This document shows positions 1 through 58,860 of a stretch of 58,860 nt of DNA, piece by piece. Source of the DNA: Pseudomonadota bacterium. Its GTDB lineage: Bacteria > Pseudomonadota > Gammaproteobacteria > Pseudomonadales > UBA6940. The stretch spans positions 1 through 58,860 of the forward strand of contig JAZKFP010000050.1 in assembly GCA_040386355.1 (NCBI GenBank), in the 5' to 3' direction. How positions within the stretch are numbered: the first letter of the stretch is position 1; each line of letters begins with the position of its first letter. Below the pieces are notes generated by a model. It did not search any database. It was not told where the DNA came from and was given only the letters and a program-made list of their open reading frames with translations. Made by a program: the position numbers and the translations under genes.

Positions 1-431
1 AATTAATTTCTATTCCTTGGATTGATGATCAGCTTGTAGTATTTTGTGCACCGGATCATCCATGGGCAGGTAAACCTTGGTTGACCGATGAAGACATTTT
101 GGAAATCGATTGGATTTTACGCGAACCTGGTTCTGGAACACGCCAAACTTTTGATCGCTCTATGCACGGGTTAGTTGCGCGGTTAAAACCACCATTAGAA
201 CTTCAACACACCGAAGCTATTAAACGGGCAGTTGAAGCTGGATTAGGATTTGGATGTTTATCGACCTTATCTGTTAAAGATGCGTTTATTCGTGGAACAT
301 TAGTGCCAATTCCAGTGCCCCAACGTCCACTTGATAGACAATTTTACTTAGTTTTGCATCGACAAAAATTTCGTAGCCGTGCAATACAGAAGTGGATAGA
401 ATTTTGCGGAGAACATGCCGTTATAGATTAA
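1..431 (+). CDS. LysR-family transcriptional regulator, C-terminal effector-binding part (5' end outside window)
   Basis: Frame of ORF 81..431 stays open back to base 3. ILREPGSGTR motif and overall pattern are typical of LysR substrate-binding domains. Confidence 0.7.
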   Translation, partial: LISIPWIDDQLVVFCAPDHPWAGKPWLTDEDILEIDWILREPGSGTRQTFDRSMHGLVARLKPPLELQHTEAIKRAVEAGLGFGCLSTLSVKDAFIRGTLVPIPVPQRPLDRQFYLVLHRQKFRSRAIQKWIEFCGEHAVID

Positions 432-452
432 AATTTATTTCTAAAATAACAG

Positions 453-477
453 ATGTTCAAAAAATATTTTTGAACAT
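453..477 (+). terminator. AT-rich hairpin downstream of the LysR gene (possible weak terminator)
   Basis: atgttcaaaaa-ata-tttttgaacat: perfect 11-bp inverted repeat with a 3-nt loop, 22 nt after the stop codon. Confidence 0.3.
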
Positions 478-501
478 TCCTAATTTATAAAGTAGAAGTA
501 T

Positions 502-1188
502 TTGACTATGGTACATCGACTACATAACCTTGAAACAAACCGAGAGACTTTTTCTCCCCTCGCAATAAATCAAAGCTTATTTCATCAAACTCAATCCATT
601 CCTTTTCACAGATTCATTTCTAAACTTGACTATTCAATGAAGTCTTGTCTTCGCTCAATTACTAAAACAAATTTTATATATTATATTGAAAAAGCATCTA
701 ATTTTGTTGAACAAGCAACAGCATTTACTGTAATAAAATACCCATATATACATTATTTTTATCAAAATAACATGGAAATTCTTCAACCAAACAATACACC
801 ATTAAATGCAATGAACGATACAATTTTTCAAAATACAATTGAATGTTTCACAACTCAACGTCAAACTATATTCGATTTAACTAACCCAAACACGATGGGA
901 CGTTTTTTTCATTATATTGTTTTTAATGAAAATATTTCTGATACTCGTAAAGAGCTCATCCTCTTTCAATTAGCCAGAATATTAAATGAAAACCAATTTT
1001 TTATAGATATTGAAGATATTGAAGATATCTCAATGAATAACAATACTATTCATGCCATCGAAAAATATAAATTTAAATACATCCAAATTCAAACTAACTG
1101 TCAATACATGATCGATAAAATTCAAGAGATGTCACATATTGAGCAATTACACGACATGGCCTATTTCACTGCTGCTTTTTCTCATTGA
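502..1188 (+). CDS. hypothetical protein (N/Q/I-rich, no recognisable motif)
   Basis: 228-codon ORF in very AT-rich DNA. Its 3' end overlaps the convergent 1147..3045 ORF by 42 nt. Confidence 0.4.
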   Translation: MTMVHRLHNLETNRETFSPLAINQSLFHQTQSIPFHRFISKLDYSMKSCLRSITKTNFIYYIEKASNFVEQATAFTVIKYPYIHYFYQNNMEILQPNNTPLNAMNDTIFQNTIECFTTQRQTIFDLTNPNTMGRFFHYIVFNENISDTRKELILFQLARILNENQFFIDIEDIEDISMNNNTIHAIEKYKFKYIQIQTNCQYMIDKIQEMSHIEQLHDMAYFTAAFSH

Positions 1189-3045
1189 TTCATATGTATT
1201 TGGATTAATGGTAGACTCGATCGATGATTTTAAACCATTTAACTTAATTTGCTCTTGAAGCCAGGCGTTAGGAGCAAAAGCTTCTGCACTGACTTTGTCG
1301 TGAGCAAAAACATTTCTATCTGGATTTTCAATTGATGCAAGCGCAAACTCTCTTAAATCCTTTGTGAAATGGCGCGCAGCAGCTAACTGTTCAGGAATAA
1401 TCGGATCAAAACTTTCAAATATGTTTCCATGAAAATTTTTAGCAATCCAATCTGATTTAAAACTTTCAAACGTATCATGAACTGTTGCAACTTCTTCTTT
1501 ATTAAAATAAATTCTTTTGTTATCTTCAATTGAAGTTTTTGATTTATGATTCGTTTTAATCATCACAGATTCCACAGTAGGAAAAGATTCTTTTTTAAGT
1601 CTTGAACCAAGCCAATAAGTTGACCAATCTGATTTTGATTGAAATGAGATACTTTTTAAGTTTCCTTCGAATGGTAATGGTTCTTCTCGATAATGAAGCT
1701 TTTGATATTTAAATTCGCTTTGGATTACATGATCATTAGTTAAATCAACCTCATCAAAACCTAAAACAATTGGAACACACTGATAACTTAACACCGAGGT
1801 TAATGATAATTCTTTCAAATAAATTGGATTTAAAAGATATTCAATATTATTTAAAAGAACATTTTTAAATTTTTCAATTATATATTCTGGAATTTTAAAA
1901 AATCCTAACTGGTCTGTACTCTTATTACCAAATTCAATTAATTTGATGGAAAAATAACTTCTCGGTAAAATAAATTTAATTTCTGGAGCACCTGTTAAAG
2001 AAGGTAAATTTAAGACTCTAAAGCCATCCCATAAAAATCTATTACATAATTCACCTAAAGCTAATTCTTTTTTTTTGGATAAATTACCTATAAGATTTTC
2101 ATCTTTCCCTGTAAGAATGGCTTCATTTTCATCAAAGCCAGCCTCAAAAATTAAATTTTTAATTTCCTCAATTTGAACTTTTCTAACTTCTGGATTTTCA
2201 TCTAATTTGACGCGGACATAAGTTGCATCATTTAAATCTTTAATAATTACATTTTCTAATATTTTCTGAGCACCCCCTTGGTAAGATTTTTCTAGTTTTT
2301 CCATTAAATCAATTAGATTTATAGGATGATTTATTGATAGAGGAGAATAATTAAACGCATATTTTGCCGCATGTTTGTACGGAGAAACAAAATAGCTTGG
2401 ACCTTTATCTTTAAGGGAAGCTATAAAAACCATTCCCTCTTTAGATTGATAGCCACCTTTCGGAGCATGCAACCCTCCTCTTAAACCATTATTTATTAGC
2501 CAATTACTACCGTGTTGAAATTTTGATTTTTGTACGCCTTTCTCCGCCGTAGGATTACGTGATTGATATATGATATTTTGAATTTCTTTACGCTCATCAG
2601 GAGAAAAATTATTAGATGCCAACCATTCAGGCAAAGATTGCTCGGTGTTGGTCGACAGATTTAAGATTTTTAGTTTTCCTCGAGCGCCTTCAAACCATAG
2701 TTTTTCTAAAGTTCGGGTTGTAGTCTTAAAATCCATTTCACAGTTTTTATAGGCTTGTAATGCTTTAAAGACAATACTATCTAATCTTTTTGATAATTCA
2801 GAGCCTGGCAACTCTGGGTTTAGGCTTTCTAACGTATTAGAAGCAGGAACAATACTTTCAAGATGGTTGGAGCTATTCGGTAAATTTAATGATCTATCTT
2901 CTTCAATATTTGAAGAACTTTTTAAAACTACATCGATTGATCTACAACAGGATAATCTACTAAAAAGACTTGAAACTCTATTTTTTGGACTAGTAGTGCT
3001 TGTAAAATGTACCCGATTAGAGGACGTTAAAAACGACAAAACCAT
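1147..3045 (-). CDS. large hypothetical protein with Ser-rich, low-complexity N-terminus
   Basis: 632-codon uninterrupted ORF in AT-rich DNA, where long ORFs rarely occur by chance. No catalytic motif recognised. Confidence 0.6.
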   Translation of the reverse strand: MVLSFLTSSNRVHFTSTTSPKNRVSSLFSRLSCCRSIDVVLKSSSNIEEDRSLNLPNSSNHLESIVPASNTLESLNPELPGSELSKRLDSIVFKALQAYKNCEMDFKTTTRTLEKLWFEGARGKLKILNLSTNTEQSLPEWLASNNFSPDERKEIQNIIYQSRNPTAEKGVQKSKFQHGSNWLINNGLRGGLHAPKGGYQSKEGMVFIASLKDKGPSYFVSPYKHAAKYAFNYSPLSINHPINLIDLMEKLEKSYQGGAQKILENVIIKDLNDATYVRVKLDENPEVRKVQIEEIKNLIFEAGFDENEAILTGKDENLIGNLSKKKELALGELCNRFLWDGFRVLNLPSLTGAPEIKFILPRSYFSIKLIEFGNKSTDQLGFFKIPEYIIEKFKNVLLNNIEYLLNPIYLKELSLTSVLSYQCVPIVLGFDEVDLTNDHVIQSEFKYQKLHYREEPLPFEGNLKSISFQSKSDWSTYWLGSRLKKESFPTVESVMIKTNHKSKTSIEDNKRIYFNKEEVATVHDTFESFKSDWIAKNFHGNIFESFDPIIPEQLAAARHFTKDLREFALASIENPDRNVFAHDKVSAEAFAPNAWLQEQIKLNGLKSSIESTINPNTYESMRKSSSEIGHVV

Positions 3046-3320
3046 TCCTCTCTCCCAAATTTTAAAATTAATCTTTTTATTGTTGTTTAAGGTTATTGCT
3101 CTTATAGTATTGAAACTGAATTTATAATAAATACTTCTATAAGTTGCTATAACTTTTGATAAGTTTTTTCCGCAAAGTTTTCATGTGTTTGCAAGCTGCT
3201 ATTTATAATGATTTTTTTAAAAGTTATCTATTCATAAATGTAAAACCTATTAGGCTAACAGTTAGCTTACGTAACTATCTACTTTAGCTTTAACATTGGA
3301 TAGAAGATTGGGAGAGACGA

Positions 3321-3872
3321 ATGAAATTTCTGGCCTGCTTTAAAAAACAACCTTTAGTTAAAAACTGCCCCTTAAACCAACCTTCTTCATCTCACGACTT
3401 TTTTAAAGTCGAACACTTAAAATTAATAGAAAAAACAGATCAATCAAGTGACCGTACATTAGGATTAGGACTTTCTTCTCACGAGCTAAACTTAAAAAGT
3501 GTTGCTTCAACAAACAATGTTAATAAAGCTAATACATATTTTTCCCATTTAGAATCATTGAAAAATCGATTAGCGGATAGAAGATTTCATCTCAACATAG
3601 AAAACCCTGAAATTTTATACTTGCATGATAATTATGCGTTTGAACAATTAAGTAAAAACGAACAAAGGGATTTTCCAAAACGGAAAATGGACTTGGATCT
3701 CTTAGCGGAATATCGACATCTAATTAATGATTTTGCATCTGAGTTTGTTGATTTAGTTCAACCTGAAAATATTAAGAAAAACTTTGAATTGCTTGAAGAG
3801 AAAATTCTAAGAAAACATCAAAGTTATCAAATAAAATTAGAGTTAACCAGTAGAATTTATTTAAAAGACTAG
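3321..3872 (+). CDS. hypothetical protein
   Basis: 183-codon ORF transcribed divergently from 1147..3045. GGAGAG lies upstream of the ATG, and the stop sits 2 nt before the left att repeat. Confidence 0.5.
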   Translation: MKFLACFKKQPLVKNCPLNQPSSSHDFFKVEHLKLIEKTDQSSDRTLGLGLSSHELNLKSVASTNNVNKANTYFSHLESLKNRLADRRFHLNIENPEILYLHDNYAFEQLSKNEQRDFPKRKMDLDLLAEYRHLINDFASEFVDLVQPENIKKNFELLEEKILRKHQSYQIKLELTSRIYLKD

Positions 3873-3874
3873 TT

Positions 3875-3887
3875 GAATGGTGGAGCT
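3875..3887. repeat. left att repeat (degenerate copy of the tRNA-Ala 3' end)
   Basis: GAATGGTGGAGCT is identical to 31892-31904. Partial similarity continues: TAAGGGAGAT here versus AAGCGGGAT at the tRNA. Confidence 0.6.
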
Positions 3888-4015
3888 TAAGGGAGATTTG
3901 TCACATCAATTATTTGATGTTTTTAACGAATGGAGTGCCATTTTAAAAGACGTTTTACCTGATCCGTTTCCCAGCCCCTGACATTTATTTAAACCCCGCA
4001 TACGTTTTATTTTAT

Positions 4016-4044
4016 CGTGCCGCTTAATTCAAATGAGCGGCACG
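4016..4044 (+). promoter_or_regulatory. candidate oriT inverted repeat upstream of mobC
   Basis: CGTGCCGCT-N11-AGCGGCACG, a perfect 9-bp inverted repeat, followed by CTTATTTTGTCCCGC. Two CCCGCAT motifs flank it. Its position directly 5' of mobC-relaxase is typical of oriT. Confidence 0.35.
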
Positions 4045-4155
4045 CTTATTTTGTCCCGCATTTATTCGTTTCAATAAATCACAATACATTATGACGATAG
4101 TTTCCCAAAAAACTATTGGGACCAAGCGTATGCTTTTTTAAAAAGGAGTTCGCTC

Positions 4156-4527
4156 ATGCCTAACAGTAAAAAACATTGCAATGCCCCATTTTCTTTTCGC
4201 TTAAGCCCACAAGAGTGGGCGCAATTAGATCATGATTGCGCCGATTTATCCCGTAGCGAATACGTTCGCCGGTGTTTATTTGGTCAAAGTCTTGTGAAAA
4301 GAAAAAAGCTACGGAAAGCGCCGACTATGGATGAAAAAATTGCAGCTCAGATATTAGGTAAACTGGCCCAAACACGTTATGCCAATAATTTAAATCAAAT
4401 GGCTTAATCTGCAAATATTGGCGCATTAATTATGACACCTGAAACCGAGGCCGCTATTTTAGAGGCTTGCGCCAATATTCACGCTATAAAATCTTTGTTA
4501 AGCCAGACCACTGGTTCCGACTCTTAA
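4156..4527 (+). pseudogene. mobC: MobC-type relaxosome accessory protein interrupted by an in-frame TAA
   Basis: FRLSPQEWAQLD...SRSEYVRRCLFG and NNLNQMA match the MobC pattern. TAA at 4405-4407 is in frame. The same frame continues SANIGALIMTPETEAAILEACANIHAIKSLL to a stop at 4525-4527, just before the relaxase ATG. Confidence 0.65.
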
Positions 4528-4531
4528 AAAT

Positions 4532-5815
4532 ATGTTGTTAAAAGCATCTCAACGTGGCGGCGCAGATAAACTGGCTGCGCATTTATTAAATGAAAAAGAT
4601 AATGAGCATATAGAAATTTACGAAATAAATGGATTTATTGCCGAAAATCTGCGCGATGCATTGCAAGAAATTTCGATGATCGCGCAAGGCACACGATGTA
4701 AACAATATTTATTTTCAATAAGCTTAAATCCTCCAGAAAATGAAAACGTGCCGGTGACTACGTTTGAAGATGCAATAGACCGTATAGAAAAAAAGCTTGG
4801 TTTAGAGGGCCAGCCGCGTGCAATTGTTTTTCATGAAAAAAATGCTCGCCGTCATGCGCATTGCGTATGGTCGCGCATTGATGTGGATGAAATGACGGCG
4901 ATTAATCTGCCATTTTATAAAACCAGATTGATGGAAGTTTCAAAAGAATTATATCTGGAACATGGCTGGAATTTACCACCAGGATTTATTAATCGAGAGC
5001 AACGCAACCCACTGAATTTCAGCCGTGAACAATGGCAACAAGCCAAACGGTTGGGTGATAGTCCCGAAACTATCAAAACCATACTTAAAGAATGCTGGGC
5101 GGTTTCGCATGACAAAGCGTGTTTTATGAAAGCTTTAGATGACAAAGGGTATTACCTGGCGCAAGGTGACCGGCGCGGCTATGTCGCTGTCGATTGGCGC
5201 GGTGAATGCTATTCCCTTTCGCGCTGGCTGGGCGTTAAGACTAAAGATTTAAAACATCGCCTGGGTGAACCTGAAAAACTGCCTGCCGTTGCGCAAATCA
5301 AAACACAGATTGATCAAACCATGCGCCAGCGGGTTCAAAATTTCGTGCAAGACATTAAGGCCAAATATGACCGCCGCCGGACCCCATTTGAATCACAAAA
5401 ATCAGGCATGAAAGATCGTCATCGTCATGAACGTAAAGATTTACTCCATAAACAAAAAGAGCGCTGGAATACCGAAGCTATAGAGCGGCAAGCTCGAATA
5501 ACCAAGGGTTTGCGGGGATTTTGGGATCGCATTATCGGCAACCATGCCAAGACTCTAAAAAATAATGAGCGTGAGCGTGAAAATGCCATTTGCCGTGACA
5601 GACAGGAAAAAGAGACGTTGATTTTACGCCAACTTCAAGAACGTCGCGGTTTACAGCAAAGCTTTAAGCATCACAACAACCAATATCATAAAGAATTACA
5701 GACTTTAAAAGAGATGCTTTTTTCAAAAATGCCGGAAGAACATATTCATACATTAACGCAGGAATTTAAAACCCCCTACCCTACGCGCGATCGTAGTTTC
5801 AGTTTTAATAGGTGA
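4532..5815 (+). CDS. relaxase/mobilization nuclease (MobA/VirD2 family)
   Basis: N-terminal MLLKASQRGGADKLAAHLLN, His-triad-like HEKNARRHAHCVWSRID, and a long charged coiled C-terminus. Located directly downstream of mobC. Confidence 0.85.
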   Translation: MLLKASQRGGADKLAAHLLNEKDNEHIEIYEINGFIAENLRDALQEISMIAQGTRCKQYLFSISLNPPENENVPVTTFEDAIDRIEKKLGLEGQPRAIVFHEKNARRHAHCVWSRIDVDEMTAINLPFYKTRLMEVSKELYLEHGWNLPPGFINREQRNPLNFSREQWQQAKRLGDSPETIKTILKECWAVSHDKACFMKALDDKGYYLAQGDRRGYVAVDWRGECYSLSRWLGVKTKDLKHRLGEPEKLPAVAQIKTQIDQTMRQRVQNFVQDIKAKYDRRRTPFESQKSGMKDRHRHERKDLLHKQKERWNTEAIERQARITKGLRGFWDRIIGNHAKTLKNNERERENAICRDRQEKETLILRQLQERRGLQQSFKHHNNQYHKELQTLKEMLFSKMPEEHIHTLTQEFKTPYPTRDRSFSFNR

Positions 5816-5889
5816 TTGTTATGAAAGCATCGATTGACGATGCTTGAAATATAACACATAGTGTGATACATTTAAAAATAGGAGTGCCG

Positions 5890-6297
5890 GTGAAAAACTA
5901 TAAAAACAGGCCAAGAATATTTAAAAACGCTTGGTTTACGCGGTTTGCGGTGAAAGAGAAGATATCCGATGCTCAATTATTAGAGGCCGTTGAGCGTGCT
6001 GAAAAAGGATTAATCGATGCCGATTTAGGCGGACATATTATCAAACAGCGCATTGCCAGGCCGGGGCAAGGAAAATCCGGTGGTTACCGCAGTATTATCA
6101 TTTATAAACAAGGCGACAAAGCTTTTTTTGTATATGGATTTGCAAAGAATGAACGTGACAATCTGGACCGCCAGGAAACAGAAACCTACAAAAAAGCAGC
6201 CAAGGAATTGTTAGCCTTGTCTGACGCACAGATTAAAAAATTGATTGAGAAACACGCATTAATTGAGGTGAAGTATGAGCAACAAGAAGAAATATAA
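5890..6297 (+). CDS. type II toxin, HigB-2/RelE-like (COG4737-type)
   Basis: GQGKSGGYRSIIIYKQGDKAFFVYGFAKNERDNL matches the HigB-2 family core. GTG at 5890 is preceded by GGAG (5881-5884). Overlaps the downstream HTH gene. Confidence 0.75.
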   Translation: MKNYKNRPRIFKNAWFTRFAVKEKISDAQLLEAVERAEKGLIDADLGGHIIKQRIARPGQGKSGGYRSIIIYKQGDKAFFVYGFAKNERDNLDRQETETYKKAAKELLALSDAQIKKLIEKHALIEVKYEQQEEI

Positions 6298-6598
6298 ATC
6301 TGAAGCCTTTGCCGCTATTCATGAAACCATGCAAGCGTTGCATGACACCGGCGCAATGGATAAAAAAACCATGCGCAGCTTTGATGTGGAATGCCTTGAA
6401 ATCAATTCCGATATAAAACCGCAGGACATATTGGCGCTGCGTGAGCGTGAAAATGTGTCACAACCGGTTTTCGCCCGTTATTTAAATGTTTCAAAAAATC
6501 TTGTCTCCGATTGGGAACGCGGCGTTAAAAAACCTGGTGGCCCTGCCCTACGATTATTAGGCCTCATTCAAAAAAAAGGCCTGGATGCGATGCTATAG
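6275..6598 (+). CDS. HTH (XRE-type) antitoxin, HigA-2-like partner
   Basis: LRERENVSQPVFARYLNVSKNLVSDWERGVKKPGGPALRLL is the typical HTH of antitoxins paired with COG4737 toxins. Overlaps the toxin gene by 23 nt. Confidence 0.8.
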   Translation: MSNKKKYKSEAFAAIHETMQALHDTGAMDKKTMRSFDVECLEINSDIKPQDILALRERENVSQPVFARYLNVSKNLVSDWERGVKKPGGPALRLLGLIQKKGLDAML

Positions 6599-6791
6599 AG
6601 CATTATTAAAAATTCGATTGTAAATATACATAACATGAATTAAGTTACTTACCTGTCCAGTCATATTGTGCATCAAATAGCATTTTTAGATGTTTATTTA
6701 GCATTATCTTTGCAAAAAATCTGTTTAAGAGCTTGTTTTTGACTTTTACAAAAAACTTTTGACGCTCCTTTCACAAAAACGGTATGCACTT

Positions 6792-9383
6792 ATGATAAGG
6801 ATTATTATATTTTGCGGAAGTTTGCTTTTATCCGGTTTTATCTACGCAAAATCTTTCAACCTCTACCTTTATATCCCCTCAGGAAGTACCGCCTCTACCA
6901 GTTTCTTCGAACGTAATATTTTTTATACACGCTGCGATGTACAAATTGGTGAGGATGAGGAAACAAGATTTCCGGCGAATAGCTTTATTAACGTCACTTC
7001 CTCTGAATTTAAAAAAATTTATTGTGAATTTCCTGGGCGTGATACCACTTATGAATTTAAATATGGTCGTGATGTTATTAATCCAGATTTTTGGGCAGGA
7101 ACAAATATTAAAAATAGTGAATTTGGGCTTCTTTTTGATGGAACAGGAAATCCATTTAGATTTGATTCACCGCACGTTTATAGTGAATCTAGCCCTTATT
7201 ACGGATGGTGGGATACTCCTGTTTCAGGAAGTTTTGGTTTCAGCACTCATTCTTATTGGGGGCCTTACATTAATGATGCTTGGCAAATTCCCGCTGCAAT
7301 TTTACTAAAACCGGCAAAAATCCGCGGCACAGAAAGATCGCGTGGATATATTACCAGTGCATCTTATATCCCAGAAGGAGCAGAAGCAGCATTATTAAAT
7401 GGTAGATTTTATTTTTACGAACAAAATTATCGTGATGATAACTCTAAAATTATTAAACCCTTACGATTGTCTGGTTATTACAGTTTTGACGAAAAATTAT
7501 CTCCAGTAAAAGTTCGAGTTACACAAGCGGTATTCCAGGAAGGCGATGACCCGATACGTCTGGTTCATATGAGAACTACTGCGGTTATAGTGGATAAAAC
7601 GGAAAACTTAAGCAATAAGCAAGCTACCGTGAAAATTCTTGATATTACTACCGGTACAGAAAACCCGCCGATTATATTTCAAACAACTGAAGTGAATGCA
7701 AAACCTGGTGAAAATCCTTTGCAGAAGATTTTTTACTGTAATGAAAGCAATAAATTCTGTAATTTAAATAAAGATAAGAAGTATGAAATTTTAATTGGTT
7801 TTGGCGATGGTTTTTCTGAAATCTCTAAAACCGTGACGGTGAAAGAAACAAACATGCTGGAATTATTTTTTGTTCCAATAATTACTCCTGATAGAATTCA
7901 AGAATCAATTTTAAGGGATAAACCATTCATTGAATTATATGTTGCAAATGCTAATCGTTTTATACAACAAGTTTATCCTTTATCTGATAAAGGTTTAACT
8001 CTTGTATCAAAATATTCTGACGTTAGACATCCTGAATCAGTCAAAGACCCAATTAAGGGATCTGAAACATATTGTGATTATAAATCTTGGTTTTTTGATC
8101 GTTCTGCTGATGTTTTCATTTGTGACATCTCTAAAGTTGATAGATTAAAAAATAAAACAAAATCTGTGTTTCAAAGAGGTATTGGTTTGGTTAACCCTTT
8201 CTATTTCGAAAATTTGGGATTAGGGAATGTTACTGGAATAAGAAACAAAAATTATAAATCTGCTTTAGTTGAGTTCATACCATCTGAAACAACTGGAACA
8301 GCCGGATTAACGGTAGTGACAGCTCATGAACTTGGACATACCTTCGGTCTTCCTGGCGTAAAAAACAATATCAATTTCAATGAAGAATATAATCAAGACC
8401 CTGATACAAAAGAAGTTATTTCTAGCCGAGCAGATTTAGTTAAAGCTAATGGTTTTAATGTTTACAGCGGAGCATTTAAGACTGATAAAATAAATTTTAT
8501 GAGTGATGCCAGCTATCCTAGCAGTAGCTATTGGGTAAGTAATACTACTTGGGTAAAATTACAAGAAAATCTATCTCTTGAAAAAGATGACCCAAAGCTT
8601 ATTTATGTTACATTCATGCTCACTAAAACTGACAAAGTTTATCCAATGCACTGGCATACGATGGATGGGTTTGATTCAGAACATGATAAAGGCGTATATG
8701 AAATTGTTACTATCGATGCAGGAGGTAATGACATTGAAAGTTACAAATTCGATCCTGAATTTGTTTGGGAAGTAGAGGGCGCAGACAATATTATTACTGA
8801 TAAAACTGTGATTTCAAAAAATATTTTATTAAGTGATGATGTTAGATTGATCGAAATTAGAAAGAAAAATGTTGGTTCAATTTTTTCAGTTAATCCTGAA
8901 GTTAAAATATTGGAAGATTATTCAGTCGAAATTATTGAGCAGTGCAACATTAACACTTATCAAAAATCAATTATAGAATCAGGAATTCATTCTATAGTCG
9001 CCAATATTATAAATAAGAGTTTTAATAAAAAAGATTTAATTAAGCTTAGGGAAATTGGTACTATTTATGCCAGCTTGAATAGTAAAGATTGTGATTTATC
9101 ATCCAGTTATTTTCGCACTCCACAAGAGATATCACTATCGGTTTTTGAACAATTAGATCGTTTAAATAAAATATTTGAAGCTGATTACTCAGCGCATGTC
9201 GGTGATTTTGATAAGGACGGAGATGTAGATCAAAACGATTTAAATATACTTATGACCTCACGTAACAAACCGGTAAATGAAGAAAATAATTCAATGGATT
9301 TGGATGGAGACGGCATGATAACTGGACTTGATGCTAGAAAACTAACTCAAATCTGCACCCGTGCTAGATGCGCTTTCAATTGA
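6792..9383 (+). CDS. secreted zinc metalloprotease with C-terminal dockerin-like double Ca-binding repeat
   Basis: Signal-peptide-like MIRIIIFCGSLLLSGFIYA. HELGH zincin motif at 8325-8339. The C-terminus (9195-9380) reads GDFDKDGDVDQNDLNILM...DLDGDGMITGLDARKL, a dockerin type I pattern. Confidence 0.7.
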   Translation: MIRIIIFCGSLLLSGFIYAKSFNLYLYIPSGSTASTSFFERNIFYTRCDVQIGEDEETRFPANSFINVTSSEFKKIYCEFPGRDTTYEFKYGRDVINPDFWAGTNIKNSEFGLLFDGTGNPFRFDSPHVYSESSPYYGWWDTPVSGSFGFSTHSYWGPYINDAWQIPAAILLKPAKIRGTERSRGYITSASYIPEGAEAALLNGRFYFYEQNYRDDNSKIIKPLRLSGYYSFDEKLSPVKVRVTQAVFQEGDDPIRLVHMRTTAVIVDKTENLSNKQATVKILDITTGTENPPIIFQTTEVNAKPGENPLQKIFYCNESNKFCNLNKDKKYEILIGFGDGFSEISKTVTVKETNMLELFFVPIITPDRIQESILRDKPFIELYVANANRFIQQVYPLSDKGLTLVSKYSDVRHPESVKDPIKGSETYCDYKSWFFDRSADVFICDISKVDRLKNKTKSVFQRGIGLVNPFYFENLGLGNVTGIRNKNYKSALVEFIPSETTGTAGLTVVTAHELGHTFGLPGVKNNINFNEEYNQDPDTKEVISSRADLVKANGFNVYSGAFKTDKINFMSDASYPSSSYWVSNTTWVKLQENLSLEKDDPKLIYVTFMLTKTDKVYPMHWHTMDGFDSEHDKGVYEIVTIDAGGNDIESYKFDPEFVWEVEGADNIITDKTVISKNILLSDDVRLIEIRKKNVGSIFSVNPEVKILEDYSVEIIEQCNINTYQKSIIESGIHSIVANIINKSFNKKDLIKLREIGTIYASLNSKDCDLSSSYFRTPQEISLSVFEQLDRLNKIFEADYSAHVGDFDKDGDVDQNDLNILMTSRNKPVNEENNSMDLDGDGMITGLDARKLTQICTRARCAFN

Positions 9384-9423
9384 AGTAGTAGCAGTTGTCT
9401 TAAATTTTTGATGAGATAATTTT

Positions 9424-10020
9424 ATGAAACTGAAAATGCTTTCAGCACTAACTGGTTTTTTATTATTCAATCTTTCTTTTCCTATTTCTGCCGCAACTAT
9501 ATATTTAGAGCCTAGTAAAAACAATGTTTTAGTAAATGAACTATTTACGCTTGATCTTAAAGCTTCAGGTTTAAAAACCGCTGCATCACCATCTTTAAGT
9601 ATTTATGATCTAGATCTGGCCTTTGACCCCACTTTATTGGACTTTAAAAATATAACATTTGGTGATCAATTGGATCTATTTGGGCTTGGAAGCTTTCAAT
9701 CAACAAGGACTCCTTCATTTGGTTTAATCAATATTTTTGAATTATCATTTGATCTTGCAGAAGACTTAGATAATTTACAGCTTGGTGAATTTAATATTGC
9801 CCAATTTACTTTTACAGCAATTGGCACTGGCTCAAGCGATCTTTTACTATCCGTTAACGCGCTTGGTGATTCTTCAGGACAGCCAATCTCCGCAGATATA
9901 GTAAATTCCTCTATAAATATTTCACCTTCAGCCGTGCCACTTCCCGGAACTTTAAGTCTTATGATTTCAGGTTTAATAGGAATTTTTTTGCTTCGATTTA
10001 AAAATAATTTATTAAATTAA
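9424..10020 (+). CDS. cohesin-like domain protein with PEP-CTERM-type (VPLPG) sorting tail
   Basis: Signal peptide; IYLEPSKNNVLVNELFTLDLKASGL...DLDLAFDPTLLDF resembles cohesin. The C-terminal VPLPGTLSLMISGLIGIFLLRFK (from 9934) has motif, TM helix and a basic tail. Confidence 0.6.
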   Translation: MKLKMLSALTGFLLFNLSFPISAATIYLEPSKNNVLVNELFTLDLKASGLKTAASPSLSIYDLDLAFDPTLLDFKNITFGDQLDLFGLGSFQSTRTPSFGLINIFELSFDLAEDLDNLQLGEFNIAQFTFTAIGTGSSDLLLSVNALGDSSGQPISADIVNSSINISPSAVPLPGTLSLMISGLIGIFLLRFKNNLLN

Positions 10021-10026
10021 ATATCT

Positions 10027-10203
10027 TTATTCATACAGAATTGATTCCTCAATTCGCAACTTCAAGCCGTTCAACAGTGGATGTAGATTTTCACCAGCAA
10101 TCAATTCAAGGATAAATTCATCGTCATTAGCAGCTTCAAAAATCATCGCACCATAAATTTTCAAATAACAGCGGTAATGCTTGAGTTTTTGATCCGGGGT
10201 CAT
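10027..10203 (-). CDS. 58-aa hypothetical protein translationally coupled to the resolvase
   Basis: Its ATG shares the ATGA overlap with the resolvase TGA (10200-10203). Product is MTPDQKLKHYRCYLKIYGAMIFEAANDDEF... Below the ORF-track length cutoff. Confidence 0.3.
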   Translation of the reverse strand: MTPDQKLKHYRCYLKIYGAMIFEAANDDEFILELIAGENLHPLLNGLKLRIEESILYE

Positions 10204-10778
10204 GCGGTTGCTTTCATGTGAGAAGTTGGGCCGTTCAAAGCACGGCTAAGGGTGCGTGGGGAAATACCAAAATCGGCGGCGATTTTTGCGTGAGCAATGT
10301 GATGGTCGCGCATTTGCCGCGCAATTTCGACATGGTGAATCTCAAGCTTTCGAGGCCTTCCGATTTTAGCGCCGCGCCGCCTTGCCGCAAGCATTCCGGC
10401 TTTGGTCCTTTGACGGATTAATTCACGTTCATATTCAGCAAATAGCGCCAGCTGGCCGAAAAAAATTCGCCCCTCAAATGTAGCGGTATTAATGCCTTGT
10501 GTGGTCGAGATAAAATGAATGCCGCGCTTGCGGAAATCATCAAACAGCAAAAGCAAATGCACCGTTGATCGACCCAGCCGGTCAAACTTCCACACCACAA
10601 ATGTATCTCCCGGCTTCAATGTCGCCAGTACTTCATCTAGGCCTTCGCGTTGTACGCTTGCGCCGGATACTCCATGATCGCTGTAAAGTTTTTCACAACC
10701 GGCGGCAATCAGGGCATCCATTTGTAGCCCTTCATTCTGTCGGTCATCCGAAACACGCATATATCCAATGGTCGCCAT
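10200..10778 (-). CDS. small serine recombinase (resolvase/invertase family)
   Basis: MATIGYMRVSDDRQ with the catalytic Ser, VWKFDRLGRS, ERELIRQRTKAGM, and a C-terminal HTH. Confidence 0.9.
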   Translation of the reverse strand: MATIGYMRVSDDRQNEGLQMDALIAAGCEKLYSDHGVSGASVQREGLDEVLATLKPGDTFVVWKFDRLGRSTVHLLLLFDDFRKRGIHFISTTQGINTATFEGRIFFGQLALFAEYERELIRQRTKAGMLAARRRGAKIGRPRKLEIHHVEIARQMRDHHIAHAKIAADFGISPRTLSRALNGPTSHMKATA

Positions 10779-10929
10779 ATCTAATTTTCTCCGCCTTAAA
10801 GTCCTTCCAGCGTAGACAAAAAGGAACGGTTTTGTCAGAATTGCATAAGATTATTTTCTGCTCAAAAATTGCTGCTTATGCGATTTTTTAAGCCTTAAAA
10901 CCGCATTTTTTGCTTGACCGGAGGATGGT

Positions 10930-11367
10930 ATGGCGATAAGTCAAAAGGGTTCCGTTTTGGCGGCGGGCAAGTCGTTGAAATTGCTGGTTTTAGTGCTGTT
11001 TTTGATGGCGACTTTTGTACGGATTGCAGCGGCGGAAAATTTAGGGGAACAAGCGGAAAGCTCATTGGATGCTCTTAAAAAAGCCAACCAATACTCCTTT
11101 GAAAATAACGGTGTTGGAATCGTTATGAGTTATGGCACCAAGAACGGTGTGAGCGCGGAAGAAATTGGCAATGCGTTTGTTCAAGAGATTTTGCGGCGCG
11201 GTCATCAGGCACGATATTTTTATTATCAGACCGATAGAGACGGTGTCGCTATAGAATTTCATATGGGGTATTCGGCGTTGGGGCCGTGGAATCCTGATTT
11301 TGCAGCGTCACAAATGGGAAAAATTATTGAAAGAACCGAAGCAATGCAAAAAATTCATGGCGAATGA
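10930..11367 (+). CDS. hypothetical secreted protein
   Basis: 145-codon ORF with GGAGG upstream and a hydrophobic signal-like LKLLVLVLFLMATFVRIAAA. Confidence 0.5.
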   Translation: MAISQKGSVLAAGKSLKLLVLVLFLMATFVRIAAAENLGEQAESSLDALKKANQYSFENNGVGIVMSYGTKNGVSAEEIGNAFVQEILRRGHQARYFYYQTDRDGVAIEFHMGYSALGPWNPDFAASQMGKIIERTEAMQKIHGE

Positions 11368-12137
11368 CTGAAATTAAATTGCGCTGTTGAATATGTCTTT
11401 TCTTGAGTATGCCGGTTTTCATCCAAAGTTTTATCAATCGTTGCTTGGTATTCGTTATTGATAGAAATCGTAATTTTATTTTTATTATCCGCAAGGCCTG
11501 CATCAGTGGCGGCATCTGTAACTTCCACGCCTTCTTCAATGGTTAAATAATCACGCCCGTTGTATTTTTCGACAATCGGTTTAATTTTTTGCGCTTCGGT
11601 CCAGTCTCTAACATATTGCGCTTCGCTTAAATGCGCGTATTCACCTTTAATTTCGCCGTTTTTATTCAAGAATTTATCGCTTAACGCCTTGAGTTTTTCG
11701 TCATCGGTTTTTAATCCGGCGCGTTCTTCCTCGGTTAAATATGTGTCGCTCATGCCGCCGATGACATCATCGCCGTATTTTTCGCGCAGTTTTTCAAAGC
11801 TTTGCGCCATATTTGCTTCTAAAGCCTCCAAACGCTCACGCATGTCATTGAGCAAACTCATGGCAATAAGCTGTGAATCTGTTTGTTCGGCTTTGCGTTT
11901 TTTCTCGGCTTGAGCCGCCATAATGGAGCGTGGAACGCTAATAATCCGGCTGACTTGTTCCGGGTTTAAATCACCATTGCGCAGCTTAATTTCGTCTTGA
12001 TTTTTGTCGTAACTCTCATTGTGGATACCGTTATGCGCCACCAGAAAATCCAGCGCCAGTTTATCAAGAGCCGGTTTCGTTTCCGAAAACGCAGCCTTCA
12101 GGGAATTTTCGCGAGTTGGCGCGGGCATGTCGTTCAT
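11355..12137 (-). CDS. hypothetical acidic, coiled-coil-rich protein
   Basis: 260-codon ORF whose codon composition is consistent with the neighbouring GC-richer block. No motif recognised. Confidence 0.5.
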   Translation of the reverse strand: MNDMPAPTRENSLKAAFSETKPALDKLALDFLVAHNGIHNESYDKNQDEIKLRNGDLNPEQVSRIISVPRSIMAAQAEKKRKAEQTDSQLIAMSLLNDMRERLEALEANMAQSFEKLREKYGDDVIGGMSDTYLTEEERAGLKTDDEKLKALSDKFLNKNGEIKGEYAHLSEAQYVRDWTEAQKIKPIVEKYNGRDYLTIEEGVEVTDAATDAGLADNKNKITISINNEYQATIDKTLDENRHTQEKTYSTAQFNFSHSP

Positions 12138-12383
12138 GACATCGCCTTTCGCGCAAAACAGCGACTTGCCATAGCAAGTCCAAGCTCAAGAGAAACTCTC
12201 TTGAGCTTGACGTGTAATCCTTTGTCTAATTCACTAACCATCAGACCCCTATGTCCCTGCCGCCCCGTATTAAAAATCTGTTTACGCATTTTTATCCTAC
12301 AGATAACGCATTAAAAATTTCTTAATATAGCGAATTTTATTCAGCGGTAAATTTTTAATGCGGATTTATTATGAATATTAAAA

Positions 12384-12414
12384 GCGGGAAGAATAGCGCT
12401 TTCTTCCCGCTTTT
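12384..12414 (-). terminator. rho-independent terminator downstream of ardC (bidirectional shape)
   Basis: GCGGGAAGA-N9-TCTTCCCGC stem flanked by an A-run and a T-run. Confidence 0.6.
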
Positions 12415-12419
12415 AATGG

Positions 12420-13304
12420 TTATGTATGGTGTGTTTTGTTTAGAAAATCATTCGCTTTTTGCGCTTGCGCCGCTGCCTGAAAAATATATTTTTTATCACT
12501 TTTTAAGGCTTGCAACCATGTTTTGATATATTGTGCATGATCCTCGCGGCCTTCTTGTTTAATTTTGAATTGCGCGCATAAAAAAGCACTGCCAAGCTCG
12601 GCGATAAGCTCCTCAAAAGCGTATGCCTTAAAATCATTGTGTAAAGCTGATTGTTTACGATTAAGGCGTGTTTTACCGCCGCTCCAATGTGTTAATTCAT
12701 GAAATAGAATCGCATAATAATTATCTGTCGCGCTGTGCTTTTCGTCTTCAAAAAATATTTCTTTGCTGACCATATGAATTTGATCGAGTGAAGGAATAAA
12801 ACAGGGGGTGGATTGATTTTCGATAATAACGGCTTTTGTTTTTTCAACAAAAGTGTCAATTTCTTTTATCGTTTCTACATTCCCTAAAATACGTGTTTCT
12901 TCCTTGATTTCCGGTTGATAATTTTCGACTTGATCGGCGTTGAAAACAGAATAATATTTAAGCATATTGTAAAAATCCTGTTCTTTCTCTTTTTTATTTA
13001 CGTCTTTTTTTTCTACAAGTTGGTAATAAATTATTGTCGTCGATTTTTCATTTTTTTTCACTTGCGCGCCTTTTTCTTGCCATTGTTTGTAGGTTCCCCA
13101 TTCGCCAGAGCTATATCCGGCTTTAAATTGTGCGAACCATAAAACAACGGTATTAATCCCGCGATAGGCGTTGCCTGTCATGGGATTGAGCGGCAAAGCC
13201 TGCCCGGCAAGTTGCGCAAACGGTGCCTTAAAATCATCGGAATTGACACGCTCCAGTGCCTCAATAATGCTGTTGGTGATGTCCTGATAAATGTCTTTTT
13301 TCAT
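12420..13304 (-). CDS. ardC: ArdC-like antirestriction protein (ssDNA-binding N-domain plus zincin metalloprotease domain)
   Basis: ITNSIIEALE...NAYRGINTVVLW...GEWGTYKQWQEKGAQVKK is the DUF1738/ArdC N-domain pattern, with an HELTHW metallopeptidase motif. ATG at 13304 has AGGAGAA upstream. The ORF-track start at 13415 is unlikely. Confidence 0.85.
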   Translation of the reverse strand: MKKDIYQDITNSIIEALERVNSDDFKAPFAQLAGQALPLNPMTGNAYRGINTVVLWFAQFKAGYSSGEWGTYKQWQEKGAQVKKNEKSTTIIYYQLVEKKDVNKKEKEQDFYNMLKYYSVFNADQVENYQPEIKEETRILGNVETIKEIDTFVEKTKAVIIENQSTPCFIPSLDQIHMVSKEIFFEDEKHSATDNYYAILFHELTHWSGGKTRLNRKQSALHNDFKAYAFEELIAELGSAFLCAQFKIKQEGREDHAQYIKTWLQALKSDKKYIFQAAAQAQKANDFLNKTHHT

Positions 13305-13744
13305 CGCTTTTCTCCTGTCATTTCGGGTTAATGCATCGCGCATTAACCCCTGACCCGCTGGCGAAGCGGTGGGGGTGCAAATGGAAAGAAAAATCGACGG
13401 CGGGCGCACAAGCAAAGCGCGGAGCCTCGGGAGACCGTCTATTTTTCTTGAAATGCGCTGGGGGCGAAGCCCTAAGTTTTTTTGATAGAAAGGCGAAATT
13501 TATTTTACATGAGGCTGTTCAATAATCCGGGAGATTTGAGGTTAATCAATTTTCTGGAGTTTGATTAATGATCAAAAATGGGCACGTTTTTAAGCGCACA
13601 GGGGGGAATTATTTTGACAGCGGGCAACGCGTTGAACCTTGCAGACGTGAGGAAGCAAGGGCTTGTTAGGGGATTTGGTTTTTAATGGCGCATTTAATGC
13701 GCGGCAATAATATTAGAATTTATATATTTGAACACCAAAAAATA

Positions 13745-14340
13745 TTATTCACTGAAATAGCTCGGCAGTTTTGATAAAACAGTAATTATCAATTCAGAAT
13801 ACTGATCTAAAATATTATAACTAAATCCTTCCGCAGGAACTCCTTCAAGCTGCAACGACTTCGCTAATATTTTACAAACTTCACGATCTACATAACCTTT
13901 TTTATACAGCCAAACTTCTAAGCTACTTGATAATCCTATTTTCAATTTAGTTTGAAGCATCCTGATTGATTCTAACAATTCTTTGTTTAAACCTTTTCCC
14001 TCTGCAATATCAGCTATCGTACCCAAAATAAGCATTGAATCAAAAGAAAGCGCCTCATCGGCAAGATCAAAAACATGATCCATTTTAAGCTCTCTTTTTT
14101 GTGATCCCGCCTGATAAAAGCTTGAGATTGTTTAAGAAATATCAAAAGATTTTTATAGCTATTACCCGCAAGCCATTTCATTGCGAACTCAAATAGCATA
14201 TTTGCAGGTTTAATTTTTGATAAGCTTTTATTTTTATTCAATTGAACTATCAAAGGCCAGAAAAGCACCAACATTTCTTCTTTGCTTGGTGCAATGTGAA
14301 TATCAAACCAATTTTCTTCTAACCAAGCTTCAATTAGCAA
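13745..14340 (-). pseudogene. frameshifted AT-rich gene fragment (possible C-terminal piece of a larger, perhaps helicase-like, protein)
   Basis: Two overlapping same-strand ORFs (14014..14340 and 13745..14083) read as one protein after a frameshift. The fragment starts abruptly at the compositional boundary at about 14340. Confidence 0.4.
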
Positions 14341-14387
14341 ACCTCCTTCCGGGATTGATCTTGCGGGCCTCCAAAAAGGAGGTTTGC

Positions 14388-14560
14388 ATGAGACTGATGA
14401 CGAGATTTGAGCTGGCCGCGAAAACTGAAAGCTAGCTGTATGCCCTGCTCAGAGAGGCGTTCAACGAGCTTGCGAAAAGCAATACCCGACACCCACCAAC
14501 GCCGCAACGCGCTGGCTTCCATCGAGAATATTCAGGGAGAATTAAAACGCCGCCAAAAAC
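14388..14560 (+). pseudogene. degraded small conserved plasmid/ICE-type ORF (..RRNALASIENI.. family)
   Basis: MRLMTRFELAAKTES, then TAG (14433-14435), then LYALLREAFNELAKS. The text continues in the +1 frame as IPDTHQRRNALASIENIQGELKRRQKL. That makes one amber codon plus one frameshift. The 3' boundary is approximate. Confidence 0.3.
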
Positions 14561-16815
14561 TTTCCTTGGTCATGAAGATGAAATCCGACCGAAGAATCAG
14601 CAACAATCAGCATCAAGGCTGGCAATCCCTCTACCTGCAAGGATTTTGTTAAAAAGCAAAGCTGCCCGACATCGGCCTGACTTGGTAAAGCAGAGCAGCC
14701 GCGAGGGTGAGAGTGCCATTCGCCAACATATGTTACAATCCCTGCTGTTTTGTCTCGGCAGTCGTCAAGTATATCTGTTGACTCGTAAGCTGCCCGACCG
14801 AAACTCGAAGGGGTTGCTTCACTGTTTTCAGGGGCTGAGCAGGCTTTGACCAGAAAAATAGTCTTATCTTTTTGATCGATTATTCCAAACAATATTCCAC
14901 CAGTTTCATTTGGAAGCGCTGTTAGACGCATGGCATTTACATCACTTAAAAATCCATCATCCCAATAAACTTCCCATTCTCCAATTTTGATCGAATGGCT
15001 AGGATTCACCGGAATATTTCTTGGAACAACTGCCCCGCTCTCGTCCAGATAGTCCCAGATGCAAATTCTGGCATTCGCTGATCCCGTGCTTTTCCTGATT
15101 TGCCGGGCAAGCATTGCGGCATGTAAATGAATCAATTCGTCCGAAATGGTTAGCGTAATTGCCCTGCAACCCGCTCCGACCCATTGGCGACCGATGTGGC
15201 CGGTCAGGTGATGCGCGCCCCAAGCAGAATTCAAAATTGATCTGTAATATTGTGCTTCCAGGCTGTTGCAACGTATTTTTCGGTCGCTATCTTCTAGGAG
15301 CATAACGCAAGAGATTCCCGAAGGCGTTATAAAGACACTGGCGGTTCGAGGTGCGTCGTCTCTTTGAGAAATTTCTCTAGGGACATGCAAGGTTGTAGTA
15401 GCGTCAATTAGGAGTTCTGAGTTTTCTATTGCACACAGCGCATCGGGATTATCCGAAAGTATGCTGGACACAAAAAAATTCGCCTTTCTTTCTGATGGAT
15501 GAATGTCGCCTACGAGGGTGTCAACCACAAATGCTTTTGGGTGCCCTATGCAGCTATGGTTTGCAATATGCCGAACTGTGTTGTGTGCCTTTATTATGTC
15601 TTCGTCAAAATACGACCACTCCCCCCAACATTCCCGGCTCCATATTTTGGCCAGCAACCCGCCAAGCGCACCAACACCAGCGATGATGCCTTTAGGCCCT
15701 GCGTCTTTTGAGTCCAAGCCTGAATATCGTCGTATCTCTTCCGGACTGGGGTAACACCGTACATTTACCGGAGTTAAGGGCATGACCTTCCAGCTATCAG
15801 ACTGGGAACGTAACATGACATCTTTGAACCATTTTTTTGTTTCTGGGTCTTGAAACAATACAGAAAGGCTTTCGCCCAGCTCCCCCATATTGGAATCGAC
15901 AATAAACCCTCGTGTTTCTATCCTTTCCACCACACCACTTCGCAATCTCGGAATGCCAAGAAGCAAGAGGACAAATTCTTTTCGATTTTTCTGAAATTCA
16001 ACTCCATTCTCACTGACAACATCTAAAATCGATTTTTTCAGAAGTTCAACAATACCTTTCCCTCTACGTTCCAGAAGGAGTTCCAATTGTCCTAGGGTAT
16101 GCGGATATTCTTCAACAGGGCCGTTTTCAATAGGGTCAAGAGCAAGAGTGACAGGCAGGCACAATGGGGTATTGGCAGATACTTTGTTTTCATAAACGCC
16201 TATAAGCGTTACGGTTTTTACACCTTCTGGCTCGACAGGGACGAAATAAATTTTTCTATTCCGAAATTCTTCATTAAAGAAATTTTGAGGCAATATAATG
16301 TCGTAACAGCTAGAAAAAAACAGATGCTCTAACGGCTGGTCATCGCCATGGATGGTGCCTTCTGCGGTTTCCCTGAGCCACCAAAATATGCGCTTTATAA
16401 AAAGCTCAGGAGTCCAAGAGCGCTCAACTGTGTGCCACGGCTCAATGTATAGGCATAACGAGCGGGGTTCGCCTGGCAGTATATGATTTTGATGTATCGT
16501 TATTGGAAATCCGTGCCTTAACGCCCTCACTTCCCAAGGAAACGCATTAGCCGGGCAATATGTGAGGGAGAGCCTCTCGACCCTGCGTATGTCTGCCGGA
16601 TTGTTTGCATCAAACGAACCATCTGCAAAGTCTACAATAACGGACTGACGTTGATGCTCCGGATCAGACCTTAATTCGAGCACTTCGCATGAAGAGTTAT
16701 TTAGGCATGCCTTATAAATCTTTTGAACAGCCGGATCAAGTTGCTCAAGGGCGGTTTGCGCGCCACTCCAATTATAAAAATCTGCTTCCATCAGCCTGCT
16801 CGTGGCGGTGTGCAT
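14542..16815 (-). CDS. E2-like / E1-like (ThiF) / JAB-MPN deubiquitinase-like triple-fusion protein
   Basis: The E2 hallmark HQNHILPGEPRSLCL has HxN followed by Cys121 (codon 16453-16455). The E1 Rossmann motif is GIIAGVGALGG...YFDEDIIKAHNTVRH. The JAMM motif is E..GG.. EWHSHPRGCSALPSQAD. An alternative start, Met9 at 16791, overlaps the upstream stop as TGATG. Confidence 0.85.
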   Translation of the reverse strand: MHTATSRLMEADFYNWSGAQTALEQLDPAVQKIYKACLNNSSCEVLELRSDPEHQRQSVIVDFADGSFDANNPADIRRVERLSLTYCPANAFPWEVRALRHGFPITIHQNHILPGEPRSLCLYIEPWHTVERSWTPELFIKRIFWWLRETAEGTIHGDDQPLEHLFFSSCYDIILPQNFFNEEFRNRKIYFVPVEPEGVKTVTLIGVYENKVSANTPLCLPVTLALDPIENGPVEEYPHTLGQLELLLERRGKGIVELLKKSILDVVSENGVEFQKNRKEFVLLLLGIPRLRSGVVERIETRGFIVDSNMGELGESLSVLFQDPETKKWFKDVMLRSQSDSWKVMPLTPVNVRCYPSPEEIRRYSGLDSKDAGPKGIIAGVGALGGLLAKIWSRECWGEWSYFDEDIIKAHNTVRHIANHSCIGHPKAFVVDTLVGDIHPSERKANFFVSSILSDNPDALCAIENSELLIDATTTLHVPREISQRDDAPRTASVFITPSGISCVMLLEDSDRKIRCNSLEAQYYRSILNSAWGAHHLTGHIGRQWVGAGCRAITLTISDELIHLHAAMLARQIRKSTGSANARICIWDYLDESGAVVPRNIPVNPSHSIKIGEWEVYWDDGFLSDVNAMRLTALPNETGGILFGIIDQKDKTIFLVKACSAPENSEATPSSFGRAAYESTDILDDCRDKTAGIVTYVGEWHSHPRGCSALPSQADVGQLCFLTKSLQVEGLPALMLIVADSSVGFHLHDQGKFLAAF

Positions 16816-17951
16816 GATGTAACAGAAACGGCAGCAGATGCCGCAACGGCCAGCTTAAAGCTTCCATTTGCTGCTTCAAATTCCAGCGGGGCTGGCTTCC
16901 ACTTGTTTGGCTCTTCACCGGTACATTTAAACACCCCGGATGTGCCAAGTATTTCGCGATATTCTCGCTTTGCCCGGATGCATGGAGGGTCGATGTCATC
17001 ATCCATTACAGGTTTGCTGCTCGAAACAATAAATGCTCCATATCTAGCCTGGGCGAGTGCTTGCCTGGCTTTTTGCGACACTCTTGCATTTTCGCCTTTT
17101 TCAGACCAACTGTCATAAGACAACGACCTCCAAGAGCAGTGATGGGGCGCGAGCAGCAAATCGTACTGTAAATCCACAGCGTTGAATTCGTCGGCGATCC
17201 TCTCCCATATGGCCACACCCGCGTCGCCGCCAGCCAGAAATTTGCTGACACTTGTTCCGTAGGATGAATTTTTGATCCCAAAATTGATAATTACGCTCGA
17301 ATCGTTCTTTGATAGCCTTTCTTCGGTTTCATCATTCTGCTTGCCAATAGGGGCGATCAGAAGTGATGTGAGAAACTCGGAAGACGACTGATTTATCCCC
17401 GAAAATTCGTTGCCAGCCTTCACAAGAATTGGAGACAAATCGTCAGTTTTGCCGTTTTCATCTTCGCCCAGTACCAAAATCTTATCGCCATCATTTACTG
17501 CAAGCCGTTTTTTTCTGTATTCCGTAACCCGGCGTCTGGCCTCAGCATTGAACGCTTTTGCATCATCGCATAGCACATGGTTCTTTGATGCCCTGCGAAA
17601 TACCATAGGGGATGACCACATTTGACGAATTACAATTCGTTTTTCGTTCTGCGGCTTCCTATCGTCCGGATAATCCGCAATCGGGCCAAGCCAAAAATGT
17701 TTTCTCAGGCCCAGACAATGATCTTCGTCCGGGTGGGTTAACAGCATTGCATCAACATAAGGACGATTACTGCTGTCCGCTTTCAGCCTGCTTCTAAGCA
17801 TTTTTGCAACATCAGGGGTCGTTTCATCCGGATCATCCGCAGACGACCCGATCTTGCAGTCAATCAAGAGGCAGGTCGCATTTTGATCTGCAAGCCTAAC
17901 CAGAACCATATCGCCATTATCGACAGGGAAAAATGTAACCTTTGCGGCCAT
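16791..17951 (-). CDS. metallo-beta-lactamase-fold protein (ComEC/Rec2-like HxDxDH variant), predicted hydrolase/nuclease
   Basis: KVTFFPVDNGDMVLV...CLLIDC, LLTHPDEDHCLG, later LLAPHHCS. ATG at 17951 is preceded by GGAG. The C-terminal tail ...AVAASAAVSVTSCTPPRAG ends in Gly. Confidence 0.8.
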   Translation of the reverse strand: MAAKVTFFPVDNGDMVLVRLADQNATCLLIDCKIGSSADDPDETTPDVAKMLRSRLKADSSNRPYVDAMLLTHPDEDHCLGLRKHFWLGPIADYPDDRKPQNEKRIVIRQMWSSPMVFRRASKNHVLCDDAKAFNAEARRRVTEYRKKRLAVNDGDKILVLGEDENGKTDDLSPILVKAGNEFSGINQSSSEFLTSLLIAPIGKQNDETEERLSKNDSSVIINFGIKNSSYGTSVSKFLAGGDAGVAIWERIADEFNAVDLQYDLLLAPHHCSWRSLSYDSWSEKGENARVSQKARQALAQARYGAFIVSSSKPVMDDDIDPPCIRAKREYREILGTSGVFKCTGEEPNKWKPAPLEFEAANGSFKLAVAASAAVSVTSCTPPRAG

Positions 17952-17973
17952 GATATTTAACTCCAATTCTAGT

Positions 17974-18600
17974 TTATAAAGCCGCAACTACGGCATTCAC
18001 GACAAACCGATTCCCAAACACCCGCGCAGTGATTAGTGATATTGTCAGAAATGCTCCCTGCACCAGATAAACCATGTTGTTGATTTTTCCCGTCAACTCT
18101 GCGTTCCCAAAAGCTGACCAAGCCAGCGTTGCAATAAAGATTATCAACAACCCTGAAAAAGCGTCCCTGTATAACAAAAAGCTGCGGTGAGCCTGCAACA
18201 CTTCCGGCGTGTCTTTCACAGACTTGTAAATTTGCTGGTACCAACGGCTGTTCCGAATGGAGCCATCGATTTTATCTTCTGAAAACACTTCGGGCCACCT
18301 GCTTTTAAGGGTCTCGAATTCAACTCTTGGTTCACTTTTGCAAAGCTTGTCGATTCGGCAAGCCGGCAATTCGTTTTTCACTCTGGTAAACACTATCTTG
18401 TGCTTTATTCCATGGGGAATAATATTTGCCAGCATCACCAAAACTGCCGAGAGCATGAGACTCATGCCTCCTGCCATGGCGGCATCTGCGATATTCGATA
18501 CAGCCTTGTATCCGAATTGCAGGAAGACAGAAGCGGTCAAAGATGCAGCCATGATGAAGAAAATGTTTTTGCTATTTTCTTTTTTTAAATCGACTTCCAT
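17974..18600 (-). CDS. membrane protein, about 4 TM helices with a central soluble loop
   Basis: Hydrophobic segments are IFFIMAASLTASVFLQFGY, GMSLMLSAVLVMLANII, FSGLLIIFIATLAWSAF and VYLVQGAFLTISLITARVF. Same strand as the MBL gene, 22 nt upstream of it. Confidence 0.6.
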   Translation of the reverse strand: MEVDLKKENSKNIFFIMAASLTASVFLQFGYKAVSNIADAAMAGGMSLMLSAVLVMLANIIPHGIKHKIVFTRVKNELPACRIDKLCKSEPRVEFETLKSRWPEVFSEDKIDGSIRNSRWYQQIYKSVKDTPEVLQAHRSFLLYRDAFSGLLIIFIATLAWSAFGNAELTGKINNMVYLVQGAFLTISLITARVFGNRFVVNAVVAAL

Positions 18601-18620
18601 TTTTCAGTTTCCACTCTCAA

Positions 18621-18992
18621 TTAAATTTTTCCGCAAAACGGAAGCGAACGTGATGACGTTGCATCCAAAAGCAAATGGCTCAAATATCCGGCACCTGCAC
18701 AAAGCGTCAACCCTCTTGCGAACGCCTCCACGCGATCTTGCGGTCGCCATTCATAAGCCTTCTTAAGCCCATACCCAATCAGTCCCAGGACGATCACGCT
18801 GTGACAAAACTGGCGGTGATGGGGATTGTTCAAGGAAGGTTCGAGAACGTCTGGCAACTTACTGAATGCTGTCCCTACTCCCATAGCCAGCAAGAAATCG
18901 TGTTGAAGATTGCCACTTTGATCCGAGTCGCCAATCGCGACCACTAAGCCAGCGAATCCCCCGACGATTGAGTACGTTGAGCAATTTGCCAT
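18621..18992 (-). CDS. small membrane-bound metal-dependent hydrolase-like protein (DUF457/YdjM-like)
   Basis: HHRQFCHSV and GYLSHLLLDATS motifs in a hydrophobic protein. ATG at 18992 has GGAG upstream. The ORF-track start at 19073 overlaps the upstream small gene. Confidence 0.55.
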   Translation of the reverse strand: MANCSTYSIVGGFAGLVVAIGDSDQSGNLQHDFLLAMGVGTAFSKLPDVLEPSLNNPHHRQFCHSVIVLGLIGYGLKKAYEWRPQDRVEAFARGLTLCAGAGYLSHLLLDATSSRSLPFCGKI

Positions 18993-18993
18993 G

Positions 18994-19167
18994 TTATTTC
19001 TCCTTTCTGACCCCTTTGAACGGGGATTTGTCGGTGGTTTTAACGTCCATGAAGCGTCCAGTATCAGTATCACGCTTCACGTAATGCCCTGAAGGGGTTT
19101 GGGTCTGCGAGCGATCTTTGACTGCGCCTTTGCGATGTCCGTCACCAGTTGGAGGATTTTTAGCCAT
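18994..19167 (-). CDS. 57-aa basic hydrophilic protein, first gene of the operon
   Basis: GAAGGAG-N7-ATG. Product is MAKNPPTGDGHRKGAVKDRSQTQTPSGHYVKRDTDTGRFMDVKTTDKSPFKGVRKEK. Its stop lies 1 nt before the next ATG. Below the ORF-track cutoff. Confidence 0.5.
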   Translation of the reverse strand: MAKNPPTGDGHRKGAVKDRSQTQTPSGHYVKRDTDTGRFMDVKTTDKSPFKGVRKEK

Positions 19168-19173
19168 ATAGAA

Positions 19174-19262
19174 CTCCTTCTGTCAACAATGGTTAATATT
19201 GATATTAACAGTCGTTAATAGTATCTTTGGAGTGGAGCTCCTTGTCAACAGGTGTTAATATT
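19174..19262. promoter_or_regulatory. divergent promoter/operator region with two ~25-bp direct repeats and a palindrome
   Basis: CTCCTTCTGTCAACAATGGTTAATATT (19174-19200) and CTCCTTGTCAACAGGTGTTAATATT (19238-19262). GTTAATAT-TG-ATATTAAC palindrome at 19192-19209. Confidence 0.45.
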
Positions 19263-19284
19263 AAAATCAACAGGAGTTAATGCC

Positions 19285-19647
19285 ATGTCAGACAAAATTG
19301 CTCAAGCCCAAACAATTAGTAAAAATATCAAGGAGATGCGTGAAAGTCGGGGCTGGAATCAAGCTCGGCTTGCTCAGGAGGCTGGTATAACCGCTGCCGC
19401 GCTAAGCATGATAGAGAAGGGTGATGGCCGGATGCCCACGATAGTGCTTTTGCGGAAAATCGCATCAGCGCTTAAGGTTCAGCTCAATGAGATTACAGGT
19501 GAAGAGCCCGCAATGGTTTCCGAGACTGAGGAGCGCAGCCGCGAGTTTTACCGCAAATGGGGGGATGTCATTGATGGCTTGCCGCCGGATGATCAGGCGA
19601 GATTGAAAGACATGGCTGAAAGACTGAAAGAGATCACGAAAAAATGA
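19285..19647 (+). CDS. XRE-family HTH transcriptional regulator
   Basis: IKEMRESRGWNQARLAQEAGITAAALSMIEKG is a classic Cro/C1 HTH. AGGAG upstream of the ATG at 19285. ATGA overlap with the next gene. Confidence 0.85.
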   Translation: MSDKIAQAQTISKNIKEMRESRGWNQARLAQEAGITAAALSMIEKGDGRMPTIVLLRKIASALKVQLNEITGEEPAMVSETEERSREFYRKWGDVIDGLPPDDQARLKDMAERLKEITKK

Positions 19648-20459
19648 TAGAAGAACAAAAAGGAGTCGTGGAGGCTGAAACGCTGCTGGAGTCTCTCGGT
19701 TTTGACGTGCTTCCAATCGCTCCCATTGATGTTGCCAATTCTATTAACTGCGATGATTTTCGGCTGGTAATGGAGTACCAGGATTTTCAGTCGGACAAAA
19801 TTCTTGGTAAAGCGGAAGGCAATAGCAAAGGTGCTCTCATTTACGTCAATAAAAACATTCCTGACGTGGGGCGACTCAATTTTACTGCCGCCCATGAAGT
19901 CGGGCACGTCTGCATGCACGTCATACCCCAGCAGAAACTTTCTTTTGAGTGCGGAAAACAAGAGTTGAGCAGCTCCTTCGATGATCCCATAGAAAAGCAG
20001 GCGAATGGATTTGCGTCAGGATTATTGATTCCCAAAAGGCTTATCAAACAGCACTCCGATTGCGATATTAACTGGAAAAATATTCATGTAATTTCCCAGT
20101 TGTGCGGAGCCTCTTTGGAGGCGACCTACAGGCGCCTCAGCTTTTTGGAAAAAACGCCGAGCATGCTTGTCATTCACAAAGACGGCAACTTCAAGCGGTT
20201 TGTCCCTTCACAGAATTTCGGTTTTTATGTGGCTCGAACCCCTCTTTCCATTGAGCAAAAATCATTGGTGGTGGACGTTAGCCAGAACCAATTCCCTGCT
20301 GATTTTGACACCACCGATGCCTCCGACTGGGTCAACACTTATTCTAAAAGCGGAAGCCTCAATACAATTTACACAAGCACGATATTGCTGAAAGACGGCT
20401 TTACCTACACAATTTTATCTTATGACGATAATTGCCTTGCTGAAGATGATGATTACTAG
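19644..20459 (+). CDS. ImmA/IrrE-family metalloendopeptidase
   Basis: FTAAHEVGHVCMH HExxH motif in the typical ImmA context; translationally coupled to the XRE gene. Confidence 0.8.
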   Translation: MIEEQKGVVEAETLLESLGFDVLPIAPIDVANSINCDDFRLVMEYQDFQSDKILGKAEGNSKGALIYVNKNIPDVGRLNFTAAHEVGHVCMHVIPQQKLSFECGKQELSSSFDDPIEKQANGFASGLLIPKRLIKQHSDCDINWKNIHVISQLCGASLEATYRRLSFLEKTPSMLVIHKDGNFKRFVPSQNFGFYVARTPLSIEQKSLVVDVSQNQFPADFDTTDASDWVNTYSKSGSLNTIYTSTILLKDGFTYTILSYDDNCLAEDDDY

Positions 20460-20933
20460 GACAGCGTTATCTTAGAGACTTAGCTATCCAACCAGCAGGC
20501 GGTTGGTTGATGGGTACTCCATAGGGAGATATGACATCCTCCCTTGGCCATGGGGTTCTTAGGGCCAGCACGGCGGCTCTACCTAAGTGGCGATTGAACG
20601 GGCATGCGTTCATGGAAGGTTCGGGTGCAGGAGGAGAAGGCAACTCTCCTAATCCTGCGAGTGATGAAAATGGCGATACGTTTTTATGGCGGCGAAGCGC
20701 CACTGCGTGGGGATGCAACGGGGATGCAATATCCTCTTGCCATGATGGTGCTGTAAATGTATACAGCACACATCTTGCTATCCGAAAGAAAAAGGGTTTG
20801 TACAGGTGATGAGGTTAAAACGGGTCGGTGCAATGATCCGGTTATGCATCGCCACTGCCCTTCATTTAAATATAGAATTTAATTTTCGTAATATTATCGT
20901 GCAACTGAATTTTCAACACATGCTCTCTATGAT

Positions 20934-21131
20934 TTATTTAATGTGATTTTCTAAAGATGGACGCAGCCTCTTGTGCGCGTCTGCTGTTTGCTTCATCCGC
21001 TGCTTTAAATATATTATTTCTGATTGTGTTAAGGGTTGATTAATGAGCAATAGCTTTTGCTTCAATCGCTGTGATGCATCTTGATCCATAGTCGAAGTTG
21101 TCTTATCAAAATCAGGTAAATCTTTTTTCAT
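20934..21131 (-). CDS. hypothetical small protein
   Basis: 65-codon ORF only; no motif. Confidence 0.3.
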   Translation of the reverse strand: MKKDLPDFDKTTSTMDQDASQRLKQKLLLINQPLTQSEIIYLKQRMKQTADAHKRLRPSLENHIK

Positions 21132-21195
21132 ATTTTGACGTTAACATATGATGAGCGGATTTTTATAAAAAATCTTTTGCGATTTATGTTTTTAA

Positions 21196-21516
21196 ATGAT
21201 GAGCTTCCCTGAAAGCGTTAAAACGATGAAGCGGCTTAAATTAACTGAAGAAATGCGTAAAGTCATTTAGCGGTGTGTTTGGTTTGAACAGCCTGAACAA
21301 GTGGTGGAAGATACTCCGCGCCTGGTGGCATACATATTAACCCATGGAATGCCGGAAGATACGCATACCCTTTTGCAACAATTATCCGAAGATGAACTAA
21401 AACAAGCATTAGATACTGCGCCGCCTGGGATTTATGATCCGCGCTCCTGGGCTTATTGGAATTTGATGGTTGGCCGCTTTGATACCCCTGTCCTTCCCAC
21501 GCGATCTTTTGAGTAA
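21196..21516 (+). pseudogene. small conserved hypothetical gene with an in-frame TAG
   Basis: MMSFPESVKTMKRLKLTEEMRKVI, then TAG (21268-21270), then RCVWFEQPEQVVEDTPRLVAYILTHG...PPGIYDPRSWAYWNL, all in one frame. Confidence 0.45.
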
Positions 21517-21654
21517 TAAAAAGATTATAAAAAAAGCGCTCTCATTTTTCAAAATAAAAGCGCCTCAATAAAATATTACGATGAATGAGTTTATAGGCTT
21601 AGGCTGAAAGTTATGAAAATAATAGATTACCCCAAGATCTTTTAAAATTACAGA

Positions 21655-23322
21655 TTAAAGACGCAGTTTTGTTTTTCCCTTATAAGCTTTGCCATAGAGT
21701 GGGTTCACTTCAAGCTGCTTTTTCCATGGTGAAATTTCGTGATAACTGATTTTATCCAGCAAGACAGGTCGTAAGCCACCGGAAAATAGAATGATTTTAT
21801 CTGTCCGGCGCACTTCATCCGGTGTCATCAGTTTTCGTGGAGTTTCATGCACTGAAGTTGAGACCGGATTAAAAAAATATTCGCCTATATTATAGTTTTT
21901 TGATTTGATGGATTGGTCACCCAACATATTTGAAATTAATTGGCAGGTTTTAAACGATCTTATATTCATGATGATTTTTACTTCTGTTTGAGAAAGCAAT
22001 GTTTCTAAACTTTCTCTTCCGTAAACATAAGCCCATTGCTCAAGCTCCTGAATTATGAGCCACATAGTAATCTGGTATTCTCTTGCCAAAGTTAACATCG
22101 ATGGCAAATTATCAACTTTAAAATTGGTAATTTCATCGCATAAAAAACATACGCGATTGGGGCCGGTAGTACGCATTAATTCTCTCAATGCACACCAGGA
22201 TAAAACCGCTAGCCATGGCGCATAGACGCTCATGCGAGTTGGATCAGCAATAAGATAAATAGTGATTTTTTTGTGTTTCATATCCGAAAAACGAAAATCA
22301 CATACGGACGTACATTCTGCAAGAACACCGCTTGCAGAAAACACTTCTACGGATTGCACCGCGCCCTCTCGAAAACTCTCAACTTGTTTAGGATCGCCAT
22401 TTTCGATTTTGCCGATCATATCGCGGGCCAGCCTGGCAAGATCACCATGTAAATGGGTGGATTGCACAGCCTCACGCAAGGCGGCATGTAATCTTTCGCT
22501 ATCACTTAGCAGTGATAAGGCGTTCGATAAGGTAGCGTTGCCTTCCATCGTCATCAAATATACAAATGCAAAAATCAAGAATTTTCGCGCACCATTTCGC
22601 CAATATTGGTTTTCACCTTGTGTTTTTGGGTCCTGACAAAACTGCTTTGCCAAACCTTCGGCCTCAGATAAAACTTGATTATGTAATTTTGGATCAACCC
22701 AAGTATCAATTAGAATTTGCAGCGGGTTGTATCGTGCGCCAACACCTAAAATATGCGCATTAATACCTGCTGGATTAACGAAAAGCGTTTCATGCTGAAA
22801 TTTTTTGCGGCGATATTTACCGGTCATGACAGCTAAAGTACCTTTTAAATCCGGCACCAACATACTTGTGGAGTTATGACATAAGGTTGGAATAACAAAA
22901 CCAGTGGTTTTTCCTCCACCAGCCGGACTAAGCACTAATCCAGAGGATTCAATATCTACAAAGACGGGTTTGTTGTTATGTAACCCCGCTAAAAATCCGC
23001 GTGGTTTTTTTCGAGCTCCAGAGAGCAATCCAAAAGTTTTAAATAATCCTGCTTGCTGTATTTCTTTAGGTGAAGCCCAACCGGCAGTTCCGGCTTTGCC
23101 GGTGGTTTTCATAGCTTTAATATAAAAAAATATTCGGGGAATGGATCTTAAAATTAAAGCGCCGAGATGGGCAAATAATAATCCGGCAGAAAACATGAAC
23201 ATCAGCGGCATTAATGCCCATTCGGTTTCGAGTAAATCAAATGTTTTCCATGCAAACCAGGAAAATAATACACCTAAAATCAACATGCCGGTGGGATGTT
23301 CACCTTGTCGATGATATCGCAT
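21655..23322 (-). CDS. type IV secretion coupling protein (VirD4/TraG/TraD family)
   Basis: Two N-terminal TM helices, Walker A SPAGGGKTTGFVIPT, and overall T4CP length and pattern. Confidence 0.85.
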   Translation of the reverse strand: MRYHRQGEHPTGMLILGVLFSWFAWKTFDLLETEWALMPLMFMFSAGLLFAHLGALILRSIPRIFFYIKAMKTTGKAGTAGWASPKEIQQAGLFKTFGLLSGARKKPRGFLAGLHNNKPVFVDIESSGLVLSPAGGGKTTGFVIPTLCHNSTSMLVPDLKGTLAVMTGKYRRKKFQHETLFVNPAGINAHILGVGARYNPLQILIDTWVDPKLHNQVLSEAEGLAKQFCQDPKTQGENQYWRNGARKFLIFAFVYLMTMEGNATLSNALSLLSDSERLHAALREAVQSTHLHGDLARLARDMIGKIENGDPKQVESFREGAVQSVEVFSASGVLAECTSVCDFRFSDMKHKKITIYLIADPTRMSVYAPWLAVLSWCALRELMRTTGPNRVCFLCDEITNFKVDNLPSMLTLAREYQITMWLIIQELEQWAYVYGRESLETLLSQTEVKIIMNIRSFKTCQLISNMLGDQSIKSKNYNIGEYFFNPVSTSVHETPRKLMTPDEVRRTDKIILFSGGLRPVLLDKISYHEISPWKKQLEVNPLYGKAYKGKTKLRL

Positions 23323-23415
23323 TGTGATGTCCTTAAAAATAAGTCTTTCCGATTATTAATGTAAATAATCGGAAAGATATGGATGGGATGGCACTTGCAA
23401 GAAAGGCTTTTAAAT

Positions 23416-24708
23416 TTATTTAATTTTCAAAAGCTGCATTGGATTTATAACGAGATTATTTGCATTAACGGACTGTGCGGATTGAAGCGCTTGGATCATA
23501 TTTTCTCCCTTATTTCCCGTTTCATTTTTTATGTGAAATTTTTTGGCAAAAGTTTCACCATTAACCGATAAACGAAGTTCCCCTTTCACTCCGCCAATTT
23601 TTATGCCGTCAAAAAAGTTAATTGCAATTATAAGTTTTTCTAAATCAATTTCTGAATGAAACTCAATAATTTCATACCCATTCAAAGCAGTATTAGAACT
23701 TCTATAATCTTTCCAATACGACCCTTCAGGTGAAGATGAATTTGCATAAAATAAAGGCTTAGCACCAGGAAAAGGCAATGCGTATAAATCTAAATCACAA
23801 GTTGCGCAGTCCCAGGACAAAGAAATTTCAACATCCCTGCCCTGCCGTATTTCGAAAGTCGACAATATTTTTTCTGATAGCTTTCGATCAAAAATTGACT
23901 GCTCTCTACGCTGTGTATGCAGACGGATCATTTCTAATTTTCCAGGCTGAGCATTTCCAAAATTATGCTGGGAAATTTTTATGTCTTTTCCCAGTGTTTT
24001 TTGAACACGCTGTAGAATAATTTCCGGATTGTTGGCAAAACTCAACAAACTCCCACCTTGACGCTCAATGAAAAGTGTCCAAAAGCGTTTTATAAAATAG
24101 ATATTTTGATCGTTTAAATTTTGAGAATTGGTGTAAGCAAAATGCACACGCATATTTGCTAACAGTTCAGGTGTATCAACTGTTCCAAAAGGTGTAATCG
24201 CCGTGGATTCCAATAAATGCGCATCAGAAGGAATGCTTGGGGCCGCCATACTAAAAGCCGGTTCTCGCGCGTCGTCATATAAAGGGGAACCGATCATTAA
24301 AATATCTAATGGTTCAAGTGGCGCATAATTTTCGGCTATATAGCGAAGCACTTGCGGGATACGCAGAGCTTCTTTTATTACAGGCTCCGCAGGCTGATTT
24401 TTAGTGAATTTCAGAAGCTTTGAAACCGTTTTACGGTTCACACCCATTCGCGCTTTAGGAGAGTTATAGGCTGAATCAATTGGTATTTTGAAATCACCAA
24501 TGTTTTCCAAGCTATAACCATTGATTAAAATTACATTGTCTCCAGGCTCAAGCGTGGTTAAAAAATTAATCACATTTGAAATCGTTTTTTTTGAATTGGC
24601 TTCGTCCATGTGCGGTGACAATACAATGACCAGGTCACGGGCTTGCACAACTGAACTCATTAAAAGAGTAATTATAAAGAATCCAACGCATAAATAAGGG
24701 TATCGCAT
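23416..24708 (-). CDS. secreted hypothetical protein
   Basis: 430-codon ORF with signal peptide MRYPYLCVGFFIITLLMSSVVQA, directly upstream of the T4CP gene on the same strand. Confidence 0.6.
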   Translation of the reverse strand: MRYPYLCVGFFIITLLMSSVVQARDLVIVLSPHMDEANSKKTISNVINFLTTLEPGDNVILINGYSLENIGDFKIPIDSAYNSPKARMGVNRKTVSKLLKFTKNQPAEPVIKEALRIPQVLRYIAENYAPLEPLDILMIGSPLYDDAREPAFSMAAPSIPSDAHLLESTAITPFGTVDTPELLANMRVHFAYTNSQNLNDQNIYFIKRFWTLFIERQGGSLLSFANNPEIILQRVQKTLGKDIKISQHNFGNAQPGKLEMIRLHTQRREQSIFDRKLSEKILSTFEIRQGRDVEISLSWDCATCDLDLYALPFPGAKPLFYANSSSPEGSYWKDYRSSNTALNGYEIIEFHSEIDLEKLIIAINFFDGIKIGGVKGELRLSVNGETFAKKFHIKNETGNKGENMIQALQSAQSVNANNLVINPMQLLKIK

Positions 24709-24752
24709 GGCATTGCTCCTGATAAAATGAATTTTAAATATGAAAATTAGAT

Positions 24753-25754
24753 TTATTGATAGAAATTGTTGACGGCACTAAATTTGGCACGTTGGCTGTT
24801 ATATTCCGCAACTTGCGAATTGATAAATGCCTGCCTGTTTGCGATGAATTGATTTAAATGTTGTCTTTTTTCGGCACATTCTTCAGTTAATGCTTTGTGT
24901 TCTGCGCAATGAATTTTCCAAGCAGCATCAAGCTCGACATATTCAAGATTATCGCAATAATAATCTGGAGAATATTTATTAAAAATATCTTCTAAAGCGA
25001 GAAATAAACTTGCTGATACTAAAATTTCAGAAAGCAGTTGAATCCAAACAAAACACGATCCTTTCCATTGAAAACCCTCCATTTCTTCGGCATTAAAACT
25101 GCTAGATACTCCGTTAAAATTTAATGAAAAAAATACGGTCCAGACAAGCAGCGTTATGCCGGTTAAAATATAAATACATAATCCATATTTTCTCTGGTTT
25201 TTATAAAAATCAATGAAGTTAGAAACAAATTTCAAAGAACAGCTGGCGGCTGGAACAAGCAGTGATAAACACAAGGCTAAGTGAGGTTTTTCAATAAAAA
25301 TTGTAATGCCTGATTCAACAAGATTTGAGTAAACATTTGCCGTACCCATAACCATTGAAATTAACAAAAAGATTGCTGTTAATATAAAATATGCTTGGTC
25401 TCTTTTATTCCAATTGTTAAAACGGATCGGATTTTTATTATTGTCATTCGAACCAGTGCTTACATACGCAGATTTAACGTGGCGTTTGGTAGAGCGTTTT
25501 CGAAGCGATAATTCAGCAAGCGTCACAGCAGATTCTTCACACCGCGCATCAAGCTGTTTTAATTCCATAGAAAGTGTTGTTTGATCTCCATAATAACCAT
25601 CATAAATTGCGCCAGCTTGCTCAGGGATCATGTGTTCAGCATTTTGAATATTTGAACTTTGTCTAACTTTTTTAATGAAGTCTGCCATTGAGCAGGCCAT
25701 TAAAGAATTTTCAATAATTTCTTTTTTTTCAGGGAGAGTGCGAGGCGAAATCAT
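24753..25754 (-). CDS. polytopic membrane protein with a coiled-coil C-terminus
   Basis: 333-codon ORF with at least four hydrophobic helices in the central part. Confidence 0.6.
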   Translation of the reverse strand: MISPRTLPEKKEIIENSLMACSMADFIKKVRQSSNIQNAEHMIPEQAGAIYDGYYGDQTTLSMELKQLDARCEESAVTLAELSLRKRSTKRHVKSAYVSTGSNDNNKNPIRFNNWNKRDQAYFILTAIFLLISMVMGTANVYSNLVESGITIFIEKPHLALCLSLLVPAASCSLKFVSNFIDFYKNQRKYGLCIYILTGITLLVWTVFFSLNFNGVSSSFNAEEMEGFQWKGSCFVWIQLLSEILVSASLFLALEDIFNKYSPDYYCDNLEYVELDAAWKIHCAEHKALTEECAEKRQHLNQFIANRQAFINSQVAEYNSQRAKFSAVNNFYQ

Positions 25755-25888
25755 GTTCTATCTCCAATATATGCTTTTGGTTAACTAGCAACGATACTGT
25801 GACCGTAATGCACTAGAAATTTGGGAAATAGAAATATGATTAAAAATCAAAAAAAAGCACCGCTGTTTTATGGCGGTGCTAATTTTAT

Positions 25889-26437
25889 TTAAAATTTAAT
25901 ATAGTGTTTTGCAACGTGAGGAAATTCGATTTCAACAAATAAAGTTAAAATCCTGAGCCTTTCAACTTTTCGGGAAATACGCTTTGGAAAAAATCCTGTT
26001 TTATCGGCCTCTATATAATGTGATACAGAGCGCATATCGGGATCATTTCCAAACGCCTCATCTAAATCTGGCAATTCATAAATACTTTCATTCGCATTTA
26101 TGAATTTACGTCCTTTCGAAAAGACAATTGAAAGTAAATCTAACAATTTTCTTCTTGAAACATTTTTTTTCATTTTATCTTTAGAGACTTTATCTTTAGA
26201 GGATTTATCTTTAGAGGATTTATCTTTAGAAGCTTTATCTTTAGAAGCTTTATCTTTAGAAGCTTTATCTTTAGAAGCTTTATCTTTGGAAGTTTTATCT
26301 TTGGAAGTTTTATCTTTGGAAGCTTTATCTTTGGAATGATCTTTTAAGCTCTTAATGACCATCCAAGTTATCCAATAATTTAGGGGGTGGTATAGCTCTG
26401 CCTTACTTGCAACACGAATTGTTTTTTTAAATTTCAT
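25889..26437 (-). CDS. hypothetical protein with an (S-K-D-K-x)11 pentapeptide repeat
   Basis: ATG at 26437 with AGGA upstream. Eleven in-frame 15-bp repeats encode SKDKA/T/S/V units. Confidence 0.55.
   Translation of the reverse strand: MKFKKTIRVASKAELYHPLNYWITWMVIKSLKDHSKDKASKDKTSKDKTSKDKASKDKASKDKASKDKASKDKSSKDKSSKDKVSKDKMKKNVSRRKLLDLLSIVFSKGRKFINANESIYELPDLDEAFGNDPDMRSVSHYIEADKTGFFPKRISRKVERLRILTLFVEIEFPHVAKHYIKF
26174..26338. repeat. 11 tandem copies of a 15-bp unit (tttatctttagaagc and variants)
   Basis: Counted directly: units start every 15 bp from 26174 to 26324. Variants are grouped in runs (gagga x2, gaagc x4, ggaagt x2). Confidence 0.9.
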
Positions 26438-26606
26438 GGGGATTTCCTTCAAGTGAAGAAATTGAATCCCCTTGGCCAAGGGTTTTTTTATAGGCTGCGC
26501 AGCCGGCTTAAACTTAATCAGCTATTGCGCTAATAGATATATAAGATTTAGAATCTTGTTAATATTATTAAATCGTAGTTAATAAAAAATCAAAAGAGAG
26601 ATTATT

Positions 26607-27209
26607 ATGCCAAATCAATATTGCAGAGGCTCACATCTTTCATCATGGCAATTTGAACACTTTGTGAGGATTTATATTGAAGAAGTTTGCATGTGCCTGA
26701 CAAATAACAATAAAAGAAAATATTATTTGAATAAGTTAGAAAGTTTGGGAGTCAAAATGGTGCGGCAGACTTTTGCAAAATATCATAACGATATTGGCGA
26801 TTGGTTATGGGAAAATTACATATTCCATCCCATTGTTGAAAAAGTAGACAACAAAGAAATTATTAATGAACTTTGCCAGCTAATATTTGGCCATGTTAAA
26901 TATTCAAATATGAAATTCCGTAAGGAAATTGAGTTCTATACTGGTGGCAATTTCTTCATACACAATTCTTATGAGTATCATGTTTTAGATAGGCGTTCCG
27001 ATCGTGCCTACGGTTTAAAGTTAGAAAATTTTTATCGTGAATTTAGCAGAGCTCGCTGGATCGGGGCCTTTATTAGAGAAGAAGGACTTAAACATCTTTC
27101 AGACTTTGAAAATTTATCTCAACTTTCGAAAGTTTTAAACAAAGCAGTTGATACCTTACTAATGAATCTTATAAAAAATCCTTTGTTAATCAAAAATGGG
27201 AAGACCTAA
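26607..27209 (+). CDS. hypothetical protein
   Basis: 200-codon ORF with AGAGAG upstream. A distant resemblance of the N-terminus to the HTH part of ISXO2-like transposases is too weak to call. Confidence 0.45.
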   Translation: MPNQYCRGSHLSSWQFEHFVRIYIEEVCMCLTNNNKRKYYLNKLESLGVKMVRQTFAKYHNDIGDWLWENYIFHPIVEKVDNKEIINELCQLIFGHVKYSNMKFRKEIEFYTGGNFFIHNSYEYHVLDRRSDRAYGLKLENFYREFSRARWIGAFIREEGLKHLSDFENLSQLSKVLNKAVDTLLMNLIKNPLLIKNGKT

Positions 27210-27929
27210 ATTTTTTCTAAAATTATCTAAATTTCCTTTAGATTCTGCCTCATCGTATTCTCTGCTATATTTTGCTATCGCAGCTTTTGTTTCGATTCTC
27301 AAGTCTCCAAATTTACTTAAATTTGCACCTATATGAGCAGATTGTGATAAATAATTTATTGGTTCAACTTCAATCAATGCATCACGTTGCTCTTCTTCTG
27401 TCAGAAAATCCTCATAACGCTTTAAATCTTCAGATTTTTCAACCTCACGTCTTTCATTTGTGCAATCTTGCGTCCAATCAAGAAAAGCTTTTTTATAAGC
27501 TTCAATGATTGCGGGCTTATTCTTAATTCGCTCTAAATCAATTGGATTGGCTGCTATCCATTCAGAAACGAGAATTTTAAGATTCTTTGCTCCAGAAACA
27601 TTTAAATCTACATAGTTTTCTATTTTTTTTGCTAAATTAACACCAAAAATTTTTGATAAAGACGGTGGTTCTGTCATTTCTGGCACATTTGATACAGCGA
27701 CTAGTTTTTTTATTGTTATAAATTTATTTTTGCCACTTTTATAAGGACTATTAATTATAAAGTCTAGATTTTCTTTACTAAAGTTTTCATTTTTTGATTT
27801 TTTAGCACTTTTAATTTGTGTGGTAGATTGATTTCCAACCAAATTTTCTTTTAAAAGTTTACTTGGGATCATCTCGTCTAGTTTATGAGATGGCTCAATT
27901 TTATTTTTTGAATATGATCTAATTTTCAC
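27186..27929 (-). CDS. hypothetical protein (second gene of a two-gene operon)
   Basis: 247-codon ORF starting 9 nt after the stop of 27939..29756. Confidence 0.55.
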   Translation of the reverse strand: MKIRSYSKNKIEPSHKLDEMIPSKLLKENLVGNQSTTQIKSAKKSKNENFSKENLDFIINSPYKSGKNKFITIKKLVAVSNVPEMTEPPSLSKIFGVNLAKKIENYVDLNVSGAKNLKILVSEWIAANPIDLERIKNKPAIIEAYKKAFLDWTQDCTNERREVEKSEDLKRYEDFLTEEEQRDALIEVEPINYLSQSAHIGANLSKFGDLRIETKAAIAKYSREYDEAESKGNLDNFRKNLGLPIFD

Positions 27930-27938
27930 AATCCACTC

Positions 27939-29756
27939 TCAACTTTCATTTGGACTTGTCATTAATACTCGTGCCAACGTGGCATCAGCTTGTTGCAAGG
28001 CGATTTCAATTTGATCTATTTTTAAAAATATTCCTGGCGTATTTAATTTAAAATATGGATTATCATAAATTCCAACTTTATAGTTCCATGTATCGTCCAG
28101 AACTTTAAAAGATATTTGATCTTTAGAAGTTTTAGCATTTGGATTCCATGTAAATTTTACATATTGGAAAGGATATACACGTGACAAGAGTTTAAGAGGA
28201 GTGTTTAAACGATTGGCAACTTCCTCTGGCGTATATTCTAAATTATTTTTTGAATTTGCTATCTCGTAAACTATAGCATGTAATACATTATAATATGTAT
28301 CCTGTATTTCTTTAATATAAAGATTATTAACACGAGTGCGAATGGAACGAATCGCATAATTCGCTACGCTATGATAAAAATGATAAATTTCTCGCCATGT
28401 TTTTTGCGGATCGTTTGTGTCACATTTAACAATATGTCCCATTGCGTAAACTGGGGCACCGGCTATGTGTATGGGAACGATAATTTGTTTGTATTTGGCA
28501 GTCTTATCTGGCTGCGAAAAAAATATTTCTGCACAGTTCGTATAATCTAATAATCTTTTATAATCAGGATCATTCTTGTAAATTTTTTCTGGAGGGCCCT
28601 CCGGTTCATCTAAGCGATTAAAAATATTGTATTTAATCGGCTCATTTAAAAATTGAACATAACCTCCACAAAAAGCAGCATCGAAAACAGATCGTGCCTT
28701 ATCCCCAAAAGGTCTTTCAGCATTATCTAGCATTTCATCAATTTCTTTAGGTGATAATTTTCCTTTAAGAGCTTCTTTTATATCCTTGCGCTGACTGTCA
28801 GGCACAATATGTCTTACACCGTGACTATATGCACCGTCACTATTTGCTAATTTACCGTTGAGACTTCCACGGTAACGTTTAGTTTCTCGATCAAACATCA
28901 TTATCCCAAACATAATGTTGGGGGGTGCTTTACCATTTTTGCATAAGAGTGGAGATCCTTTAAAACTCTCATAAATAAATTCAAAAACATGAACCGCTTT
29001 TTTATAATGCTCGTCAAAAAAATATTGTATTTCGTCTCGACAATCTTCGGCGGCTTTATTTTTTTTATAAGTTTTCAAATATAATTTTTCTTGAGGAGTA
29101 AACTTAATATCGGGATCATCAATTTTAATTGATTGTTTATGCCACCAATTTGCGCCTTCCTTACAAAATGGTTCTGTCATTACATTAATTTTATTTGCAT
29201 AAAAATATTTAAAAGCAGAGTCCCTTTCTACCTCCTTAACTAACTCTTCAAAAGAGTGATTATCTGAACTTTCACCATTTTTAAATTTGATTGCCTTAAA
29301 TTCGGGGGGCTCATAGCCTTTAGATTTTTTAAAATCTGCTAAAAAACACAGAAGGAAAATGTTTTTATGTATAGGAAAGACATAGTTCTGGCATTCTTCT
29401 AAATCGAGATAAATATAATTAGGATTTTTATTCTTAGAGGGAAGCTTATGCAACTTTTCTGGTTTTTTTAAGGTCGTCTCAAAGTCATCCTTCCATACTG
29501 GATCAAGGACTGTATGATGCAAAACTTTATACCAGCCATTAGCTACATCTTTTTCCAGCAATACGCTCGCTGCATTTTCTTGAAAGAAAATACGAAGGCG
29601 ACTGATAATTTGGCGATGTCCTACCTTAACAATTCTCTGTTGAATATCTGATGACAATAGAGATTGCTTGATAAGATAAACTCGCTCAAGAATATCTCTC
29701 ATGTTCTTATCTTCAATTGAAGCGACAACTTGAGCATTTTTTAATAGTGTTTCCAT
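27939..29756 (-). CDS. large hypothetical protein
   Basis: 605-codon uninterrupted ORF in ~30% GC DNA. No catalytic motif recognised. Confidence 0.65.
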   Translation of the reverse strand: METLLKNAQVVASIEDKNMRDILERVYLIKQSLLSSDIQQRIVKVGHRQIISRLRIFFQENAASVLLEKDVANGWYKVLHHTVLDPVWKDDFETTLKKPEKLHKLPSKNKNPNYIYLDLEECQNYVFPIHKNIFLLCFLADFKKSKGYEPPEFKAIKFKNGESSDNHSFEELVKEVERDSAFKYFYANKINVMTEPFCKEGANWWHKQSIKIDDPDIKFTPQEKLYLKTYKKNKAAEDCRDEIQYFFDEHYKKAVHVFEFIYESFKGSPLLCKNGKAPPNIMFGIMMFDRETKRYRGSLNGKLANSDGAYSHGVRHIVPDSQRKDIKEALKGKLSPKEIDEMLDNAERPFGDKARSVFDAAFCGGYVQFLNEPIKYNIFNRLDEPEGPPEKIYKNDPDYKRLLDYTNCAEIFFSQPDKTAKYKQIIVPIHIAGAPVYAMGHIVKCDTNDPQKTWREIYHFYHSVANYAIRSIRTRVNNLYIKEIQDTYYNVLHAIVYEIANSKNNLEYTPEEVANRLNTPLKLLSRVYPFQYVKFTWNPNAKTSKDQISFKVLDDTWNYKVGIYDNPYFKLNTPGIFLKIDQIEIALQQADATLARVLMTSPNES

Positions 29757-30106
29757 TTAAAAACCTATTTTTTGAAATATTCTGGGAAACAGAAAATATA
29801 AAATTAAAAAAAACTCTATTTTAAAATAATTTCTCGACAATAATCGCAAAATCACATACGTTAGGATCAAATTCCTATCACTGCGGCGCAGATCATTAGT
29901 TATAGAAAATAATTAATGATCTTCTTTTTGATTTATCCGCATTATGCACTTAGTGCGCAGCCGTCATTTATCTTGCGTGCATATTTCCCATTTCCGTACG
30001 CTGAGAGTGATATCTAACTCTACTCATACTTTATTTTCAACCCTTTGAAGCCAACGCGTTGTTTTTCTTTCTTGAAAAGCATTGCGCTTGTGCCTGCGAG
30101 TTTGCC

Positions 30107-30403
30107 ATGCCCATAAACATTGAAAAATATATGATTTATATGGATGGTTATGATCTGACCCCTTCACAAAAAATTGAAATGATTCAAACCGTCTATGGAT
30201 TAATGGAATCCAACATTGACCAAATTTTTGGTCAACATCCCGTACAACAATGCCGTGAATATAATGCAGTTAATAATTTACGAAATGAAAGCTGCGCGAT
30301 AGACTCGAAATTATCTGTTAAAAAATCATTTAGCCATAGTGCAAATGTGCGCAAACCCGTAAAAAGAAAGGCCTCAGTATGTCCAAACAACAACGCCTTA
30401 TAG
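30107..30403 (+). CDS. small hypothetical protein overlapping the recombinase start
   Basis: ATG at 30107 (MPINIEKYMIYMDGYDLTPSQKIEMIQ...). Overlaps the recombinase start by 25 nt. Confidence 0.45.
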   Translation: MPINIEKYMIYMDGYDLTPSQKIEMIQTVYGLMESNIDQIFGQHPVQQCREYNAVNNLRNESCAIDSKLSVKKSFSHSANVRKPVKRKASVCPNNNAL

Positions 30404-31959
30404 CCGTAACCTATTGCAGAGTGAGTTCTGTACGCCAAGTTAAAGAAGGTAGCGGATTGACATCGCAAGCTATTCGATGCAGTGAGTATGCGAAATATAA
30501 AAACTATGAAGTTATTCATGTTTTCCAAGATGAAGGTATTTCTGGAAGTTTGATTGAACGTCCAGGGATGCAAGAAATGCTGAACTTCATTCGTAAGCAG
30601 AAGGAAAAACCTTGTATTGTTTTGATTGATGACATTTCGAGATTAGCCCGCGGGTTGGCTGCGCATATTGAGTTGCGTACTGCCATTAGTGCTGCGGGTG
30701 GGAAACTGGAAAGCCCTTCAATTGAATTTGGCGAAGATTCTGACAGTGTTTTAGTCGAGAATCTTCTTGCTAGTGTTTCTCAACATTCCAGGCAAAAAAA
30801 TGCAGAACAAGTTAGCCACAGAATGAGAGCGCGGGCTTTGAATGGCTATTGCGTAACCCCCCCCGTTCCTGGATATCAATATAAAAAAGTTGCAGGACAT
30901 GGCAAATTATTAGTGCGTGATGAACTAGCAAATATTGTTCAAACAGCGCTTGAATCTTTTGCTAGTGGCCGTTTTCAGACATTGGCGGAAGTTACCAGAT
31001 ATTTAAATTCACAGCCGACTTTTCCAAAAGGAAAGAGTAGCAAAGTCGTGCATCCACAACGCGTGGCGGATATGTTAAGACGCCCTATTTATGCAGGATA
31101 TCTCAATTATCCTACATGGAATATTAATATGATATTAGGTCATCACGAGCCAATTATCAGTTATGAGACCTTTAAAAAAATTCAGGAGCGTCTTGATGGT
31201 AAAGCCAAAGTGCCAGCACGGAAAGACATCAGCCATGCATTTCCCCTCCGCGGTTTTATAGTGTGCGCATGCTGCCAAAAAGCTATGACAGCTTGTTTTT
31301 CTCAAGGACGCAGCCGAAAATATCCATATTATTTCTGTGCAACTAAAGGATGCTCTAGCTATAAACGAACTATTGCGAGAGAAAAAATCGAATCGGAATT
31401 TGAAAATTTATTGAAGCAGCTGAAACCATCAAAAAACTTATTTAATCTGGCGCATGCCATATTTAAAGATCTTTGGGAAGAACGCATGATTAATCGTCAT
31501 GGAGAAATTCATGTTATTAAAAATCATGTGTTGAAAATTGAAAATCAAATTATGAAAATGGTGGATCGTGTTGTTGAAACAGACAGCCCAACATTAGTTG
31601 CAACTTATGAAGATCGGATTCGAAATCTCGAAGATCAAAAGATCACATTGAAGGAAAAAATCGCGCAATGTGGTACAGCTCTGCCAGATTTTGACACGGC
31701 TTTTCACACCGCTTTTGATTTTCTAGAAAACCCCTATAAAATGTGGGCTTCCGGGCAATTAGAGCATCAAAGAAGTTTGCTAAAACTCACGTTTACCGAC
31801 AACCTAGCATATGATCGCAATAGTGGATTTCGAACCGCTAAAACCACCTTACCTTTTGCGGTGTTAAACGGCATATCTAAGGGAAATTATGGAATGGTGG
31901 AGCTAAGCGGGATCGAACCGCTGACCTCGACACTGCCAGTGTCGCGCTCTCCCAGCTGA
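30379..31959 (+). CDS. large serine recombinase
   Basis: N-terminal resolvase motif IAVTYCRVSSVRQ, DDISRLARG, a recombinase domain, Cys-rich zinc ribbon CACCQK...YYFCATKGC, and a coiled coil. The last 65 nt of the ORF overlap tRNA-Ala on the opposite strand. Confidence 0.9.
   Translation: MSKQQRLIAVTYCRVSSVRQVKEGSGLTSQAIRCSEYAKYKNYEVIHVFQDEGISGSLIERPGMQEMLNFIRKQKEKPCIVLIDDISRLARGLAAHIELRTAISAAGGKLESPSIEFGEDSDSVLVENLLASVSQHSRQKNAEQVSHRMRARALNGYCVTPPVPGYQYKKVAGHGKLLVRDELANIVQTALESFASGRFQTLAEVTRYLNSQPTFPKGKSSKVVHPQRVADMLRRPIYAGYLNYPTWNINMILGHHEPIISYETFKKIQERLDGKAKVPARKDISHAFPLRGFIVCACCQKAMTACFSQGRSRKYPYYFCATKGCSSYKRTIAREKIESEFENLLKQLKPSKNLFNLAHAIFKDLWEERMINRHGEIHVIKNHVLKIENQIMKMVDRVVETDSPTLVATYEDRIRNLEDQKITLKEKIAQCGTALPDFDTAFHTAFDFLENPYKMWASGQLEHQRSLLKLTFTDNLAYDRNSGFRTAKTTLPFAVLNGISKGNYGMVELSGIEPLTSTLPVSRSPS
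31892..31904. repeat. right att repeat inside the tRNA-Ala 3' end
   Basis: GAATGGTGGAGCT is identical to 3875-3887. Confidence 0.6.
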
Positions 31960-31970
31960 GCTATAGCCCC
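31895..31970 (-). tRNA. tRNA-Ala (anticodon GGC)
   Basis: The reverse complement folds as a cloverleaf: GGGGCTA/TAGCTCC acceptor stem with the G3:U70 Ala identity pair, anticodon loop CTGGCAG, TTCGATC T-loop, and an encoded CCA. Confidence 0.92.
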
Positions 31971-32193
31971 AGATAAACTGGATCAAGATTAAATACAAAA
32001 TCTTGAATTACCAAACACATATGGATTTTCTCGCGTGTTGCTTACTCATTCGCCTGCTCACCTACTTTGAGTAGGCTCCGCGGGCTTATATCATAAGCGC
32101 CTACGAGAAAACTAATCTGCATTTGGTAAATATGGGAAGTGAATCAAGGTCCGCAATTGTCTTGATTCACTCTCACAGTGTCAAGCGTAGAAA

Positions 32194-33747
32194 CTAAGAT
32201 TCAGCCGTATTTTCTTCTGCGTGCGAATTTTTTTGCCAAGATTGCCAGGTTTTATCCAATACTTTTTGCTGTTTTTTCGAGACTCCGCCTAACAAGTCAA
32301 TTGCATCACGTATTCGAGCAAGTGTTAGTTCAGGACCAAGTACGCTCATTGCTTCCATTAAAGGTACAGAGGTTAAAGATCCAGTAACTGCAATAAAAAG
32401 CGGATTCATAAAATCGCGCACTTTTAATTCCATGCGCTCAGCGATCCAAGAAAATATTTCAAATAAGGTCGTTTTATTCCAGATAGCTAATGTTTCCAAT
32501 GCACAGCGACTAAAATGCAAAATTTCTTTTGATTTTTCGAGATCAATTTTTGATGAATTAAAATCATCGGCTTTAAGTGTTAATCGACCTGAATATAAAA
32601 ATCCAATTAAAGGCGCAATATCGCTAAATACTTCAACGCGTTTTTGAATCGATGGTAAAATTGGCGCTAAATCTTCCGCTGAAAAAGCCCATTGTTGTGC
32701 TTGCTGCACAAACTTTTCAATCGTTAAATCACGACTCCACATTCCATTTAACCAGCGTAATTTTTCTTGATCAAAAATTGGCCCACCTAATGAAATACGC
32801 TGCCAATCAAACGAATCCACCATTTCTTGCACAGTGAATTTTTCTTGATCGTTGGGTAGTGAATATCCCATTCGTCCTAAAAAATTAACTAGCGCCGTTG
32901 CTAAAAAGCCCATACGTTTGTAATAAAAAATACTGGTGGGATTTTTTCGCTTACTGAGTTTGCTTTTATCAATATTACGCAGTAAAGGTAAATGATAAAA
33001 CTTTGGCGGTTGCCAATCAAAAGCTTGATATAGACGAATATGTTTTGGTGTTGAGTTAATCCATTCTTCACCGCGAATAACATGAGTTACGCCCATTAAA
33101 TGATCGTCAACAACACTTGCTAGGTGGTAAGTTGGAAATCCATCGGCTTTCATGAGAATTTGCATATCCACATGATCCCAGCCGATATTCAAGCCACCAC
33201 GTAATGCGTCGGTAAATTCGCAGTCGCCTTCTGTAGGAATTTTTAAACGAATAACATAGGATTCTTTTGCTTGAAGACGCTGTTGAATTTCCGATTCGTG
33301 CAAATTGCAACAATGCCCATCATAACGTGTTGTTTGATTCTGTTCGGTTTGCCGTTGGCGTAATTGATTTAAACGTTGGGTCGTACAAAAACAATAGAAC
33401 GCTTCGTTGCGTTTTAATAATTCTTGAACCTGAGTTTGATAAATTTCTAATCGCTCACTTTGACGATAAGGACCCGATGGGCCACCAATATCAGGACCTT
33501 CGTCCCAATTTAAACCTAACCATTTTAATGCAGATAAAATTCGATCTTCCGATTGTTTTGAGCTACGAGTTTGATCAGTATCTTCACTACGTAAAATAAA
33601 TCTGCCGCCGTTTTGACGAGCAAAGACCCAATTAAATAAAGCAATATAGGCAGTGCCAACATGGGGTTCGCCCGTTGGTGATGGTGCAATACGTGTGCAT
33701 ATTTGCTGATGAGATTGAGAATTCAAAGTAAACACTCCTGATTTCAT
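32194..33747 (-). CDS. gltX: glutamyl-tRNA synthetase
   Basis: RIAPSPTGEPHVGTAY (HIGH-type motif), KLSKRK (KMSKS motif), and a class I GluRS pattern throughout. Confidence 0.9.
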   Translation of the reverse strand: MKSGVFTLNSQSHQQICTRIAPSPTGEPHVGTAYIALFNWVFARQNGGRFILRSEDTDQTRSSKQSEDRILSALKWLGLNWDEGPDIGGPSGPYRQSERLEIYQTQVQELLKRNEAFYCFCTTQRLNQLRQRQTEQNQTTRYDGHCCNLHESEIQQRLQAKESYVIRLKIPTEGDCEFTDALRGGLNIGWDHVDMQILMKADGFPTYHLASVVDDHLMGVTHVIRGEEWINSTPKHIRLYQAFDWQPPKFYHLPLLRNIDKSKLSKRKNPTSIFYYKRMGFLATALVNFLGRMGYSLPNDQEKFTVQEMVDSFDWQRISLGGPIFDQEKLRWLNGMWSRDLTIEKFVQQAQQWAFSAEDLAPILPSIQKRVEVFSDIAPLIGFLYSGRLTLKADDFNSSKIDLEKSKEILHFSRCALETLAIWNKTTLFEIFSWIAERMELKVRDFMNPLFIAVTGSLTSVPLMEAMSVLGPELTLARIRDAIDLLGGVSKKQQKVLDKTWQSWQKNSHAEENTAES

Positions 33748-33929
33748 TTTCGAAGTGGAGTGTAAACCGAATGCAGCTATGTGTGCAGTGCAAAATTATG
33801 ATTTTCGATTCGAAAAAACTCGACACGACTATTCAGTACTACTTAGAATGACTGTCACTTTAAGGATTGAACTTTCTAATCACCTCTTGTTTTATTTTAT
33901 TCAATGTTTGCTTAACAAGGACGAATAAA

Positions 33930-35372
33930 ATGTTTATTGATTTCACTCCCCGCAAAATTAAATGCCTGCAAACTGTTTCAAGCCCGAGCTCTCCGTGGGG
34001 AATAGAAGACGGATTACGATTCTATTTTGCAGTTGAAGTTGGATTTCAAACTCCAGACGTTATGATTAGTGGGCGCAAATACCCTGAACCGGATGTTGTA
34101 AATAATCATCCGATTAAAGCTGGTGAAACAATTAACTTAGATAATTTTCTTCCACAGAATCGTACATCTTGGCAAACCAAATCTTTTAATGTGGACGAAG
34201 GAAACTTAGTAACAATTTGGCTTATTGGTGTTAATGAAGGTTTACCTTTTTTTGGTGGCGGTGGGGGTTCTGGTAGTGAGGTATCTACAAAAATTGCTCA
34301 GAAAGGTTCAGAGTTAGCTATTGAAAAGTTGTCAGATGCTGCAAGTGAAGAAGCTTTGGAACGTTCATTATCTTCTGGTGCTTCGTCTTTGATTGAACCT
34401 ATTCCTGTAATAGGTGCACTAATTAATGCGATTATTGAGTTGGCAGAATTTATTGACGAATCCACAGATTGTTCAGGTAGTGCTTTTATATATAAAAAAG
34501 AAATTATTGGCCGAGATTTAATTGCTCAACTTATTCAAAATCGACGTGAAACTACATTGATTTTTAATCAGAGCCAAACTTTACGAACGAGTGATCCAAG
34601 TAATCCCTGCCTTGTTCCACATTATGAAGTAACGTTAGATATTAATTTGCGTTCTATTTTCACGATCAATCATCTCCAAACAGCATCAAATGTAGTTCCT
34701 ACTCCTGCAGTGGATTTTGTACCTTATTTCACTTTTTGTGCAAAAAAAGTTAATAAACAACTTACTGTATGGAGTGCACAAAGAGATTTTCTTATTGAAT
34801 TTTTTCCAAATTTTAAATTTCAGTTAATGCCATTAGTCTGGAAAATTGAAGGAATACCTCTCACGAAACAACAGCAAACTGTAAAAATTAATTTGCCTGT
34901 GACAATTCAACCCCATCAACAATCCATGCTTGCTGATGTAGAAATTTCATGTGAGATCAATTTAAATCAACATTTATTTTTGAAAACTAAAGGCTCAGAT
35001 GGCAGCTATCAAATTCGTGTAGAAGCTTTTTTACCCTTACAAAGTCTCCAACCACCATTTAAAATCTATCAATATATATTGAGGGTAGATGGACAAGAAA
35101 TGTACGGTGATGCGGGTTACCAGGAATATTTAGAGTGCGTTAGTACAAAATTATTTCTCATTAGTGAAAAAATTAAAAAAACAAAATACATAACGAATAA
35201 AAAACCCTTTCCTGGACAGCCTTCAAAAATTCTAACTGAAACAACCCTAAACTCTGATCAATTACAAGTTGTAGAACAGTTTTCCACAACGTATAAAAAT
35301 AATATTTCATACGATATCCGTGAAATTGAAGCTACTTTGCAGTCGATTGTTAAATTACTAGATAAATTTTAA
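33930..35372 (+). CDS. hypothetical protein with a Gly-rich linker
   Basis: ATG at 33930 with AAGGA upstream; FFGGGGGSGSE stretch; no motif recognised. Confidence 0.5.
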   Translation: MFIDFTPRKIKCLQTVSSPSSPWGIEDGLRFYFAVEVGFQTPDVMISGRKYPEPDVVNNHPIKAGETINLDNFLPQNRTSWQTKSFNVDEGNLVTIWLIGVNEGLPFFGGGGGSGSEVSTKIAQKGSELAIEKLSDAASEEALERSLSSGASSLIEPIPVIGALINAIIELAEFIDESTDCSGSAFIYKKEIIGRDLIAQLIQNRRETTLIFNQSQTLRTSDPSNPCLVPHYEVTLDINLRSIFTINHLQTASNVVPTPAVDFVPYFTFCAKKVNKQLTVWSAQRDFLIEFFPNFKFQLMPLVWKIEGIPLTKQQQTVKINLPVTIQPHQQSMLADVEISCEINLNQHLFLKTKGSDGSYQIRVEAFLPLQSLQPPFKIYQYILRVDGQEMYGDAGYQEYLECVSTKLFLISEKIKKTKYITNKKPFPGQPSKILTETTLNSDQLQVVEQFSTTYKNNISYDIREIEATLQSIVKLLDKF

Positions 35373-35418
35373 TTAAGCAGGAAATAACAATCATTAATAG
35401 GTTTGACTGAGGAAATTA

Positions 35419-35775
35419 TTACTCATGAACTTTAACGTACAAATCAATAAATCGTGTTGCTTCAACTGGTAAATCCGTTAAGTACTCTAACCCGATTACG
35501 TACTGTCCCGTTCCACTTTGAATGCGAGTATGCACAACTTTTCCAACGCCTTTAATTTGGCATGTACGACCACCAAAAATAGCTTGCACTTCGAAATACA
35601 GCATTACTTCTTTTGGAAATTCAATAGGAGAGGTAACAGCAACACCCCCGAGTGAAATATTTACGGTACGAGAAGCAAACTGCTTTTTTGCCTCTGTAAC
35701 GCAACGCGCACGCCAATTGCAGCGTGCGCGAGGATAACGTCGAGCCGCTTCATCAGCGGGAGGAGCATTTACCAT
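35419..35775 (-). CDS. PilZ domain protein (c-di-GMP binding type)
   Basis: RRYPRAR and NISLGG motifs (RxxxR ... D/NxSxxG). The internal Met at 35775 avoids overlap with the upstream gene. Confidence 0.7.
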   Translation of the reverse strand: MVNAPPADEAARRYPRARCNWRARCVTEAKKQFASRTVNISLGGVAVTSPIEFPKEVMLYFEVQAIFGGRTCQIKGVGKVVHTRIQSGTGQYVIGLEYLTDLPVEATRFIDLYVKVHE

Positions 35776-35794
35776 ATGAAGAGAGACCTCGCGA

Positions 35795-36808
35795 TCACTC
35801 GGAATTATTATGTAATGGTTGTCTAGAAAACCGAACAATAGGCGATGGTACTTGTTCGGAAAAAACCAGCAAATGACCACCTTCAATATAGCTTAATGCT
35901 TCTGCTTGAGGCATACGTGGTAAAGGCATTGATTTTTGCCATGACCAAAATTTTTGTTTTGAAGTCGCATTTTGATGAAATAAGTGAACATATCCATAAG
36001 TTAATACTGCAACTTCATCTTCAAATGTACTCATGCTAGTTGGCATGTAGGATAAAAATGTTTGTACCATCGACCCAAAATGTATTGGACTTATGCCAGC
36101 TAATTCTTCAACTTCTTGAATAAAGCTCGCTTTATAAACAATGCGTTCTGGAGCCATCATCAAAGGCAATCGATACAAACGCGCGGGTTTATCACGTTTA
36201 GAAAGAATGTAAACTGCCTTATTTTCTGGATCTACTGCAATTGATTCAGAATCACGTGCTCCATCTTCAAATTGAAATCCAATGGTTTGAATATCAGATG
36301 GTTTTAAATTCAATTTTGGATTGCCTTGAATGTCAAACGTCATTTCTGGCTCAGGCAAAATATGAACGTAGTATACTTTGCGACGATTTAAATTATCTCC
36401 AATGTCGCCAATAGCTAAGTAGGGTTTGCCGTTCACTTCAAATGAGTCGATATCTTCCCAGTCAAAATTTGCTAACTCGGAAATATTGATGCTAGCAACT
36501 GGTTTACCATCATGCGAAACCAGATGCAAACTAGGAGCGTCTCCACTGTCATTAATAGCCCAAATATGATCTGGCTGATGAAAAGACCGCGCTGCACCAC
36601 TTACTTCAGTCAAATTTTTATGGTTTAGAATACCTACTGTTATTGGTTTTTCAAAAGCAGGTTGTGCATCAACATTTGATACGCCAAACGCTGATTCCGA
36701 CCCAATAAATGCTAAGCAAAAAGTTAAACACACGCTGGTAAAATTAGCTTGTCGAGATTTGCGAATATTGTATCCTTCTTGTGGCTTATGACTTACCTGA
36801 AACTTCAT
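35795..36808 (-). CDS. secreted protein, possibly beta-propeller (SdiA-regulated/phytase-like); weak call
   Basis: Signal-like N-terminus. LTEVSGAARS...WAINDSGD...DWEDIDSF patterns resemble that family. Confidence 0.4.
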   Translation of the reverse strand: MKFQVSHKPQEGYNIRKSRQANFTSVCLTFCLAFIGSESAFGVSNVDAQPAFEKPITVGILNHKNLTEVSGAARSFHQPDHIWAINDSGDAPSLHLVSHDGKPVASINISELANFDWEDIDSFEVNGKPYLAIGDIGDNLNRRKVYYVHILPEPEMTFDIQGNPKLNLKPSDIQTIGFQFEDGARDSESIAVDPENKAVYILSKRDKPARLYRLPLMMAPERIVYKASFIQEVEELAGISPIHFGSMVQTFLSYMPTSMSTFEDEVAVLTYGYVHLFHQNATSKQKFWSWQKSMPLPRMPQAEALSYIEGGHLLVFSEQVPSPIVRFSRQPLHNNSE

Positions 36809-37123
36809 ACTTCAATCCTTTCACTAAAATCTGATTCAAAAAATGATTTGTCAATGATATGGAAAGCTTGACTCCACTTTGCAATCTTTATGCAATCTCT
36901 AAAGTAAATTTCAAGAAATTTTGACAAATAATTAAGGGAGTTACTTTTTTAGCATAGCGGCTAATTAAGAAAACCAAGAAAAAATTCACGAGAAAAACAA
37001 AGAAAAGTCATTGCTTTACAAGTCATTATTTAAAATATTGAAATGGCTTTTTGTTGAAAATTTTTAATATCAAAACAGAGGTTGGAGGCATTCTAAAAAG
37101 GTTAAGAAGCTATAAGATGTAAT

Positions 37124-37930
37124 TTAAAAAGGTAATACTTCATGTGGTTCAAAATAAGAAACAAATGCTGGAAAAGAATTACTGTCCACATGAGGCCATG
37201 TTCCTGCAAAACAGCGCACTCCTGTAGAAAACCATCTTCCAATTTGCCGACCTTCCATAACGTTAATTAATACAGCATTGGGTTGAATATTCGCAATTAA
37301 CATTCGGCGCTGAAATCGGCGCCAAGCCCACCATGTTTCTGTTGAATCAGGTTGGTCTATCCACCAACAGGCACGCTGAATTAATTCAGATTCCATGATC
37401 TGAGGTCTTTCTAACAGAGCTTCTGAAAACCTTATACAAGGTGTGACGTTTGAGATGGAAACAGCATCAACTAATGAAAAACCGTTAGCAGAAATAACCC
37501 AAAATAATTGGATTTGTTCATCAGTAGCAAGATGCTGAAATATTTTAATGAGTTGTCTTCGATAATCACGCGACCTAGATTCTTGCTGGGAGACGTTGCG
37601 AATTATATTGTCTTCTAATCCATCAGGACTAGTCATATAAAGGTACAAACAAGGATTAATGGGATGGATTTCTATAAGCCAGTCTCTGATTTTTTTCCAA
37701 ACTTCACCAACTAATACTCTAAATTTTTTACTATCTAAAACTATTGAATCATCCGAAATCGTCCATTTGATAAACCCACCACACCATTCTGAAGTCCGAT
37801 CAGGCGACAAATCGACCATTGGCATCCATACCTCTGGCATATACCAGGTATCAAGCATAATGATCGGTTGCGTCGGAAGCTCAATTTCTTGAATGACTTC
37901 AGAAGATGTTTTTGGAATAAATTGCTGCAT
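37124..37930 (-). CDS. hypothetical Trp-rich protein
   Basis: 268-codon ORF, no motif. Confidence 0.45.
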   Translation of the reverse strand: MQQFIPKTSSEVIQEIELPTQPIIMLDTWYMPEVWMPMVDLSPDRTSEWCGGFIKWTISDDSIVLDSKKFRVLVGEVWKKIRDWLIEIHPINPCLYLYMTSPDGLEDNIIRNVSQQESRSRDYRRQLIKIFQHLATDEQIQLFWVISANGFSLVDAVSISNVTPCIRFSEALLERPQIMESELIQRACWWIDQPDSTETWWAWRRFQRRMLIANIQPNAVLINVMEGRQIGRWFSTGVRCFAGTWPHVDSNSFPAFVSYFEPHEVLPF

Positions 37931-38049
37931 ATTCTGTTTGCTCGCTGCAATATGTTAGCCTTCACTCACGTGAAATACCTAATGAGTGGACGATGCTAAA
38001 GATCGCTCAAAGCCTTTTTATCAACAATCCATAAAAGGATTAATAGAGA

Positions 38050-38694
38050 ATGTCATCACAGTTTTTATCTGAATCTATTGCAAATTCTCTGCAGGATTTA
38101 ATAACGTGTTGTACGCGTTTATATAACCAAGGCCAGTGTCCTGGAACCAGTGGTAACTTCTCGATTCGATCAGCAAGTGATCGAATGTTAATTACGGTTT
38201 CTGGCCGACATAAAGGGCGTTTAGAAAATAAAGATTTTATGGAAGTAAATTTTGAAGATTGTATTTATCATCGCCATAATGAAAATGACTCGCCCTCTGC
38301 TGAAACAGCATTGCATCAAATGTTATATCAACGCTTTCCTGACGTAGGTACTGTTTTACATACTCATTCTGTAATGACTACCGTATTGTCGCGCTACTTC
38401 GCAAAACATGGTTATATTGCAGTGGATAATTACGAATTACTGAAAATATTTGGACTCAAATCGCATGAAGAATCGGTAAAATTACCGATCGTTGAAAATT
38501 CTCAAGATATGGCTGACATTCTTGGATCATTAGCGCCTATAGATAAAGATATAACTAAAGCCTGTGCGTATTTAATTGCAGGTCATGGATTATATGTTTG
38601 GGGGCCGACTGTTGCCATGGCTGAATATCGACTTGAGGCGTGGGATTTTTTATTAAATTGTATTTATGCTGAGCTTTCACTCCCTAATAGATAA
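38050..38694 (+). CDS. mtnB: methylthioribulose-1-phosphate dehydratase (class II aldolase fold)
   Basis: TSGNFSIR, ITVSGRHKG, HTHS and AGHGLYVWG motifs; located in an operon with mtnD and mtnC. Confidence 0.85.
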   Translation: MSSQFLSESIANSLQDLITCCTRLYNQGQCPGTSGNFSIRSASDRMLITVSGRHKGRLENKDFMEVNFEDCIYHRHNENDSPSAETALHQMLYQRFPDVGTVLHTHSVMTTVLSRYFAKHGYIAVDNYELLKIFGLKSHEESVKLPIVENSQDMADILGSLAPIDKDITKACAYLIAGHGLYVWGPTVAMAEYRLEAWDFLLNCIYAELSLPNR

Positions 38695-38750
38695 TTGTTT
38701 AAATATTAATTCACTCAGCATAAAACGCTAAATTTAACCGGAGAAATTAA

Positions 38751-39347
38751 ATGAGTGCTTTGTATGTGTTTTCAGTGGAACAACCTGAAATTCCTTTAGA
38801 AATCTTAAATCAAACACACGACATTAAAAATACTTTATCTCAGGCTAACGTTGAATACGATAGTTGGCCGTTGCGCGATATTAATTCAGCGACTGAATTA
38901 CAAGGCAAAGATTTACAAGAAGCAGTGTTGAATGCTTATGCAGAAGATGTATCTTTTTTAAAAAATCGCGAAGGCTATCAAACAGCGGATGTTATTCGTT
39001 TAACTACAGAACATCCCGATAAATTAGCCTTACGTCAAAAGTTTCTTTCCGAACACGTGCACAGCGAAGACGAAGTACGTTTTTTCGTAGAAGGTTCAGG
39101 ATTATTTTGCATAAATTATGAAAATCGTATCTACCAATTATTAGCTACGGCTGGAGATTTAGTTCGATTGCCTGCTGGAACGCATCACTGGTTTGATATG
39201 GGATCATCACCAAGTTTTACCTGCATTCGTTTATTTACTGATCCTGCAGGTTGGGTTGCAGATTTTACGCAGTCAGCAATTTCAAAACAATTTCCGGACT
39301 TGGATCATTGGAAATCTTCTGAGCATGAAAAAAGTGAGAACGTATAA
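38751..39347 (+). CDS. mtnD: acireductone dioxygenase (ARD, cupin)
   Basis: EHVHSEDEVRFFVEGSGLF...PAGTHHWFD cupin metal-binding motifs. Confidence 0.85.
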   Translation: MSALYVFSVEQPEIPLEILNQTHDIKNTLSQANVEYDSWPLRDINSATELQGKDLQEAVLNAYAEDVSFLKNREGYQTADVIRLTTEHPDKLALRQKFLSEHVHSEDEVRFFVEGSGLFCINYENRIYQLLATAGDLVRLPAGTHHWFDMGSSPSFTCIRLFTDPAGWVADFTQSAISKQFPDLDHWKSSEHEKSENV

Positions 39348-40049
39348 ATGCAAGAAAAAATTCATTACATATTAACTGATATTGAAGGTACTACCTCTTC
39401 AATTAATTTCGTATACGAAACATTATTTCCATATGCACGCAAACATTTAAAATCCTTTGTAATAAATAATGCAGACGAGCCTGAAGTGCGCTCCATTATT
39501 GCTCAAGCATGTAATGAAGGAAAAATTGAAGTTTCTATAAATCATGCAATACAGTTATTCGAAAAGTGGATGGACGAAGATCGAAAAATTACACCTTTAA
39601 AAAGTATCCAAGGTTTAATTTGGCAACAAGGTTATGAAGCAGGAGAATTAAAAGGTCATATATATGATGACGCTGCTGCTGAATTACATAATTGGCATAA
39701 GAAAGGATTAACGCTTGGCGTGTATTCTTCAGGTTCTGTTACGGCACAAAAGCTAATTTTTGGATATTCAGAACAAGGTAATTTAGCTATTTTGTTTAAT
39801 CATTTTTTTGATACAACATTTGGCGGTAAGTTAGAAAAAACTTCTTATGAAAAAATCGCTCATCAGATTAATGTTTCACCTAATCAAATTTGTTTTTTAT
39901 CCGACAATCCAAAAGAATTAATCGCTGCTGACCAGGCTGGTATGTTTTGTATTTTAATACAAAGAGATAATCTGCAATTAATAGCTAATCCTGGATTTAT
40001 TGTTGCGGCAAGTTTTCATGATGTAGATCTTTTAATTGCAAAAGACTAG
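39348..40049 (+). CDS. mtnC: enolase-phosphatase E1 (HAD family)
   Basis: ILTDIEGTTSSINFVYETLFPYAR N-terminus with the HAD DxE/D motif, and later SSGS. Confidence 0.85.
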   Translation: MQEKIHYILTDIEGTTSSINFVYETLFPYARKHLKSFVINNADEPEVRSIIAQACNEGKIEVSINHAIQLFEKWMDEDRKITPLKSIQGLIWQQGYEAGELKGHIYDDAAAELHNWHKKGLTLGVYSSGSVTAQKLIFGYSEQGNLAILFNHFFDTTFGGKLEKTSYEKIAHQINVSPNQICFLSDNPKELIAADQAGMFCILIQRDNLQLIANPGFIVAASFHDVDLLIAKD

Positions 40050-40127
40050 TTTTATCAAAGATGAGAATTCTTTTTAAAAAATCCAATAGACAGCGCATTT
40101 AAAATTGAGCACAAAAGCACACTAATT

Positions 40128-40159
40128 GGCGTCATTCCCGCGAAGGCGGGAATGACGCC
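40128..40159. repeat. REP-like perfect palindrome, possibly also the mtn operon terminator
   Basis: GGCGTCATTCCCGC-GAAG-GCGGGAATGACGCC, a 14-bp stem, followed by a T-rich tract. Its core fits ATTCCC-N8-GGGAAT. Confidence 0.6.
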
Positions 40160-40288
40160 GCCCAAGGTTGTTTTTTAATTTTTTAAAATCCTAAAAGTTT
40201 TATAATTTGAATTGTCATAAAAATACTTTTGCTGGCAGCATAGAATTAAAATTTTTCAACTAAGCTTATTAAATCTACAAAAAATATA

Positions 40289-42154
40289 ATGAGCTATTCA
40301 ATGCGTTATAAATTTTCAGGGTTTCTAACCACACTATTTTGCGGCGCAATCAATGATACTTTCTTAAAAACTTCTGTTCTTTTTCTGTTTGTTACGGTCA
40401 TCCCTCAACAATCGTCGGTAATGCATCATTGGATTGAGCTTGCTTTCATTTTTCCTTTTTTATTGTTTAGTGGTTTTGCAGGCTATATTGCGAATCACTA
40501 TGAACAATCCTGGTGGATTCAACGACTCGCTTTTCTTAAATTATTGATTTGTTGTTTAGCAATTATTGCATTCACTTTTAATCAATTATGGTTTTACTTA
40601 CTGCTTATTTTTGCAATGGGTTCACAGTCGAGTTTATTTGGACCTATAAAATACAGCGCTATTCCACGACTGGTAAATTCAGAAATAATTATTAAAGCTA
40701 ATGCTTGGGTTGGCGCAGTTACTTTCTTGGCAATCTTTTTAGGAAGTTTTTTTGCTGGAATACTGTTTGAAGATAAATTTTCACAGATGTACGTCCCCTA
40801 TATAATGGTTTGCATTGCAATTATTGGTTGGTATACATCTCATAAAATTCCAATTTTACCTGCTCTAACCTCAAAACAACCTAAAAATTTATTAGCATTT
40901 TGGAAAGATAAAAGTTTTTTTGATTCAATGGATATAGCCAAACAAAAAAAACCTTTGATTTTTATTATTCTAGGCATTTCATGGTTTTGGTTTTTAGGCG
41001 CAGCGTATTTTATTCAGTTACCGGTTTTTACCCGCAGCATCATGCTTTCAAGCGAAAGTGTGATGTCATTATTTTTGGGAGCATTTACCAGTGGTGTAAT
41101 TATCGGTGGATTATTATGCGCACGTATGTCATGCAATCGCGTTGAGCCTGGCATGGTACCTTTAGGCGCATTAGGTTTAACCATTTTTAGCATCGATTTA
41201 AGTTTTGTACATATTACTGATGCTCAACAATCATTCAGTTTATTAGCTGCTTTATCATCTTCTACTCACTGGCACGCAATAATCGATATGATTTTGATTG
41301 GCTGTGCAGGTGGATTTTTTGTCACCCCGTTATACGCCATGATTCAAGAACGAACTCGCAAACAAGAACGTGCACGAATGCTCGCTATGAATAATTTCCT
41401 AAATGCATTTTCAATGGTGACATCGGCAATTACTGGTTTGATATGTTTCGGTTGGTTTGAACTAACACTTGATCAATACTTCTTTGGCTTGGCTATATTA
41501 AATTTTTTTATCGCTATTTATTTATTTTCTTTTGTTCCAGAATTTGTTTTGCGTTTTATTTTATGGTGCTTATTGCATGTGGTGTATCGTATTAAAGCAA
41601 AAGGTTTTGAGAAAATACCAGAAAAGGGTCCGGTAATATTAATTTCTAATCATGTGAGTTATGTTGACGCCGTTTTAATTGGTAGTTTGTGCACACGCCC
41701 TACTCGATTTGTTATTTACAAACCCATTTATGATTTAAAAGTTTTAAATTGGGTATTTAAATTAACGCGGTCTATTCCGATTAATTCAAAAGCAAATGAC
41801 TCTGCAACCTATCATCAAGCTTTTGAAACGATTACCAATGCATTAAATCAAGGCGAAATTATTTGTATTTTTCCAGAAGGTAGTTTGACGTACGACGGCC
41901 AGATTCGATCTTTTCGTTCAGGATTATTAAAAATATTGCAAGAACATCCTGCGACTATTGTGCCGATTGGATTAAATGGTTTATGGGAAAGTGTATTTAG
42001 TCGACAACGACGTCCGATTTTGAAAAAAATATTTTCGTCGTTACGGCGTCGAGTTGGAATTAATGTGGGTGATCCTATTGCTGCAGACGACGTTGACCTT
42101 GATCAATTACGTCAAAAAGTACAACAACTTTCAAACAATAAAACTAATTATTGA
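40289..42154 (+). CDS. MFS lysophospholipid-transporter-like domain fused to a 1-acyl-glycerol-3-phosphate acyltransferase domain
   Basis: About 12 TM helices, then SNHVSYVDAV (HxxxxD) and FPEGSLTYDG acyltransferase motifs. Confidence 0.8.
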   Translation: MSYSMRYKFSGFLTTLFCGAINDTFLKTSVLFLFVTVIPQQSSVMHHWIELAFIFPFLLFSGFAGYIANHYEQSWWIQRLAFLKLLICCLAIIAFTFNQLWFYLLLIFAMGSQSSLFGPIKYSAIPRLVNSEIIIKANAWVGAVTFLAIFLGSFFAGILFEDKFSQMYVPYIMVCIAIIGWYTSHKIPILPALTSKQPKNLLAFWKDKSFFDSMDIAKQKKPLIFIILGISWFWFLGAAYFIQLPVFTRSIMLSSESVMSLFLGAFTSGVIIGGLLCARMSCNRVEPGMVPLGALGLTIFSIDLSFVHITDAQQSFSLLAALSSSTHWHAIIDMILIGCAGGFFVTPLYAMIQERTRKQERARMLAMNNFLNAFSMVTSAITGLICFGWFELTLDQYFFGLAILNFFIAIYLFSFVPEFVLRFILWCLLHVVYRIKAKGFEKIPEKGPVILISNHVSYVDAVLIGSLCTRPTRFVIYKPIYDLKVLNWVFKLTRSIPINSKANDSATYHQAFETITNALNQGEIICIFPEGSLTYDGQIRSFRSGLLKILQEHPATIVPIGLNGLWESVFSRQRRPILKKIFSSLRRRVGINVGDPIAADDVDLDQLRQKVQQLSNNKTNY

Positions 42155-44787
42155 AACGCTACCCACTCCAATGCAGATGCTTTTGCTTGCGACAGTTTTG
42201 CTGGATCACCGCCGCCACCCATTGCCATATCTGCACGACCACCGCCTTTACCAGTCATTTGATCACAAACATTTTTCACCCATTGACCAGCCGCGTATTT
42301 TTTTACGTGATCAGAACTTACACCAGCTGCAATTCCAATTGAATTATCACTGGTAAAAAATACCATCACTAAACCTGAACCAAGTTTTTGTTTTAAAACA
42401 TCAACTAAATCACGTGCAGATTTTGCGTCAGTAACATTTGAATTTGTGGTAGCGTCAATTACGAGCACCGCTATTTCACCAATCATGACTTTCTCTGATA
42501 GCCATTGATCCGTGGAACCTGAATTCATCGATTTTTTTAATGATTCTTGTTCTTTTTCCAACGTTCGAATGCGTTCATTTTGTGTTTTAAAACGAACTAA
42601 TAATTGATCAAGCGGTGCTTTTACTTCGGAAGTTAATGCAGTAATTTGAGCACGCTCTTCACGTTCCAATTGCCATGCACGCCAGCCAGCAACTGCTTCG
42701 ATTCTGCGAACACCCGATGCAACTGCGGATTCTTGAACGATACGAAATGAACCTATATCTCCAGTTCTTGAAACATGTGTACCACCACATAATTCAATCG
42801 AATAATCCTGTTCACCCATCGTTAACACACGAACTTCGTCATCGTATTTTTCACCAAATAACGCCATGGCTCCAGAAGCTTTTGCTTTTTCAATCGACAT
42901 TAATTGTGTGGTGACTTCAACGTTCGCTAAAACTTCGCGCATTACTTCGGTTTCAATTTTTTGAATTTCATGCGAAGAAATTGGGTTGGGATGTGAAAAA
43001 TCAAAGCGTAATTTCATGTCGTCAACCAGCGAACCTTTTTGTTGGACATGCGTACCTAGTACTTTTCGCAACGCTGCATGCAATAAATGGGTTGCGGAAT
43101 GATGTCGACGGATCGCGGCACGACGTTGCGTATCGACATCTAACACAACAATTTCACCAACTGATAATTCGCCTTTTTCTAATTGTCCAATATGCAAAAC
43201 AACCGAGCCTTGTTTTTTGGTGTCATCTACGCGAAATATAGCGTTCGCTGTTTTAATCCAACCACGATCTCCCACTTGTCCGCCGGACTCGGCATAAAAA
43301 GGTGATTGTTCAACTGCAATAATTGCATCGGTTCCAGCTTCAATAGTTTTTACTAATTCATGCTGATCAACAATGGCTTGAATAGGACTTTGAAATTGCA
43401 CTTTTTCATAGCCATGGAAAATAGTCGCAGCTGTTTCTGCAGGAATAGCAACTTGTTGTAATTTAAATCCTGAATGTTGTTTGGAACGCTGTTTTTGTTT
43501 CAACATGCATACGTCAAAACCTTGCCAATCGAGTGTGCAATTATTTTCACGTGCAATATCGTCGGTTAAATCTGGTGGAAATCCGTAGGTGTCGTACAAA
43601 GTAAAAACGGTTTCACCAGGAATTATTTTATTCGAATTATTTTCCAAACCTTTCATAGCTTGTAATAAAAGCTGCATTCCTTGATCCAAGGTAATTGAAA
43701 ATTGCGCTTCTTCTTTTGCAAGTACTTGCATAATGCGCGTTTGTTGAATTTTTAATTCTGGATAGGCTTCACACATTTCTTGAACTAAAAATGGTACGCA
43801 TTCCGCAAAAAAACCAACCTTGGCATTTAATTTATAACCGTGGCGTAACGCGCGTCGAATAATACGACGTAGCACATAACCACGGCCTTCATTTGAAGGC
43901 GTGATTCCATCTAAAGTAAGAAACGAGGTAGAGCGAATATGGTCGGCAATAACGCGAATAGAATGTTGTGTAATATTATTTTCTTCAACACCAATAACTT
44001 TTTTAATACCGTTAATTAATCCACGAAATAAATCAATGTCGTAATTATTATGAACGCCTTGCATAACCGCGGCGATTCGTTCTAAACCCATTCCGGTATC
44101 AACCGAAGGTTTTGGCAATGGATTTAACGTACCGTCTGCTTGACGGTCAAATTGCATGAACACTAAATTCCAAATTTCAATGTAGCGATCGCCATCGGCT
44201 TCTTCTGAACCTGGAGGACCACCCACAACTTCAGGACCGTGATCGTAAAAAATTTCGGTGCATGGGCCGCATGGGCCGGTATCACCCATTGACCAGAAAT
44301 TATCTTTCTCACCCAAGCGTGCGATGCGTTCAACAGGAATATGAATTTCTTTGGCCCAAATGTTATAGGCTTCGTCGTCTTCAAAATAAACCGTCACCCA
44401 TAATTTTTCTGGTGGAAGCTGTAATACTTCGGTCAAAAACGACCAAGCAAATTGAATCGCTTCACGTTTAAAATAATCACCAAAACTAAAATTGCCGAGC
44501 ATTTCAAAGAAAGTGTGATGACGTGCTGTATAGCCAACATTTTCTAAATCGTTGTGTTTACCACCTGCACGAACTACGCGCTGCGACGACGCCGCACGTT
44601 GATACGGCTTTTTTTCACGTCCTAAAAAAACATCTTTAAACTGCACCATACCTGCATTGGTAAATAGTAAAGTCGGATCATTCGCAGGGATTAATGAACT
44701 ACTCGCGACTATTTGATGCGCGTGCTGTTCAAAAAAATGTAGAAACGCTTGGCGAATATCCGCCACCGTGGAAATTGTCCGGGTCAT
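42148..44787 (-). CDS. alaS: alanyl-tRNA synthetase
   Basis: 879 aa; FTNAGMVQFK, RVVRAGGKHNDLENVG, HHSATHLLH editing-domain motifs; C-terminal DHHA1-like region. Confidence 0.95.
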   Translation of the reverse strand: MTRTISTVADIRQAFLHFFEQHAHQIVASSSLIPANDPTLLFTNAGMVQFKDVFLGREKKPYQRAASSQRVVRAGGKHNDLENVGYTARHHTFFEMLGNFSFGDYFKREAIQFAWSFLTEVLQLPPEKLWVTVYFEDDEAYNIWAKEIHIPVERIARLGEKDNFWSMGDTGPCGPCTEIFYDHGPEVVGGPPGSEEADGDRYIEIWNLVFMQFDRQADGTLNPLPKPSVDTGMGLERIAAVMQGVHNNYDIDLFRGLINGIKKVIGVEENNITQHSIRVIADHIRSTSFLTLDGITPSNEGRGYVLRRIIRRALRHGYKLNAKVGFFAECVPFLVQEMCEAYPELKIQQTRIMQVLAKEEAQFSITLDQGMQLLLQAMKGLENNSNKIIPGETVFTLYDTYGFPPDLTDDIARENNCTLDWQGFDVCMLKQKQRSKQHSGFKLQQVAIPAETAATIFHGYEKVQFQSPIQAIVDQHELVKTIEAGTDAIIAVEQSPFYAESGGQVGDRGWIKTANAIFRVDDTKKQGSVVLHIGQLEKGELSVGEIVVLDVDTQRRAAIRRHHSATHLLHAALRKVLGTHVQQKGSLVDDMKLRFDFSHPNPISSHEIQKIETEVMREVLANVEVTTQLMSIEKAKASGAMALFGEKYDDEVRVLTMGEQDYSIELCGGTHVSRTGDIGSFRIVQESAVASGVRRIEAVAGWRAWQLEREERAQITALTSEVKAPLDQLLVRFKTQNERIRTLEKEQESLKKSMNSGSTDQWLSEKVMIGEIAVLVIDATTNSNVTDAKSARDLVDVLKQKLGSGLVMVFFTSDNSIGIAAGVSSDHVKKYAAGQWVKNVCDQMTGKGGGRADMAMGGGGDPAKLSQAKASALEWVAFQ

Positions 44788-44864
44788 AAAAGGTATCCTG
44801 GAATGGAAAGCTTAAAGAAAAAGAAGTTTAATCGGCGGCGGCCTATTGTGTCGAGCTGGGCGCT

Positions 44865-45191
44865 CTAATCAATCGATTCAATCCAACCATCTTTTAACAA
44901 TTGCTGCAATGAATAAGTAATTTCAGCACGCAAGAGCGGAAGTTCTAAGTCATACGTCACGGCCCAAACCTGCTCGTGTTGCATCATCGGTTCTTTTAAC
45001 TGGATGGTGTTCAGCATTTGACTCTGCAATCCTGCAAAGCAACCCTGCTGATTGGTATCGTATTTTAAGACGACAACTTCATTGCCACGCCACTGCAACA
45101 ATGTGCGATCTGCGATTTTAAATTGGCGCTCCATCCAATTTTTAAGCTCTTCCATAACTATCTCTAAAAATATCTGATTAATCTCAATCAA
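44865..45191 (-). CDS. hypothetical protein
   Basis: ORF only; the start may be the internal Met at 45155. Confidence 0.35.
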   Translation of the reverse strand: MIEINQIFLEIVMEELKNWMERQFKIADRTLLQWRGNEVVVLKYDTNQQGCFAGLQSQMLNTIQLKEPMMQHEQVWAVTYDLELPLLRAEITYSLQQLLKDGWIESID

Positions 45192-45325
45192 TTTAGCAGC
45201 AAAATCGCTTGCAATTCTTTCATCGGTCGATAGACTATGCCCTCCAGATTGCCCAGCAGTCTGAGACGTCGAAGCGATGGTTGTTAGAAGTTAAGACATC
45301 GACGGATGAGAAAAAAGTGTTTATT

Positions 45326-45402
45326 GCGCCTGTAGCTCAGTTGGATAGAGTACATGACTACGAATCATGTGGTCGGGAGTTCGAATCTCTCCAGGCGCAC
45401 CA
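45326..45402 (+). tRNA. tRNA-Arg (anticodon ACG)
   Basis: GCGCCTG/CAGGCGC acceptor stem, anticodon stem CATGA/TCATG with loop CTACGAA, TTCGAAT T-loop, and an encoded CCA. Confidence 0.92.
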
Positions 45403-45403
45403 T
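45355..45403 (+). repeat. att direct repeat (within the intact tRNA-Arg)
   Basis: 49/49 identical to 52229-52277; the flanking bases differ on both sides. Confidence 0.9.
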
Positions 45404-45534
45404 ATAAATCAAAGACTTACACCTCTTGTAGTTGTCCTCATAAAATCCAGAGTCACCAGAAAGTCACCACTACAAAAGAATTTATTGTTTTGCTTGAAGT
45501 AATGTACATGATCGATTTTTTTGGATTTGTATCT

Positions 45535-46548
45535 TCAAGTAAATTTTGTTCCGTACTTTGTCCTATACCAACTTTGAATTGAGTGTGCACAGAAAAATTC
45601 TATTGCAGGGTAGGAACTCCAACCATGGGTTTTTACCCATAGCTCGGAAATCTTATAAAAAATTTTGTTTCTACAAATTTCATCTTCATGTGGTAAGACT
45701 GAAATTGCGATTCGCTTAGTTTTTGCAGAACTAAAAATTTTTTCTTTGATGTGAGTATCTCTTTCTGCCATGCCCCAACCATAAAAAACTAAGTTTTCCG
45801 GCATGTCAGATAATTTTTCAAAAACTGTCTTCAAGTAATCGTTTTTTTTAATGCACTTTATCTTGTGAGAAGATTGGCCTTCCATAACAGTTAAACTGAC
45901 TTTGTCATCGTTCAATTGTTTGTCGATAGTGTCTAAGAAATTTATGTCACCAGACTTTAATTTTTTTATGAAATCACCTTCCTGGTAATAAAACAAATTT
46001 CCGTGTGGAAAAACTAAAGTTGTTTTTTTAACATCTTTCCAATCGCTAGAAAACTTATCATTTAAAAACCTTAGGCCTAAATAGTTGCCAGGTCTAAAGC
46101 CATCATTCATACATTCAGATTTATTTAACATAGAGCTATAAACTACGGTATCGTAATTAAGGCAGCAAACAACTTTGAAATGCATTAAAAATTCACTCAT
46201 TGCTTTTAGCTTACCGCCATCCTGAATTTTTTTAATATTCAATATTAAAATTTTTTGAAATATTCGTTTAATATTTTTTAAGTAATTTTCTATTTTTTCA
46301 ATTGAGTGAGAAGCAGTATCATTATATTTTTCAGATTCAAGAAAACTTATGATTTCTTCAAAGTCCATTGTAAATTTCGCAATAAAAAAATGAAGTTCGT
46401 CTTTAGATAAATGTGCTTTAGCTTGTTCAAAAATATTAGGATAAGAAAAACTTTGTGATATATGAATACTTAAGCCGTTTCCAGCGACTAAGCCAGCACG
46501 TTCATACTTATCTGCAATTTCCGCCCAATCCTTGACATAGAAATCCAC
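45535..46548 (-). CDS. DUF4917-like protein
   Basis: 337 aa. N-terminal GLVAGNGLSIHISQSFSYPNIF...MDFEEIISFLE matches the remembered DUF4917 signature LLLGNGFSIA..F.Y.SL...DFE, and the length matches (about 330 aa). Confidence 0.55.
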   Translation of the reverse strand: MDFYVKDWAEIADKYERAGLVAGNGLSIHISQSFSYPNIFEQAKAHLSKDELHFFIAKFTMDFEEIISFLESEKYNDTASHSIEKIENYLKNIKRIFQKILILNIKKIQDGGKLKAMSEFLMHFKVVCCLNYDTVVYSSMLNKSECMNDGFRPGNYLGLRFLNDKFSSDWKDVKKTTLVFPHGNLFYYQEGDFIKKLKSGDINFLDTIDKQLNDDKVSLTVMEGQSSHKIKCIKKNDYLKTVFEKLSDMPENLVFYGWGMAERDTHIKEKIFSSAKTKRIAISVLPHEDEICRNKIFYKISELWVKTHGWSSYPAIEFFCAHSIQSWYRTKYGTKFT

Positions 46549-46620
46549 ACGACTCTCCTTAAGTGGCTTTGAATAGCCTGCCTAAAAAGAGTAGTAGACT
46601 CATTAAACATTTAAAAAATA

Positions 46621-47097
46621 TCAATTTGCTTTTACAAACTCTACATGGATACGTCGTGCATTTTCACTTTTGATTGTTTCGTTCAATAAATTATCATTTG
46701 CTACTTTTTGAAGCTCAAAGGGGTTAAACACTCCAAGATGTTTACCCAACAATTCAAGCGCGCGAGTTGCGCCCGTTGCATTAAATTTATATTCACCAGT
46801 AGGTAAACCTTCAGCATCACAAACCGGTTCTGCTTGCAAACAACGATCTGCGACAACTTTTAAACTCTGCAAAACGTAGTCAGCATTAATTTGTGTTCGT
46901 TGCTGTTGTTCGGTTTGTGCTTTTTTAATCGCCATAGAAACCCTATTTTTTCCTAGCAGTGCTGGTCCGATTTTGTCCGCGTTGTTTGCGCTATAGCCTG
47001 CACGCTTAGCGGCTTGCGTTGCATTTAAATCAATTAAATACTCATCAACAAACCGCTGCTGCCTTGGCGTTAAATTTTCTCTGAAGTGCGCCCCCAT
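46621..47097 (-). CDS. terS: phage terminase small subunit (Terminase_2/P27-like)
   Basis: TPRQQRFVDEYLIDLNATQAAKRAGYSANNA...GPALLGKNRV is the canonical TerS HTH N-terminus. Confidence 0.8.
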   Translation of the reverse strand: MGAHFRENLTPRQQRFVDEYLIDLNATQAAKRAGYSANNADKIGPALLGKNRVSMAIKKAQTEQQQRTQINADYVLQSLKVVADRCLQAEPVCDAEGLPTGEYKFNATGATRALELLGKHLGVFNPFELQKVANDNLLNETIKSENARRIHVEFVKAN

Positions 47098-47136
47098 ATG
47101 TTTTTAAATGGCCTTATATGATTGGTATATTATAAA

Positions 47137-47272
47137 GGTGTACACATAGCGGGTACCCAAAGCAGAAAAAACACCTTGACTGGTACGAATAGCGACCACA
47201 AACATTCCAGAACTTAACTTTTTTTGCATCATTGGTACGAATAGCGACCTCATTGGTACACATAGCGAGTAC
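47137..47272. repeat. four iterons, consensus TGGTAC(A/G)(C/A)ATAGCG(A/G)(G/C)(T/C)AC
   Basis: Copies at 47140-47156, 47181-47197, 47233-47249 and 47254-47272. The middle two are identical (TGGTACGAATAGCGACC). Confidence 0.6.
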
Positions 47273-47333
47273 ATAAAAAACCATGTTGTCATCTTCTATC
47301 TCTCAATGTGATTTATACTTTTTAATAAAATAA

Positions 47334-47729
47334 TTATAACAATTGCCATTTCTTTGAAGGGAACTTAGTGGGTTGAACTTCAATTTTTCCTTTGCAATCA
47401 TCAATTGGCTGCCACGTTATAGCAAAAAGAGAACATCGATTTCTTCCTCCTTGTCTGGTCTGCTCAATAAAACCAAATGCTAATAACTTTTTGAGTGAAG
47501 CATTTAACGTGCCCTGAGACCTCCATTTCTTTTCACGCATCAAAGTCCAACTTGCAGAAAGATCACCATTATTGAATCCGTGATATTGAGCAGTAATATC
47601 AACTAAAAGTTTTACATCCCAACCCCTCAGTTGTAAGTAGTTCTGACTTTTATAAACAGCATGAGGTATTCCAATAAATTGACCTTTATCTTTCTTTCCT
47701 CGTGCTTTAGATCGATTAGTAGTTGGCAT
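47334..47729 (-). CDS. hypothetical basic protein, possible winged-helix DNA-binding protein
   Basis: 131-codon ORF directly upstream of the iterons. LKKLLAFGFIEQTRQGGRN resembles a wHTH recognition region. Confidence 0.45.
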   Translation of the reverse strand: MPTTNRSKARGKKDKGQFIGIPHAVYKSQNYLQLRGWDVKLLVDITAQYHGFNNGDLSASWTLMREKKWRSQGTLNASLKKLLAFGFIEQTRQGGRNRCSLFAITWQPIDDCKGKIEVQPTKFPSKKWQLL

Positions 47730-47734
47730 CTTTT

Positions 47735-48031
47735 TTACCTCACTTGAAAACCAGCTCGCACTGGCAATGCGGATGCCTTTTCAAGGGTTTTTGCGAGGGT
47801 TAATTTCGAGGATAAAATCTGAGGGTAGTCCTGTCCTATCCTATGTAAGACTTCTTGCGATATTGTCCCAATTTTTTGGGGGCGACCGTTTTGCTTTGCG
47901 ATTTGCCGTAATAAATAACAACTTCTTTCACCTTTTAAGTGATTTCTTTCAGGCCATTGATTATCTAATGGGCAAATAGGCGCCGAGCAAAAATTAAATT
48001 TCGGGCATTCGTGAGCTGTGTTATCTTTCAT
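47735..48031 (-). CDS. Cys-rich hypothetical protein
   Basis: 98-codon ORF with CPKFNFCSAPICP; tightly packed in the same operon. Confidence 0.4.
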   Translation of the reverse strand: MKDNTAHECPKFNFCSAPICPLDNQWPERNHLKGERSCYLLRQIAKQNGRPQKIGTISQEVLHRIGQDYPQILSSKLTLAKTLEKASALPVRAGFQVR

Positions 48032-48102
48032 ATGCTTTTTCTCTTGTGGAAAAGTGAGTTGCTCTTAGCGAATGCCAAAAGCAACTTTGTTGAGGGGAAG
48101 AA

Positions 48103-48462
48103 TCAATCGGTGATTAAATTTCGCGGTTCAATTGATCGATTGATTCTTTCGTTTTCGATGCCAAGCACTTCATCTGCATAGGCTTGACCTTCCGTACCAG
48201 CCCATTCAATACACTCATCCGTTAATGCATATGTCGTATACGTAGCATTGCGCTGCACAGGGTCTTTTGTATTTTTCTTTAATTCCATGGAATAAATATC
48301 CCATCGATGTCTTTTTCTTAAATAATGGATGTAAGCTGCTAACCGATAAGAGCCAATCGATAAATCAATTATGTGATGGTCTACTATTTGGCCACGCAAT
48401 AAACGCGCAACGACACGGCCAGCCAGAGAATTCTTTTTTGGATAAGAAAAATTTAAATGCAT
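48103..48462 (-). CDS. hypothetical protein
   Basis: 119-codon ORF overlapping the upstream AlpA-like gene by 10 nt. Confidence 0.4.
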   Translation of the reverse strand: MHLNFSYPKKNSLAGRVVARLLRGQIVDHHIIDLSIGSYRLAAYIHYLRKRHRWDIYSMELKKNTKDPVQRNATYTTYALTDECIEWAGTEGQAYADEVLGIENERINRSIEPRNLITD

Positions 48463-48746
48463 GTGCTTATCGCTCCCGCCTGACTAGTTGAAGTGCGGGA
48501 TTGCTGTGCAAAATATTTTTCTAACTCGGCAAGGTCATAACGAACAGCTTTGCCAAGTTTGATAAAGGGAGGGCCTTCACCACGCATACGCAGGTTTTGC
48601 CAATGACGCGGGGAAGTGTCTGTCATTTTTGCCAATCGACGTTCATCGACAAGGCGGGGGGAAGTTAAATTTGCAGAAGAAGTTAAATCATAGTGGTTCA
48701 TGGATGCACCTATTGTCATGGAAAACTCAGGTGCATCTTTTTCCAT
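48453..48746 (-). CDS. AlpA/excisionase-type HTH protein
   Basis: RRLAKMTDTSPRHWQNLRMRGEGPPFIKLGKAVRYDLAELEKYF fits the AlpA/HTH_17 pattern. The exact start is uncertain. Confidence 0.6.
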   Translation of the reverse strand: MEKDAPEFSMTIGASMNHYDLTSSANLTSPRLVDERRLAKMTDTSPRHWQNLRMRGEGPPFIKLGKAVRYDLAELEKYFAQQSRTSTSQAGAISTCI

Positions 48747-48857
48747 TTAAGCTTTAATGATTTTCTACTACGGTTTAGTGCAAGCCACTTCACCCTACTT
48801 CCCTGTCTTACAGCTACATTTGCTGAAAATTAAACATGTAATTTTAAAGGCTTTAAA

Positions 48858-49730
48858 ATGGCATCAAAAAATATTTGCAATAATTCAGACTTTAATCACG
48901 AAAAAAGATTGAAACTTTTTGCATGGTTAGCCACAATCTTGAGTTTAATAGTAATTGCTATATATATTGGTTTCTTTAATTATCATAAAATTCCCATATC
49001 CAAAGACGCATCCACCTGGGGACAACTCGGCGATTTTTTTGGTGGGATTTTAAATCCAATTTTTGGATTTACATCTTTAATTGCTTTGCTTTATTCCATC
49101 AATTTTCAAGTAAAAGAATTGAAATTGTCACGGGTGGAAGTTGCAAAGACCTCTGAAGCTTTGGTTGAACAACATAAGACAATGAAAATTCAGAATTTTG
49201 AAACAACCTTCTTCAGTTTGATTAAATCTTTTCATGACAGTAAAGAATATATAAGATTTGGCCAAAAAAATTCCGACCCAAAATTTCCATACTTTGGAAA
49301 TAATGCTTTTACAGCGCACTTTAGAAAAACATACTTTATAAATGACGTAGCATACAAAAAAATGCCAATACTAGATGCTATAAAGATATTTGAGGATGAG
49401 TTTATAACAGAAAAGAACTCGGGAAGTAATTTGAAACCTTATTTTCAGCATTTATATTTTATACTTGAATATTTACAAAAAAGTAAAATAGAAAATCAGG
49501 ATTTTTATGCAAAAATTATTTATTGCCAACTTTCACAAGAAGAGCTTTTCTTCATTTTGCTTTATTTTATATCTGAACAATCTAGCCATGAATTTAAAAG
49601 CATAATCATTCGTTATCAATTTTTAGAAAATCTTCCAGAGTTAATTCCAAACACTGATGAATTTGAGAATTACATGCAACAACATCTAAAAGAATCTATT
49701 AGAAAATTTCCTAATGTATATAATTTATAA
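48858..49730 (+). CDS. putative abortive-infection membrane protein (putAbiC-like)
   Basis: N-terminal TM helix, then WGQLGDFFGGILNPIFGFTSLIALLYSINFQVKELKLS, matching the remembered signature of the putative phage Abi family PF16872. Confidence 0.55.
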   Translation: MASKNICNNSDFNHEKRLKLFAWLATILSLIVIAIYIGFFNYHKIPISKDASTWGQLGDFFGGILNPIFGFTSLIALLYSINFQVKELKLSRVEVAKTSEALVEQHKTMKIQNFETTFFSLIKSFHDSKEYIRFGQKNSDPKFPYFGNNAFTAHFRKTYFINDVAYKKMPILDAIKIFEDEFITEKNSGSNLKPYFQHLYFILEYLQKSKIENQDFYAKIIYCQLSQEELFFILLYFISEQSSHEFKSIIIRYQFLENLPELIPNTDEFENYMQQHLKESIRKFPNVYNL

Positions 49731-50697
49731 TTCTTGTTATTCTTAAAATAACTTCAGAACGATTTAGGCTTGCATGAAATCCATCTTGTTTAATCCAGTA
49801 AAGTTTTTTTTGTTCTGGATCATATTTTTCAACAATACAAGTTCTATCATTTTGAATTAAGTCATCAAATAAAGTATTTTTATTCAAACTTACATTTTTT
49901 GATACTGTATAACGAATTGATTCTAATATGGCCTTATTTAACTCATCTGCTCGCATACGGATTTTTGAAAAGATTGTTTCATCATAAAACAATAAGTTAT
50001 TATTCTTTGCATTCTTAACAATAGGAGCCAGTGTTTTTAGATAGTCTTCTGTTTTTAAGATTTCATCTTTAAGAGCACAAAGATGTTTTTTGCAAATATT
50101 TAAGTGAGGATAAACATATAGTTGGGAATTCAAATATATAGGCTTTAACTGCTTTAAAAAAATACAGTCTGCAATTATCAACTCTTCAATGTCATAATGA
50201 AGCAACTCGAAAAAACCTCTACTTCCTTTTCTACAAGCTGCCTCAATGTCATTTTTAGCTGAAGTAGTTTCCATCTGCATTTTTGGATCGTTCAAATCTG
50301 GTAAAATTTTAAGTTTTTCAGCTTTCAGCAGAGTCATTTTCAATTTATCTAAAGAGGCATTCCAAAAATCAGTCTGATTAGAAAAATTATTTTGCATAAA
50401 TTGCAAAAAAGCCTGGTGATATTTCAAATTAGCAAAATTTTCTAAACTCATTCTTATTTGAAATTCTTCAAGCTCATATATTGGGGGGTGGTTATATTGA
50501 ATATGAAGATTCACATCATTTAATTTAACTAATAACTGTATTTTTTTATGGAGATGCAAACGTAAAATATATTCTTCAGTAAATTCTTCACCATAAGTTT
50601 GGCGCCACTTCTTAGAAAGGTCAGGCAAGGTAAGATACGGCAGCTCAGGAATAAGATTTTTTATAGGTTTTTGGCTTACTTTATCTTCATCTAACAT
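49711..50697 (-). CDS. hypothetical protein
   Basis: 328-codon ORF, no motif. Confidence 0.45.
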   Translation of the reverse strand: MLDEDKVSQKPIKNLIPELPYLTLPDLSKKWRQTYGEEFTEEYILRLHLHKKIQLLVKLNDVNLHIQYNHPPIYELEEFQIRMSLENFANLKYHQAFLQFMQNNFSNQTDFWNASLDKLKMTLLKAEKLKILPDLNDPKMQMETTSAKNDIEAACRKGSRGFFELLHYDIEELIIADCIFLKQLKPIYLNSQLYVYPHLNICKKHLCALKDEILKTEDYLKTLAPIVKNAKNNNLLFYDETIFSKIRMRADELNKAILESIRYTVSKNVSLNKNTLFDDLIQNDRTCIVEKYDPEQKKLYWIKQDGFHASLNRSEVILRITRIINYIH

Positions 50698-50830
50698 TCG
50701 TTAATTTATCCTAGTCATTCCCCAAATGACTTAATCATACCTCCAACTATTTTGATTTTAAAAGCGTTGTTAAACAAATTATTTTTGGTGTGCAATTATT
50801 CGCACACGTATTAATTTTCGCGATGTTTCA

Positions 50831-52051
50831 TCATGCTTTTATGTGCTTCTGTGTGGCGCTGAGTGCAATAACTTCCGCCGTCTCACCCAACCCCGCCAAG
50901 CCCAGTAATTTTTTTCCATGGTCTTCTAGTGCGGTGCGAACGTGGTTTTCTCCAAACCGTGCATAGACTGCTGTCGTTGATTGGCTCGAATGATTTAAGA
51001 CGCGGCCGATTAAATGCAAACTATTTCCTGATTGTGCAAGCCAACTTCCAACGGTTCTACGTAAGTCATGCAAGCGTACGTCTTCAACTTCTGCTTCTTT
51101 TCGAACACGACGCCACGGTTTATCAATATTGACGAGATGATGGCCTTCTTTTAATCCAGGGATAATATAGGGATTACCTTCTAAAATCGGTGTATTGCGT
51201 AAAACTTCGAGTGCCGCTTGACTGAGAGGAATGTAGTGCGTTCTATCGGCCTTAGTTTCAGGTATTTTTAATTCTTGCCGATGCCAATCAACATGTTGCC
51301 ATTCAGCGCGTAGAATTTCCGCTTTTCGTGCGCCGGTTAATAAGTACAACCACAAAGCTTGTTTTGCATAAAGGTTGCTTTCGTTATCAATCGCTTTGGC
51401 AAGCTTCGGTAATTCTTCTGGCGTTATCCATCGATCCCTTTTTTTCTCTTTGTACGATTCAATACCAAAAGCTGGATTTTTCATACCATCGGGTAGAAAT
51501 CCCCATTGGCTTGCAAGATTAAACATTTTAGAAATTAGTGCGACGACTCGATTGGCTTCGTAGGGATATTTCGTACCAATTTTTGAATGCAGGTGTGCCA
51601 CGTCTGAATGACGAATATTTGCAGCTTTTAGATTTCCCCATTTTGGAAGTAGATATCGGTTGATGCGTTGGGCATCGGTTTCCCAAGAACGTTTTTTTGG
51701 TTTGGCGTATCGTTCTATGTAGTGCTCGCACAACTCTTTCACGGTTTCACTTTTTCTTTTGTCTTGAATCATTTCCAATGGATCAATTCCATCTCGAATC
51801 TTAACCAGATAACGACGCGCGTCTTCTTTGGCCTTGTCGAGTGTCATAGACCCAAAGGTGCCAAGAGACATAAGTCTTTTGCGACCATTGAAGCGGTAGG
51901 AAAGAATAAAAGATTTACGCGAAGGTTTATCACCAACCTTTGGAAAGATGCGCACACCAAAACCGGAAATGACTTCGTCCCAAATTACGCAGCGGCTTTT
52001 TCCATCGCCTTGATAAATGGCAGCATCAATAACTCGTTTTGTGAGAGCCAT
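50831..52051 (-). CDS. int: tyrosine integrase, P4-type (DUF4102 arm-binding N-domain)
   Basis: ISGFGVRIFP...SFILSYRFNGRKRLMSLG N-domain, catalytic HDLRRT and HSSQSTTAVYARF. ATG at 52051. Confidence 0.9.
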   Translation of the reverse strand: MALTKRVIDAAIYQGDGKSRCVIWDEVISGFGVRIFPKVGDKPSRKSFILSYRFNGRKRLMSLGTFGSMTLDKAKEDARRYLVKIRDGIDPLEMIQDKRKSETVKELCEHYIERYAKPKKRSWETDAQRINRYLLPKWGNLKAANIRHSDVAHLHSKIGTKYPYEANRVVALISKMFNLASQWGFLPDGMKNPAFGIESYKEKKRDRWITPEELPKLAKAIDNESNLYAKQALWLYLLTGARKAEILRAEWQHVDWHRQELKIPETKADRTHYIPLSQAALEVLRNTPILEGNPYIIPGLKEGHHLVNIDKPWRRVRKEAEVEDVRLHDLRRTVGSWLAQSGNSLHLIGRVLNHSSQSTTAVYARFGENHVRTALEDHGKKLLGLAGLGETAEVIALSATQKHIKA

Positions 52052-52228
52052 ACATAACCTCAATCCTGTTTTATAAAAAGACTAAAGTGGTGACTTTCTT
52101 CTGGAGTCACCACAAAGTCACCAGGAAGGAGAGTTTATGAGGTAAAACAAGGTAAGTAAATAGTAGATAAAGTACTGTTTTTATAGGGTTTTATGAAAAT
52201 CATGATGATGCAAGAAACCAGGGTTCTG

Positions 52229-52277
52229 TGACTACGAATCATGTGGTCGGGAGTTCGAATCTCTCCAGGCGCACCAT
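52229..52277 (+). repeat. att direct repeat (partial tRNA-Arg copy)
   Basis: 49/49 identical to 45355-45403. There is no tRNA 5' half upstream. Confidence 0.9.
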
Positions 52278-52311
52278 TAAATTTTACGTTTTTTATGCTT
52301 TTCCAAATTCT

Positions 52312-52527
52312 CTAGTTTTTTTCTAGAGACTCCGGCTTGTGCGCTGCTTGTTTTTCTGTCTTATCACTTTTCACTAAATATTTTGGATCTTCTTTAGAAG
52401 CCGTTATTTTTTGACTTTTAATTTTGATATCTGAAGTAACTTTCTTAACAACTTTCCCCTGCGTTTCTCCTTGTGAAGTATTCCAAGATACTTTGTCGCC
52501 TTTTTTAAATGTTTTACCTTTGCTCAT
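52312..52527 (-). CDS. DUF2945 (Tudor-like) small protein
   Basis: MSKGKTFKKGDKVSWNTSQGETQGKVVKKVT...KYLVKSDKT matches the DUF2945 pattern; ATG at 52527. Confidence 0.65.
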   Translation of the reverse strand: MSKGKTFKKGDKVSWNTSQGETQGKVVKKVTSDIKIKSQKITASKEDPKYLVKSDKTEKQAAHKPESLEKN

Positions 52528-52651
52528 AAAAAAATCCTCATAGATTTCCCAACTGAACAACAATTTCTAGTTTTTTTATATTAGTTCTTCTGCTGGTTAG
52601 CGCACATGCAAATCTAAAAGAACTTATTTATGTTTCTTAAAAATTTACTAT

Positions 52652-53413
52652 TTATTGCAAATTAGTTGAAGATTCCCATGGTTGCAATGCAACAATCTTT
52701 AGTACTTCACCCGTTTTTTTATCCATAATTGCTGTAAGATTCTCATAGGGTGCTTTTACCGCAAGGAAACCCACTTCTACACCCATATATTTTTTTTCGA
52801 GATTTTTAATTTTATTTTTTTGCGATGGATTAAAAGAATGTAAATCAGATATTGATGCAATATGCGATTTCACTGTTTTCAATTCACTTTTATATTCCAC
52901 ATAATATTTTGGCAAAAAAGGTAAATCATCCCCGCCATTTAATGCGCTGAACATTAGTTCAGAACGCTCTTCGGGATCGTCGGGTAATTTTGCTGCAATT
53001 ATTCGGTATCCAAAAATTGGGTTTCTTTTAAATTGCTCGTTACTTACTTGCTCAAATTTTTCTGGCGTTAATTCTTTGGCTTGAACTAAATCAAATCGAT
53101 CTACATTGAATACCAAATAGGCGGGTCGACTTAGATAAACGGTATACACACCATAAAACAAAGCACTCAGTTGAATAAGTGCCACAATGCACAAATCCCA
53201 TTTCAATTCTTTCTTTTTTGGGTTGTAAATAATAAAAGTAATTAAAGGTCCAAGCGTGACATCGACAGCTAGGATAATCCAAAAAATGGTAAAGACGTTT
53301 GTGGCGCGATCTAGTGGAGGTGGATACCAAACACCAAATACTAACGCACTGAATATCAGTGCAATAATTAAACAAATACCAAGATGAATGGATGCCGCGC
53401 GAAGTCGAATCAT
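52652..53413 (-). CDS. TfpX/TfpZ-like type IV pilin accessory membrane protein
   Basis: MIRLRAASIHL...VFGVWYPPP...AVDVTLGPLITFIIYNPKK...ALIQLSALFYGVYTV...LVFNVDRFDLV matches the remembered TfpZ layout. The gene lies in the pilin locus. Confidence 0.55.
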   Translation of the reverse strand: MIRLRAASIHLGICLIIALIFSALVFGVWYPPPLDRATNVFTIFWIILAVDVTLGPLITFIIYNPKKKELKWDLCIVALIQLSALFYGVYTVYLSRPAYLVFNVDRFDLVQAKELTPEKFEQVSNEQFKRNPIFGYRIIAAKLPDDPEERSELMFSALNGGDDLPFLPKYYVEYKSELKTVKSHIASISDLHSFNPSQKNKIKNLEKKYMGVEVGFLAVKAPYENLTAIMDKKTGEVLKIVALQPWESSTNLQ

Positions 53414-53542
53414 AGTGATCTCAGAAATTGGAGAATATAATTTTGGAGAGTAGAACCACTAAAAAAGTAGTCCTACTTTCATGAGAAATCCAAGTATGAA
53501 GAGATAAAAATTAGAAGGTCGTTATAACCGACTGAAAATCAA

Positions 53543-55549
53543 TCAAAGCTGATGAATAAAATCATTTTCATCCATGCCATATACAGCCATAATCGCTTCT
53601 TGATACTCCCGTCTATTGACTCCTAATAAACGTCCAATCGTTAAAGAAAAATCTTTTAGTTCTTCAGATTTCATACACGTTAGACCAAAGCTGCTACAAA
53701 AATTTTTGTAAATGTTTTTAAGATGTTTATGCTCAGCTTCAGATTTTTGGTAAAAGCTTGCAAAGAACACGCTGAATAATACATTAAGCGATACACAATC
53801 TACATCAAGCTTGGTTAAAAACAATTCTAACGATGATGATAAAAAGTAGTTTTTTGGCATCCACAAAATCCAATCGCCAAAAATAATACATATTAGATGT
53901 TCATCAAATTTGGCTTTAAATTCTTCAAATGATTTTTTTTCTTCTTTCTGAAAATAATAAGGCTGGATAACTATTGAAGGTGCTGGCATATTATTTAAAA
54001 CTTTTAATGCCCAGCTCGAAAGATATTCTTGACCTACAATAGCGATCGTTATATTTTTATTTGATTCTGAAACATCAAATGATTTAGAATTTTTAACAAC
54101 AATTTTTTTAGTATTCTTTATTAATACATTCGGCAAGGAAGTCATATCATTCAAATTAATCTTGAGAGCTTCTGCCAAGTTAGGATCTTGAATAGATTGA
54201 TTGATTTCAAACTTTAATTTTATTTTATTTTTAGATTTTTCCTGCTGTATAGCACCAAGCATAGCAATCTCTTTAATAATCACTTTACATTGTTGCGCTC
54301 TAATTCGACTTATTTCGATTCCAGAATTATGAGCGGGAGCAGTTATCTCAGTAAATTTAAGATCACTTGGTATCAAAGATGAAGAATCAACCATCTTAGG
54401 TAATAAATTTTTCTTTACGCGCTCATCCAAATCATCTTTTACAAGATAATTCATCGTCCAAGCAGCATTTCCAAATTCAAAATGATTTCGATCAGAAAAA
54501 TCTAAATTAAATCGTTCCAACAGAATAGGTAAATTTTTTAACTCTTCCCCTTGCCAGAAAACTTGCGTTTCAAAGGCTGAATGAAACTTATCTGAGTTGG
54601 CACGAACAGAATGAAAATTTATATTTTTTGCATTATGGTTTAAAGATTTCAAACTTAATGCCGAAAAATAACCACCACAGTAAGAAATCATTGGAACAGT
54701 CGTCGATTTTTGAAAAACGTCTGACATAATAAACATTTTTTGACCGGAAACTTTTCCAAAATTTGACAAAATACGATCAAAACCTGCGCAATATTGAAAC
54801 ACATCAGAACTTTCAAAGTCATTTAGTAGATTAATCGCTTTAATATTTGAAAAGGATTGATCTTGTATTATTTTCCAGGAACCAGTTTGATTTATCCATT
54901 GACATAATTTTTTCTGATCAAATGTAGTTTCATCTTTTAAAAAAGCATCTTCTAACACAAAAATTTCAGTTTCTTTTCCATTTTTGCGAAAATAATCTTT
55001 AGGTAAACTATCAATAAAATAATTGCCAAGCAAAATAGTCATATCATCAGAGGTTGGATTAAGCTTCTTTAAATACTCATCAATTTGATTTATATCTAGC
55101 ACATGATATAAAACTTCAAACTTAGGGGTATATTTAAAATCTTTCAAACGTTCCTGAATATGCTCGACGCTTAAAGCACTTTGGTCAGTAATATAAAAAG
55201 AAACTTTAATGTCTTGAAAAATAGGTAAAAAAGCTTTCAAATATCGGATAACATTTTCACTCAACCGACCATGACCTGAACCAAGTTCAATAATACGAAT
55301 GTGCGAGCCTTCGATTAAAAGATTATTATTTTTTAAGTCTATAACAGCGGCTGCAATTAATTTTGCGTATTTTTGACCCACACTATAATTTGAAGAAATG
55401 GCATTCGGAGTAACATGTTTGTCGAATGTCTCAATACCTTTAGCTTGGTAGTAGGTATTACTAATGGACCAGATTTTAGATTGCGAGAAAGGTACGAGTG
55501 ACTGTGTGTTTTCTGTAAGTTCGACATCAGATTTAGATAATGAAACCAT
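53543..55549 (-). CDS. large hypothetical protein with an N-terminal class I SAM-methyltransferase-like motif
   Basis: IRIIELGSGHGRLS (GxGxG SAM-binding loop type). The remaining ~450 aa are unassigned. ATG at 55549. Confidence 0.45.
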   Translation of the reverse strand: MVSLSKSDVELTENTQSLVPFSQSKIWSISNTYYQAKGIETFDKHVTPNAISSNYSVGQKYAKLIAAAVIDLKNNNLLIEGSHIRIIELGSGHGRLSENVIRYLKAFLPIFQDIKVSFYITDQSALSVEHIQERLKDFKYTPKFEVLYHVLDINQIDEYLKKLNPTSDDMTILLGNYFIDSLPKDYFRKNGKETEIFVLEDAFLKDETTFDQKKLCQWINQTGSWKIIQDQSFSNIKAINLLNDFESSDVFQYCAGFDRILSNFGKVSGQKMFIMSDVFQKSTTVPMISYCGGYFSALSLKSLNHNAKNINFHSVRANSDKFHSAFETQVFWQGEELKNLPILLERFNLDFSDRNHFEFGNAAWTMNYLVKDDLDERVKKNLLPKMVDSSSLIPSDLKFTEITAPAHNSGIEISRIRAQQCKVIIKEIAMLGAIQQEKSKNKIKLKFEINQSIQDPNLAEALKINLNDMTSLPNVLIKNTKKIVVKNSKSFDVSESNKNITIAIVGQEYLSSWALKVLNNMPAPSIVIQPYYFQKEEKKSFEEFKAKFDEHLICIIFGDWILWMPKNYFLSSSLELFLTKLDVDCVSLNVLFSVFFASFYQKSEAEHKHLKNIYKNFCSSFGLTCMKSEELKDFSLTIGRLLGVNRREYQEAIMAVYGMDENDFIHQL

Positions 55550-55691
55550 TGGATTGCCCTGCTGCAACAAATAAGGATGACGGTTAGAATCGCAGGGCTA
55601 AAACTTTCTATCTAGGATGAAATAGCGGTGTTACGTAGTGAAGCGTTATTTAATTTTTCAACGTGTTGTTACTATCCGTTTTTCTTAAACA

Positions 55692-56174
55692 TTAAACCCG
55701 GCAGTTAGCAGGACGAAATTGGCTTTCAACAGTTCCCGATGTGCAATTCCAATTAATTTGTGTGCCAGGCAATAGTGTGGATAAATCTGCTGGAACAGGC
55801 GAAATTAAAACCGTGTTTTCACCGTCGGGTAATACAGATGTTTTATAAGTAATAGTTATTAATCCAGCATCGTCACTCGTTATTGAATCCACATTTAAAT
55901 TTTCACTTAATTCTGAAGTATTCATTAGAGTCGCACTGATGGCGTTACAGCTTGCTAAATCATCGCATCGCATACTACCAGGCCCACGCGCCTGAAATGT
56001 TTCAACAATCGCAAGCTTTAATGCACCTGACATAATTAAACCTTCGGATACTTTTGCTCGAATTGTATATTCCTGATAAGTGGGCATTGCGGCTGCAGCC
56101 AGAACTCCAATAATTGCTACTACTATCATTAATTCAATTATCGTAAAACCTTTTTGGACTAGTGGCTCAATCAT
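55692..56174 (-). CDS. type IV pilin (second paralog)
   Basis: Prepilin leader MIEPLVQKG|[20 protein letters not shown]; C-terminal disulfide loop C...C. Confidence 0.85.
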   Translation of the reverse strand: MIEPLVQKGFTIIELMIVVAIIGVLAAAAMPTYQEYTIRAKVSEGLIMSGALKLAIVETFQARGPGSMRCDDLASCNAISATLMNTSELSENLNVDSITSDDAGLITITYKTSVLPDGENTVLISPVPADLSTLLPGTQINWNCTSGTVESQFRPANCRV

Positions 56175-56315
56175 AAAAAAATTCCTTTAAAGTTTTTTAG
56201 AATTTTCCATGGGACAGCAAATAAAAACCTTCCTATTTGAAGAATAATCGTTAATAAAAAAACTCATGAGAGGTAAGTCACATTGGTACAAGATTAATTA
56301 TCAAACCACAAGATA

Positions 56316-56348
56316 TAAAAAAACCCGTGTAACTTACATTACACGGGT
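56316..56348 (-). terminator. rho-independent terminator after the major pilin gene
   Basis: ACCCGTGTA-N8-TACACGGGT stem followed by T7 on the minus strand, 20 nt after the stop. Confidence 0.8.
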
Positions 56349-56367
56349 TGGTATTATTAATTAATTA

Positions 56368-56838
56368 TTATGTGCGGCAAGAAGCTGGACGAAATTTTTG
56401 CTCAACTGTTCCTGTATTGCAAGTCCAGTTAACTTGTGAGCCGGCACTCGCTGCTGCATTTAAAGCTACGCTTGGGACTAAAAGAACTGTGTTTGCTGTT
56501 GATGGTACAACACTAGCGTTATAAGAAATTGTAACTGTACCTGCATCTGACACAACAATTGTATCAACATTTCGAGTAGCAGCCATTTGTGAAATACCCA
56601 ATGTTTGACATGCAGCGGTCATTGGTGAACATGTCATTGTAGATGGACCTCTGCTTTGAAATGTTTCAATTAATGCCGTTTTAACTGCCGCGCTTAATAC
56701 TAAACCTTCAGATACTTTTGCACGAATGGTGTAATCCGAATACGCAGGAATAGCAACTGCAGCCAAAATACCAATAATTGCAACCACGATCATTAATTCG
56801 ATTAATGTGAAACCTTTTTGGATTTGTTTCATTTTCAT
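56368..56838 (-). CDS. pilA: type IV major pilin
   Basis: MKMKQIQKG|[24 protein letters not shown]; GAGGAA-N6-ATG at 56838; C-terminal Cys pair. Confidence 0.9.
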
Positions 56839-56913
56839 AATAAATTCCTCAAATAACTTCAGGGGGGTCTTTGGGGTGAAACTGTGCACATGCACGAACT
56901 CAAGGTAAGTAAT

Positions 56914-56929
56914 AGCAAAGCGCGAGCCA
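56914..56929 (-). promoter_or_regulatory. sigma54 (-24/-12) promoter for pilA
   Basis: The minus strand reads TGGCTC-GCGCT-TTGCT, fitting TGGCAC-N5-TTGCW, about 75 nt upstream of the ATG. Confidence 0.65.
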
Positions 56930-57024
56930 AGTCATAAAAATTATTTAAGGCGTTGTTTTTTAAGGAACAATATTTTCAATATAATTTTTTTGTACGATTG
57001 GAAATAAAAAATTAAGAGCGGACT

Positions 57025-57073
57025 TGTCAGGATGTGACAAAGTTGTCAGGTAAGAACGACGTTTTGTGTCAGG
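57025..57073. promoter_or_regulatory. three TGTCAGG repeats: candidate enhancer-binding (PilR-like) sites
   Basis: TGTCAGG at 57025, 57044 and 57067, plus TGTGACA at 57033. Located about 100-150 bp upstream of the sigma54 promoter. Confidence 0.45.
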
Positions 57074-57109
57074 CAGTATTATCCAGCTAATTTCTAAAAT
57101 GGATTAAAC

Positions 57110-57343
57110 CTATTTTATCAGTTGCCATCTTGCTTCAATGGTATCGGCGGATAAATCAGCTCCACAATCCCATTCAATAAAATATTTTCCATTTTTAACT
57201 TTTTTAAAATTTTTTAGTTCCTTTAATGGCAAGAAAACTTCTGATTCCAGATAATGCGTTATATTAAACAATCCAGATCGAGCGTCTTCTGAGGTTACAT
57301 GCAATGTAAAATCATCTTTTGGAATAATGTGCGTAATAATCAT
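57110..57343 (-). CDS. DUF2442-like small protein
   Basis: 77 aa; the ...FKKVKNGKYFIEWDCGADLSADTI pattern fits DUF2442. Confidence 0.55.
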   Translation of the reverse strand: MIITHIIPKDDFTLHVTSEDARSGLFNITHYLESEVFLPLKELKNFKKVKNGKYFIEWDCGADLSADTIEARWQLIK

Positions 57344-57457
57344 TGATTCATACCAAGCTTATTTGTTCAGCAAATTTAAGCATTTCAAATAACTCTTCTT
57401 AAGTACGTTATTTTTGATAAAAAATAGGAAAACATAATTCTTAGATTTCTAAATCAG

Positions 57458-58180
57458 TCATCGAATTTGAACCGTATCTGGTCTTAACCAAATCGGCTCA
57501 AAATTATTAGCAGTAATAATATTTTTGTTTTGCCATTCTGTTCTAGCTAAAATTAAAACATCTTCTGATTCAATGGTTGAAGAAATCTCTTCATGATTTA
57601 GCGTTTCAAACGAATGATTTTCAGAATTAATTGAATAAATAACCGATTTTTTTTCTAGTAAAATTGCAGGAGATAATAATGCTGCTCCACTGCCAAAAAT
57701 AATTGAGCTTTCATTTTCCAATAAAATGGATTCAATTTTCCATTCTGACAAAGGTAATGCTTGTTCAATTTGCAAAATCTCAACGCGATTCTTATCAAAT
57801 CGATAACCGGCGTAATAAATTTCATTCATGCGCGCATCCATTGCAACATACACTGCATGACAACCTGTTAAACGATGTGCTTTATGCGCTAAGGCTTTTA
57901 AAGAAGAAATTGCAATCATAGGTCGATTTAATGAGAACGATAAACCTTGCGCAAATGCACACGCAATACGAATACCGGTAAACGCACCTGGGCCCGCAGC
58001 GACTGCAATAACCTCAATATCATTCAACGAATAATTATGTGCATCTAACAATTCTTGCAACATCGGTAGTAAAACACGCGCCTGACCTTTACTCTCTAGT
58101 GAAATTCGCTGATCGCACCAATCATCACTACCAATCGCCACAGAACAAGAATTTTCAGACGCATCAATTGCAAGAATCAT
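57458..58180 (-). CDS. tsaB: tRNA t6A biosynthesis protein TsaB (YeaZ)
   Basis: MILAIDAS...CSVAI..., VIAVAAGPGAFTGIRIACAFAQGLSF. Confidence 0.85.
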   Translation of the reverse strand: MILAIDASENSCSVAIGSDDWCDQRISLESKGQARVLLPMLQELLDAHNYSLNDIEVIAVAAGPGAFTGIRIACAFAQGLSFSLNRPMIAISSLKALAHKAHRLTGCHAVYVAMDARMNEIYYAGYRFDKNRVEILQIEQALPLSEWKIESILLENESSIIFGSGAALLSPAILLEKKSVIYSINSENHSFETLNHEEISSTIESEDVLILARTEWQNKNIITANNFEPIWLRPDTVQIR

Positions 58181-58354
58181 ATTAAGAATTCAAAAACTAT
58201 TAGAAAGGAAAAATTAGAGGAACCTGCAGCGGATTAAGATTTTGTTCAGAGGCAAGGCAAAAAATTATGCAGAAGCGCAGTTTACTCAAAAGTAAATGAG
58301 CATTCTAAGTAATTTTTTAACGCAGCATATGAGCAAAATAAAATCCGCCTCAAA

Positions 58355-58381
58355 TAAAAAAAGCTCCTTGGGAAGGAGCTT
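58355..58381 (-). terminator. rho-independent terminator after the histone-like gene
   Basis: AAGCTCCTT-GGG-AAGGAGCTT stem followed by T7 on the minus strand. Confidence 0.65.
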
Positions 58382-58466
58382 GATTCTAATGGATTTTCCA
58401 ACCCATCACTATCGCTTTTAGCTAAAGAGCTTCAACCAGTGAAGCACTCTAATTTGCGATGTATTT

Positions 58467-58860
58467 TTAGCTAGCTTTTTGCTCGCTTGACATCGGCATC
58501 ATTGGTGAACGTTTTACTTTCGATGCGCGTGGTTTACGAGCAGCTTTCATTTTACGAACCGCAGTTTTTGCTTTGGTTTTTGTAGAAGCTTTGGTTTTTT
58601 TTGGTTGTGACTTTTTTAATTTAGCTACTACTTTTTTTGCTTTTGCAGCAACTGCTGGACGGCCACGTTTTGCCGTTTTTACCTTTTTAACAGCCGCTTT
58701 TTTCGCTGCTGGTTTTTTAGCTGCTTTTTTTACAACTTTCTTAGCAGCTTTTTTGACAGTCACTTTTTTAGCTACTTTCTTAACGCTACGTTTAGCAACT
58801 GCTTTTTTAGCCGCTAATTTTGTTTTAGCTACTTTAGCTTTTGCAGCCTTAGGTTTTTTC
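58467..58860 (-). CDS. Lys/Ala-rich histone H1-like DNA-binding protein (5' end outside window)
   Basis: AKKxxAKK repeats throughout. The frame stays open from the annotated GTG (58763) to the window edge. Confidence 0.7.
   Translation of the reverse strand, partial: KKPKAAKAKVAKTKLAAKKAVAKRSVKKVAKKVTVKKAAKKVVKKAAKKPAAKKAAVKKVKTAKRGRPAVAAKAKKVVAKLKKSQPKKTKASTKTKAKTAVRKMKAARKPRASKVKRSPMMPMSSEQKAS

What the first reader, a model, noticed from the sequence alone, without database searches (positions are those of the whole stretch)
14542..19167. Operon pairing an E2-E1-JAB triple fusion with a ComEC-like MBL protein, two membrane proteins and a 57-aa basic protein, with no ubiquitin-like gene
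Five tightly packed minus-strand genes share one promoter region; gaps run from 22 nt down to overlaps. The last gene combines three signatures in one 757-aa protein. It has a eukaryote-like E2 motif (HQN...GEPRSLCL, Cys121), a ThiF/E1 adenylation Rossmann fold (GVGALGG...DEDII..N..RH) and a JAMM isopeptidase motif (EWHSHP...SQAD). It is translationally coupled to an MBL-fold protein with the HxDxDH variant typical of ComEC-type nucleases. E1/E2/JAB sets linked to MBL proteins were noted in comparative genomics (Iyer, Burroughs and Aravind 2006). Related Cap2/Cap3 (CBASS) and Bil systems act in phage defence. As far as I know, this fused architecture with two membrane proteins and no Ubl gene has no established mechanism. 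The block is GC-richer than the host and sits in a mobile element next to XRE/ImmA, which fits a horizontally traded defence or conflict module.
Basis: partly seen in the sequence, partly recalled or inferred. Interest (0 to 1): 0.88.

Follow-up and report, generated by a model that had tools for sequence, protein, structure and literature searches.

The report
CapH/CapP-controlled 6A-MBL anti-phage operon
This is a member of the already described "6A-MBL" anti-phage defence system (a nuclease-like enzyme with a ubiquitin-like tail plus a fused E2-E1-deubiquitinase), switched on by a known DNA-damage-sensing regulator pair and carrying three little-studied accessory genes.

Summary
The five minus-strand genes and all quoted motifs are present as described. 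The last two genes match NCBI's curated models for the "anti-phage 6A-MBL system" well above cut-off. That is row 6a of Iyer et al. 2006, and citing papers report it as a validated defence in Pseudomonas aeruginosa (van den Berg 2024). So the core is known, not new.

The missing ubiquitin-like gene has an explanation. The MBL protein has a disordered C-terminal tail ending in P-R-A-G. This tail is nearly universal among homologues, either terminal or followed by a 1-9 residue cap. It parallels the cGAS tail that Cap2 conjugates in type II CBASS.

The neighbouring XRE/ImmA pair matches CapH/CapP, and three operator palindromes lie in the shared promoter region.

The 208-aa membrane protein belongs to an unannotated four-helix family that repeatedly partners MBL-fold enzymes. 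It is one of several alternative partners of the core, alongside patatin, another membrane protein and a second MBL.

The 57-aa protein (PADLOC PDC-S38) and the short YdjM-like protein form a portable pair. Elsewhere the pair sits directly after CapH/CapP, WYL or CapK/CapS regulators, ahead of CBASS, Wadjet or 6A-MBL cargo. I found no description of this pair.

The operon lies on an integrative mobile element.

The parts
19644..20459 (+). capP: M78/ImmA-type zinc metallopeptidase (HEVGH) of the CapH/CapP regulator pair
   Evidence: PADLOC capP 3.6e-41 over 8-241 of 242 profile positions. Pfam Peptidase_M78 7.6e-13. Overlaps the capH stop (ATGA).
19285..19647 (+). capH: XRE-family HTH repressor, transcribed divergently from the defence operon (ORF opens at GTG 19252; likely start ATG 19285 after AGGAG)
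   Evidence: PADLOC capH 7.1e-18. Pfam HTH_3 1.1e-14. Relatives have 120-aa gene calls. Sequence read.
19181..19260 (.). Three 18-bp operator-like palindromes TATTAAC-N3-TGTTRAYA (19181-19198, 19203-19220, 19243-19260) in the divergent promoter region
   Evidence: The motif occurs only here in the window (expected 0.05 by chance; 0 of 100 shuffles reach the observed count). It is conserved at the same place in CapH/CapP loci with either 6A-MBL or CBASS cargo. Binding by CapH is inferred.
19220..19248 (-). Sigma-70-like promoter of the operon (TTGACA-17-GATACT), overlapping the first operator
   Evidence: Consensus scan, 10 of 12 matches. This is a consensus match only.
18994..19167 (-). 57-aa basic protein, family PADLOC PDC-S38 / phrog_12550; first gene of the operon
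   Evidence: PDC-S38 6.5e-32, full length. phrog_12550 1.4e-23. GAAGGAG Shine-Dalgarno. Lies directly upstream of a YdjM-like gene in about 60 of 80 metagenome loci.
18621..18992 (-). 123-aa short YdjM-like membrane protein (conserved PD..EP, HHRQF.H, H..LD)
   Evidence: Pfam YdjM 2.7e-7, 30.7 bits against a cut-off of 29, covering profile positions 59-113 of 176. Alignment A4.
17974..18600 (-). 208-aa four-helix membrane protein ('TM208'), an unannotated family that partners MBL-fold enzymes
   Evidence: AF2 pLDDT 88.5, all-helical. No Pfam, PADLOC or NCBIfam match. No fold match. 1107 representative clusters. Lies next to the 6A-MBL core in about 23 of 87 loci and next to other MBL proteins.
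16791..17951 (-). 386-aa 6A-MBL 'enzyme': ComEC-like metallo-beta-lactamase-fold hydrolase with HPDEDH motif
   Evidence: NF058524 413.5 bits, cut-off 220. AF2 pLDDT 85, pTM 0.89. Foldseek best hit is ComEC MBL domain 9IC4, E 1.6e-11.
16794..16844 (-). Disordered 17-residue C-terminal tail of the MBL protein ending P-R-A-G; proposed ubiquitin-like conjugation end
   Evidence: pLDDT 30-38 for residues 370-386. 58 of 77 homologues end in ..R[AV]G (55 of them in ..RAG), and most others carry the motif plus a 1-9 aa cap. Of the 120 closest homologues, 37 end at the Gly and 57 have a 3-aa cap.
14542..16791 (-). 6A-MBL Cap2-Cap3 fusion (E2-E1-JAB), likely 749 aa from ATG 16791 (longest ORF starts at 16815)
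   Evidence: NF058523 625 bits, cut-off 320. Alignment A1. TGATG overlap with the MBL stop.
16276..16605 (-). E2/UBC-like domain (HQN, catalytic Cys121 in ORF numbering)
   Evidence: Pfam Prok-E2_A 6.4e-24, residues 71-180. H108 Q109 N110 C121 invariant.
15091..15744 (-). E1/ThiF-like adenylation domain (GxGxxG, D404/D406, R415, invariant Cys550)
   Evidence: Pfam ThiF 1e-5. PADLOC E1-E2 models about 1e-13. Profile hits to Cap2 structures 7TSQ/7TSX/7TO3, 2e-7 to 5e-7.
14575..14979 (-). JAB/JAMM isopeptidase domain (E637, H701xH703, S712xxD715)
   Evidence: Pfam Prok-JAB 1.4e-10. PADLOC JAB 2.1e-20. PDB 9ILD peptidase 6.8e-9.

Best explanation
The locus is a 6A-MBL anti-phage system carried on an integrative mobile element and kept silent by CapH.

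Inferred sequence of events:
1. DNA damage or phage-derived single-stranded DNA activates the CapP peptidase. CapP cleaves CapH at the three operators, and the five-gene operon is transcribed.
2. The E1 domain of the fusion protein adenylates the exposed C-terminal glycine of the MBL protein's flexible PRAG tail.
3. The tail is passed as a thioester to Cys550 (E1) and then Cys121 (E2), and is joined to a lysine on a still-unknown target.
4. The fused JAB domain reverses this. In relatives whose tail carries a short cap, it also trims the cap.

Conjugation is proposed to prime or localise the ComEC-like metal-dependent hydrolase, most likely a nuclease, which stops phage replication. The 208-aa membrane protein is a lineage-specific partner of the MBL enzyme. 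The 57-aa + YdjM-like pair is a separate, regulator-proximal add-on that is co-induced with the system.

Shown here: family membership, gene linkage, intact catalytic residues, the conserved tail, the regulator identity and the operators. Inferred by analogy with type II CBASS and CapH/CapP: the conjugation chemistry, nuclease activity, trigger and target.
For: - NCBIfam equivalog matches for both core proteins are far above cut-off.
- The MBL gene lies immediately upstream of the fusion gene in 78 of 80 genome loci from many phyla.
- E2, E1 and JAB catalytic residues are invariant, and there are exactly two invariant cysteines.
- The E1 region hits Cap2 structures.
- The MBL tail is disordered in AF2. 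It ends in [RK][AV]G, bare or with a short cap, in nearly all homologues.
- In type II CBASS, the disordered Gly-terminated tail of cGAS is the Cap2 substrate (bioRxiv 10.1101/2022.03.31.486616).
- PMC11601596 groups 'MBL pathways' with type II CBASS as using a fused E2-E1 to conjugate their enzymes to unknown targets.
- 6A-MBL is listed among known anti-phage and jumbo-phage defences.
- capH and capP HMM matches and conserved operators.
- The same seven-gene cassette occurs in different defence-island flanks: GmrSD/Fic/ArdA in one case, an Eco57I/XhoI R-M system in another.
- The ComEC-like fold with its metal-binding motif conserved.
Against: - No biochemistry was available for this family. 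The primary paper (van den Berg 2024) is not in the library, so the anti-phage claim rests on citing papers and on NCBIfam naming.
- The substrate of the MBL enzyme is unknown. Weaker fold hits include lactonases and a cyclic-nucleotide phosphodiesterase (Apyc1, E 0.011).
- Most loci carry an extra effector-like gene such as patatin, a membrane protein or a second MBL. This fits a model where the MBL protein is not the sole or main effector.
- ThiF is just below Pfam's cut-off.
- The fusion protein itself was not modelled in 3D.
Confidence: 0.8

Rival explanations
1. CBASS-like three-part system. The MBL protein is the conjugation-primed sensor or signal-producing enzyme. The neighbouring variable gene is the cell-killing effector: here the 208-aa membrane protein, elsewhere patatin, another membrane protein, a second MBL or an S1/P1 nuclease.
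For: - The core is flanked by one of a few effector-like families in most of 87 loci: patatin about 30, F3 membrane protein about 26, second MBL about 26, TM208 about 23. This mirrors CBASS modularity.
- TM208 identity tracks core identity: 60% at 55% core, 44% at 40%, about 30% at 36%.
- PMC11601596 calls the conjugated proteins 'signaling enzymes'.
Against: - About ten loci with full flanks, and E. coli plasmid pSE11-2, have only MBL + fusion, with or without a regulator. The pair therefore seems self-sufficient.
- No ligand-sensing domain such as SAVED or CARF was found in TM208 or the patatin partner.
- MBL-fold enzymes are hydrolases, not known messenger synthases (established knowledge).
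- MBL + TM208-like pairs also exist without any E1/E2.
Confidence: 0.3
2. The operon is a concatenation of independent modules that only share a promoter. The modules would be a stand-alone PDC-S38 + YdjM unit with its own function, and a 6A-MBL system with or without TM208. There would be no functional cross-talk.
For: - The S38-YdjM pair occurs in 80 metagenome loci, and only 3 of them carry 6A-MBL. The rest carry CBASS type II or III, Wadjet or other cargo.
- S38 alone occurs in phage genomes.
- S38 is 79-86% identical between loci whose cores are only 37-56% identical.
Against: - The pair is almost always wedged between a DNA-damage-responsive regulator and an immune cargo: at least 64 of 80 loci.
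- Gene spacing in the window is 1-22 nt with no internal terminator above chance.
- This reading does not conflict with the main explanation for the core.
Confidence: 0.45
3. The locus serves the mobile element itself rather than phage defence. For example, a ComEC-like nuclease plus membrane proteins could act in DNA uptake or processing, entry exclusion or plasmid competition.
For: - ComEC-like fold.
- Location between ArdC and a T4 coupling protein on an ICE-like element.
- 315 plasmids carry the fusion gene.
Against: - There is no ComEC channel domain.
- Homologous cassettes sit in varied defence-island flanks with R-M and GmrSD genes.
- The family is curated and cited as anti-phage.
- The regulators are immune-operon regulators.
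Confidence: 0.07

Closest known systems
6A-MBL anti-phage system (Iyer, Burroughs & Aravind 2006, Table 1 row 6a; van den Berg et al. 2024; NCBIfam NF058523/NF058524)
   Same: Triple-module E2-E1-JAB protein translationally coupled to a specialised MBL-fold protein. Both pass the curated equivalog cut-offs, there is no Ubl gene, and the locus is on a mobile element or defence island.
   Different: The literature and NCBIfam describe two genes. Here the pair is embedded in a five-gene operon with a 4-helix membrane partner and an S38 + YdjM-like leader pair, under CapH/CapP control. This extended form recurs in at least 8 distinct relatives (L001, L002, L081, L083, L085, L095, L098, L101).
Type II CBASS (CD-NTase + effector + Cap2 + Cap3)
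   Same: Homologous E2-E1 and JAB modules. The substrate is an enzyme with a disordered Gly-terminated tail rather than a Ubl. It uses the same regulator families (CapH/CapP, CapW, CapK/CapS) and shows variable effector-like neighbours.
   Different: There is no CD-NTase and no cyclic-nucleotide sensor domain. Cap2 and Cap3 are fused into one chain. The conjugated enzyme is a ComEC-like hydrolase.
CapH/CapP DNA-damage-responsive regulator (Lau et al. 2022; PMC13228613)
   Same: Divergent HTH repressor + M78 peptidase pair with strong PADLOC matches, and palindromic sites in the shared promoter.
   Different: The cargo is 6A-MBL rather than CBASS, and an S38 + YdjM pair lies between regulator and cargo. 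Cleavage and ssDNA sensing were not tested here.
Bil / Bub bacterial ubiquitination-like systems
   Same: E1, E2 and JAB chemistry used in phage defence.
   Different: Those systems encode a separate Ubl (BilA/BubA) and separate E1/E2 proteins. Here there is no Ubl, and the enzymes are Cap2-like (Prok-E2_A).
ComEC beta-lactamase-like domain (PDB 9IC4)
   Same: Best structural match for the MBL protein, with an HxDxDH-type metal site.
   Different: A soluble stand-alone protein with about 120 extra residues and a conjugation tail. It has no competence channel domain.

Membership tests
6A-MBL anti-phage system | Single polypeptide with E2 (Prok-E2_A), E1 (ThiF-like) and JAB domains in that order, matching NF058523 | tested here: met
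   625.1 bits against a cut-off of 320, covering model positions 3-665 of 665. Pfam domains are in the expected order.
6A-MBL anti-phage system | Adjacent specialised MBL-fold protein matching NF058524 | tested here: met
   413.5 bits against a cut-off of 220. 1-nt stop/start overlap with the fusion gene. The same adjacency holds in 78 of 80 loci.
6A-MBL anti-phage system | Intact catalytic residues of E2, E1, JAB and MBL | tested here: met
   Invariant HQN/C121, GxGxxG, C550 and ExnHxHx8SxxD. Invariant HPDxDH and H270/H271.
6A-MBL anti-phage system | Protection against phage infection | not testable with these tools
   Known only from citing papers. The primary paper is not held.
Type II CBASS | CD-NTase (cGAS/DncV-like cyclase) gene in the operon | tested here: not met
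   None of the operon proteins gave a PADLOC cyclase hit. Cyclase models did fire on control loci.
Type II CBASS | Cap2 (E2-E1) and Cap3 (JAB) homologues | tested here: met
   PADLOC E1-E2 and JAB models. Cap2 structures hit by the profile. Here the two are fused.
Bil (BilABCD) | Separate ubiquitin-like protein BilA | tested here: not met
   No Ubl family hit was found for any ORF of the operon. The operon is fully occupied by five other genes.
CapH/CapP regulator | Divergently transcribed HTH repressor + M78 metallopeptidase next to an immune operon | tested here: met
   capH 7.1e-18 and capP 3.6e-41. HEVGH motif. Three operators.
CapH/CapP regulator | ssDNA-stimulated cleavage of CapH and induction of the operon on DNA damage | not testable with these tools
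   Taken from the literature only.
ComEC/Rec2 | Competence membrane channel domain fused to the MBL domain | tested here: not met
   Only Lactamase_B was hit. AF2 gives a soluble single-domain fold plus tail. The similarity is limited to the MBL domain.
YdjM (PF04307) | Match to the family profile above the gathering score | tested here: met
   30.7 bits against a cut-off of 29, but only profile positions 59-113 of 176. This is a short version of the family.
SLATT (SMODS and SLOG-associating 2TM effector) | Match of the 208-aa protein or its relatives to any SLATT profile | tested here: not met
   No SLATT hit for 59 family members. The only lead was one UniRef name on P0322.

The most novel reading that the evidence does not exclude
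The 57-aa basic protein and the short YdjM-like membrane protein form a two-gene module that I found undescribed in the literature searched. The module belongs to the DNA-damage-triggered immune switch itself. It sits as the first cargo directly after any of the three known regulator types (CapH/CapP, WYL/CapW-like, CapK/CapS). It lies ahead of interchangeable immune systems: CBASS types II and III, Wadjet, 6A-MBL, and MBL + membrane pairs. It may act as a co-induced membrane executioner, a timer, or a feedback element for these operons.
Probability: 0.3. Interest if true: 0.65.

Novelty: new variant of a known kind. Interest (0 to 1): 0.4.

Why it matters
The core is a known defence system, so the locus on its own is ordinary. 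Three points could still be useful.

1. The near-universal P-R-A-G tail, bare or capped, gives a precise and testable handle on how a Ubl-less E1-E2-JAB system chooses its substrate. It also suggests why the JAB domain is fused.
2. The core is usually accompanied by one of a few effector-like partners. This questions the 'two-gene system' picture and the assumption that the MBL protein is the effector.
3. The S38 + YdjM pair links three separately described DNA-damage-responsive regulator families to a common first cargo gene pair.

Tried and rejected
- **Primary paper.** I tried to read van den Berg et al. 2024, but it is not held. Its content is known only from citing papers.
- **Single-sequence PDB searches.** Neither the fusion protein nor the MBL protein gave a real hit. 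A profile was needed.
- **TM208 as a SLATT or other known effector.** Rejected. There were no Pfam, PADLOC, NCBIfam or PHROG hits for the protein or 59 relatives, and no fold match in PDB or BFVD.
- **TM208 related to the other recurrent membrane partner (F3).** hhalign gave probability 1%, so they are treated as separate families.
- **S38 as a hidden Ubl.** It ends in ..VRKEK, not Gly, and it occurs in phages and ahead of non-conjugating systems.
- **S38 as the lysine-rich conjugation target.** This is weakened because the pair also precedes Wadjet and type III CBASS, which lack E1/E2.
- **Source organism.** A megablast of 24 kb against plasmids hit only a tRNA. A cluster look-up gave no names.
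- **Naive ORF calling in GC-rich loci.** It produced antisense artefacts (family F7). Counts were therefore repeated with HMMs on stop-to-stop ORFs. That recount undercounts patatin because of a coordinate filter.

Full report
**1. Observation**

The five minus-strand ORFs exist as described:
- a 57-aa protein at 18994-19167
- a YdjM-like protein at 18621-18992
- a 208-aa membrane protein at 17974-18600
- an MBL protein at 16791-17951
- a triple fusion at 14542-16815

Reading the junctions gives a 1-nt gap, then 20 nt, then 22 nt, then a TGATG stop/start overlap. Good Shine-Dalgarno sequences precede the 57-aa gene and the MBL gene. Homologues and independent gene calls begin the fusion protein at Met9 (ATG 16791, 749 aa).

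This holds for HQN/Cys121, the GxGxxG loop, D404/D406, H411-N412-R415-H416, and E637/H701/H703/S712/D715. Cys121 and Cys550 are the only invariant cysteines. The MBL motif HPDEDH is invariant too. The block is GC-richer (43-48%) than most of the window (30-38%).

**2. What the core is**

Pfam gives Prok-E2_A (6e-24), Prok-JAB (1e-10) and ThiF (1e-5, just under the cut-off). NCBIfam is decisive:
- The fusion protein scores 625 bits (cut-off 320) on NF058523, 'anti-phage 6A-MBL system cap2_3 protein'.
- The MBL protein scores 413 bits (cut-off 220) on NF058524, 'anti-phage 6A-MBL system MBL-fold protein'. Both are equivalog models.

The name comes from row 6a of Table 1 in Iyer, Burroughs and Aravind 2006. 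[quoted passage not shown]

Later papers build on this:
- A review says 6A-MBL was predicted and confirmed as an anti-phage component in Pseudomonas aeruginosa, citing van den Berg et al. 2024 (PMC13276650).
- A 2025 preprint lists it among 'known jumbo phage defense systems'.
- Ye et al. group 'MBL pathways' with type II CBASS and type II Pycsar. [quoted passage not shown]

The primary 2024 paper is not in the library. A profile of the fusion family hits the E1 domain of Cap2 structures (7TSQ, 7TSX, 7TO3) and a JAB peptidase (9ILD).

**3. Linkage**

A scan of one genome per species found at least 463 relatives. In the 80 loci kept, which span many phyla, the MBL gene lies directly upstream of the fusion gene in 78. 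Of the other two, one (L003) is cut off at the contig end; in the other (L073) tblastn missed the MBL gene, but ORF clustering places an MBL-family gene directly upstream. The fusion gene is also on 315 plasmids in PLSDB, including Klebsiella, Clostridium, E. coli and Acinetobacter.

**4. Why there is no Ubl gene**

AlphaFold2 models the MBL protein confidently (pLDDT 85, pTM 0.89), apart from one short internal loop (residues 210-212) and the last 17 residues, which are disordered. That tail ends P-R-A-G.
- Among 77 homologues from the genome loci, 58 end exactly in ..R[AV]G (55 in ..RAG, 3 in ..RVG). Most of the rest have the same motif followed by 1-9 residues. Three have a tandem copy: PRAGSRAG, PRAGRAG and PRAG..LRAG.
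In the other 11 the strict R[AV]G search failed: seven have the K[AV]G variant of the motif and four show no such tail or are truncated.

This is the signature of a ubiquitin-like C-terminus: an exposed or protease-exposable glycine. In type II CBASS, the disordered glycine-terminated tail of cGAS sits in the Cap2 adenylation site and is the conjugated 'substrate'. I therefore infer that the MBL protein is itself the conjugated moiety. I also infer that the fused JAB domain both reverses conjugation and, in capped relatives, matures the tail.

The best fold match of the MBL protein is the ComEC beta-lactamase-like domain (9IC4, E 1.6e-11). From my own knowledge, that ComEC domain is a DNA nuclease. 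Nuclease activity of this protein is therefore an inference. The weak PADLOC and NCBIfam hits are also to MBL effectors of defence systems (LmuA, DRT-associated MBL, Avs1a).

**5. The neighbours on the other strand**

The XRE and ImmA genes match PADLOC capH (7e-18) and capP (3.6e-41, nearly full length). CapH/CapP is a described regulator of CBASS and other immune operons. In it, ssDNA from DNA damage stimulates CapP to cleave the repressor CapH.

The 117-bp region between the two start codons holds three copies of an 18-bp palindrome, TATTAAC-N3-TGTTRAYA. These are the only copies in the window (0.05 expected). One overlaps the -35 box of the best promoter match. The motif is conserved at the same position in other CapH/CapP loci, whether the cargo is 6A-MBL or CBASS. 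CapH binding to these sites is inferred.

**6. The 208-aa membrane protein**

This protein has no match in Pfam, NCBIfam, PADLOC or PHROGs. It has no fold match in PDB or BFVD. It models confidently as an all-helical protein with four long helices, and it belongs to a family of about 1100 clusters at 50% identity.

In the 6A-MBL loci it recurs in about 23 of 87, either just upstream of the MBL gene or downstream of the fusion gene. Its identity falls in step with that of the core.

Distant members sit next to other MBL-fold proteins:
- One forms a bare MBL + membrane pair in an R-M island.
- One lies in an operon with separate E2, E2 and ThiF genes.

So it is a partner of MBL-fold enzymes. It is also one of several alternative partners of the 6A-MBL core. 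The others are a patatin phospholipase (about 30 loci), an unrelated 2+2-helix membrane protein (about 26), a second MBL that matches PADLOC PDC-M48B (about 26) and, in Nostoc, an S1/P1 nuclease.

About ten loci with complete flanks, and E. coli plasmid pSE11-2, have only the pair plus a regulator. This leaves two readings open. Either the pair is self-sufficient and the partners are add-ons, or the system is CBASS-like with variable effectors.

**7. The 57-aa protein and the YdjM-like protein**

The 57-aa protein is a full-length match to PADLOC candidate PDC-S38 (6.5e-32) and to phrog_12550. The 123-aa protein passes Pfam YdjM narrowly, as a short version of the family.

A metagenome scan with the YdjM-like protein returned 80 loci:
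- The S38 gene lies directly upstream in about 60 of them.
- Only 3 carry 6A-MBL.
- Most carry CBASS (HNH-SAVED effector, CD-NTase, E2), some a full type II or a type III CBASS, one a Wadjet-like four-gene set (judged from gene sizes and order only; not checked by HMM), and others an MBL + membrane pair.

In at least 64 of the 80 loci, the pair comes immediately after a regulator. The regulators are CapH/CapP (15 loci), a WYL protein (14) or a GHKL kinase + STAS-wHTH pair (about 35). The last is the CapK/CapS system described in 2026. That paper also notes 7 MBL operons and frequent upstream R-M genes, but it does not mention this pair (PMC13373217).

Many of these loci are near-identical marine elements, so the counts overstate the number of independent events. 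Even so, the combinations are diverse: three regulator types crossed with at least five cargo types. S38 alone also occurs in phage genomes, for example between terminase and lysis genes. From my own knowledge, E. coli ydjM is part of the LexA regulon, which would make DNA-damage control a recurring theme for this family.

**8. Close relatives and context**

Relatives at 89% and 80% identity carry the same seven-gene cassette: capP, capH, S38, ydjM-like, TM208, MBL and the fusion. Their flanks differ. One has GmrSD, Fic, ArdA and a resolvase. The other has an Eco57I/XhoI R-M system and a resolvase. The cassette therefore moves as a unit among defence islands.

In the window it lies between an ArdC anti-restriction gene and a type IV coupling protein. 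A relaxase, a resolvase and a large serine recombinase abutting tRNA-Ala are also present. This is an integrative conjugative or mobilisable element.

**9. Verdict**

It is out of date on novelty, because the core is the curated and experimentally reported 6A-MBL system.

This analysis adds four things:
- the Ub-like PRAG tail as the likely conjugation end
- the CapH/CapP operators
- the finding that the 208-aa protein is one of several recurrent partners
- the finding that S38 + YdjM is a portable, regulator-proximal pair, for which I found no description

The biochemical mechanism (target, trigger, MBL substrate) remains inferred.

Noticed in passing
L095-L174 (e.g. L107 6784-7366; L147 6807-7363; L150 4898-5445): The S38 + short YdjM-like gene pair sits directly after CapH/CapP, WYL or CapK/CapS regulators. 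It lies ahead of CBASS type II or III, a Wadjet-like set, MBL + membrane pairs or 6A-MBL. It seems to be a common 'first cargo' of DNA-damage-regulated immune operons.
   Followed up: partly
L041, L067, L076 (MBL gene 3' ends): Some MBL proteins end in tandem copies of the tail motif (PRAG-LESRPL-RAG, PRAGSRAG, PRAGRAG). This looks like two successive processing or conjugation sites.
   Followed up: no
L176 1276-6681: An operon with two separate E2-CBASS proteins, a stand-alone ThiF E1, three unannotated proteins, a 364-aa protein (MBL-like only by analogy with the same-sized gene in L177; no Pfam hit on record) and a TM208-like membrane protein. This could be a split-gene relative of 6A-MBL.
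   Followed up: no
L177 4906-6654: A bare MBL (364 aa) + TM208-like pair stands alone beside a type IIG/BREX-like methylase and an SNF2 helicase. This suggests the MBL + membrane pair can be a system of its own.
   Followed up: no
L012, L014, L015, L018, L019 (Nostoc/Anabaena): Cyanobacterial 6A-MBL loci carry a CapK/CapS-like pair upstream. Downstream they carry a membrane protein plus an S1/P1 nuclease (Pfam 2e-43).
   Followed up: partly
L088 5992-6180: An S38 homologue (79% identical) sits in a phage contig between the terminase genes and a lysis cassette (spanin-like ORFs and an M15-type peptidase), like a moron gene.
   Followed up: partly
window 30379-31970: The 3' end of a large serine recombinase gene overlaps tRNA-Ala(GGC) on the opposite strand. 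This is probably the integration end of the mobile element.
   Followed up: no
window 12420-13415 and 4532-5815, 21655-23322: An ArdC-type anti-restriction protein (ArdcN + zincin peptidase), a MobA/VirD2 relaxase and a VirD4/TraG coupling protein flank the defence cassette.
   Followed up: partly
window 23416-29756: Three large minus-strand ORFs (430, 333 and 605 aa) next to the coupling protein have no Pfam match at all.
   Followed up: no
window 13745-14083: The 112-aa ORF just downstream of the operon matches phrog_37796 (unknown function, 8e-8). It has no Pfam or NCBIfam hit.
   Followed up: no
window 6759-9383: An 874-aa protein has weak dockerin and reprolysin-like metallopeptidase hits. 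A close relative's cassette (L081) also has a large secreted-type metallopeptidase nearby.
   Followed up: no

What the first reader, a model, noticed from the sequence alone, without database searches (positions are those of the whole stretch)
16791..16860. The MBL protein ends in a flexible Ala/Ser/Val tail terminating ...PPRAG, with its stop fused (TGATG) to a start codon of the E2-E1-JAB gene
No Ubl ORF is visible anywhere in 13.4-21 kb. The MBL protein ends with about 20 low-complexity residues (AVAASAAVSVTSCTPPRAG) whose last residue is Gly. Its TGA shares a base with an ATG (Met9) of the conjugation enzyme. In CBASS, Cap2 adenylates and conjugates the C-terminus of the cyclase itself, and Cap3 reverses this. 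By analogy, the MBL enzyme may be the conjugated moiety: its C-terminus would be activated by the E1 domain, passed to Cys121 and trimmed by the JAB domain. This is hypothesis only.
Basis: inference. Interest (0 to 1): 0.62.

Follow-up and report, generated by a model that had tools for sequence, protein, structure and literature searches.

The report
Defence enzyme with ubiquitin-like tail
This is a new copy of a known anti-phage operon (6A-MBL) whose hydrolase carries a floppy tail ending in a strictly conserved glycine, most likely so that the neighbouring ubiquitin-type enzyme can attach the hydrolase to other molecules, as happens in the related CBASS system.

Summary
On the minus strand, a 386-aa MBL-fold protein (16791-17951) ends ...AVAASAAVSVTSCTPPRAG. 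Its TGA shares one base with the ATG of an E2-E1-JAB gene (14542-16791).

The pair is already catalogued. Both proteins pass NCBI's curated models for the anti-phage "6A-MBL" system, which is operon type 6a of Iyer et al. 2006.

- The tail is predicted to be disordered (pLDDT below 50 for residues 371-386).
- Its end is conserved across the family as ...RAG, ...xHG, ...xYG or ...RYA.
- In 42 non-redundant loci the terminal Gly never changes, although all four Gly codons are used.
- All 114 non-redundant loci with an E1-like gene downstream have the Gly/Ala end. Neither of the two loci without one has it.
- No Ubl gene is conserved nearby.
- About 40% of relatives carry 1-8 residues after the Gly. 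These codons overlap the next gene's start and would need JAB trimming. The window's protein needs none.

The idea is not new. A 2024 preprint already groups "MBL pathways" with type II CBASS as conjugating their own enzyme, so this is a new member of a known kind. The chemistry remains untested.

Side finding: 40 of 46 locus groups also encode an uncharacterised four-helix membrane protein.

The parts
16791..17951 (-). MBL-fold enzyme of the 6A-MBL system (386 aa plus stop). Metal-site residues H73, D75, D77, H78, D243, H270 and H271 are invariant.
   Evidence: NCBIfam NF058524 '6A-MBL_enzyme' scores 413 bits against a cut-off of 220. Pfam Lactamase_B gives a weak hit. The AlphaFold2 model has pLDDT 85. 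Its best fold match is the ComEC beta-lactamase-like domain 9IC4 (E 2e-12). Invariant residues come and coordinates.
16794..16850 (-). Disordered Ala/Ser/Val-rich C-terminal tail, residues A368-G386 (AVAASAAVSVTSCTPPRAG).
   Evidence: pLDDT is below 50 for residues 371-386. The tail lies outside the NCBIfam model, which ends at about residue 361 of the 386-aa protein. A tail is present in all full-length homologues.
16794..16808 (-). Terminal motif P-P-R-A-G. Gly386 is the proposed site of adenylation and conjugation.
   Evidence: Ala and Gly are invariant and Arg is present in 19 of 20 non-redundant clade-A loci, with 4, 4 and 5 different codons used. The sister clade has an invariant H-G in 22 of 22 loci. 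A third clade ends ...RYA in 16 of 16 loci.
16789..16793 (-). TGATG stop/start overlap. The MBL stop and the E2-E1-JAB start share base 16791, which implies translational coupling.
   Evidence: In 40 of 40 non-redundant groups the next gene starts between -11 and +19 nt of the MBL stop, and the two genes overlap in 26 of 40.
14542..16791 (-). cap2_3 gene: E2-E1-JAB triple-module protein (749 aa plus stop).
   Evidence: NCBIfam NF058523 '6A-MBL_cap2_3' scores 625 bits against a cut-off of 320. Pfam finds Prok-E2_A, ThiF and Prok-JAB. A family profile matches the Cap2 structures 7TO3, 7TSQ and 7TSX at about E 1e-8 and a JAB peptidase, 9ILD, at 8e-10.
16276..16605 (-). E2-like domain.
   Evidence: Pfam Prok-E2_A, E 6e-24. 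C113 is invariant in 40 sequences. Coordinates.
15166..15687 (-). E1 adenylation domain. It has G372/G374/G377, D396, D398, R407, K419 and D463, plus an invariant Cys542 (codon 15166-15168) that is the candidate E1 catalytic cysteine.
   Evidence: ThiF hit. Homology to the Cap2 E1 domain. Invariant columns. The Cys assignment is inferred only from spacing: it lies about 170 residues after the GxGxxG motif, as C548 does in E. cloacae Cap2.
14653..14928 (-). JAB/JAMM peptidase domain. It has E629 and H693-x-H695-x8-S704-x2-D707 (EWHSHPRGCSALPSQAD).
   Evidence: Pfam Prok-JAB, E 1e-10. PADLOC JAB, E 2e-20. Invariant residues.
17974..18600 (-). Four-helix membrane protein of 208 aa, 22 nt upstream of the MBL gene. 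It is probably a third component of the system.
   Evidence: The same family is adjacent in 19 non-redundant locus groups. A second family with the same membrane topology is adjacent in 22 groups. Together they cover 40 of 46 groups. The AlphaFold2 model has pLDDT 89.6 and is all-helical. It has no Pfam, NCBIfam, PADLOC or PDB match.
18621..19167 (-). Two further upstream genes in the same tightly packed operon: a 57-aa basic protein (18994-19167) and a YdjM-like membrane protein (18621-19073, probably starting at 18992).
   Evidence: Pfam YdjM, E 4e-7. Both genes are conserved only in the 7-8 closest locus groups.
19252..20459 (+). Divergently transcribed regulator pair: CapH (helix-turn-helix, 19252-19647) and CapP (IrrE/M78 metallopeptidase, 19644-20459).
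   Evidence: PADLOC capH at 7e-18 and capP at 4e-41. Pfam HTH_3 and Peptidase_M78. A promoter-like site on the minus strand at 19248-19220 matches 10 of 12 positions, but the number of such sites is not above chance.

Best explanation
The window carries a complete 6A-MBL anti-phage cassette on a conjugative element. The conjugated moiety is the MBL enzyme itself, not a ubiquitin-like protein.

The MBL protein has a ComEC-like hydrolase core and therefore probably acts on nucleic acid or nucleotides. The core is followed by a linker of about 19 disordered residues ending in Pro-Pro-Arg-Ala-Gly-COOH.

The translationally coupled next gene encodes a Cap2-Cap3 fusion (E2-E1-JAB). The proposed sequence of events is:
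1. The E1 domain binds the tail and adenylates Gly386.
2. The MBL protein passes as a thioester to an E1 cysteine (candidate Cys542).
3. It then passes to the E2 cysteine (Cys113).
4. It is finally transferred to an amine on an unknown target.
5. The JAB domain removes the conjugates. In the roughly 40% of relatives that are made with 1-8 extra residues after the Gly, JAB would first expose the Gly.

By analogy with CBASS, conjugation would prime or relocate the enzyme, and CapH/CapP would control expression.

Shown here: family membership, the disordered tail, family-wide conservation of the terminal Gly/Ala at the amino-acid level, co-occurrence of that end with an E1-like neighbour, conserved catalytic residues, and the absence of a Ubl gene.

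Inferred: every chemical step, the target, and the effect of conjugation on MBL activity.
For: - Curated family models are passed for both proteins. The operon type was described in 2006 (PMC1779556). The system is cited as a validated anti-phage system.
- The tail is disordered.
- The terminal motif is present in 117 of 120 close homologues and in 77 of 82 distant cluster representatives at 29-56% identity.
- The Gly is invariant although all four codons are used, in 20 plus 22 non-redundant loci.
- The Ala-ending (...RYA) clade pairs with a split Cap2 plus a separate Cap3 in 16 loci.
- 114 of 114 loci with an E1-like gene downstream have the motif. The 2 loci without one lack it.
- The E2 Cys, the E1 motifs, a candidate E1 Cys and the JAMM residues are invariant.
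- The E1 domain is homologous to solved Cap2 structures.
- CBASS precedent: a disordered tail, a terminal Gly or Ala that is conserved only when Cap2 and Cap3 are present, and loss of conjugation when the Gly is mutated.
- The literature already states that 'MBL pathways' conjugate their own enzyme.
Against: - There is no biochemical evidence for adenylation or conjugation of any MBL protein in the sources I could read. The key paper (van den Berg 2024) is not held.
- The negative control rests on only two loci, and one of them is a truncated gene.
- The assignment of Cys542 as the E1 cysteine rests on spacing alone.
- I could not model the E1-tail complex.
- The curated NCBIfam model leaves out the tail, so database annotation gives no independent support for it.
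Confidence: 0.75

Rival explanations
1. The tail is only a peptidase substrate or a docking peptide. The MBL would be a latent enzyme that the JAB domain switches on by clipping, as in protease-activated MBL nucleases, and nothing would be transferred to a target.
For: - Related MBL effectors paired with trypsin-like or caspase-like proteases are zymogens that become dsDNA nucleases after cleavage (10.1101/2025.11.14.688446).
- The window MBL has weak PADLOC and NCBIfam hits to such MBLs (RTasMBL, Avs1a).
- About 40% of family members carry residues after the Gly that a peptidase could remove.
Against: - The window's protein, and more than half of the family, end exactly at Gly or Ala, so there is nothing to clip.
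- The extra residues are simply the codons that overlap the start of the next gene.
- In the trypsin-MBL zymogens the cuts fall in internal linkers, not at the C-terminus.
- Invariant E2 and E1 cysteines and adenylation residues would have no role.
Confidence: 0.12
2. The conserved end is a by-product of nucleotide-level constraint. The last MBL codons would serve as the ribosome-binding site or coupling signal for the overlapping cap2_3 start and would have no function in the protein.
For: - The two genes are always tightly coupled, with starts between -11 and +19 nt of the stop in 40 of 40 groups.
- The RAG and HG codons are purine-rich and lie 5-12 nt upstream of the start in many loci.
Against: - The amino acids are fixed while the codons vary: four Ala codons, four Gly codons and five Arg codons in clade A.
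- The motif persists where the start lies 9-19 nt beyond the stop and has its own AGGAG, for example in L056, L041 and L062.
- The motif sits at a fixed position in the protein but at a variable distance from the start codon.
- The same Gly-or-Ala rule is known for CBASS substrates.
Confidence: 0.04
3. A conventional small modifier encoded elsewhere, or the 57-aa protein in this operon, is the real substrate of the E1 domain. The MBL would be only an effector or a target.
For: - Bil and Bub systems use dedicated Ubl proteins.
- This operon has a conserved 57-aa ORF at 18994-19167.
Against: - The 57-aa protein ends ...GVRKEK, with no terminal Gly. It has no family hit and occurs in only 8 of 46 locus groups.
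- No other small ORF is conserved. Those detected are antisense shadows of the WYL regulator gene.
- The classic 6a operon has only two genes.
Confidence: 0.04

Closest known systems
6A-MBL anti-phage system (operon type 6a of Iyer, Burroughs and Aravind 2006; named and validated in Pseudomonas aeruginosa by van den Berg et al. 2024)
   Same: - It is a two-gene core: an MBL-fold protein followed by an E2-E1-JAB triple-module protein.
- Both window proteins pass NCBI's equivalog models.
- It lies on a mobile element, as originally noted for related operons.
   Different: - This copy is embedded in a five-gene operon, with a four-helix membrane protein, a YdjM-like protein and a 57-aa protein.
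- It is regulated by CapH/CapP rather than by the WYL regulator seen in at least 23 of 46 related groups.
- Its MBL ends exactly at Gly and carries no extension.
Type II CBASS: Cap2 (E2-E1) conjugates the C-terminus of the CD-NTase/cGAS and Cap3 (JAB) reverses it
   Same: - The E1 and JAB domains are homologous.
- The substrate is an enzyme, not a beta-grasp protein.
- The substrate has a disordered C-terminal tail of about 19 residues.
- The terminal residue is Gly or Ala, and it is conserved only when the E1/E2/JAB partner is present (versus 30, 50, 93).
- The same CapH/CapP and WYL-type regulators are used.
   Different: - The substrate is an MBL hydrolase, not a nucleotide cyclase.
- Cap2 and Cap3 are fused in most members.
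- Many members are made with 1-8 residues after the Gly.
- No cyclic-nucleotide-sensing effector is recognisable.
Ubiquitin-like systems with precursor processing (bacterial Bil and Bub; eukaryotic ubiquitin and Atg8)
   Same: - The C-terminal Gly is the reactive end.
- A short variable extension follows the Gly in many members, which implies exposure by a peptidase. JAB does this in Bil and Bub.
   Different: - There is no beta-grasp fold.
- There is a single Gly preceded by Ala, His or Tyr rather than Gly-Gly.
- The E1 and E2 belong to the non-canonical Cap2/Atg7-like branch.
Protease-activated MBL nuclease modules (trypsin-MBL and caspase-MBL in Avs, Hachiman and others)
   Same: - It is a defence-associated MBL enzyme with a ComEC/RNase J-like fold, paired with a peptidase-containing partner.
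   Different: - Those enzymes are activated by two internal cuts.
- They have no E1 or E2 partner and no conserved terminal Gly.

Membership tests
6A-MBL anti-phage system | An MBL-fold protein that matches the curated equivalog model NF058524 above its cut-off | tested here: met
   413.3 bits against a cut-off of 220, over residues 19-373 of the 398-aa ORF
6A-MBL anti-phage system | A single protein with E2, E1 and JAB domains in that order, matching NF058523 | tested here: met
   625.1 bits against a cut-off of 320. Pfam finds Prok-E2_A, ThiF and Prok-JAB in that order.
6A-MBL anti-phage system | The two genes are adjacent and co-oriented in one operon | tested here: met
   TGATG overlap. 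The same arrangement is seen in 40 of 40 related groups.
6A-MBL anti-phage system | Protects against phage infection | not testable with these tools
   Known only from citations of van den Berg 2024. That paper is not held.
Type II CBASS | A CD-NTase (cGAS/DncV-like cyclase) gene in the operon | tested here: not met
   No CD-NTase hit for any ORF between 12 and 21 kb in Pfam, PADLOC or NCBIfam. The MBL occupies that position.
Type II CBASS | A Cap2-type E2-E1 protein and a Cap3-type JAB peptidase | tested here: met
   PADLOC E1-E2 and JAB models hit. A family profile hits the Cap2 structures 7TO3 and 7TSQ at about 1e-8. In the window the two are fused. In the ...RYA clade they are split, and the Cap2 there matches a PADLOC CBASS E1-E2 model over its full length at 627 bits.
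Type II CBASS | The substrate enzyme has a disordered C-terminal tail ending in a conserved Gly or Ala | tested here: met
.
Type II CBASS | An effector activated by a cyclic oligonucleotide | tested here: not met
   No SAVED, STING, patatin, Cap4 or similar hit. The adjacent membrane protein has no recognisable sensor domain.
Ubl conjugation systems (Bil/Bub/ubiquitin) | A beta-grasp ubiquitin-like protein encoded in the operon | tested here: not met
   No such ORF is found in the window or conserved in 46 related groups.
Protease-activated MBL zymogens | Paired with a trypsin-, caspase- or subtilisin-like protease that cuts internal linkers | tested here: not met
   The partner is E2-E1-JAB and no serine or cysteine protease domain is present.

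The most novel reading that the evidence does not exclude
The system may really have three components. The ComEC-like MBL hydrolase would be conjugated through Gly386 to the conserved four-helix membrane protein, or to a membrane lipid as in Atg8 lipidation by the related Atg7/Atg3 enzymes. This would tether a nuclease at the membrane where phage DNA enters or where phage vesicles form. The JAB domain would both mature precursor forms and release the enzyme.
Probability: 0.12. Interest if true: 0.75.

Novelty: new member of a known kind. Interest (0 to 1): 0.4.

Why it matters
Enzyme-as-modifier conjugation has been shown biochemically only for CBASS cyclases. If it also holds for 6A-MBL, the Cap2/Cap3 machinery would be a general device for attaching different defence enzymes to targets.

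The comparative rule found here gives precise mutations to test:
- Gly with the fused cap2_3 and Ala with the split Cap2 plus Cap3.
- Short extensions after the Gly in about 40% of members.
- The Gly/Ala end co-occurs with an E1-like neighbour in every locus examined.

It also gives a mass-spectrometry handle. Trypsin should leave an Ala-Gly remnant on target lysines, because the motif is Arg-Ala-Gly.

The family is on 264 sequenced plasmids, including E. coli IncF and Klebsiella plasmids, so a tractable model is available.

Tried and rejected
- **Plasmid DNA search.** Megablast of the cassette against the plasmid collection gave no match.
- **Single-sequence PDB search.** Searching cap2_3 alone against PDB sequences found nothing. 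A family profile was needed.
- **van den Berg 2024 and Chambers 2024.** Neither paper is held. I therefore could not check whether the terminal Gly has already been reported or mutated.
- **A natural MBL-cap2_3 fusion to model the tail in the E1 site.** P0130 (1166 aa) turned out to be a frameshift artefact with an out-of-frame, Arg-rich middle.
- **Small conserved ORFs upstream of the MBL as possible Ubls.** Clusters 24, 78, 14 and 11 are antisense shadows of the WYL regulator gene.
- **Homology between the two membrane-protein families.** hhalign gave a probability of 0.3%, so homology is not shown.
- **The 'SLATT effector' label.** One UniRef entry (P0486) gives this name to a homologue of the membrane protein. 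No Pfam or NCBIfam model supports it for any of 40 members. Foldseek found no solved relative.
- **A negative control with MBL variants carrying an extra C-terminal domain (P0125, P0162).** No such loci exist in the genome collection. The control therefore rests on two loci only.
- **Pairwise BLASTP of the fused cap2_3 against the split Cap2.** The alignment was too weak to place the E1 cysteine.


Full report
**Observation.** The genes of interest lie on the minus strand.
- The MBL ORF ends ...SFKLAVAASAAVSVTSCTPPRAG, followed by TGA.
- The DNA reads CCG CCA CGA GCA GGC TGA TGG. The A of the stop codon (16791) is also the first base of an ATG in the frame of the next gene.
- The MBL protein begins at the ATG at 17951 and is 386 aa long. 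The N-terminus MAAKVTFFPVDN is shared by 120 homologues of 384-397 aa.
- The downstream gene begins at the TGATG methionine and encodes 749 aa. Homologues start MEVDYFDWGG at the equivalent position, and the upstream ATG at 16815 is not conserved.

**Identity.**
- Pfam finds Lactamase_B (weak) in the first protein and Prok-E2_A, ThiF and Prok-JAB in the second.
- NCBIfam places both proteins in curated equivalog families: '6A-MBL_enzyme' (413 bits, cut-off 220) and '6A-MBL_cap2_3' (625 bits, cut-off 320).
- '6A' refers to row 6a of Table 1 in Iyer, Burroughs and Aravind 2006. That row describes a two-gene operon of a triple-module E2-E1-JAB protein next to a specialised metallo-beta-lactamase (PMC1779556).
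- The system is cited as an experimentally validated defence of Pseudomonas aeruginosa (PMC13276650) and is listed among jumbo-phage defences (10.1101/2025.09.30.679545).
I could not read the primary 6A-MBL paper.

**Test of the hypothesis: conservation of the tail.**
- Among the 120 closest homologues (58-100% identity), 117 keep ...[S/A]xxPPRAG or a close variant. The three exceptions are truncated, frameshifted or over-extended.
- In 80 genomic loci from many phyla, three forms of the C-terminus appear:
  - ...PPRAG, the window's clade;
  - ...PMPHG or ...QPLxHG, a large clade borne on integrative conjugative elements;
  - ...(R/K)YA, found in Acidobacteria.
- Among 82 full-length representatives of 50%-identity clusters (29-56% identical to the query), 44 end in Gly and 12 end in Tyr-Ala. 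A further 21 have [H/Y/A]-Gly followed by 1-8 residues, and 5 do not fit.
- Ending in Gly or Ala in 56 of 82 cases, against about 13.5% expected from composition, gives a binomial probability of 8e-30.

**Selection acts on the protein, not the DNA.**
- In 20 non-redundant clade-A loci, Ala and Gly are invariant and each uses four codons. Arg is kept in 19 of 20 and uses five codons.
- In 22 clade-B loci, His-Gly is invariant, with both His codons and all four Gly codons in use.
- The motif keeps its position in the protein while its distance from the next start codon varies. It persists in loci where that start lies 9-19 nt past the stop and has its own Shine-Dalgarno sequence.

**Link to the E1-like partner.**
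- In 117 non-redundant loci with enough downstream sequence, 114 have a cap2_3 or Cap2 homologue directly downstream, and all 114 have the Gly/Ala end.
- The two loci with a different C-terminus have no such neighbour. One locus ends in Gly with no E1-like gene detected.
- The ...RYA clade is followed by a split E2-E1 protein of about 625 aa and a separate JAB protein of about 190 aa. These match CBASS-type PADLOC models over their full length.
- This is the same pattern reported for CBASS. There the cGAS terminal residue is Gly or Ala only in operons with Cap2 and Cap3, and mutating it abolishes thioester formation, conjugation and defence (PMC10097602). The tail there is also disordered, with a conserved end (10.1101/2022.03.31.486616).

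**Structure.**
- AlphaFold2 with a 54-sequence alignment gives a confident MBL core (pLDDT 85, pTM 0.88). Residues 371-386 fall below pLDDT 50.
- The best solved match is the beta-lactamase-like domain of ComEC (9IC4, E 2e-12, target TM-score 0.73), followed by RNase Z and beta-CASP enzymes. A nucleic-acid or nucleotide substrate is therefore likely.
- The metal-site residues are invariant.

**The conjugating enzyme.**
- A 40-sequence alignment shows these invariant residues (coordinates):
  - Cys113 in PRSLCLY (E2 domain);
  - the GxGxxG motif, D396, D398, R407, K419 and D463 (E1 domain);
  - Cys542 in GAGCR;
  - E629 and H693/H695/S704/D707 (JAMM motif).
- The family profile matches Cap2 structures at about 1e-8 and a JAB peptidase at 8e-10.
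- Cys542 lies about 170 residues after the GxGxxG motif, as C548 does in E. cloacae Cap2. This equivalence is an inference.

**Extensions after the Gly.**
- Many relatives end ...RAG-AWK, ...HG-AS and so on.
- The DNA shows that these codons are the ones overlapped by the next gene's start. For example, GGC GCA TGG AAG TAG reads G-A-W-K-stop in one frame and ATG GAA G.. (M-E) in the other.
- The start lies between -11 and +19 nt of the stop in 40 of 40 groups, and the genes overlap in 26 of 40.
- Such proteins would need trimming to expose the Gly. JAB peptidases perform this task in Bil and Bub systems.
- The window's protein ends at Gly and needs no trimming.

**No Ubl gene.**
- I clustered all ORFs of 50 aa or more from the 80 loci plus the window.
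- The only conserved small proteins were antisense shadows of a regulator gene and a 57-aa basic protein. The 57-aa protein ends ...GVRKEK and is confined to 8 groups.

**Context.**
- The cassette is divergent from a capH-capP regulator pair. At least 23 of 46 related groups have a WYL regulator instead.
- A 208-aa four-helix membrane protein sits 22 nt upstream of the MBL gene. This family, or a second family with the same topology, is adjacent in 40 of 46 groups. Four of the six groups lacking one have short flanks.
- The two membrane-protein families are not demonstrably homologous.
- The window's membrane protein folds confidently but matches no family model and no solved structure.
- The cassette has 45-47% G+C, against 31-40% in its surroundings. 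It lies between a relaxase gene, ardC and a type IV coupling protein gene.

**Verdict.** The system and the idea are already known, so this is a new member of a known kind. The Gly/Ala rule, the precursor forms and the near-universal membrane partner may be useful additions.

Noticed in passing
window 17974-18600 (-); also L001 9453-10187, L026 4206-4997, L038 4316-4990, L081 2981-3499: A four-helix membrane protein accompanies the MBL/cap2_3 pair in 40 of 46 non-redundant locus groups. It has two membrane helices, a helical loop of about 90 residues, then two more membrane helices. It sits upstream, downstream or beside the regulator. Two sequence-unrelated families share this topology. Neither matches any Pfam, NCBIfam, PADLOC or PDB entry. 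It is probably a third component of the system, either an effector or a target.
   Followed up: partly
window 13745-14340 (-): Two overlapping ORFs match positions 837-921 and 922-1031 of the 1037-position Hachiman HamB helicase model. This is a frameshifted fragment of only the C-terminus of HamB, lying directly downstream of cap2_3. The cassette may have displaced an older Hachiman system.
   Followed up: no
window 19252-20459 (+): A CapH (helix-turn-helix) and CapP (M78 peptidase) regulator pair lies divergent from the operon. This clade uses it in place of the WYL regulator found in most relatives.
   Followed up: partly
window 18621-19167 (-): A 57-aa highly basic protein (ending ...FKGVRKEK) and a YdjM-like membrane protein are packed at the head of the same operon. 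They are conserved only in the 7-8 closest locus groups. Their function is unknown.
   Followed up: partly
window 14000-20000 versus the flanks: The cassette has 45-47% G+C, against 31-40% in the rest of the window. It lies within a conjugative or mobilisable element: relaxase 4532-5815, ArdC 12420-13415, type IV coupling protein 21655-23322. Chromosomal alaS is at 42148-44787.
   Followed up: partly
window 16828-16844 (-): A G+C-rich hairpin (GCGGCA-TCTGC-TGCCGT) followed by a T-rich run lies inside the tail-coding region, about 35 nt before the cap2_3 start. It may only reflect the Ala codons. The number of such sites in the region is not above chance.
   Followed up: no
P0137 (631 aa), P0125 (504 aa), P0162 (532 aa): Some family members carry extra C-terminal domains. 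P0137 continues for about 230 residues after an ...IRPHG motif, and the added part contains an E2-like HLYKDGSFCL segment. This may be a natural MBL-E2 pre-protein. P0125 and P0162 have a different added domain and no terminal Gly.
   Followed up: no
L081 (E. coli plasmid pN17EC0320-1, CP043740) 2981-7907: The family is on 264 sequenced plasmids: Klebsiella 126, Clostridium 31, Escherichia 25, Acinetobacter 18. The E. coli IncF copy has a WYL regulator and a 172-aa membrane protein on one side. On the other side is an MBL ending ...AAAPRAGVSNQ with a 4-nt overlap to cap2_3. The genes are annotated only as 'metallohydrolase' and 'hypothetical protein'.
   Followed up: partly

Follow-up and report, generated by a model that had tools for sequence, protein, structure and literature searches.

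A predicted GAF-type sensor protein and its small downstream partner gene on a mobilisable element: a candidate regulator of the element

The window analysed here is the whole 58,860-nt stretch of contig JAZKFP010000050.1 (assembly GCA_040386355.1, Pseudomonadota bacterium, Pseudomonadales, UBA6940), and within it an integrative mobilisable element of ~28 kb (the island) is inserted at tRNA-Ala. The island has a relaxase, a coupling protein (T4CP) and a serine recombinase, and a repeat of 13 nt occurs at both 31892-31904 and 3875-3887. No mating-pore genes were found in the ~28 kb. Integrative mobilisable elements with a relaxase and a coupling protein of their own have been reviewed (PMC5704250), and the island resembles them in its relaxase, coupling protein and serine recombinase, in its insertion at a tRNA gene and in having no mating-pore genes. 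A three-gene block, with ORFs of 605, 247 and 200 codons, adjoins the recombinase gene, which is divergent from the 605 gene and lies 622 nt from its start (Table 1). Circularisation of the element would place the relaxase close to both the recombinase and the 605 gene. Also on the island are ArdC and, ~8 kb from the three-gene block, a 6A-MBL-type operon. A candidate inverted repeat flanking the block (26587-26607 and 29914-29934) was rejected, being 81% complementary in AT-rich DNA and indistinguishable from chance.

Table 1. Features of the island discussed in the text (positions in the window).
Feature	Position	Strand	Remark
MobA/VirD2-type relaxase	4532-5815	+	opposite end of island
VirD4/TraG-type coupling protein (T4CP)	21655-23322	-	end of co-oriented array
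430-aa signal-peptide protein	23416-24708	-	syntenic block; 44% identical to 432-aa ORF of L006 (E 1e-132)
333-aa polytopic membrane protein	24753-25754	-	syntenic block; 35% identical to 243-aa ORF of L006
196-aa SKDK-repeat protein	25889-26479	-	182 aa from internal ATG; between three-gene block and 333 gene
200-aa ORF	26607-27209	+	ORF call; convergent on 247 gene
247-aa ORF	27186-27929	-	ORF call; GTG start
605-aa ORF	27939-29756	-	ORF call
Intergenic region, 605 gene/serine recombinase gene	29757-30378	divergent	14-nt-arm palindrome 29890-29922; GC step ~32% to ~40%
Large serine recombinase	30379-31959	+	right end of island; 3' end overlaps tRNA-Ala(GGC) 31895-31970

The lengths of the three ORFs, the 9-nt gap between the 605 and 247 genes (27930-27938), and the 24-nt overlap between the convergent 247 and 200 genes (27186-27209), all given in a preliminary description, were confirmed, as was the low GC content (~32%; about 30% in that description). 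The GC content was 33.3% for the 605 gene, 29.6% for the 247 gene, 32.5% for the 200 gene and 31.9% for the block, compared with an island mean of 39.4% and 36.1% for the right chromosomal flank. The argument that such long stop-free frames are real genes agreed with the coding potential under a 3-periodic Markov model, for which 1078 long ORFs from this genome served as the training set and in which each ORF scored best in its own frame (605, +0.165; 247, +0.185; 200, -0.003 bits/codon; other frames all <= -0.23), with T4CP (+0.138) and the serine recombinase (+0.111) for comparison; the 200-aa ORF had the weakest signal of the three. The 605, 247 and 200 ORFs are real genes. The sequence GAGTGGA is present immediately 5' of the GTG start of the 247 gene, and the 247 gene is probably translationally coupled to the 605 gene.

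The location of the genes on a mobile element beside a recombinase gene, and their want of recognisable motifs, were likewise borne out: none was seen by eye or in standard profile libraries, with zero matches for the three proteins in Pfam, NCBIfam, PHROGs and PADLOC (0 families of PADLOC-DB 2.0 at E<=0.01), no Walker A motif, no match in PDB sequence searches, and only each protein itself retrieved by the word-index homologue search. The term "orphan set" holds for the 247 and 200 proteins, within the reach of the tools applied, but not for the 605 protein, which has relatives, including a sister clade linked to histidine kinases, and yields a GAF-type model of good confidence. An exhaustive HMMER profile search recovered 67 other representative clusters (68 with the query's own, E<=1e-3), 19 of the 67 at E<=1e-30, with lengths mostly of 570-690 aa. 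Thus a word-index "singleton" among billions of sequences can mislead, as the profile search recovered a whole family. About 60 clusters are stand-alone and 7 carry an extra tail of 230-280 aa; the full-length stand-alone clusters terminate within ~45 residues of a common point, and the C-terminal tails of the family show no conservation. Twenty columns (start Met included) are invariant in 19 sequences that are 24-31% identical to the window protein. A Pfam scan of 38 members, like that of the window protein, found no domain and no GAF profile (PF01590/PF13185/PF13492), the ESM Atlas gave weak GAF/IclR leads at most, and neither Pfam nor NCBIfam matched the 605 protein to known relaxosome or coupling-protein accessory families. 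The 605 protein had no match in the genomes of 100 relatives, in 72,556 plasmids (tblastn) or in viral contigs, and the stand-alone form was absent from 400 sampled genomes of the phylum except G000. The family is rare, patchy, fast-evolving and unnamed.

An AlphaFold2 model of the 605 protein, built with the family alignment (pLDDT 85.5, pTM 0.89), predicted a GAF-like N-domain (~15-196), a helical linker, a central GAF fold (~253-482), a long helix of ~50 residues (450-501) and a small alpha/beta C-domain (510-603). The central domain superposed on GAF domains of sensors and sigma-54 activators (Aquifex NlhH 4g3w/4g3v, NifA 8jrc, MCP 3oov and kinase GAF 3o5y; Z 8.9-7.3, rmsd 3.2-3.7 A, 135-145 residues), led by 4g3w (Z 8.9, rmsd 3.2 A, 135/137 residues), 3oov (Z 8.4) and 3o5y (Z 8.3), where a GAF Z of 8-9 is at or barely over the usual range of the aligner for models without clear relatives. 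The top 50 rows of this search were nearly all GAF, IclR_C or fRMsr chains, and the long exit helix after the central domain is a further likeness to signalling GAFs, so that at the level of the fold the central domain is predicted to be a GAF domain. Unlike known GAF domains, the family has no Pfam GAF match (38 members), ~90 residues of insertions and no recognised output domain. The GAF match of the N-domain was weak (Z 5.3). The best Foldseek rows were tandem-GAF PDE6/PDE2/PDE5 and phytochromes, also weak (E ~0.01), and no viral structure matched with E < 0.1. Two alpha/beta GAF-type modules joined by long helices are likewise found in the tandem GAF-A/GAF-B of PDE2/5/6 and cyanobacterial CyaB (Foldseek top rows; PDB structure rows 4-9); there, however, the modules bind cNMP via known motifs and control a catalytic domain fused to them, whereas the 605 protein has no catalytic domain, its E is only ~0.01 and its N-domain match is weak. 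No enzymatic or DNA-binding part was recognised in the portions covered by the fold searches, which barely include the C-domain. Hydrophobicity approaches the usual cut-off in a single window only (KD19 1.62, at residue 425 of the 605 protein), and this window falls within confidently predicted beta-strands and not in a membrane helix. The residues R294, Q322, R355, D359, G365, R381, Y399 and P428, invariant in 19 members, all lie inside the central GAF domain, and the three Arg, one Asp and one Gln among them suggest an anionic ligand. We infer that the central domain binds a small, possibly anionic ligand.

The seven tailed clusters form a histidine-kinase-like (HK-like) clade (G409/L005, 754 aa; L010, 639 aa; P0049, P0056, P0058, P0062, P0065). 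Profile-profile alignment of the 605 family with this clade gave a probability of 99.9% and an E-value of 7e-37 over 482 aligned columns (hhalign, columns 19-603 against 6-508 of 771), and by this measure the sensor region of the 605 protein is homologous to that of kinase-type proteins across its full length, with R294, Q322, R355, D359, G365, P428 and the RVYPF and NPxF motifs shared. The difference lies in the 230-280 aa tail, which in the clade has an N-box (ELLxNA) and, in 6 of 7 members, an H-box (sHLlrTPL, residues ~516-540), and in the neighbours, which are sigma-54 AAA+ proteins (one with a receiver domain); an ABC transporter also stands beside a gene of this clade, and the contexts look non-mobile. 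The best PDB profile match was HK853 (E 0.05), and the putative kinase nature of the tail rests on the motifs and on weak E-values (0.02-0.05). The window protein ends 2 residues past the shared sensor module and has no H-box pattern and no Pfam match to HATPase_c (GHKL), for which there is no room because the shared module fills the whole protein. A FastTree tree placed the stand-alone clade apart from the kinase clade.

Homologue loci were recovered with an 8-sequence family alignment, and the stand-alone context was read for 5 of ~60 members, the window included. All four other stand-alone loci (L006, L007, L008 and L009, of which L006 and L009 are near copies) are on mobile DNA. In L006 and L009 the gene is part of the same array as the relaxase and the coupling protein, the order on one strand being NikA, relaxase, homologue, 210-aa ORF, 333- and 430-family genes and coupling protein. 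The Nitrosomonas element (L006) thereby mirrors the window, which has the same order upstream of the coupling protein, broken by the convergent 200-aa ORF, while the relaxase and coupling-protein lineages of the two elements differ (barely related or unrelated). The 430 family, like the stand-alone 605 family, was found in none of the 400 sampled genomes of the phylum except G000; therefore their joint presence in two elements is not chance. The earlier view of the genes as filling a cargo slot by the integrase did not survive this comparison, as the Nitrosomonas homologue lies inside the relaxase-to-coupling-protein array with the order of the 333/430 homologues kept. L007 and L008 lie on resolvase-bearing elements with neither relaxase nor coupling protein in the available sequence. 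The 10 kb downstream in L008 lacks 333/430 and coupling-protein genes, so that, of 4 independent contexts, 2 show the link to the coupling protein.

Co-occurrence of the two co-oriented genes across genomes had been put forward as a test, and the outcome was divided: the 247-aa sequence occurs with the family nowhere else, no 247 homologue being found beside any other family member with read context, but an ORF of 210-247 aa is directly downstream (0-80 nt) in all four loci with downstream sequence (window, L006, L007 and L008). The 247 protein is hydrophilic and charged (pI 8.65, GRAVY -0.66), as are the ORFs of 210-236 aa in the 3/3 other loci (pI 7.7-8.7 and GRAVY -0.66 to -0.85 over the four). 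They fall into three unrelated sequence types, the window's included: no signal was obtained between the 247 protein and the L007/L008 pair, between the 210-aa ORF of L006 and that pair, or between the 247 protein and the 210-aa ORF. Since these ORFs are mutually non-homologous, the word "partner" refers to position, size and charge alone. No homologue of the 247 protein was found, the ESM Atlas and PDB sequence search included. A ribbon-helix-helix-like C-terminus guessed for the 210-aa partner of L006 was confirmed by no search. No relatives were found for the 200 protein, with an empty PDB sequence search; it is predicted to be helical, and a single-sequence AF2 model was unusable (pLDDT 40). 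Four weak genome matches (E ~0.006 per genome, 400 genomes) were GT1 glycosyltransferases or broken frames at chance level. On the reading favoured below, the 200 gene is an unrelated orphan specific to this element.

Our leading reading, tentative and somewhat short of probable, is that the 605 protein is a ligand-sensing regulator of the element. It would be a cytoplasmic "sensor-only" protein without a recognised kinase, DNA-binding or other output domain, the stand-alone form of the sensor module that in the sister clade is fused to an HK-like transmitter and paired with sigma-54 activators. Through direct contact, the long helix and the C-domain would relay the signal to other proteins. 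The co-translated 247 partner is the prime candidate for these, with the downstream envelope pair 333/430 and the coupling protein as further ones, and the effect would be to time mobilisation or to control neighbouring genes.

A defence or anti-defence cassette, which we consider rather doubtful, comes next: the GAF protein would sense an invader molecule or an immune nucleotide and the small downstream protein would be a swappable effector, or the GAF protein would sequester the signal. A single conserved sensor followed by three unrelated genes fits a pattern met with in many defence systems ("conserved sensor, swapped effector"), and a rare, patchy and fast-evolving family on mobile elements, with the 6A-MBL-type operon and ArdC on the same island, fits as well. 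Of the five contexts read, L007 has a copy of the 6A-MBL operon (63-73% identical) ~2 kb from the homologue, and the available sequence of L006 and L008 has no such operon. However, identity between the 605 homologues is much lower (29%) than between the 6A-MBL proteins, which speaks for separate histories. Further, PADLOC matched none of the three proteins, the partner shows neither a membrane segment nor any motif of a nuclease, protease, NADase, pore or ATPase, the L006 gene lies between relaxase and coupling protein, and the sister clade looks like an ordinary two-component-type signalling protein by sigma-54 activators and an ABC transporter.

More speculative still, and in our estimate a little less likely than the defence cassette, is the proposal that the tandem-GAF protein and its fast-evolving partner form an undescribed switch on mobilisable elements, in which a small anionic molecule bound to the central GAF domain would, together with the 333/430 pair, permit or prevent the export of DNA by way of the coupling protein; in a variant, sensor and swappable effector would serve immunity or counter-immunity.

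That the 605 protein is a transfer accessory or a transferred protein, either a relaxosome or coupling-protein factor or an exported substrate with GAF folds as mere scaffolds, we regard as unlikely. Operons of the virD type have extra genes between relaxase and coupling protein, and the analogy with virD3/virD5 is purely positional; the place of the gene between these two genes in L006/L009, and in the coupling-protein array of the window, agrees with this explanation. Against it, L007 and L008 carry the gene pair with no coupling protein in the available sequence, homology to a kinase sensor module over the full length indicates a role in signal input and not in DNA processing, there is no likeness to known accessory families, and the C-terminal tails are not conserved.

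Slightly less likely again is a modulator of host signalling, that is, a sensor-only copy that titrates the ligand or heterodimerises with a kinase-like relative of the host or with the sigma-54 activator of that relative, to rewire transcription in the host in the element's favour. Homology along the whole length with the sensor part of those kinase-like proteins that have sigma-54 activators as partners, and the modelled long helices typical of dimeric sensors, would suit such a role, but no kinase-clade paralogue was found in the genome of the window (85% complete), sigma-54 promoter matches in the window were not above chance (31 against 30.6 expected, none usefully placed), and the kinase clade, too, is rare, being present in 1 of 400 sampled genomes. 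A functionless remnant, namely a truncated kinase gene with chance ORFs in AT-rich DNA, is very improbable: the relatives wanting for the 247 and 200 proteins and the marginal coding score of the 200-aa ORF are outweighed by the shared end point of ~60 full-length stand-alone clusters (within ~45 residues), the 20 invariant columns over 19 sequences at 24-31% identity, the separation from the kinase clade in the tree and three long stop-free frames at 32% GC, each best in its own frame.

Although mobilisable islands are abundant, they are not well understood, and there is little knowledge of what determines the moment at which they leave the cell; no paper linking a GAF-domain protein with such relaxase/coupling-protein modules was found in a literature search. 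The unnamed family defined here has a complete kinase-type sensor module without the transmitter. If the defence explanation were true, it would represent a new sensor type with swappable partners. As for the ligand-sensing regulator that we favour, the family occupies the place between the relaxase and the coupling protein in two lineages of elements, with relaxases and coupling proteins that have little or no relationship between the two, and it is therefore a candidate for signal-controlled mobilisation.

All three ORFs named in the preliminary description (605, 247 and 200 aa) were found at the positions it gave, in a block of 31.9% GC compared with 39.4% for the whole island. The 247-aa gene follows the 605-aa gene after 9 nt, with a Shine-Dalgarno-like GAGTGGA ahead of its start codon, and converges on the 200-aa gene with a 24-nt overlap. 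Using a 3-periodic Markov model trained on 1078 long ORFs from elsewhere in the genome, we obtained own-frame coding scores of +0.165 (605), +0.185 (247) and -0.003 (200) bits/codon; the own frame was best for each (all other frames, -0.23 or lower), and the first two scores are as high as or higher than those of the coupling protein and recombinase nearby. Of the three genes, the 200-aa ORF is the least certain. The proteins had been described as lacking recognisable motifs and, indeed, we found no Walker A motif and no Pfam, PADLOC, NCBIfam or PHROGs match in any of them; their sole near-cut-off hydrophobic window lies within predicted beta-strands of the 605-aa protein.

The block sits inside a ~28-kb island whose ends are a 13-nt repeat, the second copy lying within tRNA-Ala(GGC). 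Further island genes are a small resolvase, ArdC, an XRE/ImmA pair and an E2-E1-JAB/MBL operon. Because a recombinase, a coupling protein and a relaxase are present and the scan of island ORFs of at least 120 aa revealed no mating-pore genes, the island is an integrative mobilisable element (class reviewed in PMC5704250). The minus-strand order is 605, 247, [200 on the opposite strand], 196, 333, 430, coupling protein. At the left end, the relaxase gene is immediately followed by a PF06296 RelE-type toxin gene. The divergent 605-recombinase region holds a palindrome (14-nt arms AGATCATTAGTTAT / ATAATTAATGATCT, 5-nt spacer), a candidate operator, and a 114-codon ORF (~98 codons from ATG 30107) overlapping the recombinase gene start, which scores 0.0, above its other frames, and may encode a small directionality factor or regulator. 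Between the gene for the 196/182-aa repeat protein and that for the 200-aa protein lies a perfect GC-rich palindrome, CCCTTGGCCAAGGG, with a T-run after it on the plus strand.

Locations of features in the window, in related loci and in the 605-aa model
Feature	Location	Strand	Remark
605-aa ORF	27939-29756	-	
247-aa ORF	27186-27929	-	GTG start
200-aa ORF	26607-27209	+	
Large serine recombinase	30379-31959		
VirD4/TraG coupling protein	21655-23322		
MobA/VirD2 relaxase	4532-5815		
13-nt end repeat	3875-3887, 31892-31904		
333-aa gene	24753-25754		membrane protein
430-aa gene	23416-24708		signal peptide
RelE-type toxin gene	5863-6297		
Palindrome CCCTTGGCCAAGGG	26469-26482		
Palindrome with spacer	29890-29922		
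114-codon ORF	30059-30403		
115- and 243-aa ORFs	L006:13193-14246		
Small-ORF pair	L006:18308-18852		3' of coupling protein
Small-ORF pair	L007:7471-8045		just upstream of 605 homologue
Small-ORF pair	L008:6310-6912		just upstream of 605 homologue
E2-E1-JAB/MBL/208-aa operon	L007:2379-6454		metagenome contig
Kinase-like locus	L005:81-4408		= G409:C89
Kinase-like locus	L010:632-6744		
605 model, alpha/beta domain	~15-160 aa		
605 model, long helices	164-265 aa		
605 model, second alpha/beta domain	~253-482 aa		inserted helical region
605 model, single helix	450-501 aa		
605 model, small domain	510-603 aa		helix/three-strand/helix

A word-index search with the 605-aa protein returned only itself, and there was no match in 100 relatives, 72,556 plasmids or viral contigs. 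Exhaustive HMMER searching of 1.84 billion representatives recovered 67 clusters at E<=1e-3 (19 at E<=1e-30) in addition to that of the query, with 20-37% identity and lengths mostly of 570-690 aa; the 10 clusters checked were singleton or two-member, metagenomic and unnamed. Thus, the orphan status proposed for the set does not apply to this protein; for the 247- and 200-aa proteins it holds as far as the searches made with them reach. None of 38 aligned members carries a Pfam domain. The family shares the motifs PPNIxF..R.F, Y.Y.VR..IP..Q, ARSLSD.VF.SGYV, DYRR.VY.HY, VPG.VGG.PW, W.D.YHFYHS, L.RVYPF and NPYF, and has 20 invariant columns (n = 19 sequences).

The AlphaFold2 model built from the 38-sequence alignment had a mean pLDDT of 85.5 and a pTM of 0.89. 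Its best PDB rows in Foldseek were weak (E ~0.01) and comprised the tandem-GAF modules of PDE6, PDE2A and PDE5, and phytochromes. Exhaustive structural alignment of the central domain with GAF domains gave Z 8.4 (3oov) and 8.2 (3o5y), and a repeat alignment gave Z 8.9 for 4g3w (rmsd 3.2 A, 135/137 residues), values that only reach or slightly exceed the background stated for the aligner; GAF, IclR_C or fRMsr chains made up nearly all of the top 50 rows. Because the rows are consistent, the whole domain is covered and the model is confident, these jointly show a GAF fold for the modelled central domain. The N-domain could be matched to 3cit only tentatively (Z 5.3). In those parts of the model that were tested, which barely include the C-domain, we recognised neither a catalytic nor a DNA-binding domain.

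Seven relatives carry 230-280 additional C-terminal residues, with a consensus H-box (sHLlrTPL) directly C-terminal to the shared module and then an N-box (ELLxNA). The best PDB profile matches were HK853-type kinases (E 0.05), and one member marginally matched HATPase_c (E 0.02). The tail is without clear G1/G2 boxes and the clade is unnamed. A sigma-54 AAA+ activator is the next gene in both kinase-like contexts recovered, with a PD-(D/E)XK-like N-terminus in place of a receiver domain in G409 and with a receiver domain in L010, where a PF04392-type ABC transporter precedes. Profile-profile comparison aligned 605-family columns 19-603 with kinase-clade columns 6-508 of 771 (Prob 99.9%, E 7e-37), which establishes, at the level of sequence profiles, homology of the 605-aa protein to the kinase sensor region. 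Since the alignment spans these columns, the protein, which terminates 2 residues beyond the shared module, is the complete sensor half of the kinase-like architecture. The FastTree tree set the kinase-like clade apart (support 96). In it, the window protein falls in a clade of 21 with full support, which includes all members with known mobile-element context; the support values are only local, and several of the branches are long.

Pattern scans of genome and metagenome collections yielded four further stand-alone loci (L006, L009, L007 and L008), so that the context evidence for this form comprises only five members. In L006 (a Nitrosomonas MAG) and its near-copy L009, the whole array is on one strand: NikA/MobC, MobA/VirD2 relaxase, the homologue (661 aa, 30% identity in L006), a 210-aa ORF, small ORFs, 243 aa, 432 aa, small ORFs and coupling protein. 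The L006 432-aa protein is 44% identical to the window 430-aa protein (E 1e-132) and the 243-aa protein 35% identical to the 333-aa protein. The two coupling proteins can barely be aligned (21%, E 0.002), and the relaxases gave no BLAST match at 1e-4. Apart from the window's own, neither the stand-alone 605 family nor the 430 family occurred in 400 sampled genomes of the phylum, and therefore their repeated co-location is not chance; the only other genome match of the 605-family search was the kinase-like G409. In L007 and L008, the element that bears the homologue also has a related small resolvase; in L008, the 333/430 and coupling-protein genes were not found in the 10 kb downstream searched.

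The 333-aa protein matches two adjacent L006 ORFs (115 and 243 aa), a fusion or split of one gene. By tblastn, the 430-aa protein is weakly similar over its N-terminal half to hypothetical genes of Planctomycetes and Rhodovulum plasmids (21-23% identity, E 2e-9 to 2e-4). The L007 E2-E1-JAB/MBL operon, 63-73% identical to the window's, is located upstream of its 605-family gene, at a distance of ~2 kb; between the 605 homologues, identity is only 29%. Two adjacent small ORFs (80-100 aa each) in L006 weakly resemble one ORF of each L007/L008 pair (28-35% identity over 37-93 aa, E 4e-5 to 2e-7); they may represent a small mobile cassette, for instance a toxin-antitoxin pair.

At every locus with downstream sequence (n = 4), a co-oriented partner ORF lies 0-80 nt 3' of the 605-family gene, encoding 247 (window), 210 (L006), 233 (L007) or 236 aa (L008). 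All four are hydrophilic and evenly charged (pI 7.7-8.7, GRAVY -0.66 to -0.85). The partners in L007 and L008 share 48% identity, and those of the window and L006 showed no likeness to these or to one another by BLAST or hhalign; thus, position, size and charge of the partners are conserved and their sequence is not. Searches for relatives of the 247-aa protein by word index, in the 400-genome sample and in PDB were negative, and the Atlas offered no usable neighbour. The 200-aa protein had none by word index or PDB search, and its few weak genome matches, located in glycosyltransferases, were at chance level. Its single-sequence model was unusable (pLDDT 40; helices predicted). The 200-aa ORF, which breaks an otherwise co-directional array, has no counterpart in the other stand-alone loci and is an element-specific orphan.

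The variable partner and the mobile-element location fit the main rival reading, in which the 605-aa protein and its partner form a cassette for defence or anti-defence whose effector can be swapped; the preliminary description had regarded the set as a reasonable place to look for a new system of this kind. Less in keeping with it are that no effector-like domain was found, that the sister clade consists of ordinary signalling proteins, and that the gene is placed within a relaxase-to-coupling-protein array. In a literature search, we found no paper that connects GAF-domain proteins to mobilisation modules. The evidence best supports the reading of the 605-aa protein as an input module that senses a ligand and acts via protein contacts: invariant Arg, Asp and Gln residues concentrated in its central GAF domain suggest ligand binding, and the protein may signal to the partner and the transfer machinery.

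What the first reader, a model, noticed from the sequence alone, without database searches (positions are those of the whole stretch)
31892..31959. The recombinase ORF crosses the att junction, giving a tRNA-encoded C-terminus when integrated and a different 33-residue tail (3877-3981) when circularised
In the integrated state the last 21 codons (MVELSGIEPLTSTLPVSRSPS) are simply the antisense of the tRNA-Ala gene. Recombination inside the 13-bp repeat would join the ORF to the sequence at the left end. That sequence continues in the same frame for 34 codons without a stop (MVELKGDLSHQLFDVFNEWSAILKDVLPDPFPSP, stop at 3979-3981). An open, protein-like frame of this length in AT-rich DNA is unlikely to be accidental. 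The element may therefore make a 539-aa recombinase when excised and a 526-aa form when integrated. That difference could act as a switch for directionality or expression. Phage 21 and e14, whose attP lies inside int, are precedents.
Basis: partly seen in the sequence, partly recalled or inferred. Interest (0 to 1): 0.62.

Follow-up and report, generated by a model that had tools for sequence, protein, structure and literature searches.

The report
Serine integrase gene split by integration
A mobile island sits at a tRNA-Ala gene, and its serine integrase gene runs across the island's own attachment site, so integration replaces a conserved C-terminal peptide with meaningless antisense-tRNA codons; about 100 related elements at ten kinds of tRNA gene are built the same way, which I did not find described in the literature searched.

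Summary
A 526-aa large serine recombinase (LSR) ORF (30379-31959) reads 21 codons into the antisense of tRNA-Ala(GGC) (31895-31970). A unique 13-bp direct repeat (3875-3887 / 31892-31904) bounds a 28-kb mobilisable island. Joining the ends keeps the frame and adds a 34-codon tail (3877-3981).

The length of that open frame is not significant on its own (chance about 0.14). Homologues settle the question:
- All 80 related genome loci place TGG, the antisense of CCA, in the same codon register.
- 108 of the 120 best homologues end in antisense-tRNA peptides.
- Three contiguous attP-form genes, about 11 attL relics with DNA in hand and about 13 short database ORFs carry the same tail motif, S-N-x-L-F-x-x-L-x-x-W. 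Leu and Phe are invariant across 15 tails but use varied codons.
- One attP-form contig is 90-92% identical to elements that are split at a 9-bp core.

The element-side arm also carries the tRNA T-loop motif CGAACC exactly 5 bp further out than in the tRNA. This is the register shift known for LSR attP versus attB sites.

The two-isoform claim is therefore supported. That the swap controls directionality remains an untested inference. I judge this a new variant of a known kind.

The parts
3875..31904 (.). Whole integrative mobilisable element (about 28 kb), bounded by the 13-bp direct repeat
   Evidence: The repeat is unique in the window. GC rises inside the island. Gene content: NikA-like protein, MOB relaxase, RelE/HTH pair, small resolvase, ArdC, E2/ThiF/JAB protein, HTH+M78 pair and T4 coupling protein; no T4SS component other than the coupling protein among the ORFs of 90 aa or more that I scanned.
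3875..3887 (+). attL core: the displaced copy of the tRNA 3' end (antisense AGCTCCACCA+TTC)
   Evidence: TGG, the antisense of CCA, lies at 3878-3880.
3877..3981 (+). Detached 3' end of the recombinase gene. It encodes the circular-form C-terminal tail MVELKGDLSHQLFDVFNEWSAILKDVLPDPFPSP.
   Evidence: ORF listed. It is homologous to the tails of attP-form homologues and to attL relics. Codon-level selection is shown.
3888..3910 (+). P' arm of attP (element-side half-site). In 14 of 15 relatives it carries (T/G)CGAACC at +23..+29 from TGG. The window has TCACATC there.
   Evidence: alignment; comparison with the B' arm.
4016..4044 (+). Terminator-like hairpin (11-bp stem followed by a T-run) 35 nt after the tail stop codon. 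It could instead be an oriT inverted repeat.
   Evidence: Comparable hairpins follow the tail stop in L001 and L007.
4156..4407 (+). NikA-like relaxase accessory gene, the first gene inside the left end
   Evidence: Pfam PF21983. In attP-form contigs L001 and L002 this gene directly follows the recombinase gene.
4532..5815 (+). MobA/VirD2-type relaxase
   Evidence: Pfam PF03432. It is 48% identical to the L001 relaxase.
21655..23322 (-). Type IV coupling protein (VirD4/TraG-like)
   Evidence: Pfam PF02534, PF12696 and PF10412.
30107..30403 (+). Small conserved ORF overlapping the recombinase start (MPINIEKY...LMESNIDQIFGQHPVQQ). Candidate cofactor or regulator.
   Evidence: A homologous ORF precedes the LSR in most related loci. 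It has no Pfam match.
30379..31959 (+). Large serine recombinase, integrated form (526 aa). Residues 1-505 are element-encoded, residues 506-509 lie in the core repeat, and residues 510-526 are antisense tRNA.
31892..31904 (+). attR core, overlapping the 3' end of the functional tRNA
31895..31970 (-). tRNA-Ala(GGC), the integration target. Its last 10 nt, including CCA, lie within the 13-bp repeat, so the part of them on the island side of the crossover is now island-supplied. The B' arm carries TCGAACC at +18..+24.

Best explanation
The 28-kb segment 3875-31904 is an integrative mobilisable element. It was inserted at the CCA end of tRNA-Ala(GGC) by its own large serine recombinase (LSR).

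The element's attachment site attP lies inside the 3' end of the recombinase gene. The P arm encodes ...GNYG, the crossover core encodes M-V-E-L, and the P' arm encodes the start of a C-terminal tail.

In the circular element the gene is whole and gives 539 aa. The protein ends in a conserved, probably helical peptide (S-x-x-L-F-x-x-[L/F]-x-x-W-x-x-x-L), and a terminator-like hairpin follows the stop codon.

Integration exchanges DNA within the short core at the tRNA's NCCA end. This does two things. It replaces the tRNA's last few nucleotides with an identical island-borne copy, so the tRNA gene stays intact. It also moves the tail-coding segment 28 kb away to attL. The integrated gene therefore reads into the antisense tRNA and makes a 526-aa protein with a meaningless 17-residue ending.

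Site recognition most likely uses the universal tRNA T-loop. TCGAAC lies at +18..+23 from the TGG in the tRNA arm, and the element arm carries CGAACC 5 bp further out. This matches the known 5-bp zinc-ribbon-domain register shift between LSR attB and attP sites.

Shown here: the anatomy, the family-wide register, the conservation and coding constraint of the tail, and the existence of contiguous and split versions of near-identical elements.

Inferred here: the tail-bearing protein, which only the excised circle can make, is the integration-proficient form. Loss of the tail after integration would change activity or directionality, possibly together with the small conserved ORF upstream. I put the anatomy at about 0.9 and this functional switch at about 0.35.
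For: Anatomy in the window.

Family-wide evidence:
- 108 of the 120 best homologues (52-64% identical) end in antisense-tRNA peptides, and 3 end in the LF..L..W tail.
- In 80 of 80 genome loci, TGG lies exactly 1 nt after the first base of the codon equivalent to residue 506.
- ARAGORN calls a minus-strand tRNA there in 62 of 80 loci: Arg 31, Ala 9, Leu 8, Val 3, Thr 3, Ser 2, Lys 2, Glu 2, Tyr 1, Met 1.

attP-form contigs:
- L001 and L002 have the order LSR+tail, then NikA/MobC, then relaxase. This is the gene order obtained by joining the window's right end to its left end.
- The contiguous attP-form contig L083 is 90-92% identical to L021, L030 and L032. In L021 and L032 the same sequence is split into an attR part and an attL part that overlap by the 9-bp AAATGGTGG.

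The tail at attL:
- It is in frame at attL in L007, L021, L028, L032, L033, L051, L052, L085, L086 and L087.
- 20 short ORFs in the 5.8-billion-protein set match the profile built from the conserved C-terminal stretch plus tail; about 13 of them carry the tail itself, the rest matching through the stretch before it.

Coding constraint: L and F are invariant yet use 5 Leu and 2 Phe codons. In a close set, 3-7.5 synonymous differences fall in about 14 sites against 0-4.5 nonsynonymous differences in about 49 sites.

DNA-level half-site: (T/G)CGAACC lies at +23..+29 in 14 of 15 P' arms, with Ser always TCG and Asn AAC in 13 of 15. T(C/T)GAAC lies at +18..+23 in 77 of 80 B' arms and is never found in the P' register. 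The 5-bp ZD register shift is documented for phiC31 (10.1101/2025.05.02.651858).

A terminator-like hairpin follows the tail stop codon.
Against: - No circular junction or empty site was seen for this element. Only about 10x assembled contigs of one metagenome run are available, and they show the integrated form only.
- The window's own P' arm lacks the CGAACC motif (TCACATC). This copy may be divergent or less active.
- The tail is a low-confidence helix in AlphaFold2 (pLDDT below 50), so there is no structural hint of what it contacts.
- Most copies in the collections searched are integrated, tail-less genes, and most still read as full-length ORFs. The tail therefore may not be essential.
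- A conserved small upstream ORF could be a conventional directionality factor, which would make a tail switch unnecessary.
- Part of the tail's conservation (T-S-N) is explained by DNA-level att-site constraint, not by protein function.
Confidence: 0.8

Rival explanations
1. The read-through is real but functionally neutral. attP happens to overlap the 3' end of the gene, and the conserved 'tail' reflects DNA-level constraints (the P' half-site, a terminator, perhaps oriT) and not a needed peptide. Both isoforms would recombine equally, and directionality would be set by a separate factor such as the small upstream ORF.
For: The CGAACC motif shows pure DNA-level conservation: the Ser codon is TCG and no other Ser codon (the window's copy, which lacks the motif, has TCA), GCG (Ala) still keeps CGAACC, and Asn is AAC in 13 of 15. 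The tail is a low-confidence region in AF2. Most family genes found are the tail-less integrated form, and most still read as full-length ORFs. A conserved upstream ORF is available as a cofactor.
Against: Invariant L-F and W lie at +32 to +55 from the TGG, beyond the roughly 25-30 bp usual for an LSR attP half-site. They are kept through 5 different Leu codons and 2 Phe codons, with synonymous changes well in excess of nonsynonymous changes in close pairs. Tail lengths differ (24-58 aa), but the motif and its 6-residue spacing from M-V are kept.
Confidence: 0.25
2. This is a 'suicidal' integrase in the SSV sense. The tail is essential, so integration inactivates the recombinase and locks the island in. 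Excision would then need a complete copy supplied in trans by an incoming or tandem element.
For: The logic has a precedent in archaeal SSV-type integrases (PMC8371274). Tandem arrays and decayed copies occur at these tRNA sites: an LSR pseudogene remnant with an intact tail at L023:5200, a similar one at L030, and a relic at L051:3802.
Against: Only about 30 of 539 residues are lost. All catalytic, DNA-binding and coiled-coil domains remain. Most integrated copies sampled from many phyla still read as full-length ORFs, although a few decayed copies and in-frame stops were seen. Contiguous attP forms at 90-92% identity to integrated ones suggest ongoing cycling.
Confidence: 0.18
3. After integration the tail segment is expressed on its own. 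It starts with ATG, formed by the conserved A before TGG, and would act in trans as a small peptide on the truncated recombinase.
For: The base before TGG is A in 14 of 15 attL copies, so the detached segment begins with ATG. Gene callers annotate it as a short ORF in many assemblies.
Against: No promoter-like site was found in 3700-4300, and no ribosome-binding site is evident upstream of 3877. The A is equally explained as part of the shared core.
Confidence: 0.05
4. The 13-bp repeat and the open frame are coincidences, and the island's true ends or integrase lie elsewhere.
For: A 30-codon open frame has about a 14% chance locally. The island also carries a small resolvase (10200-10778).
Against: The repeat is unique (expected 0.06). 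It coincides with a tRNA 3' end and with the exact register seen in 80 of 80 related loci. The left end begins with the same NikA/relaxase genes that follow the LSR in attP-form contigs.
Confidence: 0.02

Closest known systems
Phage-type large serine integrases (phiC31, Bxb1, Listeria A118/LI, SPbeta SprA)
   Same: The domain order is the same: catalytic resolvase domain, recombinase domain, and a zinc ribbon with an inserted coiled coil. The attP/attB identity is short (7-13 bp core). The outer half-site motif lies 5 bp further from the centre in attP than in attB (phiC31 structure paper).
   Different: These enzymes have attP outside the integrase gene. They target protein-coding or intergenic sites and use a separate directionality factor. 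Here attP lies inside the gene's 3' end, the target is the CCA end of tRNA genes, the carrier is a mobilisable island and not a phage, and the protein's C-terminus depends on the element's state.
SSV-type 'suicidal' tyrosine integrases of archaeal viruses and plasmids (SSV1, SSV2, pTN3, pT26-2)
   Same: The recombination site lies within the recombinase's own gene. The target is a tRNA gene. Integration breaks the gene, so the complete protein can be made only from the free circle (PMC8371274).
   Different: They belong to an unrelated enzyme family (tyrosine versus serine) and are archaeal. Their gene is cut into two substantial pseudogene halves that are reported to be inactive. Here only the last 30 or so residues are exchanged and every recognised domain remains. 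The review states that self-disrupting recombinases are known only in archaea.
Lambdoid phage 21 / e14 integrases at icd
   Same: These are bacterial cases in which attP overlaps the 3' end of int, so that the prophage and phage forms of Int differ at the C-terminus.
   Different: They are tyrosine recombinases with a protein-coding target (icd). My literature searches confirmed only the icd target, not the int overlap.
Classical tRNA-gene genomic islands with tyrosine integrases (for example the second island in this window, 45355-52277)
   Same: They integrate at the 3' part of a tRNA gene. The island carries a copy of the displaced tRNA end, which gives a direct repeat.
   Different: The direct repeat is long (49 nt here), and the integrase is a tyrosine recombinase whose gene lies wholly inside the island. 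[quoted passage not shown]
Junction-dependent expression in other circularising elements (ICEclc Pcirc, IS911/IS30 junction promoters, Tn916; recalled from memory)
   Same: A gene product or expression state exists only when the element's two ends are joined.
   Different: Those elements create a promoter across the joint. Here the joint completes a coding sequence.

Membership tests
Large serine recombinase (serine integrase) | N-terminal resolvase catalytic domain with the serine nucleophile | tested here: met
   PF00239 matches residues 9-156 with E=1e-22. The Y-x-R-V-S-S motif is invariant in the alignments.
Large serine recombinase (serine integrase) | Recombinase domain plus a zinc-ribbon domain with an inserted coiled coil | tested here: met
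   PF07508 matches 182-274 and PF13408 matches 289-345. The four Cys are invariant. The AF2 model of homologue P0041 has long helices at 352-400 and 404-431.
Large serine recombinase (serine integrase) | Short att sites sharing only a small core around the crossover | tested here: met
   The core is 13 bp in the window and 7-9 bp in relatives.
Large serine recombinase (serine integrase) | Outer (zinc-ribbon) half-site motif 5 bp further from the centre in attP than in attB | tested here: met
   For the family, CGAAC lies at +24..+28 in 14 of 15 P' arms and at +19..+23 in 77 of 80 B' arms. The window's own P' arm does not carry the motif. Binding by the zinc-ribbon domain is inferred, not shown.
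Large serine recombinase (serine integrase) | Catalyses attP x attB integration; excision needs a directionality factor | not testable with these tools
   There is no biochemical data. A conserved small ORF upstream is a candidate cofactor only.
Integrative mobilisable element (IME) | Own integrase plus relaxase/oriT functions, without a complete mating-pore (T4SS) gene set | tested here: met
   The LSR, NikA-like protein, relaxase and T4 coupling protein are present. No other T4SS Pfam families were found among the ORFs of 90 aa or more that I scanned, though several ORFs have no match at all. oriT itself was not identified.
tRNA-gene genomic island | The direct repeat consists of the tRNA 3' end, and an intact tRNA is regenerated at one end | tested here: met
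   The repeat is the last 10 nt of tRNA-Ala including CCA, plus 3 nt. ARAGORN calls an intact tRNA at attR.
SSV-type 'suicidal' integrase | Tyrosine recombinase fold and catalytic residues | tested here: not met
   The protein is a serine recombinase. It works like this family in one respect but is not a member.
SSV-type 'suicidal' integrase | attP inside the recombinase ORF, so that integration disrupts the gene | tested here: met
   Only the C-terminal tail is exchanged.
SSV-type 'suicidal' integrase | The integrated gene fragments are inactive | not testable with these tools
   The activity of the 526-aa form is unknown.

The most novel reading that the evidence does not exclude
A large bacterial family of serine integrases has directionality control built into the architecture of its own gene. 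Only the excised circle can encode the tail-bearing, integration-proficient enzyme. Integration at the CCA end of a tRNA gene automatically converts the gene into a tail-less isoform with altered directionality or activity. The enzyme finds its many different tRNA targets by reading the universal T-loop with its zinc-ribbon domain. This would be the first self-splitting recombinase described outside archaea and the first serine-integrase family dedicated to tRNA genes.
Probability: 0.35. Interest if true: 0.85.

Novelty: new variant of a known kind. Interest (0 to 1): 0.72.

Why it matters
Serine integrases are prized in genome engineering because they are simple and unidirectional. How direction is set is an active structural question.

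This family would offer a natural experiment. The same enzyme exists in two forms that differ only in a roughly 30-residue C-terminal peptide, and the form is dictated by whether the element is free or integrated.

It also overturns two statements in the literature I could read. One is that serine-family integrases are not known to target tRNA genes (PMC4383910). The other is that recombinases which disrupt their own gene are exclusively archaeal (PMC8371274).

The apparent use of the universal T-loop plus the CCA end as the attB half-site explains how close relatives occupy at least ten different tRNA isotypes. It also suggests integrases whose natural landing sites already exist in many bacterial genomes.

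There is a practical point for annotation as well. Hundreds of database 'recombinase' proteins carry spurious antisense-tRNA C-termini, and their true tails are annotated as orphan mini-ORFs.

Tried and rejected
- **Direct evidence for excision.** The window comes from a watershed metagenome. Only Logan contigs of one run hold it, at about 10x. They span attL without a branch and break inside the tRNA at attR. No circular or empty-site contig was seen, which is uninformative.
- **Empty-site comparison through the flanking gltX.** The closest genome is only 58% identical, so no syntenic relative exists.
- **Plasmid collection.** The family is essentially absent from PLSDB, with one 37% partial hit. 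pPDL2, which has attP at the 3' end of its int gene and targets tRNA-Ser (PMC3516476), did not appear among the PLSDB protein-search hits, so I dropped it as a characterised member.
- **Structure.** AF2 of attP-form homologue P0041 gives a confident body, but the tail is a pLDDT<50 helix with no reliable docking. I did not run fold searches on it.
- **False attL candidates.** Candidates at a conserved TGGCGC in L034, L051, L052 and L060 turned out to lie inside a conserved gene. The true attL for L051 and L052 was found further upstream.
- **Crossover at the TCGAAC motif.** I rejected this because it would break the frame and lies outside the shared core.
- **Inverted-repeat symmetry in the P and B arms.** I compared a few arms by eye and saw no clear GGTTCG-like motif. 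I did not pursue it because the P arm is confounded by coding constraint.
- **Literature.** Seven full-text searches found no description of this family or arrangement. This is absence of evidence within an incomplete library.
Full report
**1. The observation**

ARAGORN places tRNA-Ala(GGC) on the minus strand at 31895-31970. The ORF 30379-31959 on the plus strand encodes 526 aa with Resolvase, Recombinase and Zn_ribbon_recom domains, so it is a large serine recombinase (LSR). From its ATG at 31894 onward, the last 21 codons (MVELSGIEPLTSTLPVSRSPS) are the reverse complement of the tRNA's acceptor and T arms.

GAATGGTGGAGCT occurs only at 3875-3887 and 31892-31904. About 0.06 matches are expected by chance. 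The repeat is the last 10 nt of the tRNA, including CCA, plus 3 downstream nt.

In both copies an ATG starts at offset +2. The left copy opens a 34-codon ORF, 3877-3981: MVELKGDLSHQLFDVFNEWSAILKDVLPDPFPSP. Joining the island's ends therefore gives a 539-aa protein.

About 14% of local positions or shuffles give at least 30 stop-free codons. The frame length alone proves nothing.

**2. What the island is**

The segment between the repeats is 28 kb and richer in G+C. It starts with a NikA-like gene and a MobA/VirD2-type relaxase. It also carries:
- a RelE/HTH pair
- a small resolvase
- ArdC
- an E2/ThiF/JAB protein
- an HTH/M78 pair
- a type IV coupling protein

It has no mating-pore gene set. 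It is therefore an integrative mobilisable element. The right flank is gltX.

**3. The family**

The 120 best homologues of the recombinase are 52-64% identical and 501-580 aa long. Their sequences agree up to a nearly invariant M-V/A at the position of residues 506-507, then diverge. Of the 120, 108 continue with peptides such as G-[IFL]-E-P. These are antisense translations of tRNA T arms.

I examined 80 loci from reference genomes. Every one has TGG exactly 1 nt after the first base of that Met codon. ARAGORN calls a minus-strand tRNA there in 62 loci: Arg 31, Ala 9, Leu 8, Val 3, Thr 3, Ser 2, Lys 2, Glu 2, Tyr 1 and Met 1. The other 18 loci show tRNA-like sequence or a contig end.

The whole family therefore integrates at the CCA end of tRNA genes, with its ORF reading into them. 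The window is a typical member.

**4. The other tail is real**

- **Contiguous attP forms.** Three homologues do not end in tRNA antisense. They end in MVDLNGDKANQLFDLLADWNRCLKG... (P0041), MVDHSVVTSNHLFRTLTEWEEALKR... (P0090) and MVEVSGDTSNRLFEVLALWETIFR (P0073). These align with the window's left-end ORF. On the contigs of P0041 and P0090, the recombinase gene is followed directly by NikA/MobC-like and relaxase genes. This is the order produced by circularising the window's island.
- **Relics at attL.** In integrated relatives whose left end lies within reach, the same tail sits in frame right after an A-TGG-T/C-G tRNA-end fragment. Examples are L007 (MVEPDGEVSKQLFLILAEWDFILQSASVDLSPSL, also 34 aa), L021, L028, L032, L033, L051, L052, L085, L086 and L087. 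In L085 and L087 the tail lies directly upstream of the mob genes.
- **Database ORFs.** A profile of the conserved C-terminal stretch plus the tail retrieves 20 short ORFs from the 5.8-billion-protein set. About 13 of them carry the tail itself; the others match through the stretch before it.
- **A before-and-after pair.** The contiguous attP-form contig L083 is 90-92% identical to L021, L030 and L032. In L021, L083 positions 2945-4866 match the attR side and positions 4858-4923 match the attL side 7.5 kb away. The two matches overlap by the 9-bp AAATGGTGG. L032 is split in the same way.

**5. Two layers of constraint in the tail**

I aligned 15 element-side arms from the TGG.

*DNA-level constraint.* (T/G)CGAACC occupies +23..+29 in 14 of the 15 arms. 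The Ser codon there is TCG in 11, GCG (Ala) replaces it in 3 and still keeps CGAACC, and Asn is AAC in 13. The window's own arm reads TCA CAT. The next base is always C. In the tRNA arm the T-loop sequence T(C/T)GAAC lies at +18..+23 in 77 of 80 loci, and never in the +5 register. A 5-bp outward shift of the zinc-ribbon-domain motif in attP relative to attB is an established LSR feature (10.1101/2025.05.02.651858). I therefore infer that the zinc-ribbon domain reads the T-loop. This would explain how relatives use so many different tRNAs. The window's own P' arm is the single exception (TCACATC).

*Protein-level constraint.* Further out, at +32 to +55, L-F, L and W are kept while codons vary: five Leu codons and two Phe codons. 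In a close set, 3-7.5 synonymous differences fall in about 14 sites, against 0-4.5 nonsynonymous differences in about 49 sites. Pooled pN/pS is about 0.5, with synonymous sites near saturation. The spacing of six residues between M-V and S-N is fixed.

*After the stop codon.* A terminator-like hairpin follows the tail stop in the window (4016-4044), in L001 and in L007.

**6. Mechanism**

*Shown.* attP lies within the gene. Integration swaps a conserved C-terminal peptide for antisense-tRNA codons and regenerates the tRNA. Contiguous and split forms of near-identical elements both exist.

*Inferred.* The crossover lies within (A)TGG(T/C)G, the smallest core shared by all pairs. T-loop recognition is also an inference.

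*Hypothesis.* The tail-bearing enzyme, which only the circle can make, is the integration form, and its loss changes directionality or activity.

AF2 models the tail of P0041 as a helix (513-530) but with pLDDT below 50 and no reliable contacts. A conserved small ORF overlaps the recombinase start in most loci, with the motif ...DIEKY...LW.IMESFVDRAFG.HPVQQ. It lies at about 30107-30403 in the window and has no Pfam match. It could be a conventional directionality factor.

The rivals are:
- neutral overlap
- SSV-like self-inactivation
- separate translation of the tail
- coincidence, which is effectively excluded

**7. Comparison with what is known, and novelty**

The enzyme passes every sequence-testable criterion for a large serine integrase. 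It is not a member of the SSV-type 'suicidal' tyrosine integrases, though it shares their logic.

[quoted passage not shown] Self-disrupting recombinases are said to be exclusively archaeal (PMC8371274). Seven searches found no description of this family, and the LSR discovery paper does not mention tRNA at all. The library is incomplete, so prior description elsewhere cannot be excluded.

I rate this a new variant of a known kind.

**8. Limits**

- There is no direct evidence that this particular copy excises.
- No close relative is available for an empty-site comparison.
- The window's P' arm is atypical.
- The functional consequence of the tail swap is untested.

Noticed in passing
window 45326-52277: There is a second, unrelated island at tRNA-Arg(ACG). 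A perfect 49-nt direct repeat (45355-45403 / 52229-52277) bounds about 6.9 kb. The island carries a tyrosine integrase (50831-52063, minus strand), a small terminase subunit (46621-47097), an AbiC-like protein and DUF4917. It looks like a PICI-like phage satellite, and it makes a useful in-window contrast to the serine-integrase island.
   Followed up: partly
window 30107-30403 (and upstream of the LSR in most of L003-L082, L002, L083, L168): A small ORF overlaps the recombinase start and is conserved across the family (...DIEKY...D[LM]T..QK.E.I..LW.IMESFVDRAFG.HPVQQ). It has no Pfam match. It is a candidate directionality factor or regulator of the integrase.
   Followed up: partly
L023:~5100-5310; L030:~5900-6010; L051:3802; L060:5141 (minus strand): Decayed copies and tandem accretion occur at the same tRNA sites. 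These include recombinase pseudogene stubs still joined to an intact tail (attP-like remnants) and orphan tail relics between a conserved gene and the mob genes.
   Followed up: partly
window 14542-17987 (minus strand): Island cargo includes a 757-aa protein that combines prokaryotic E2, ThiF/E1-like and JAB domains. It is followed by a weak metallo-beta-lactamase-fold ORF. This is a ubiquitin-like conjugation module of the kind associated with anti-phage defence.
   Followed up: no
window 26144-26353: There are about 14 tandem copies of a 15-nt unit (TTTATCTTTAGAAGC and variants) inside the ORF 25889-26479 (minus strand). They would encode a pentapeptide-repeat stretch in a protein with no Pfam match.
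   Followed up: no
window 4016-4044: A strong hairpin (11-bp stem followed by a T-run) lies between the tail stop codon and the NikA-like gene. It is either the terminator of the circular-form recombinase gene or an oriT inverted repeat. Similar hairpins occur in L001 and L007.
   Followed up: partly
L005:10001-12340 (protein P0015, 780 aa): One family member does not end at a tRNA. It reads on into a peptidase M48-like (PF01435) and TPR-like region, giving a 780-aa fusion ORF. This may be a rearranged or mis-integrated copy.
   Followed up: no
window 1147-3872 and 23416-29756: Several large ORFs in the left flank (632 aa, 183 aa) and inside the island (605, 430, 333, 247 aa) have no Pfam match. 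The host has no close relative among reference genomes; its gltX is at most 58% identical to any of them.
   Followed up: no
window 56037-56180 / 56701-56844: A 144-nt direct repeat at 77% identity, with copies spaced 664 nt apart, lies near the right end of the window.
   Followed up: no
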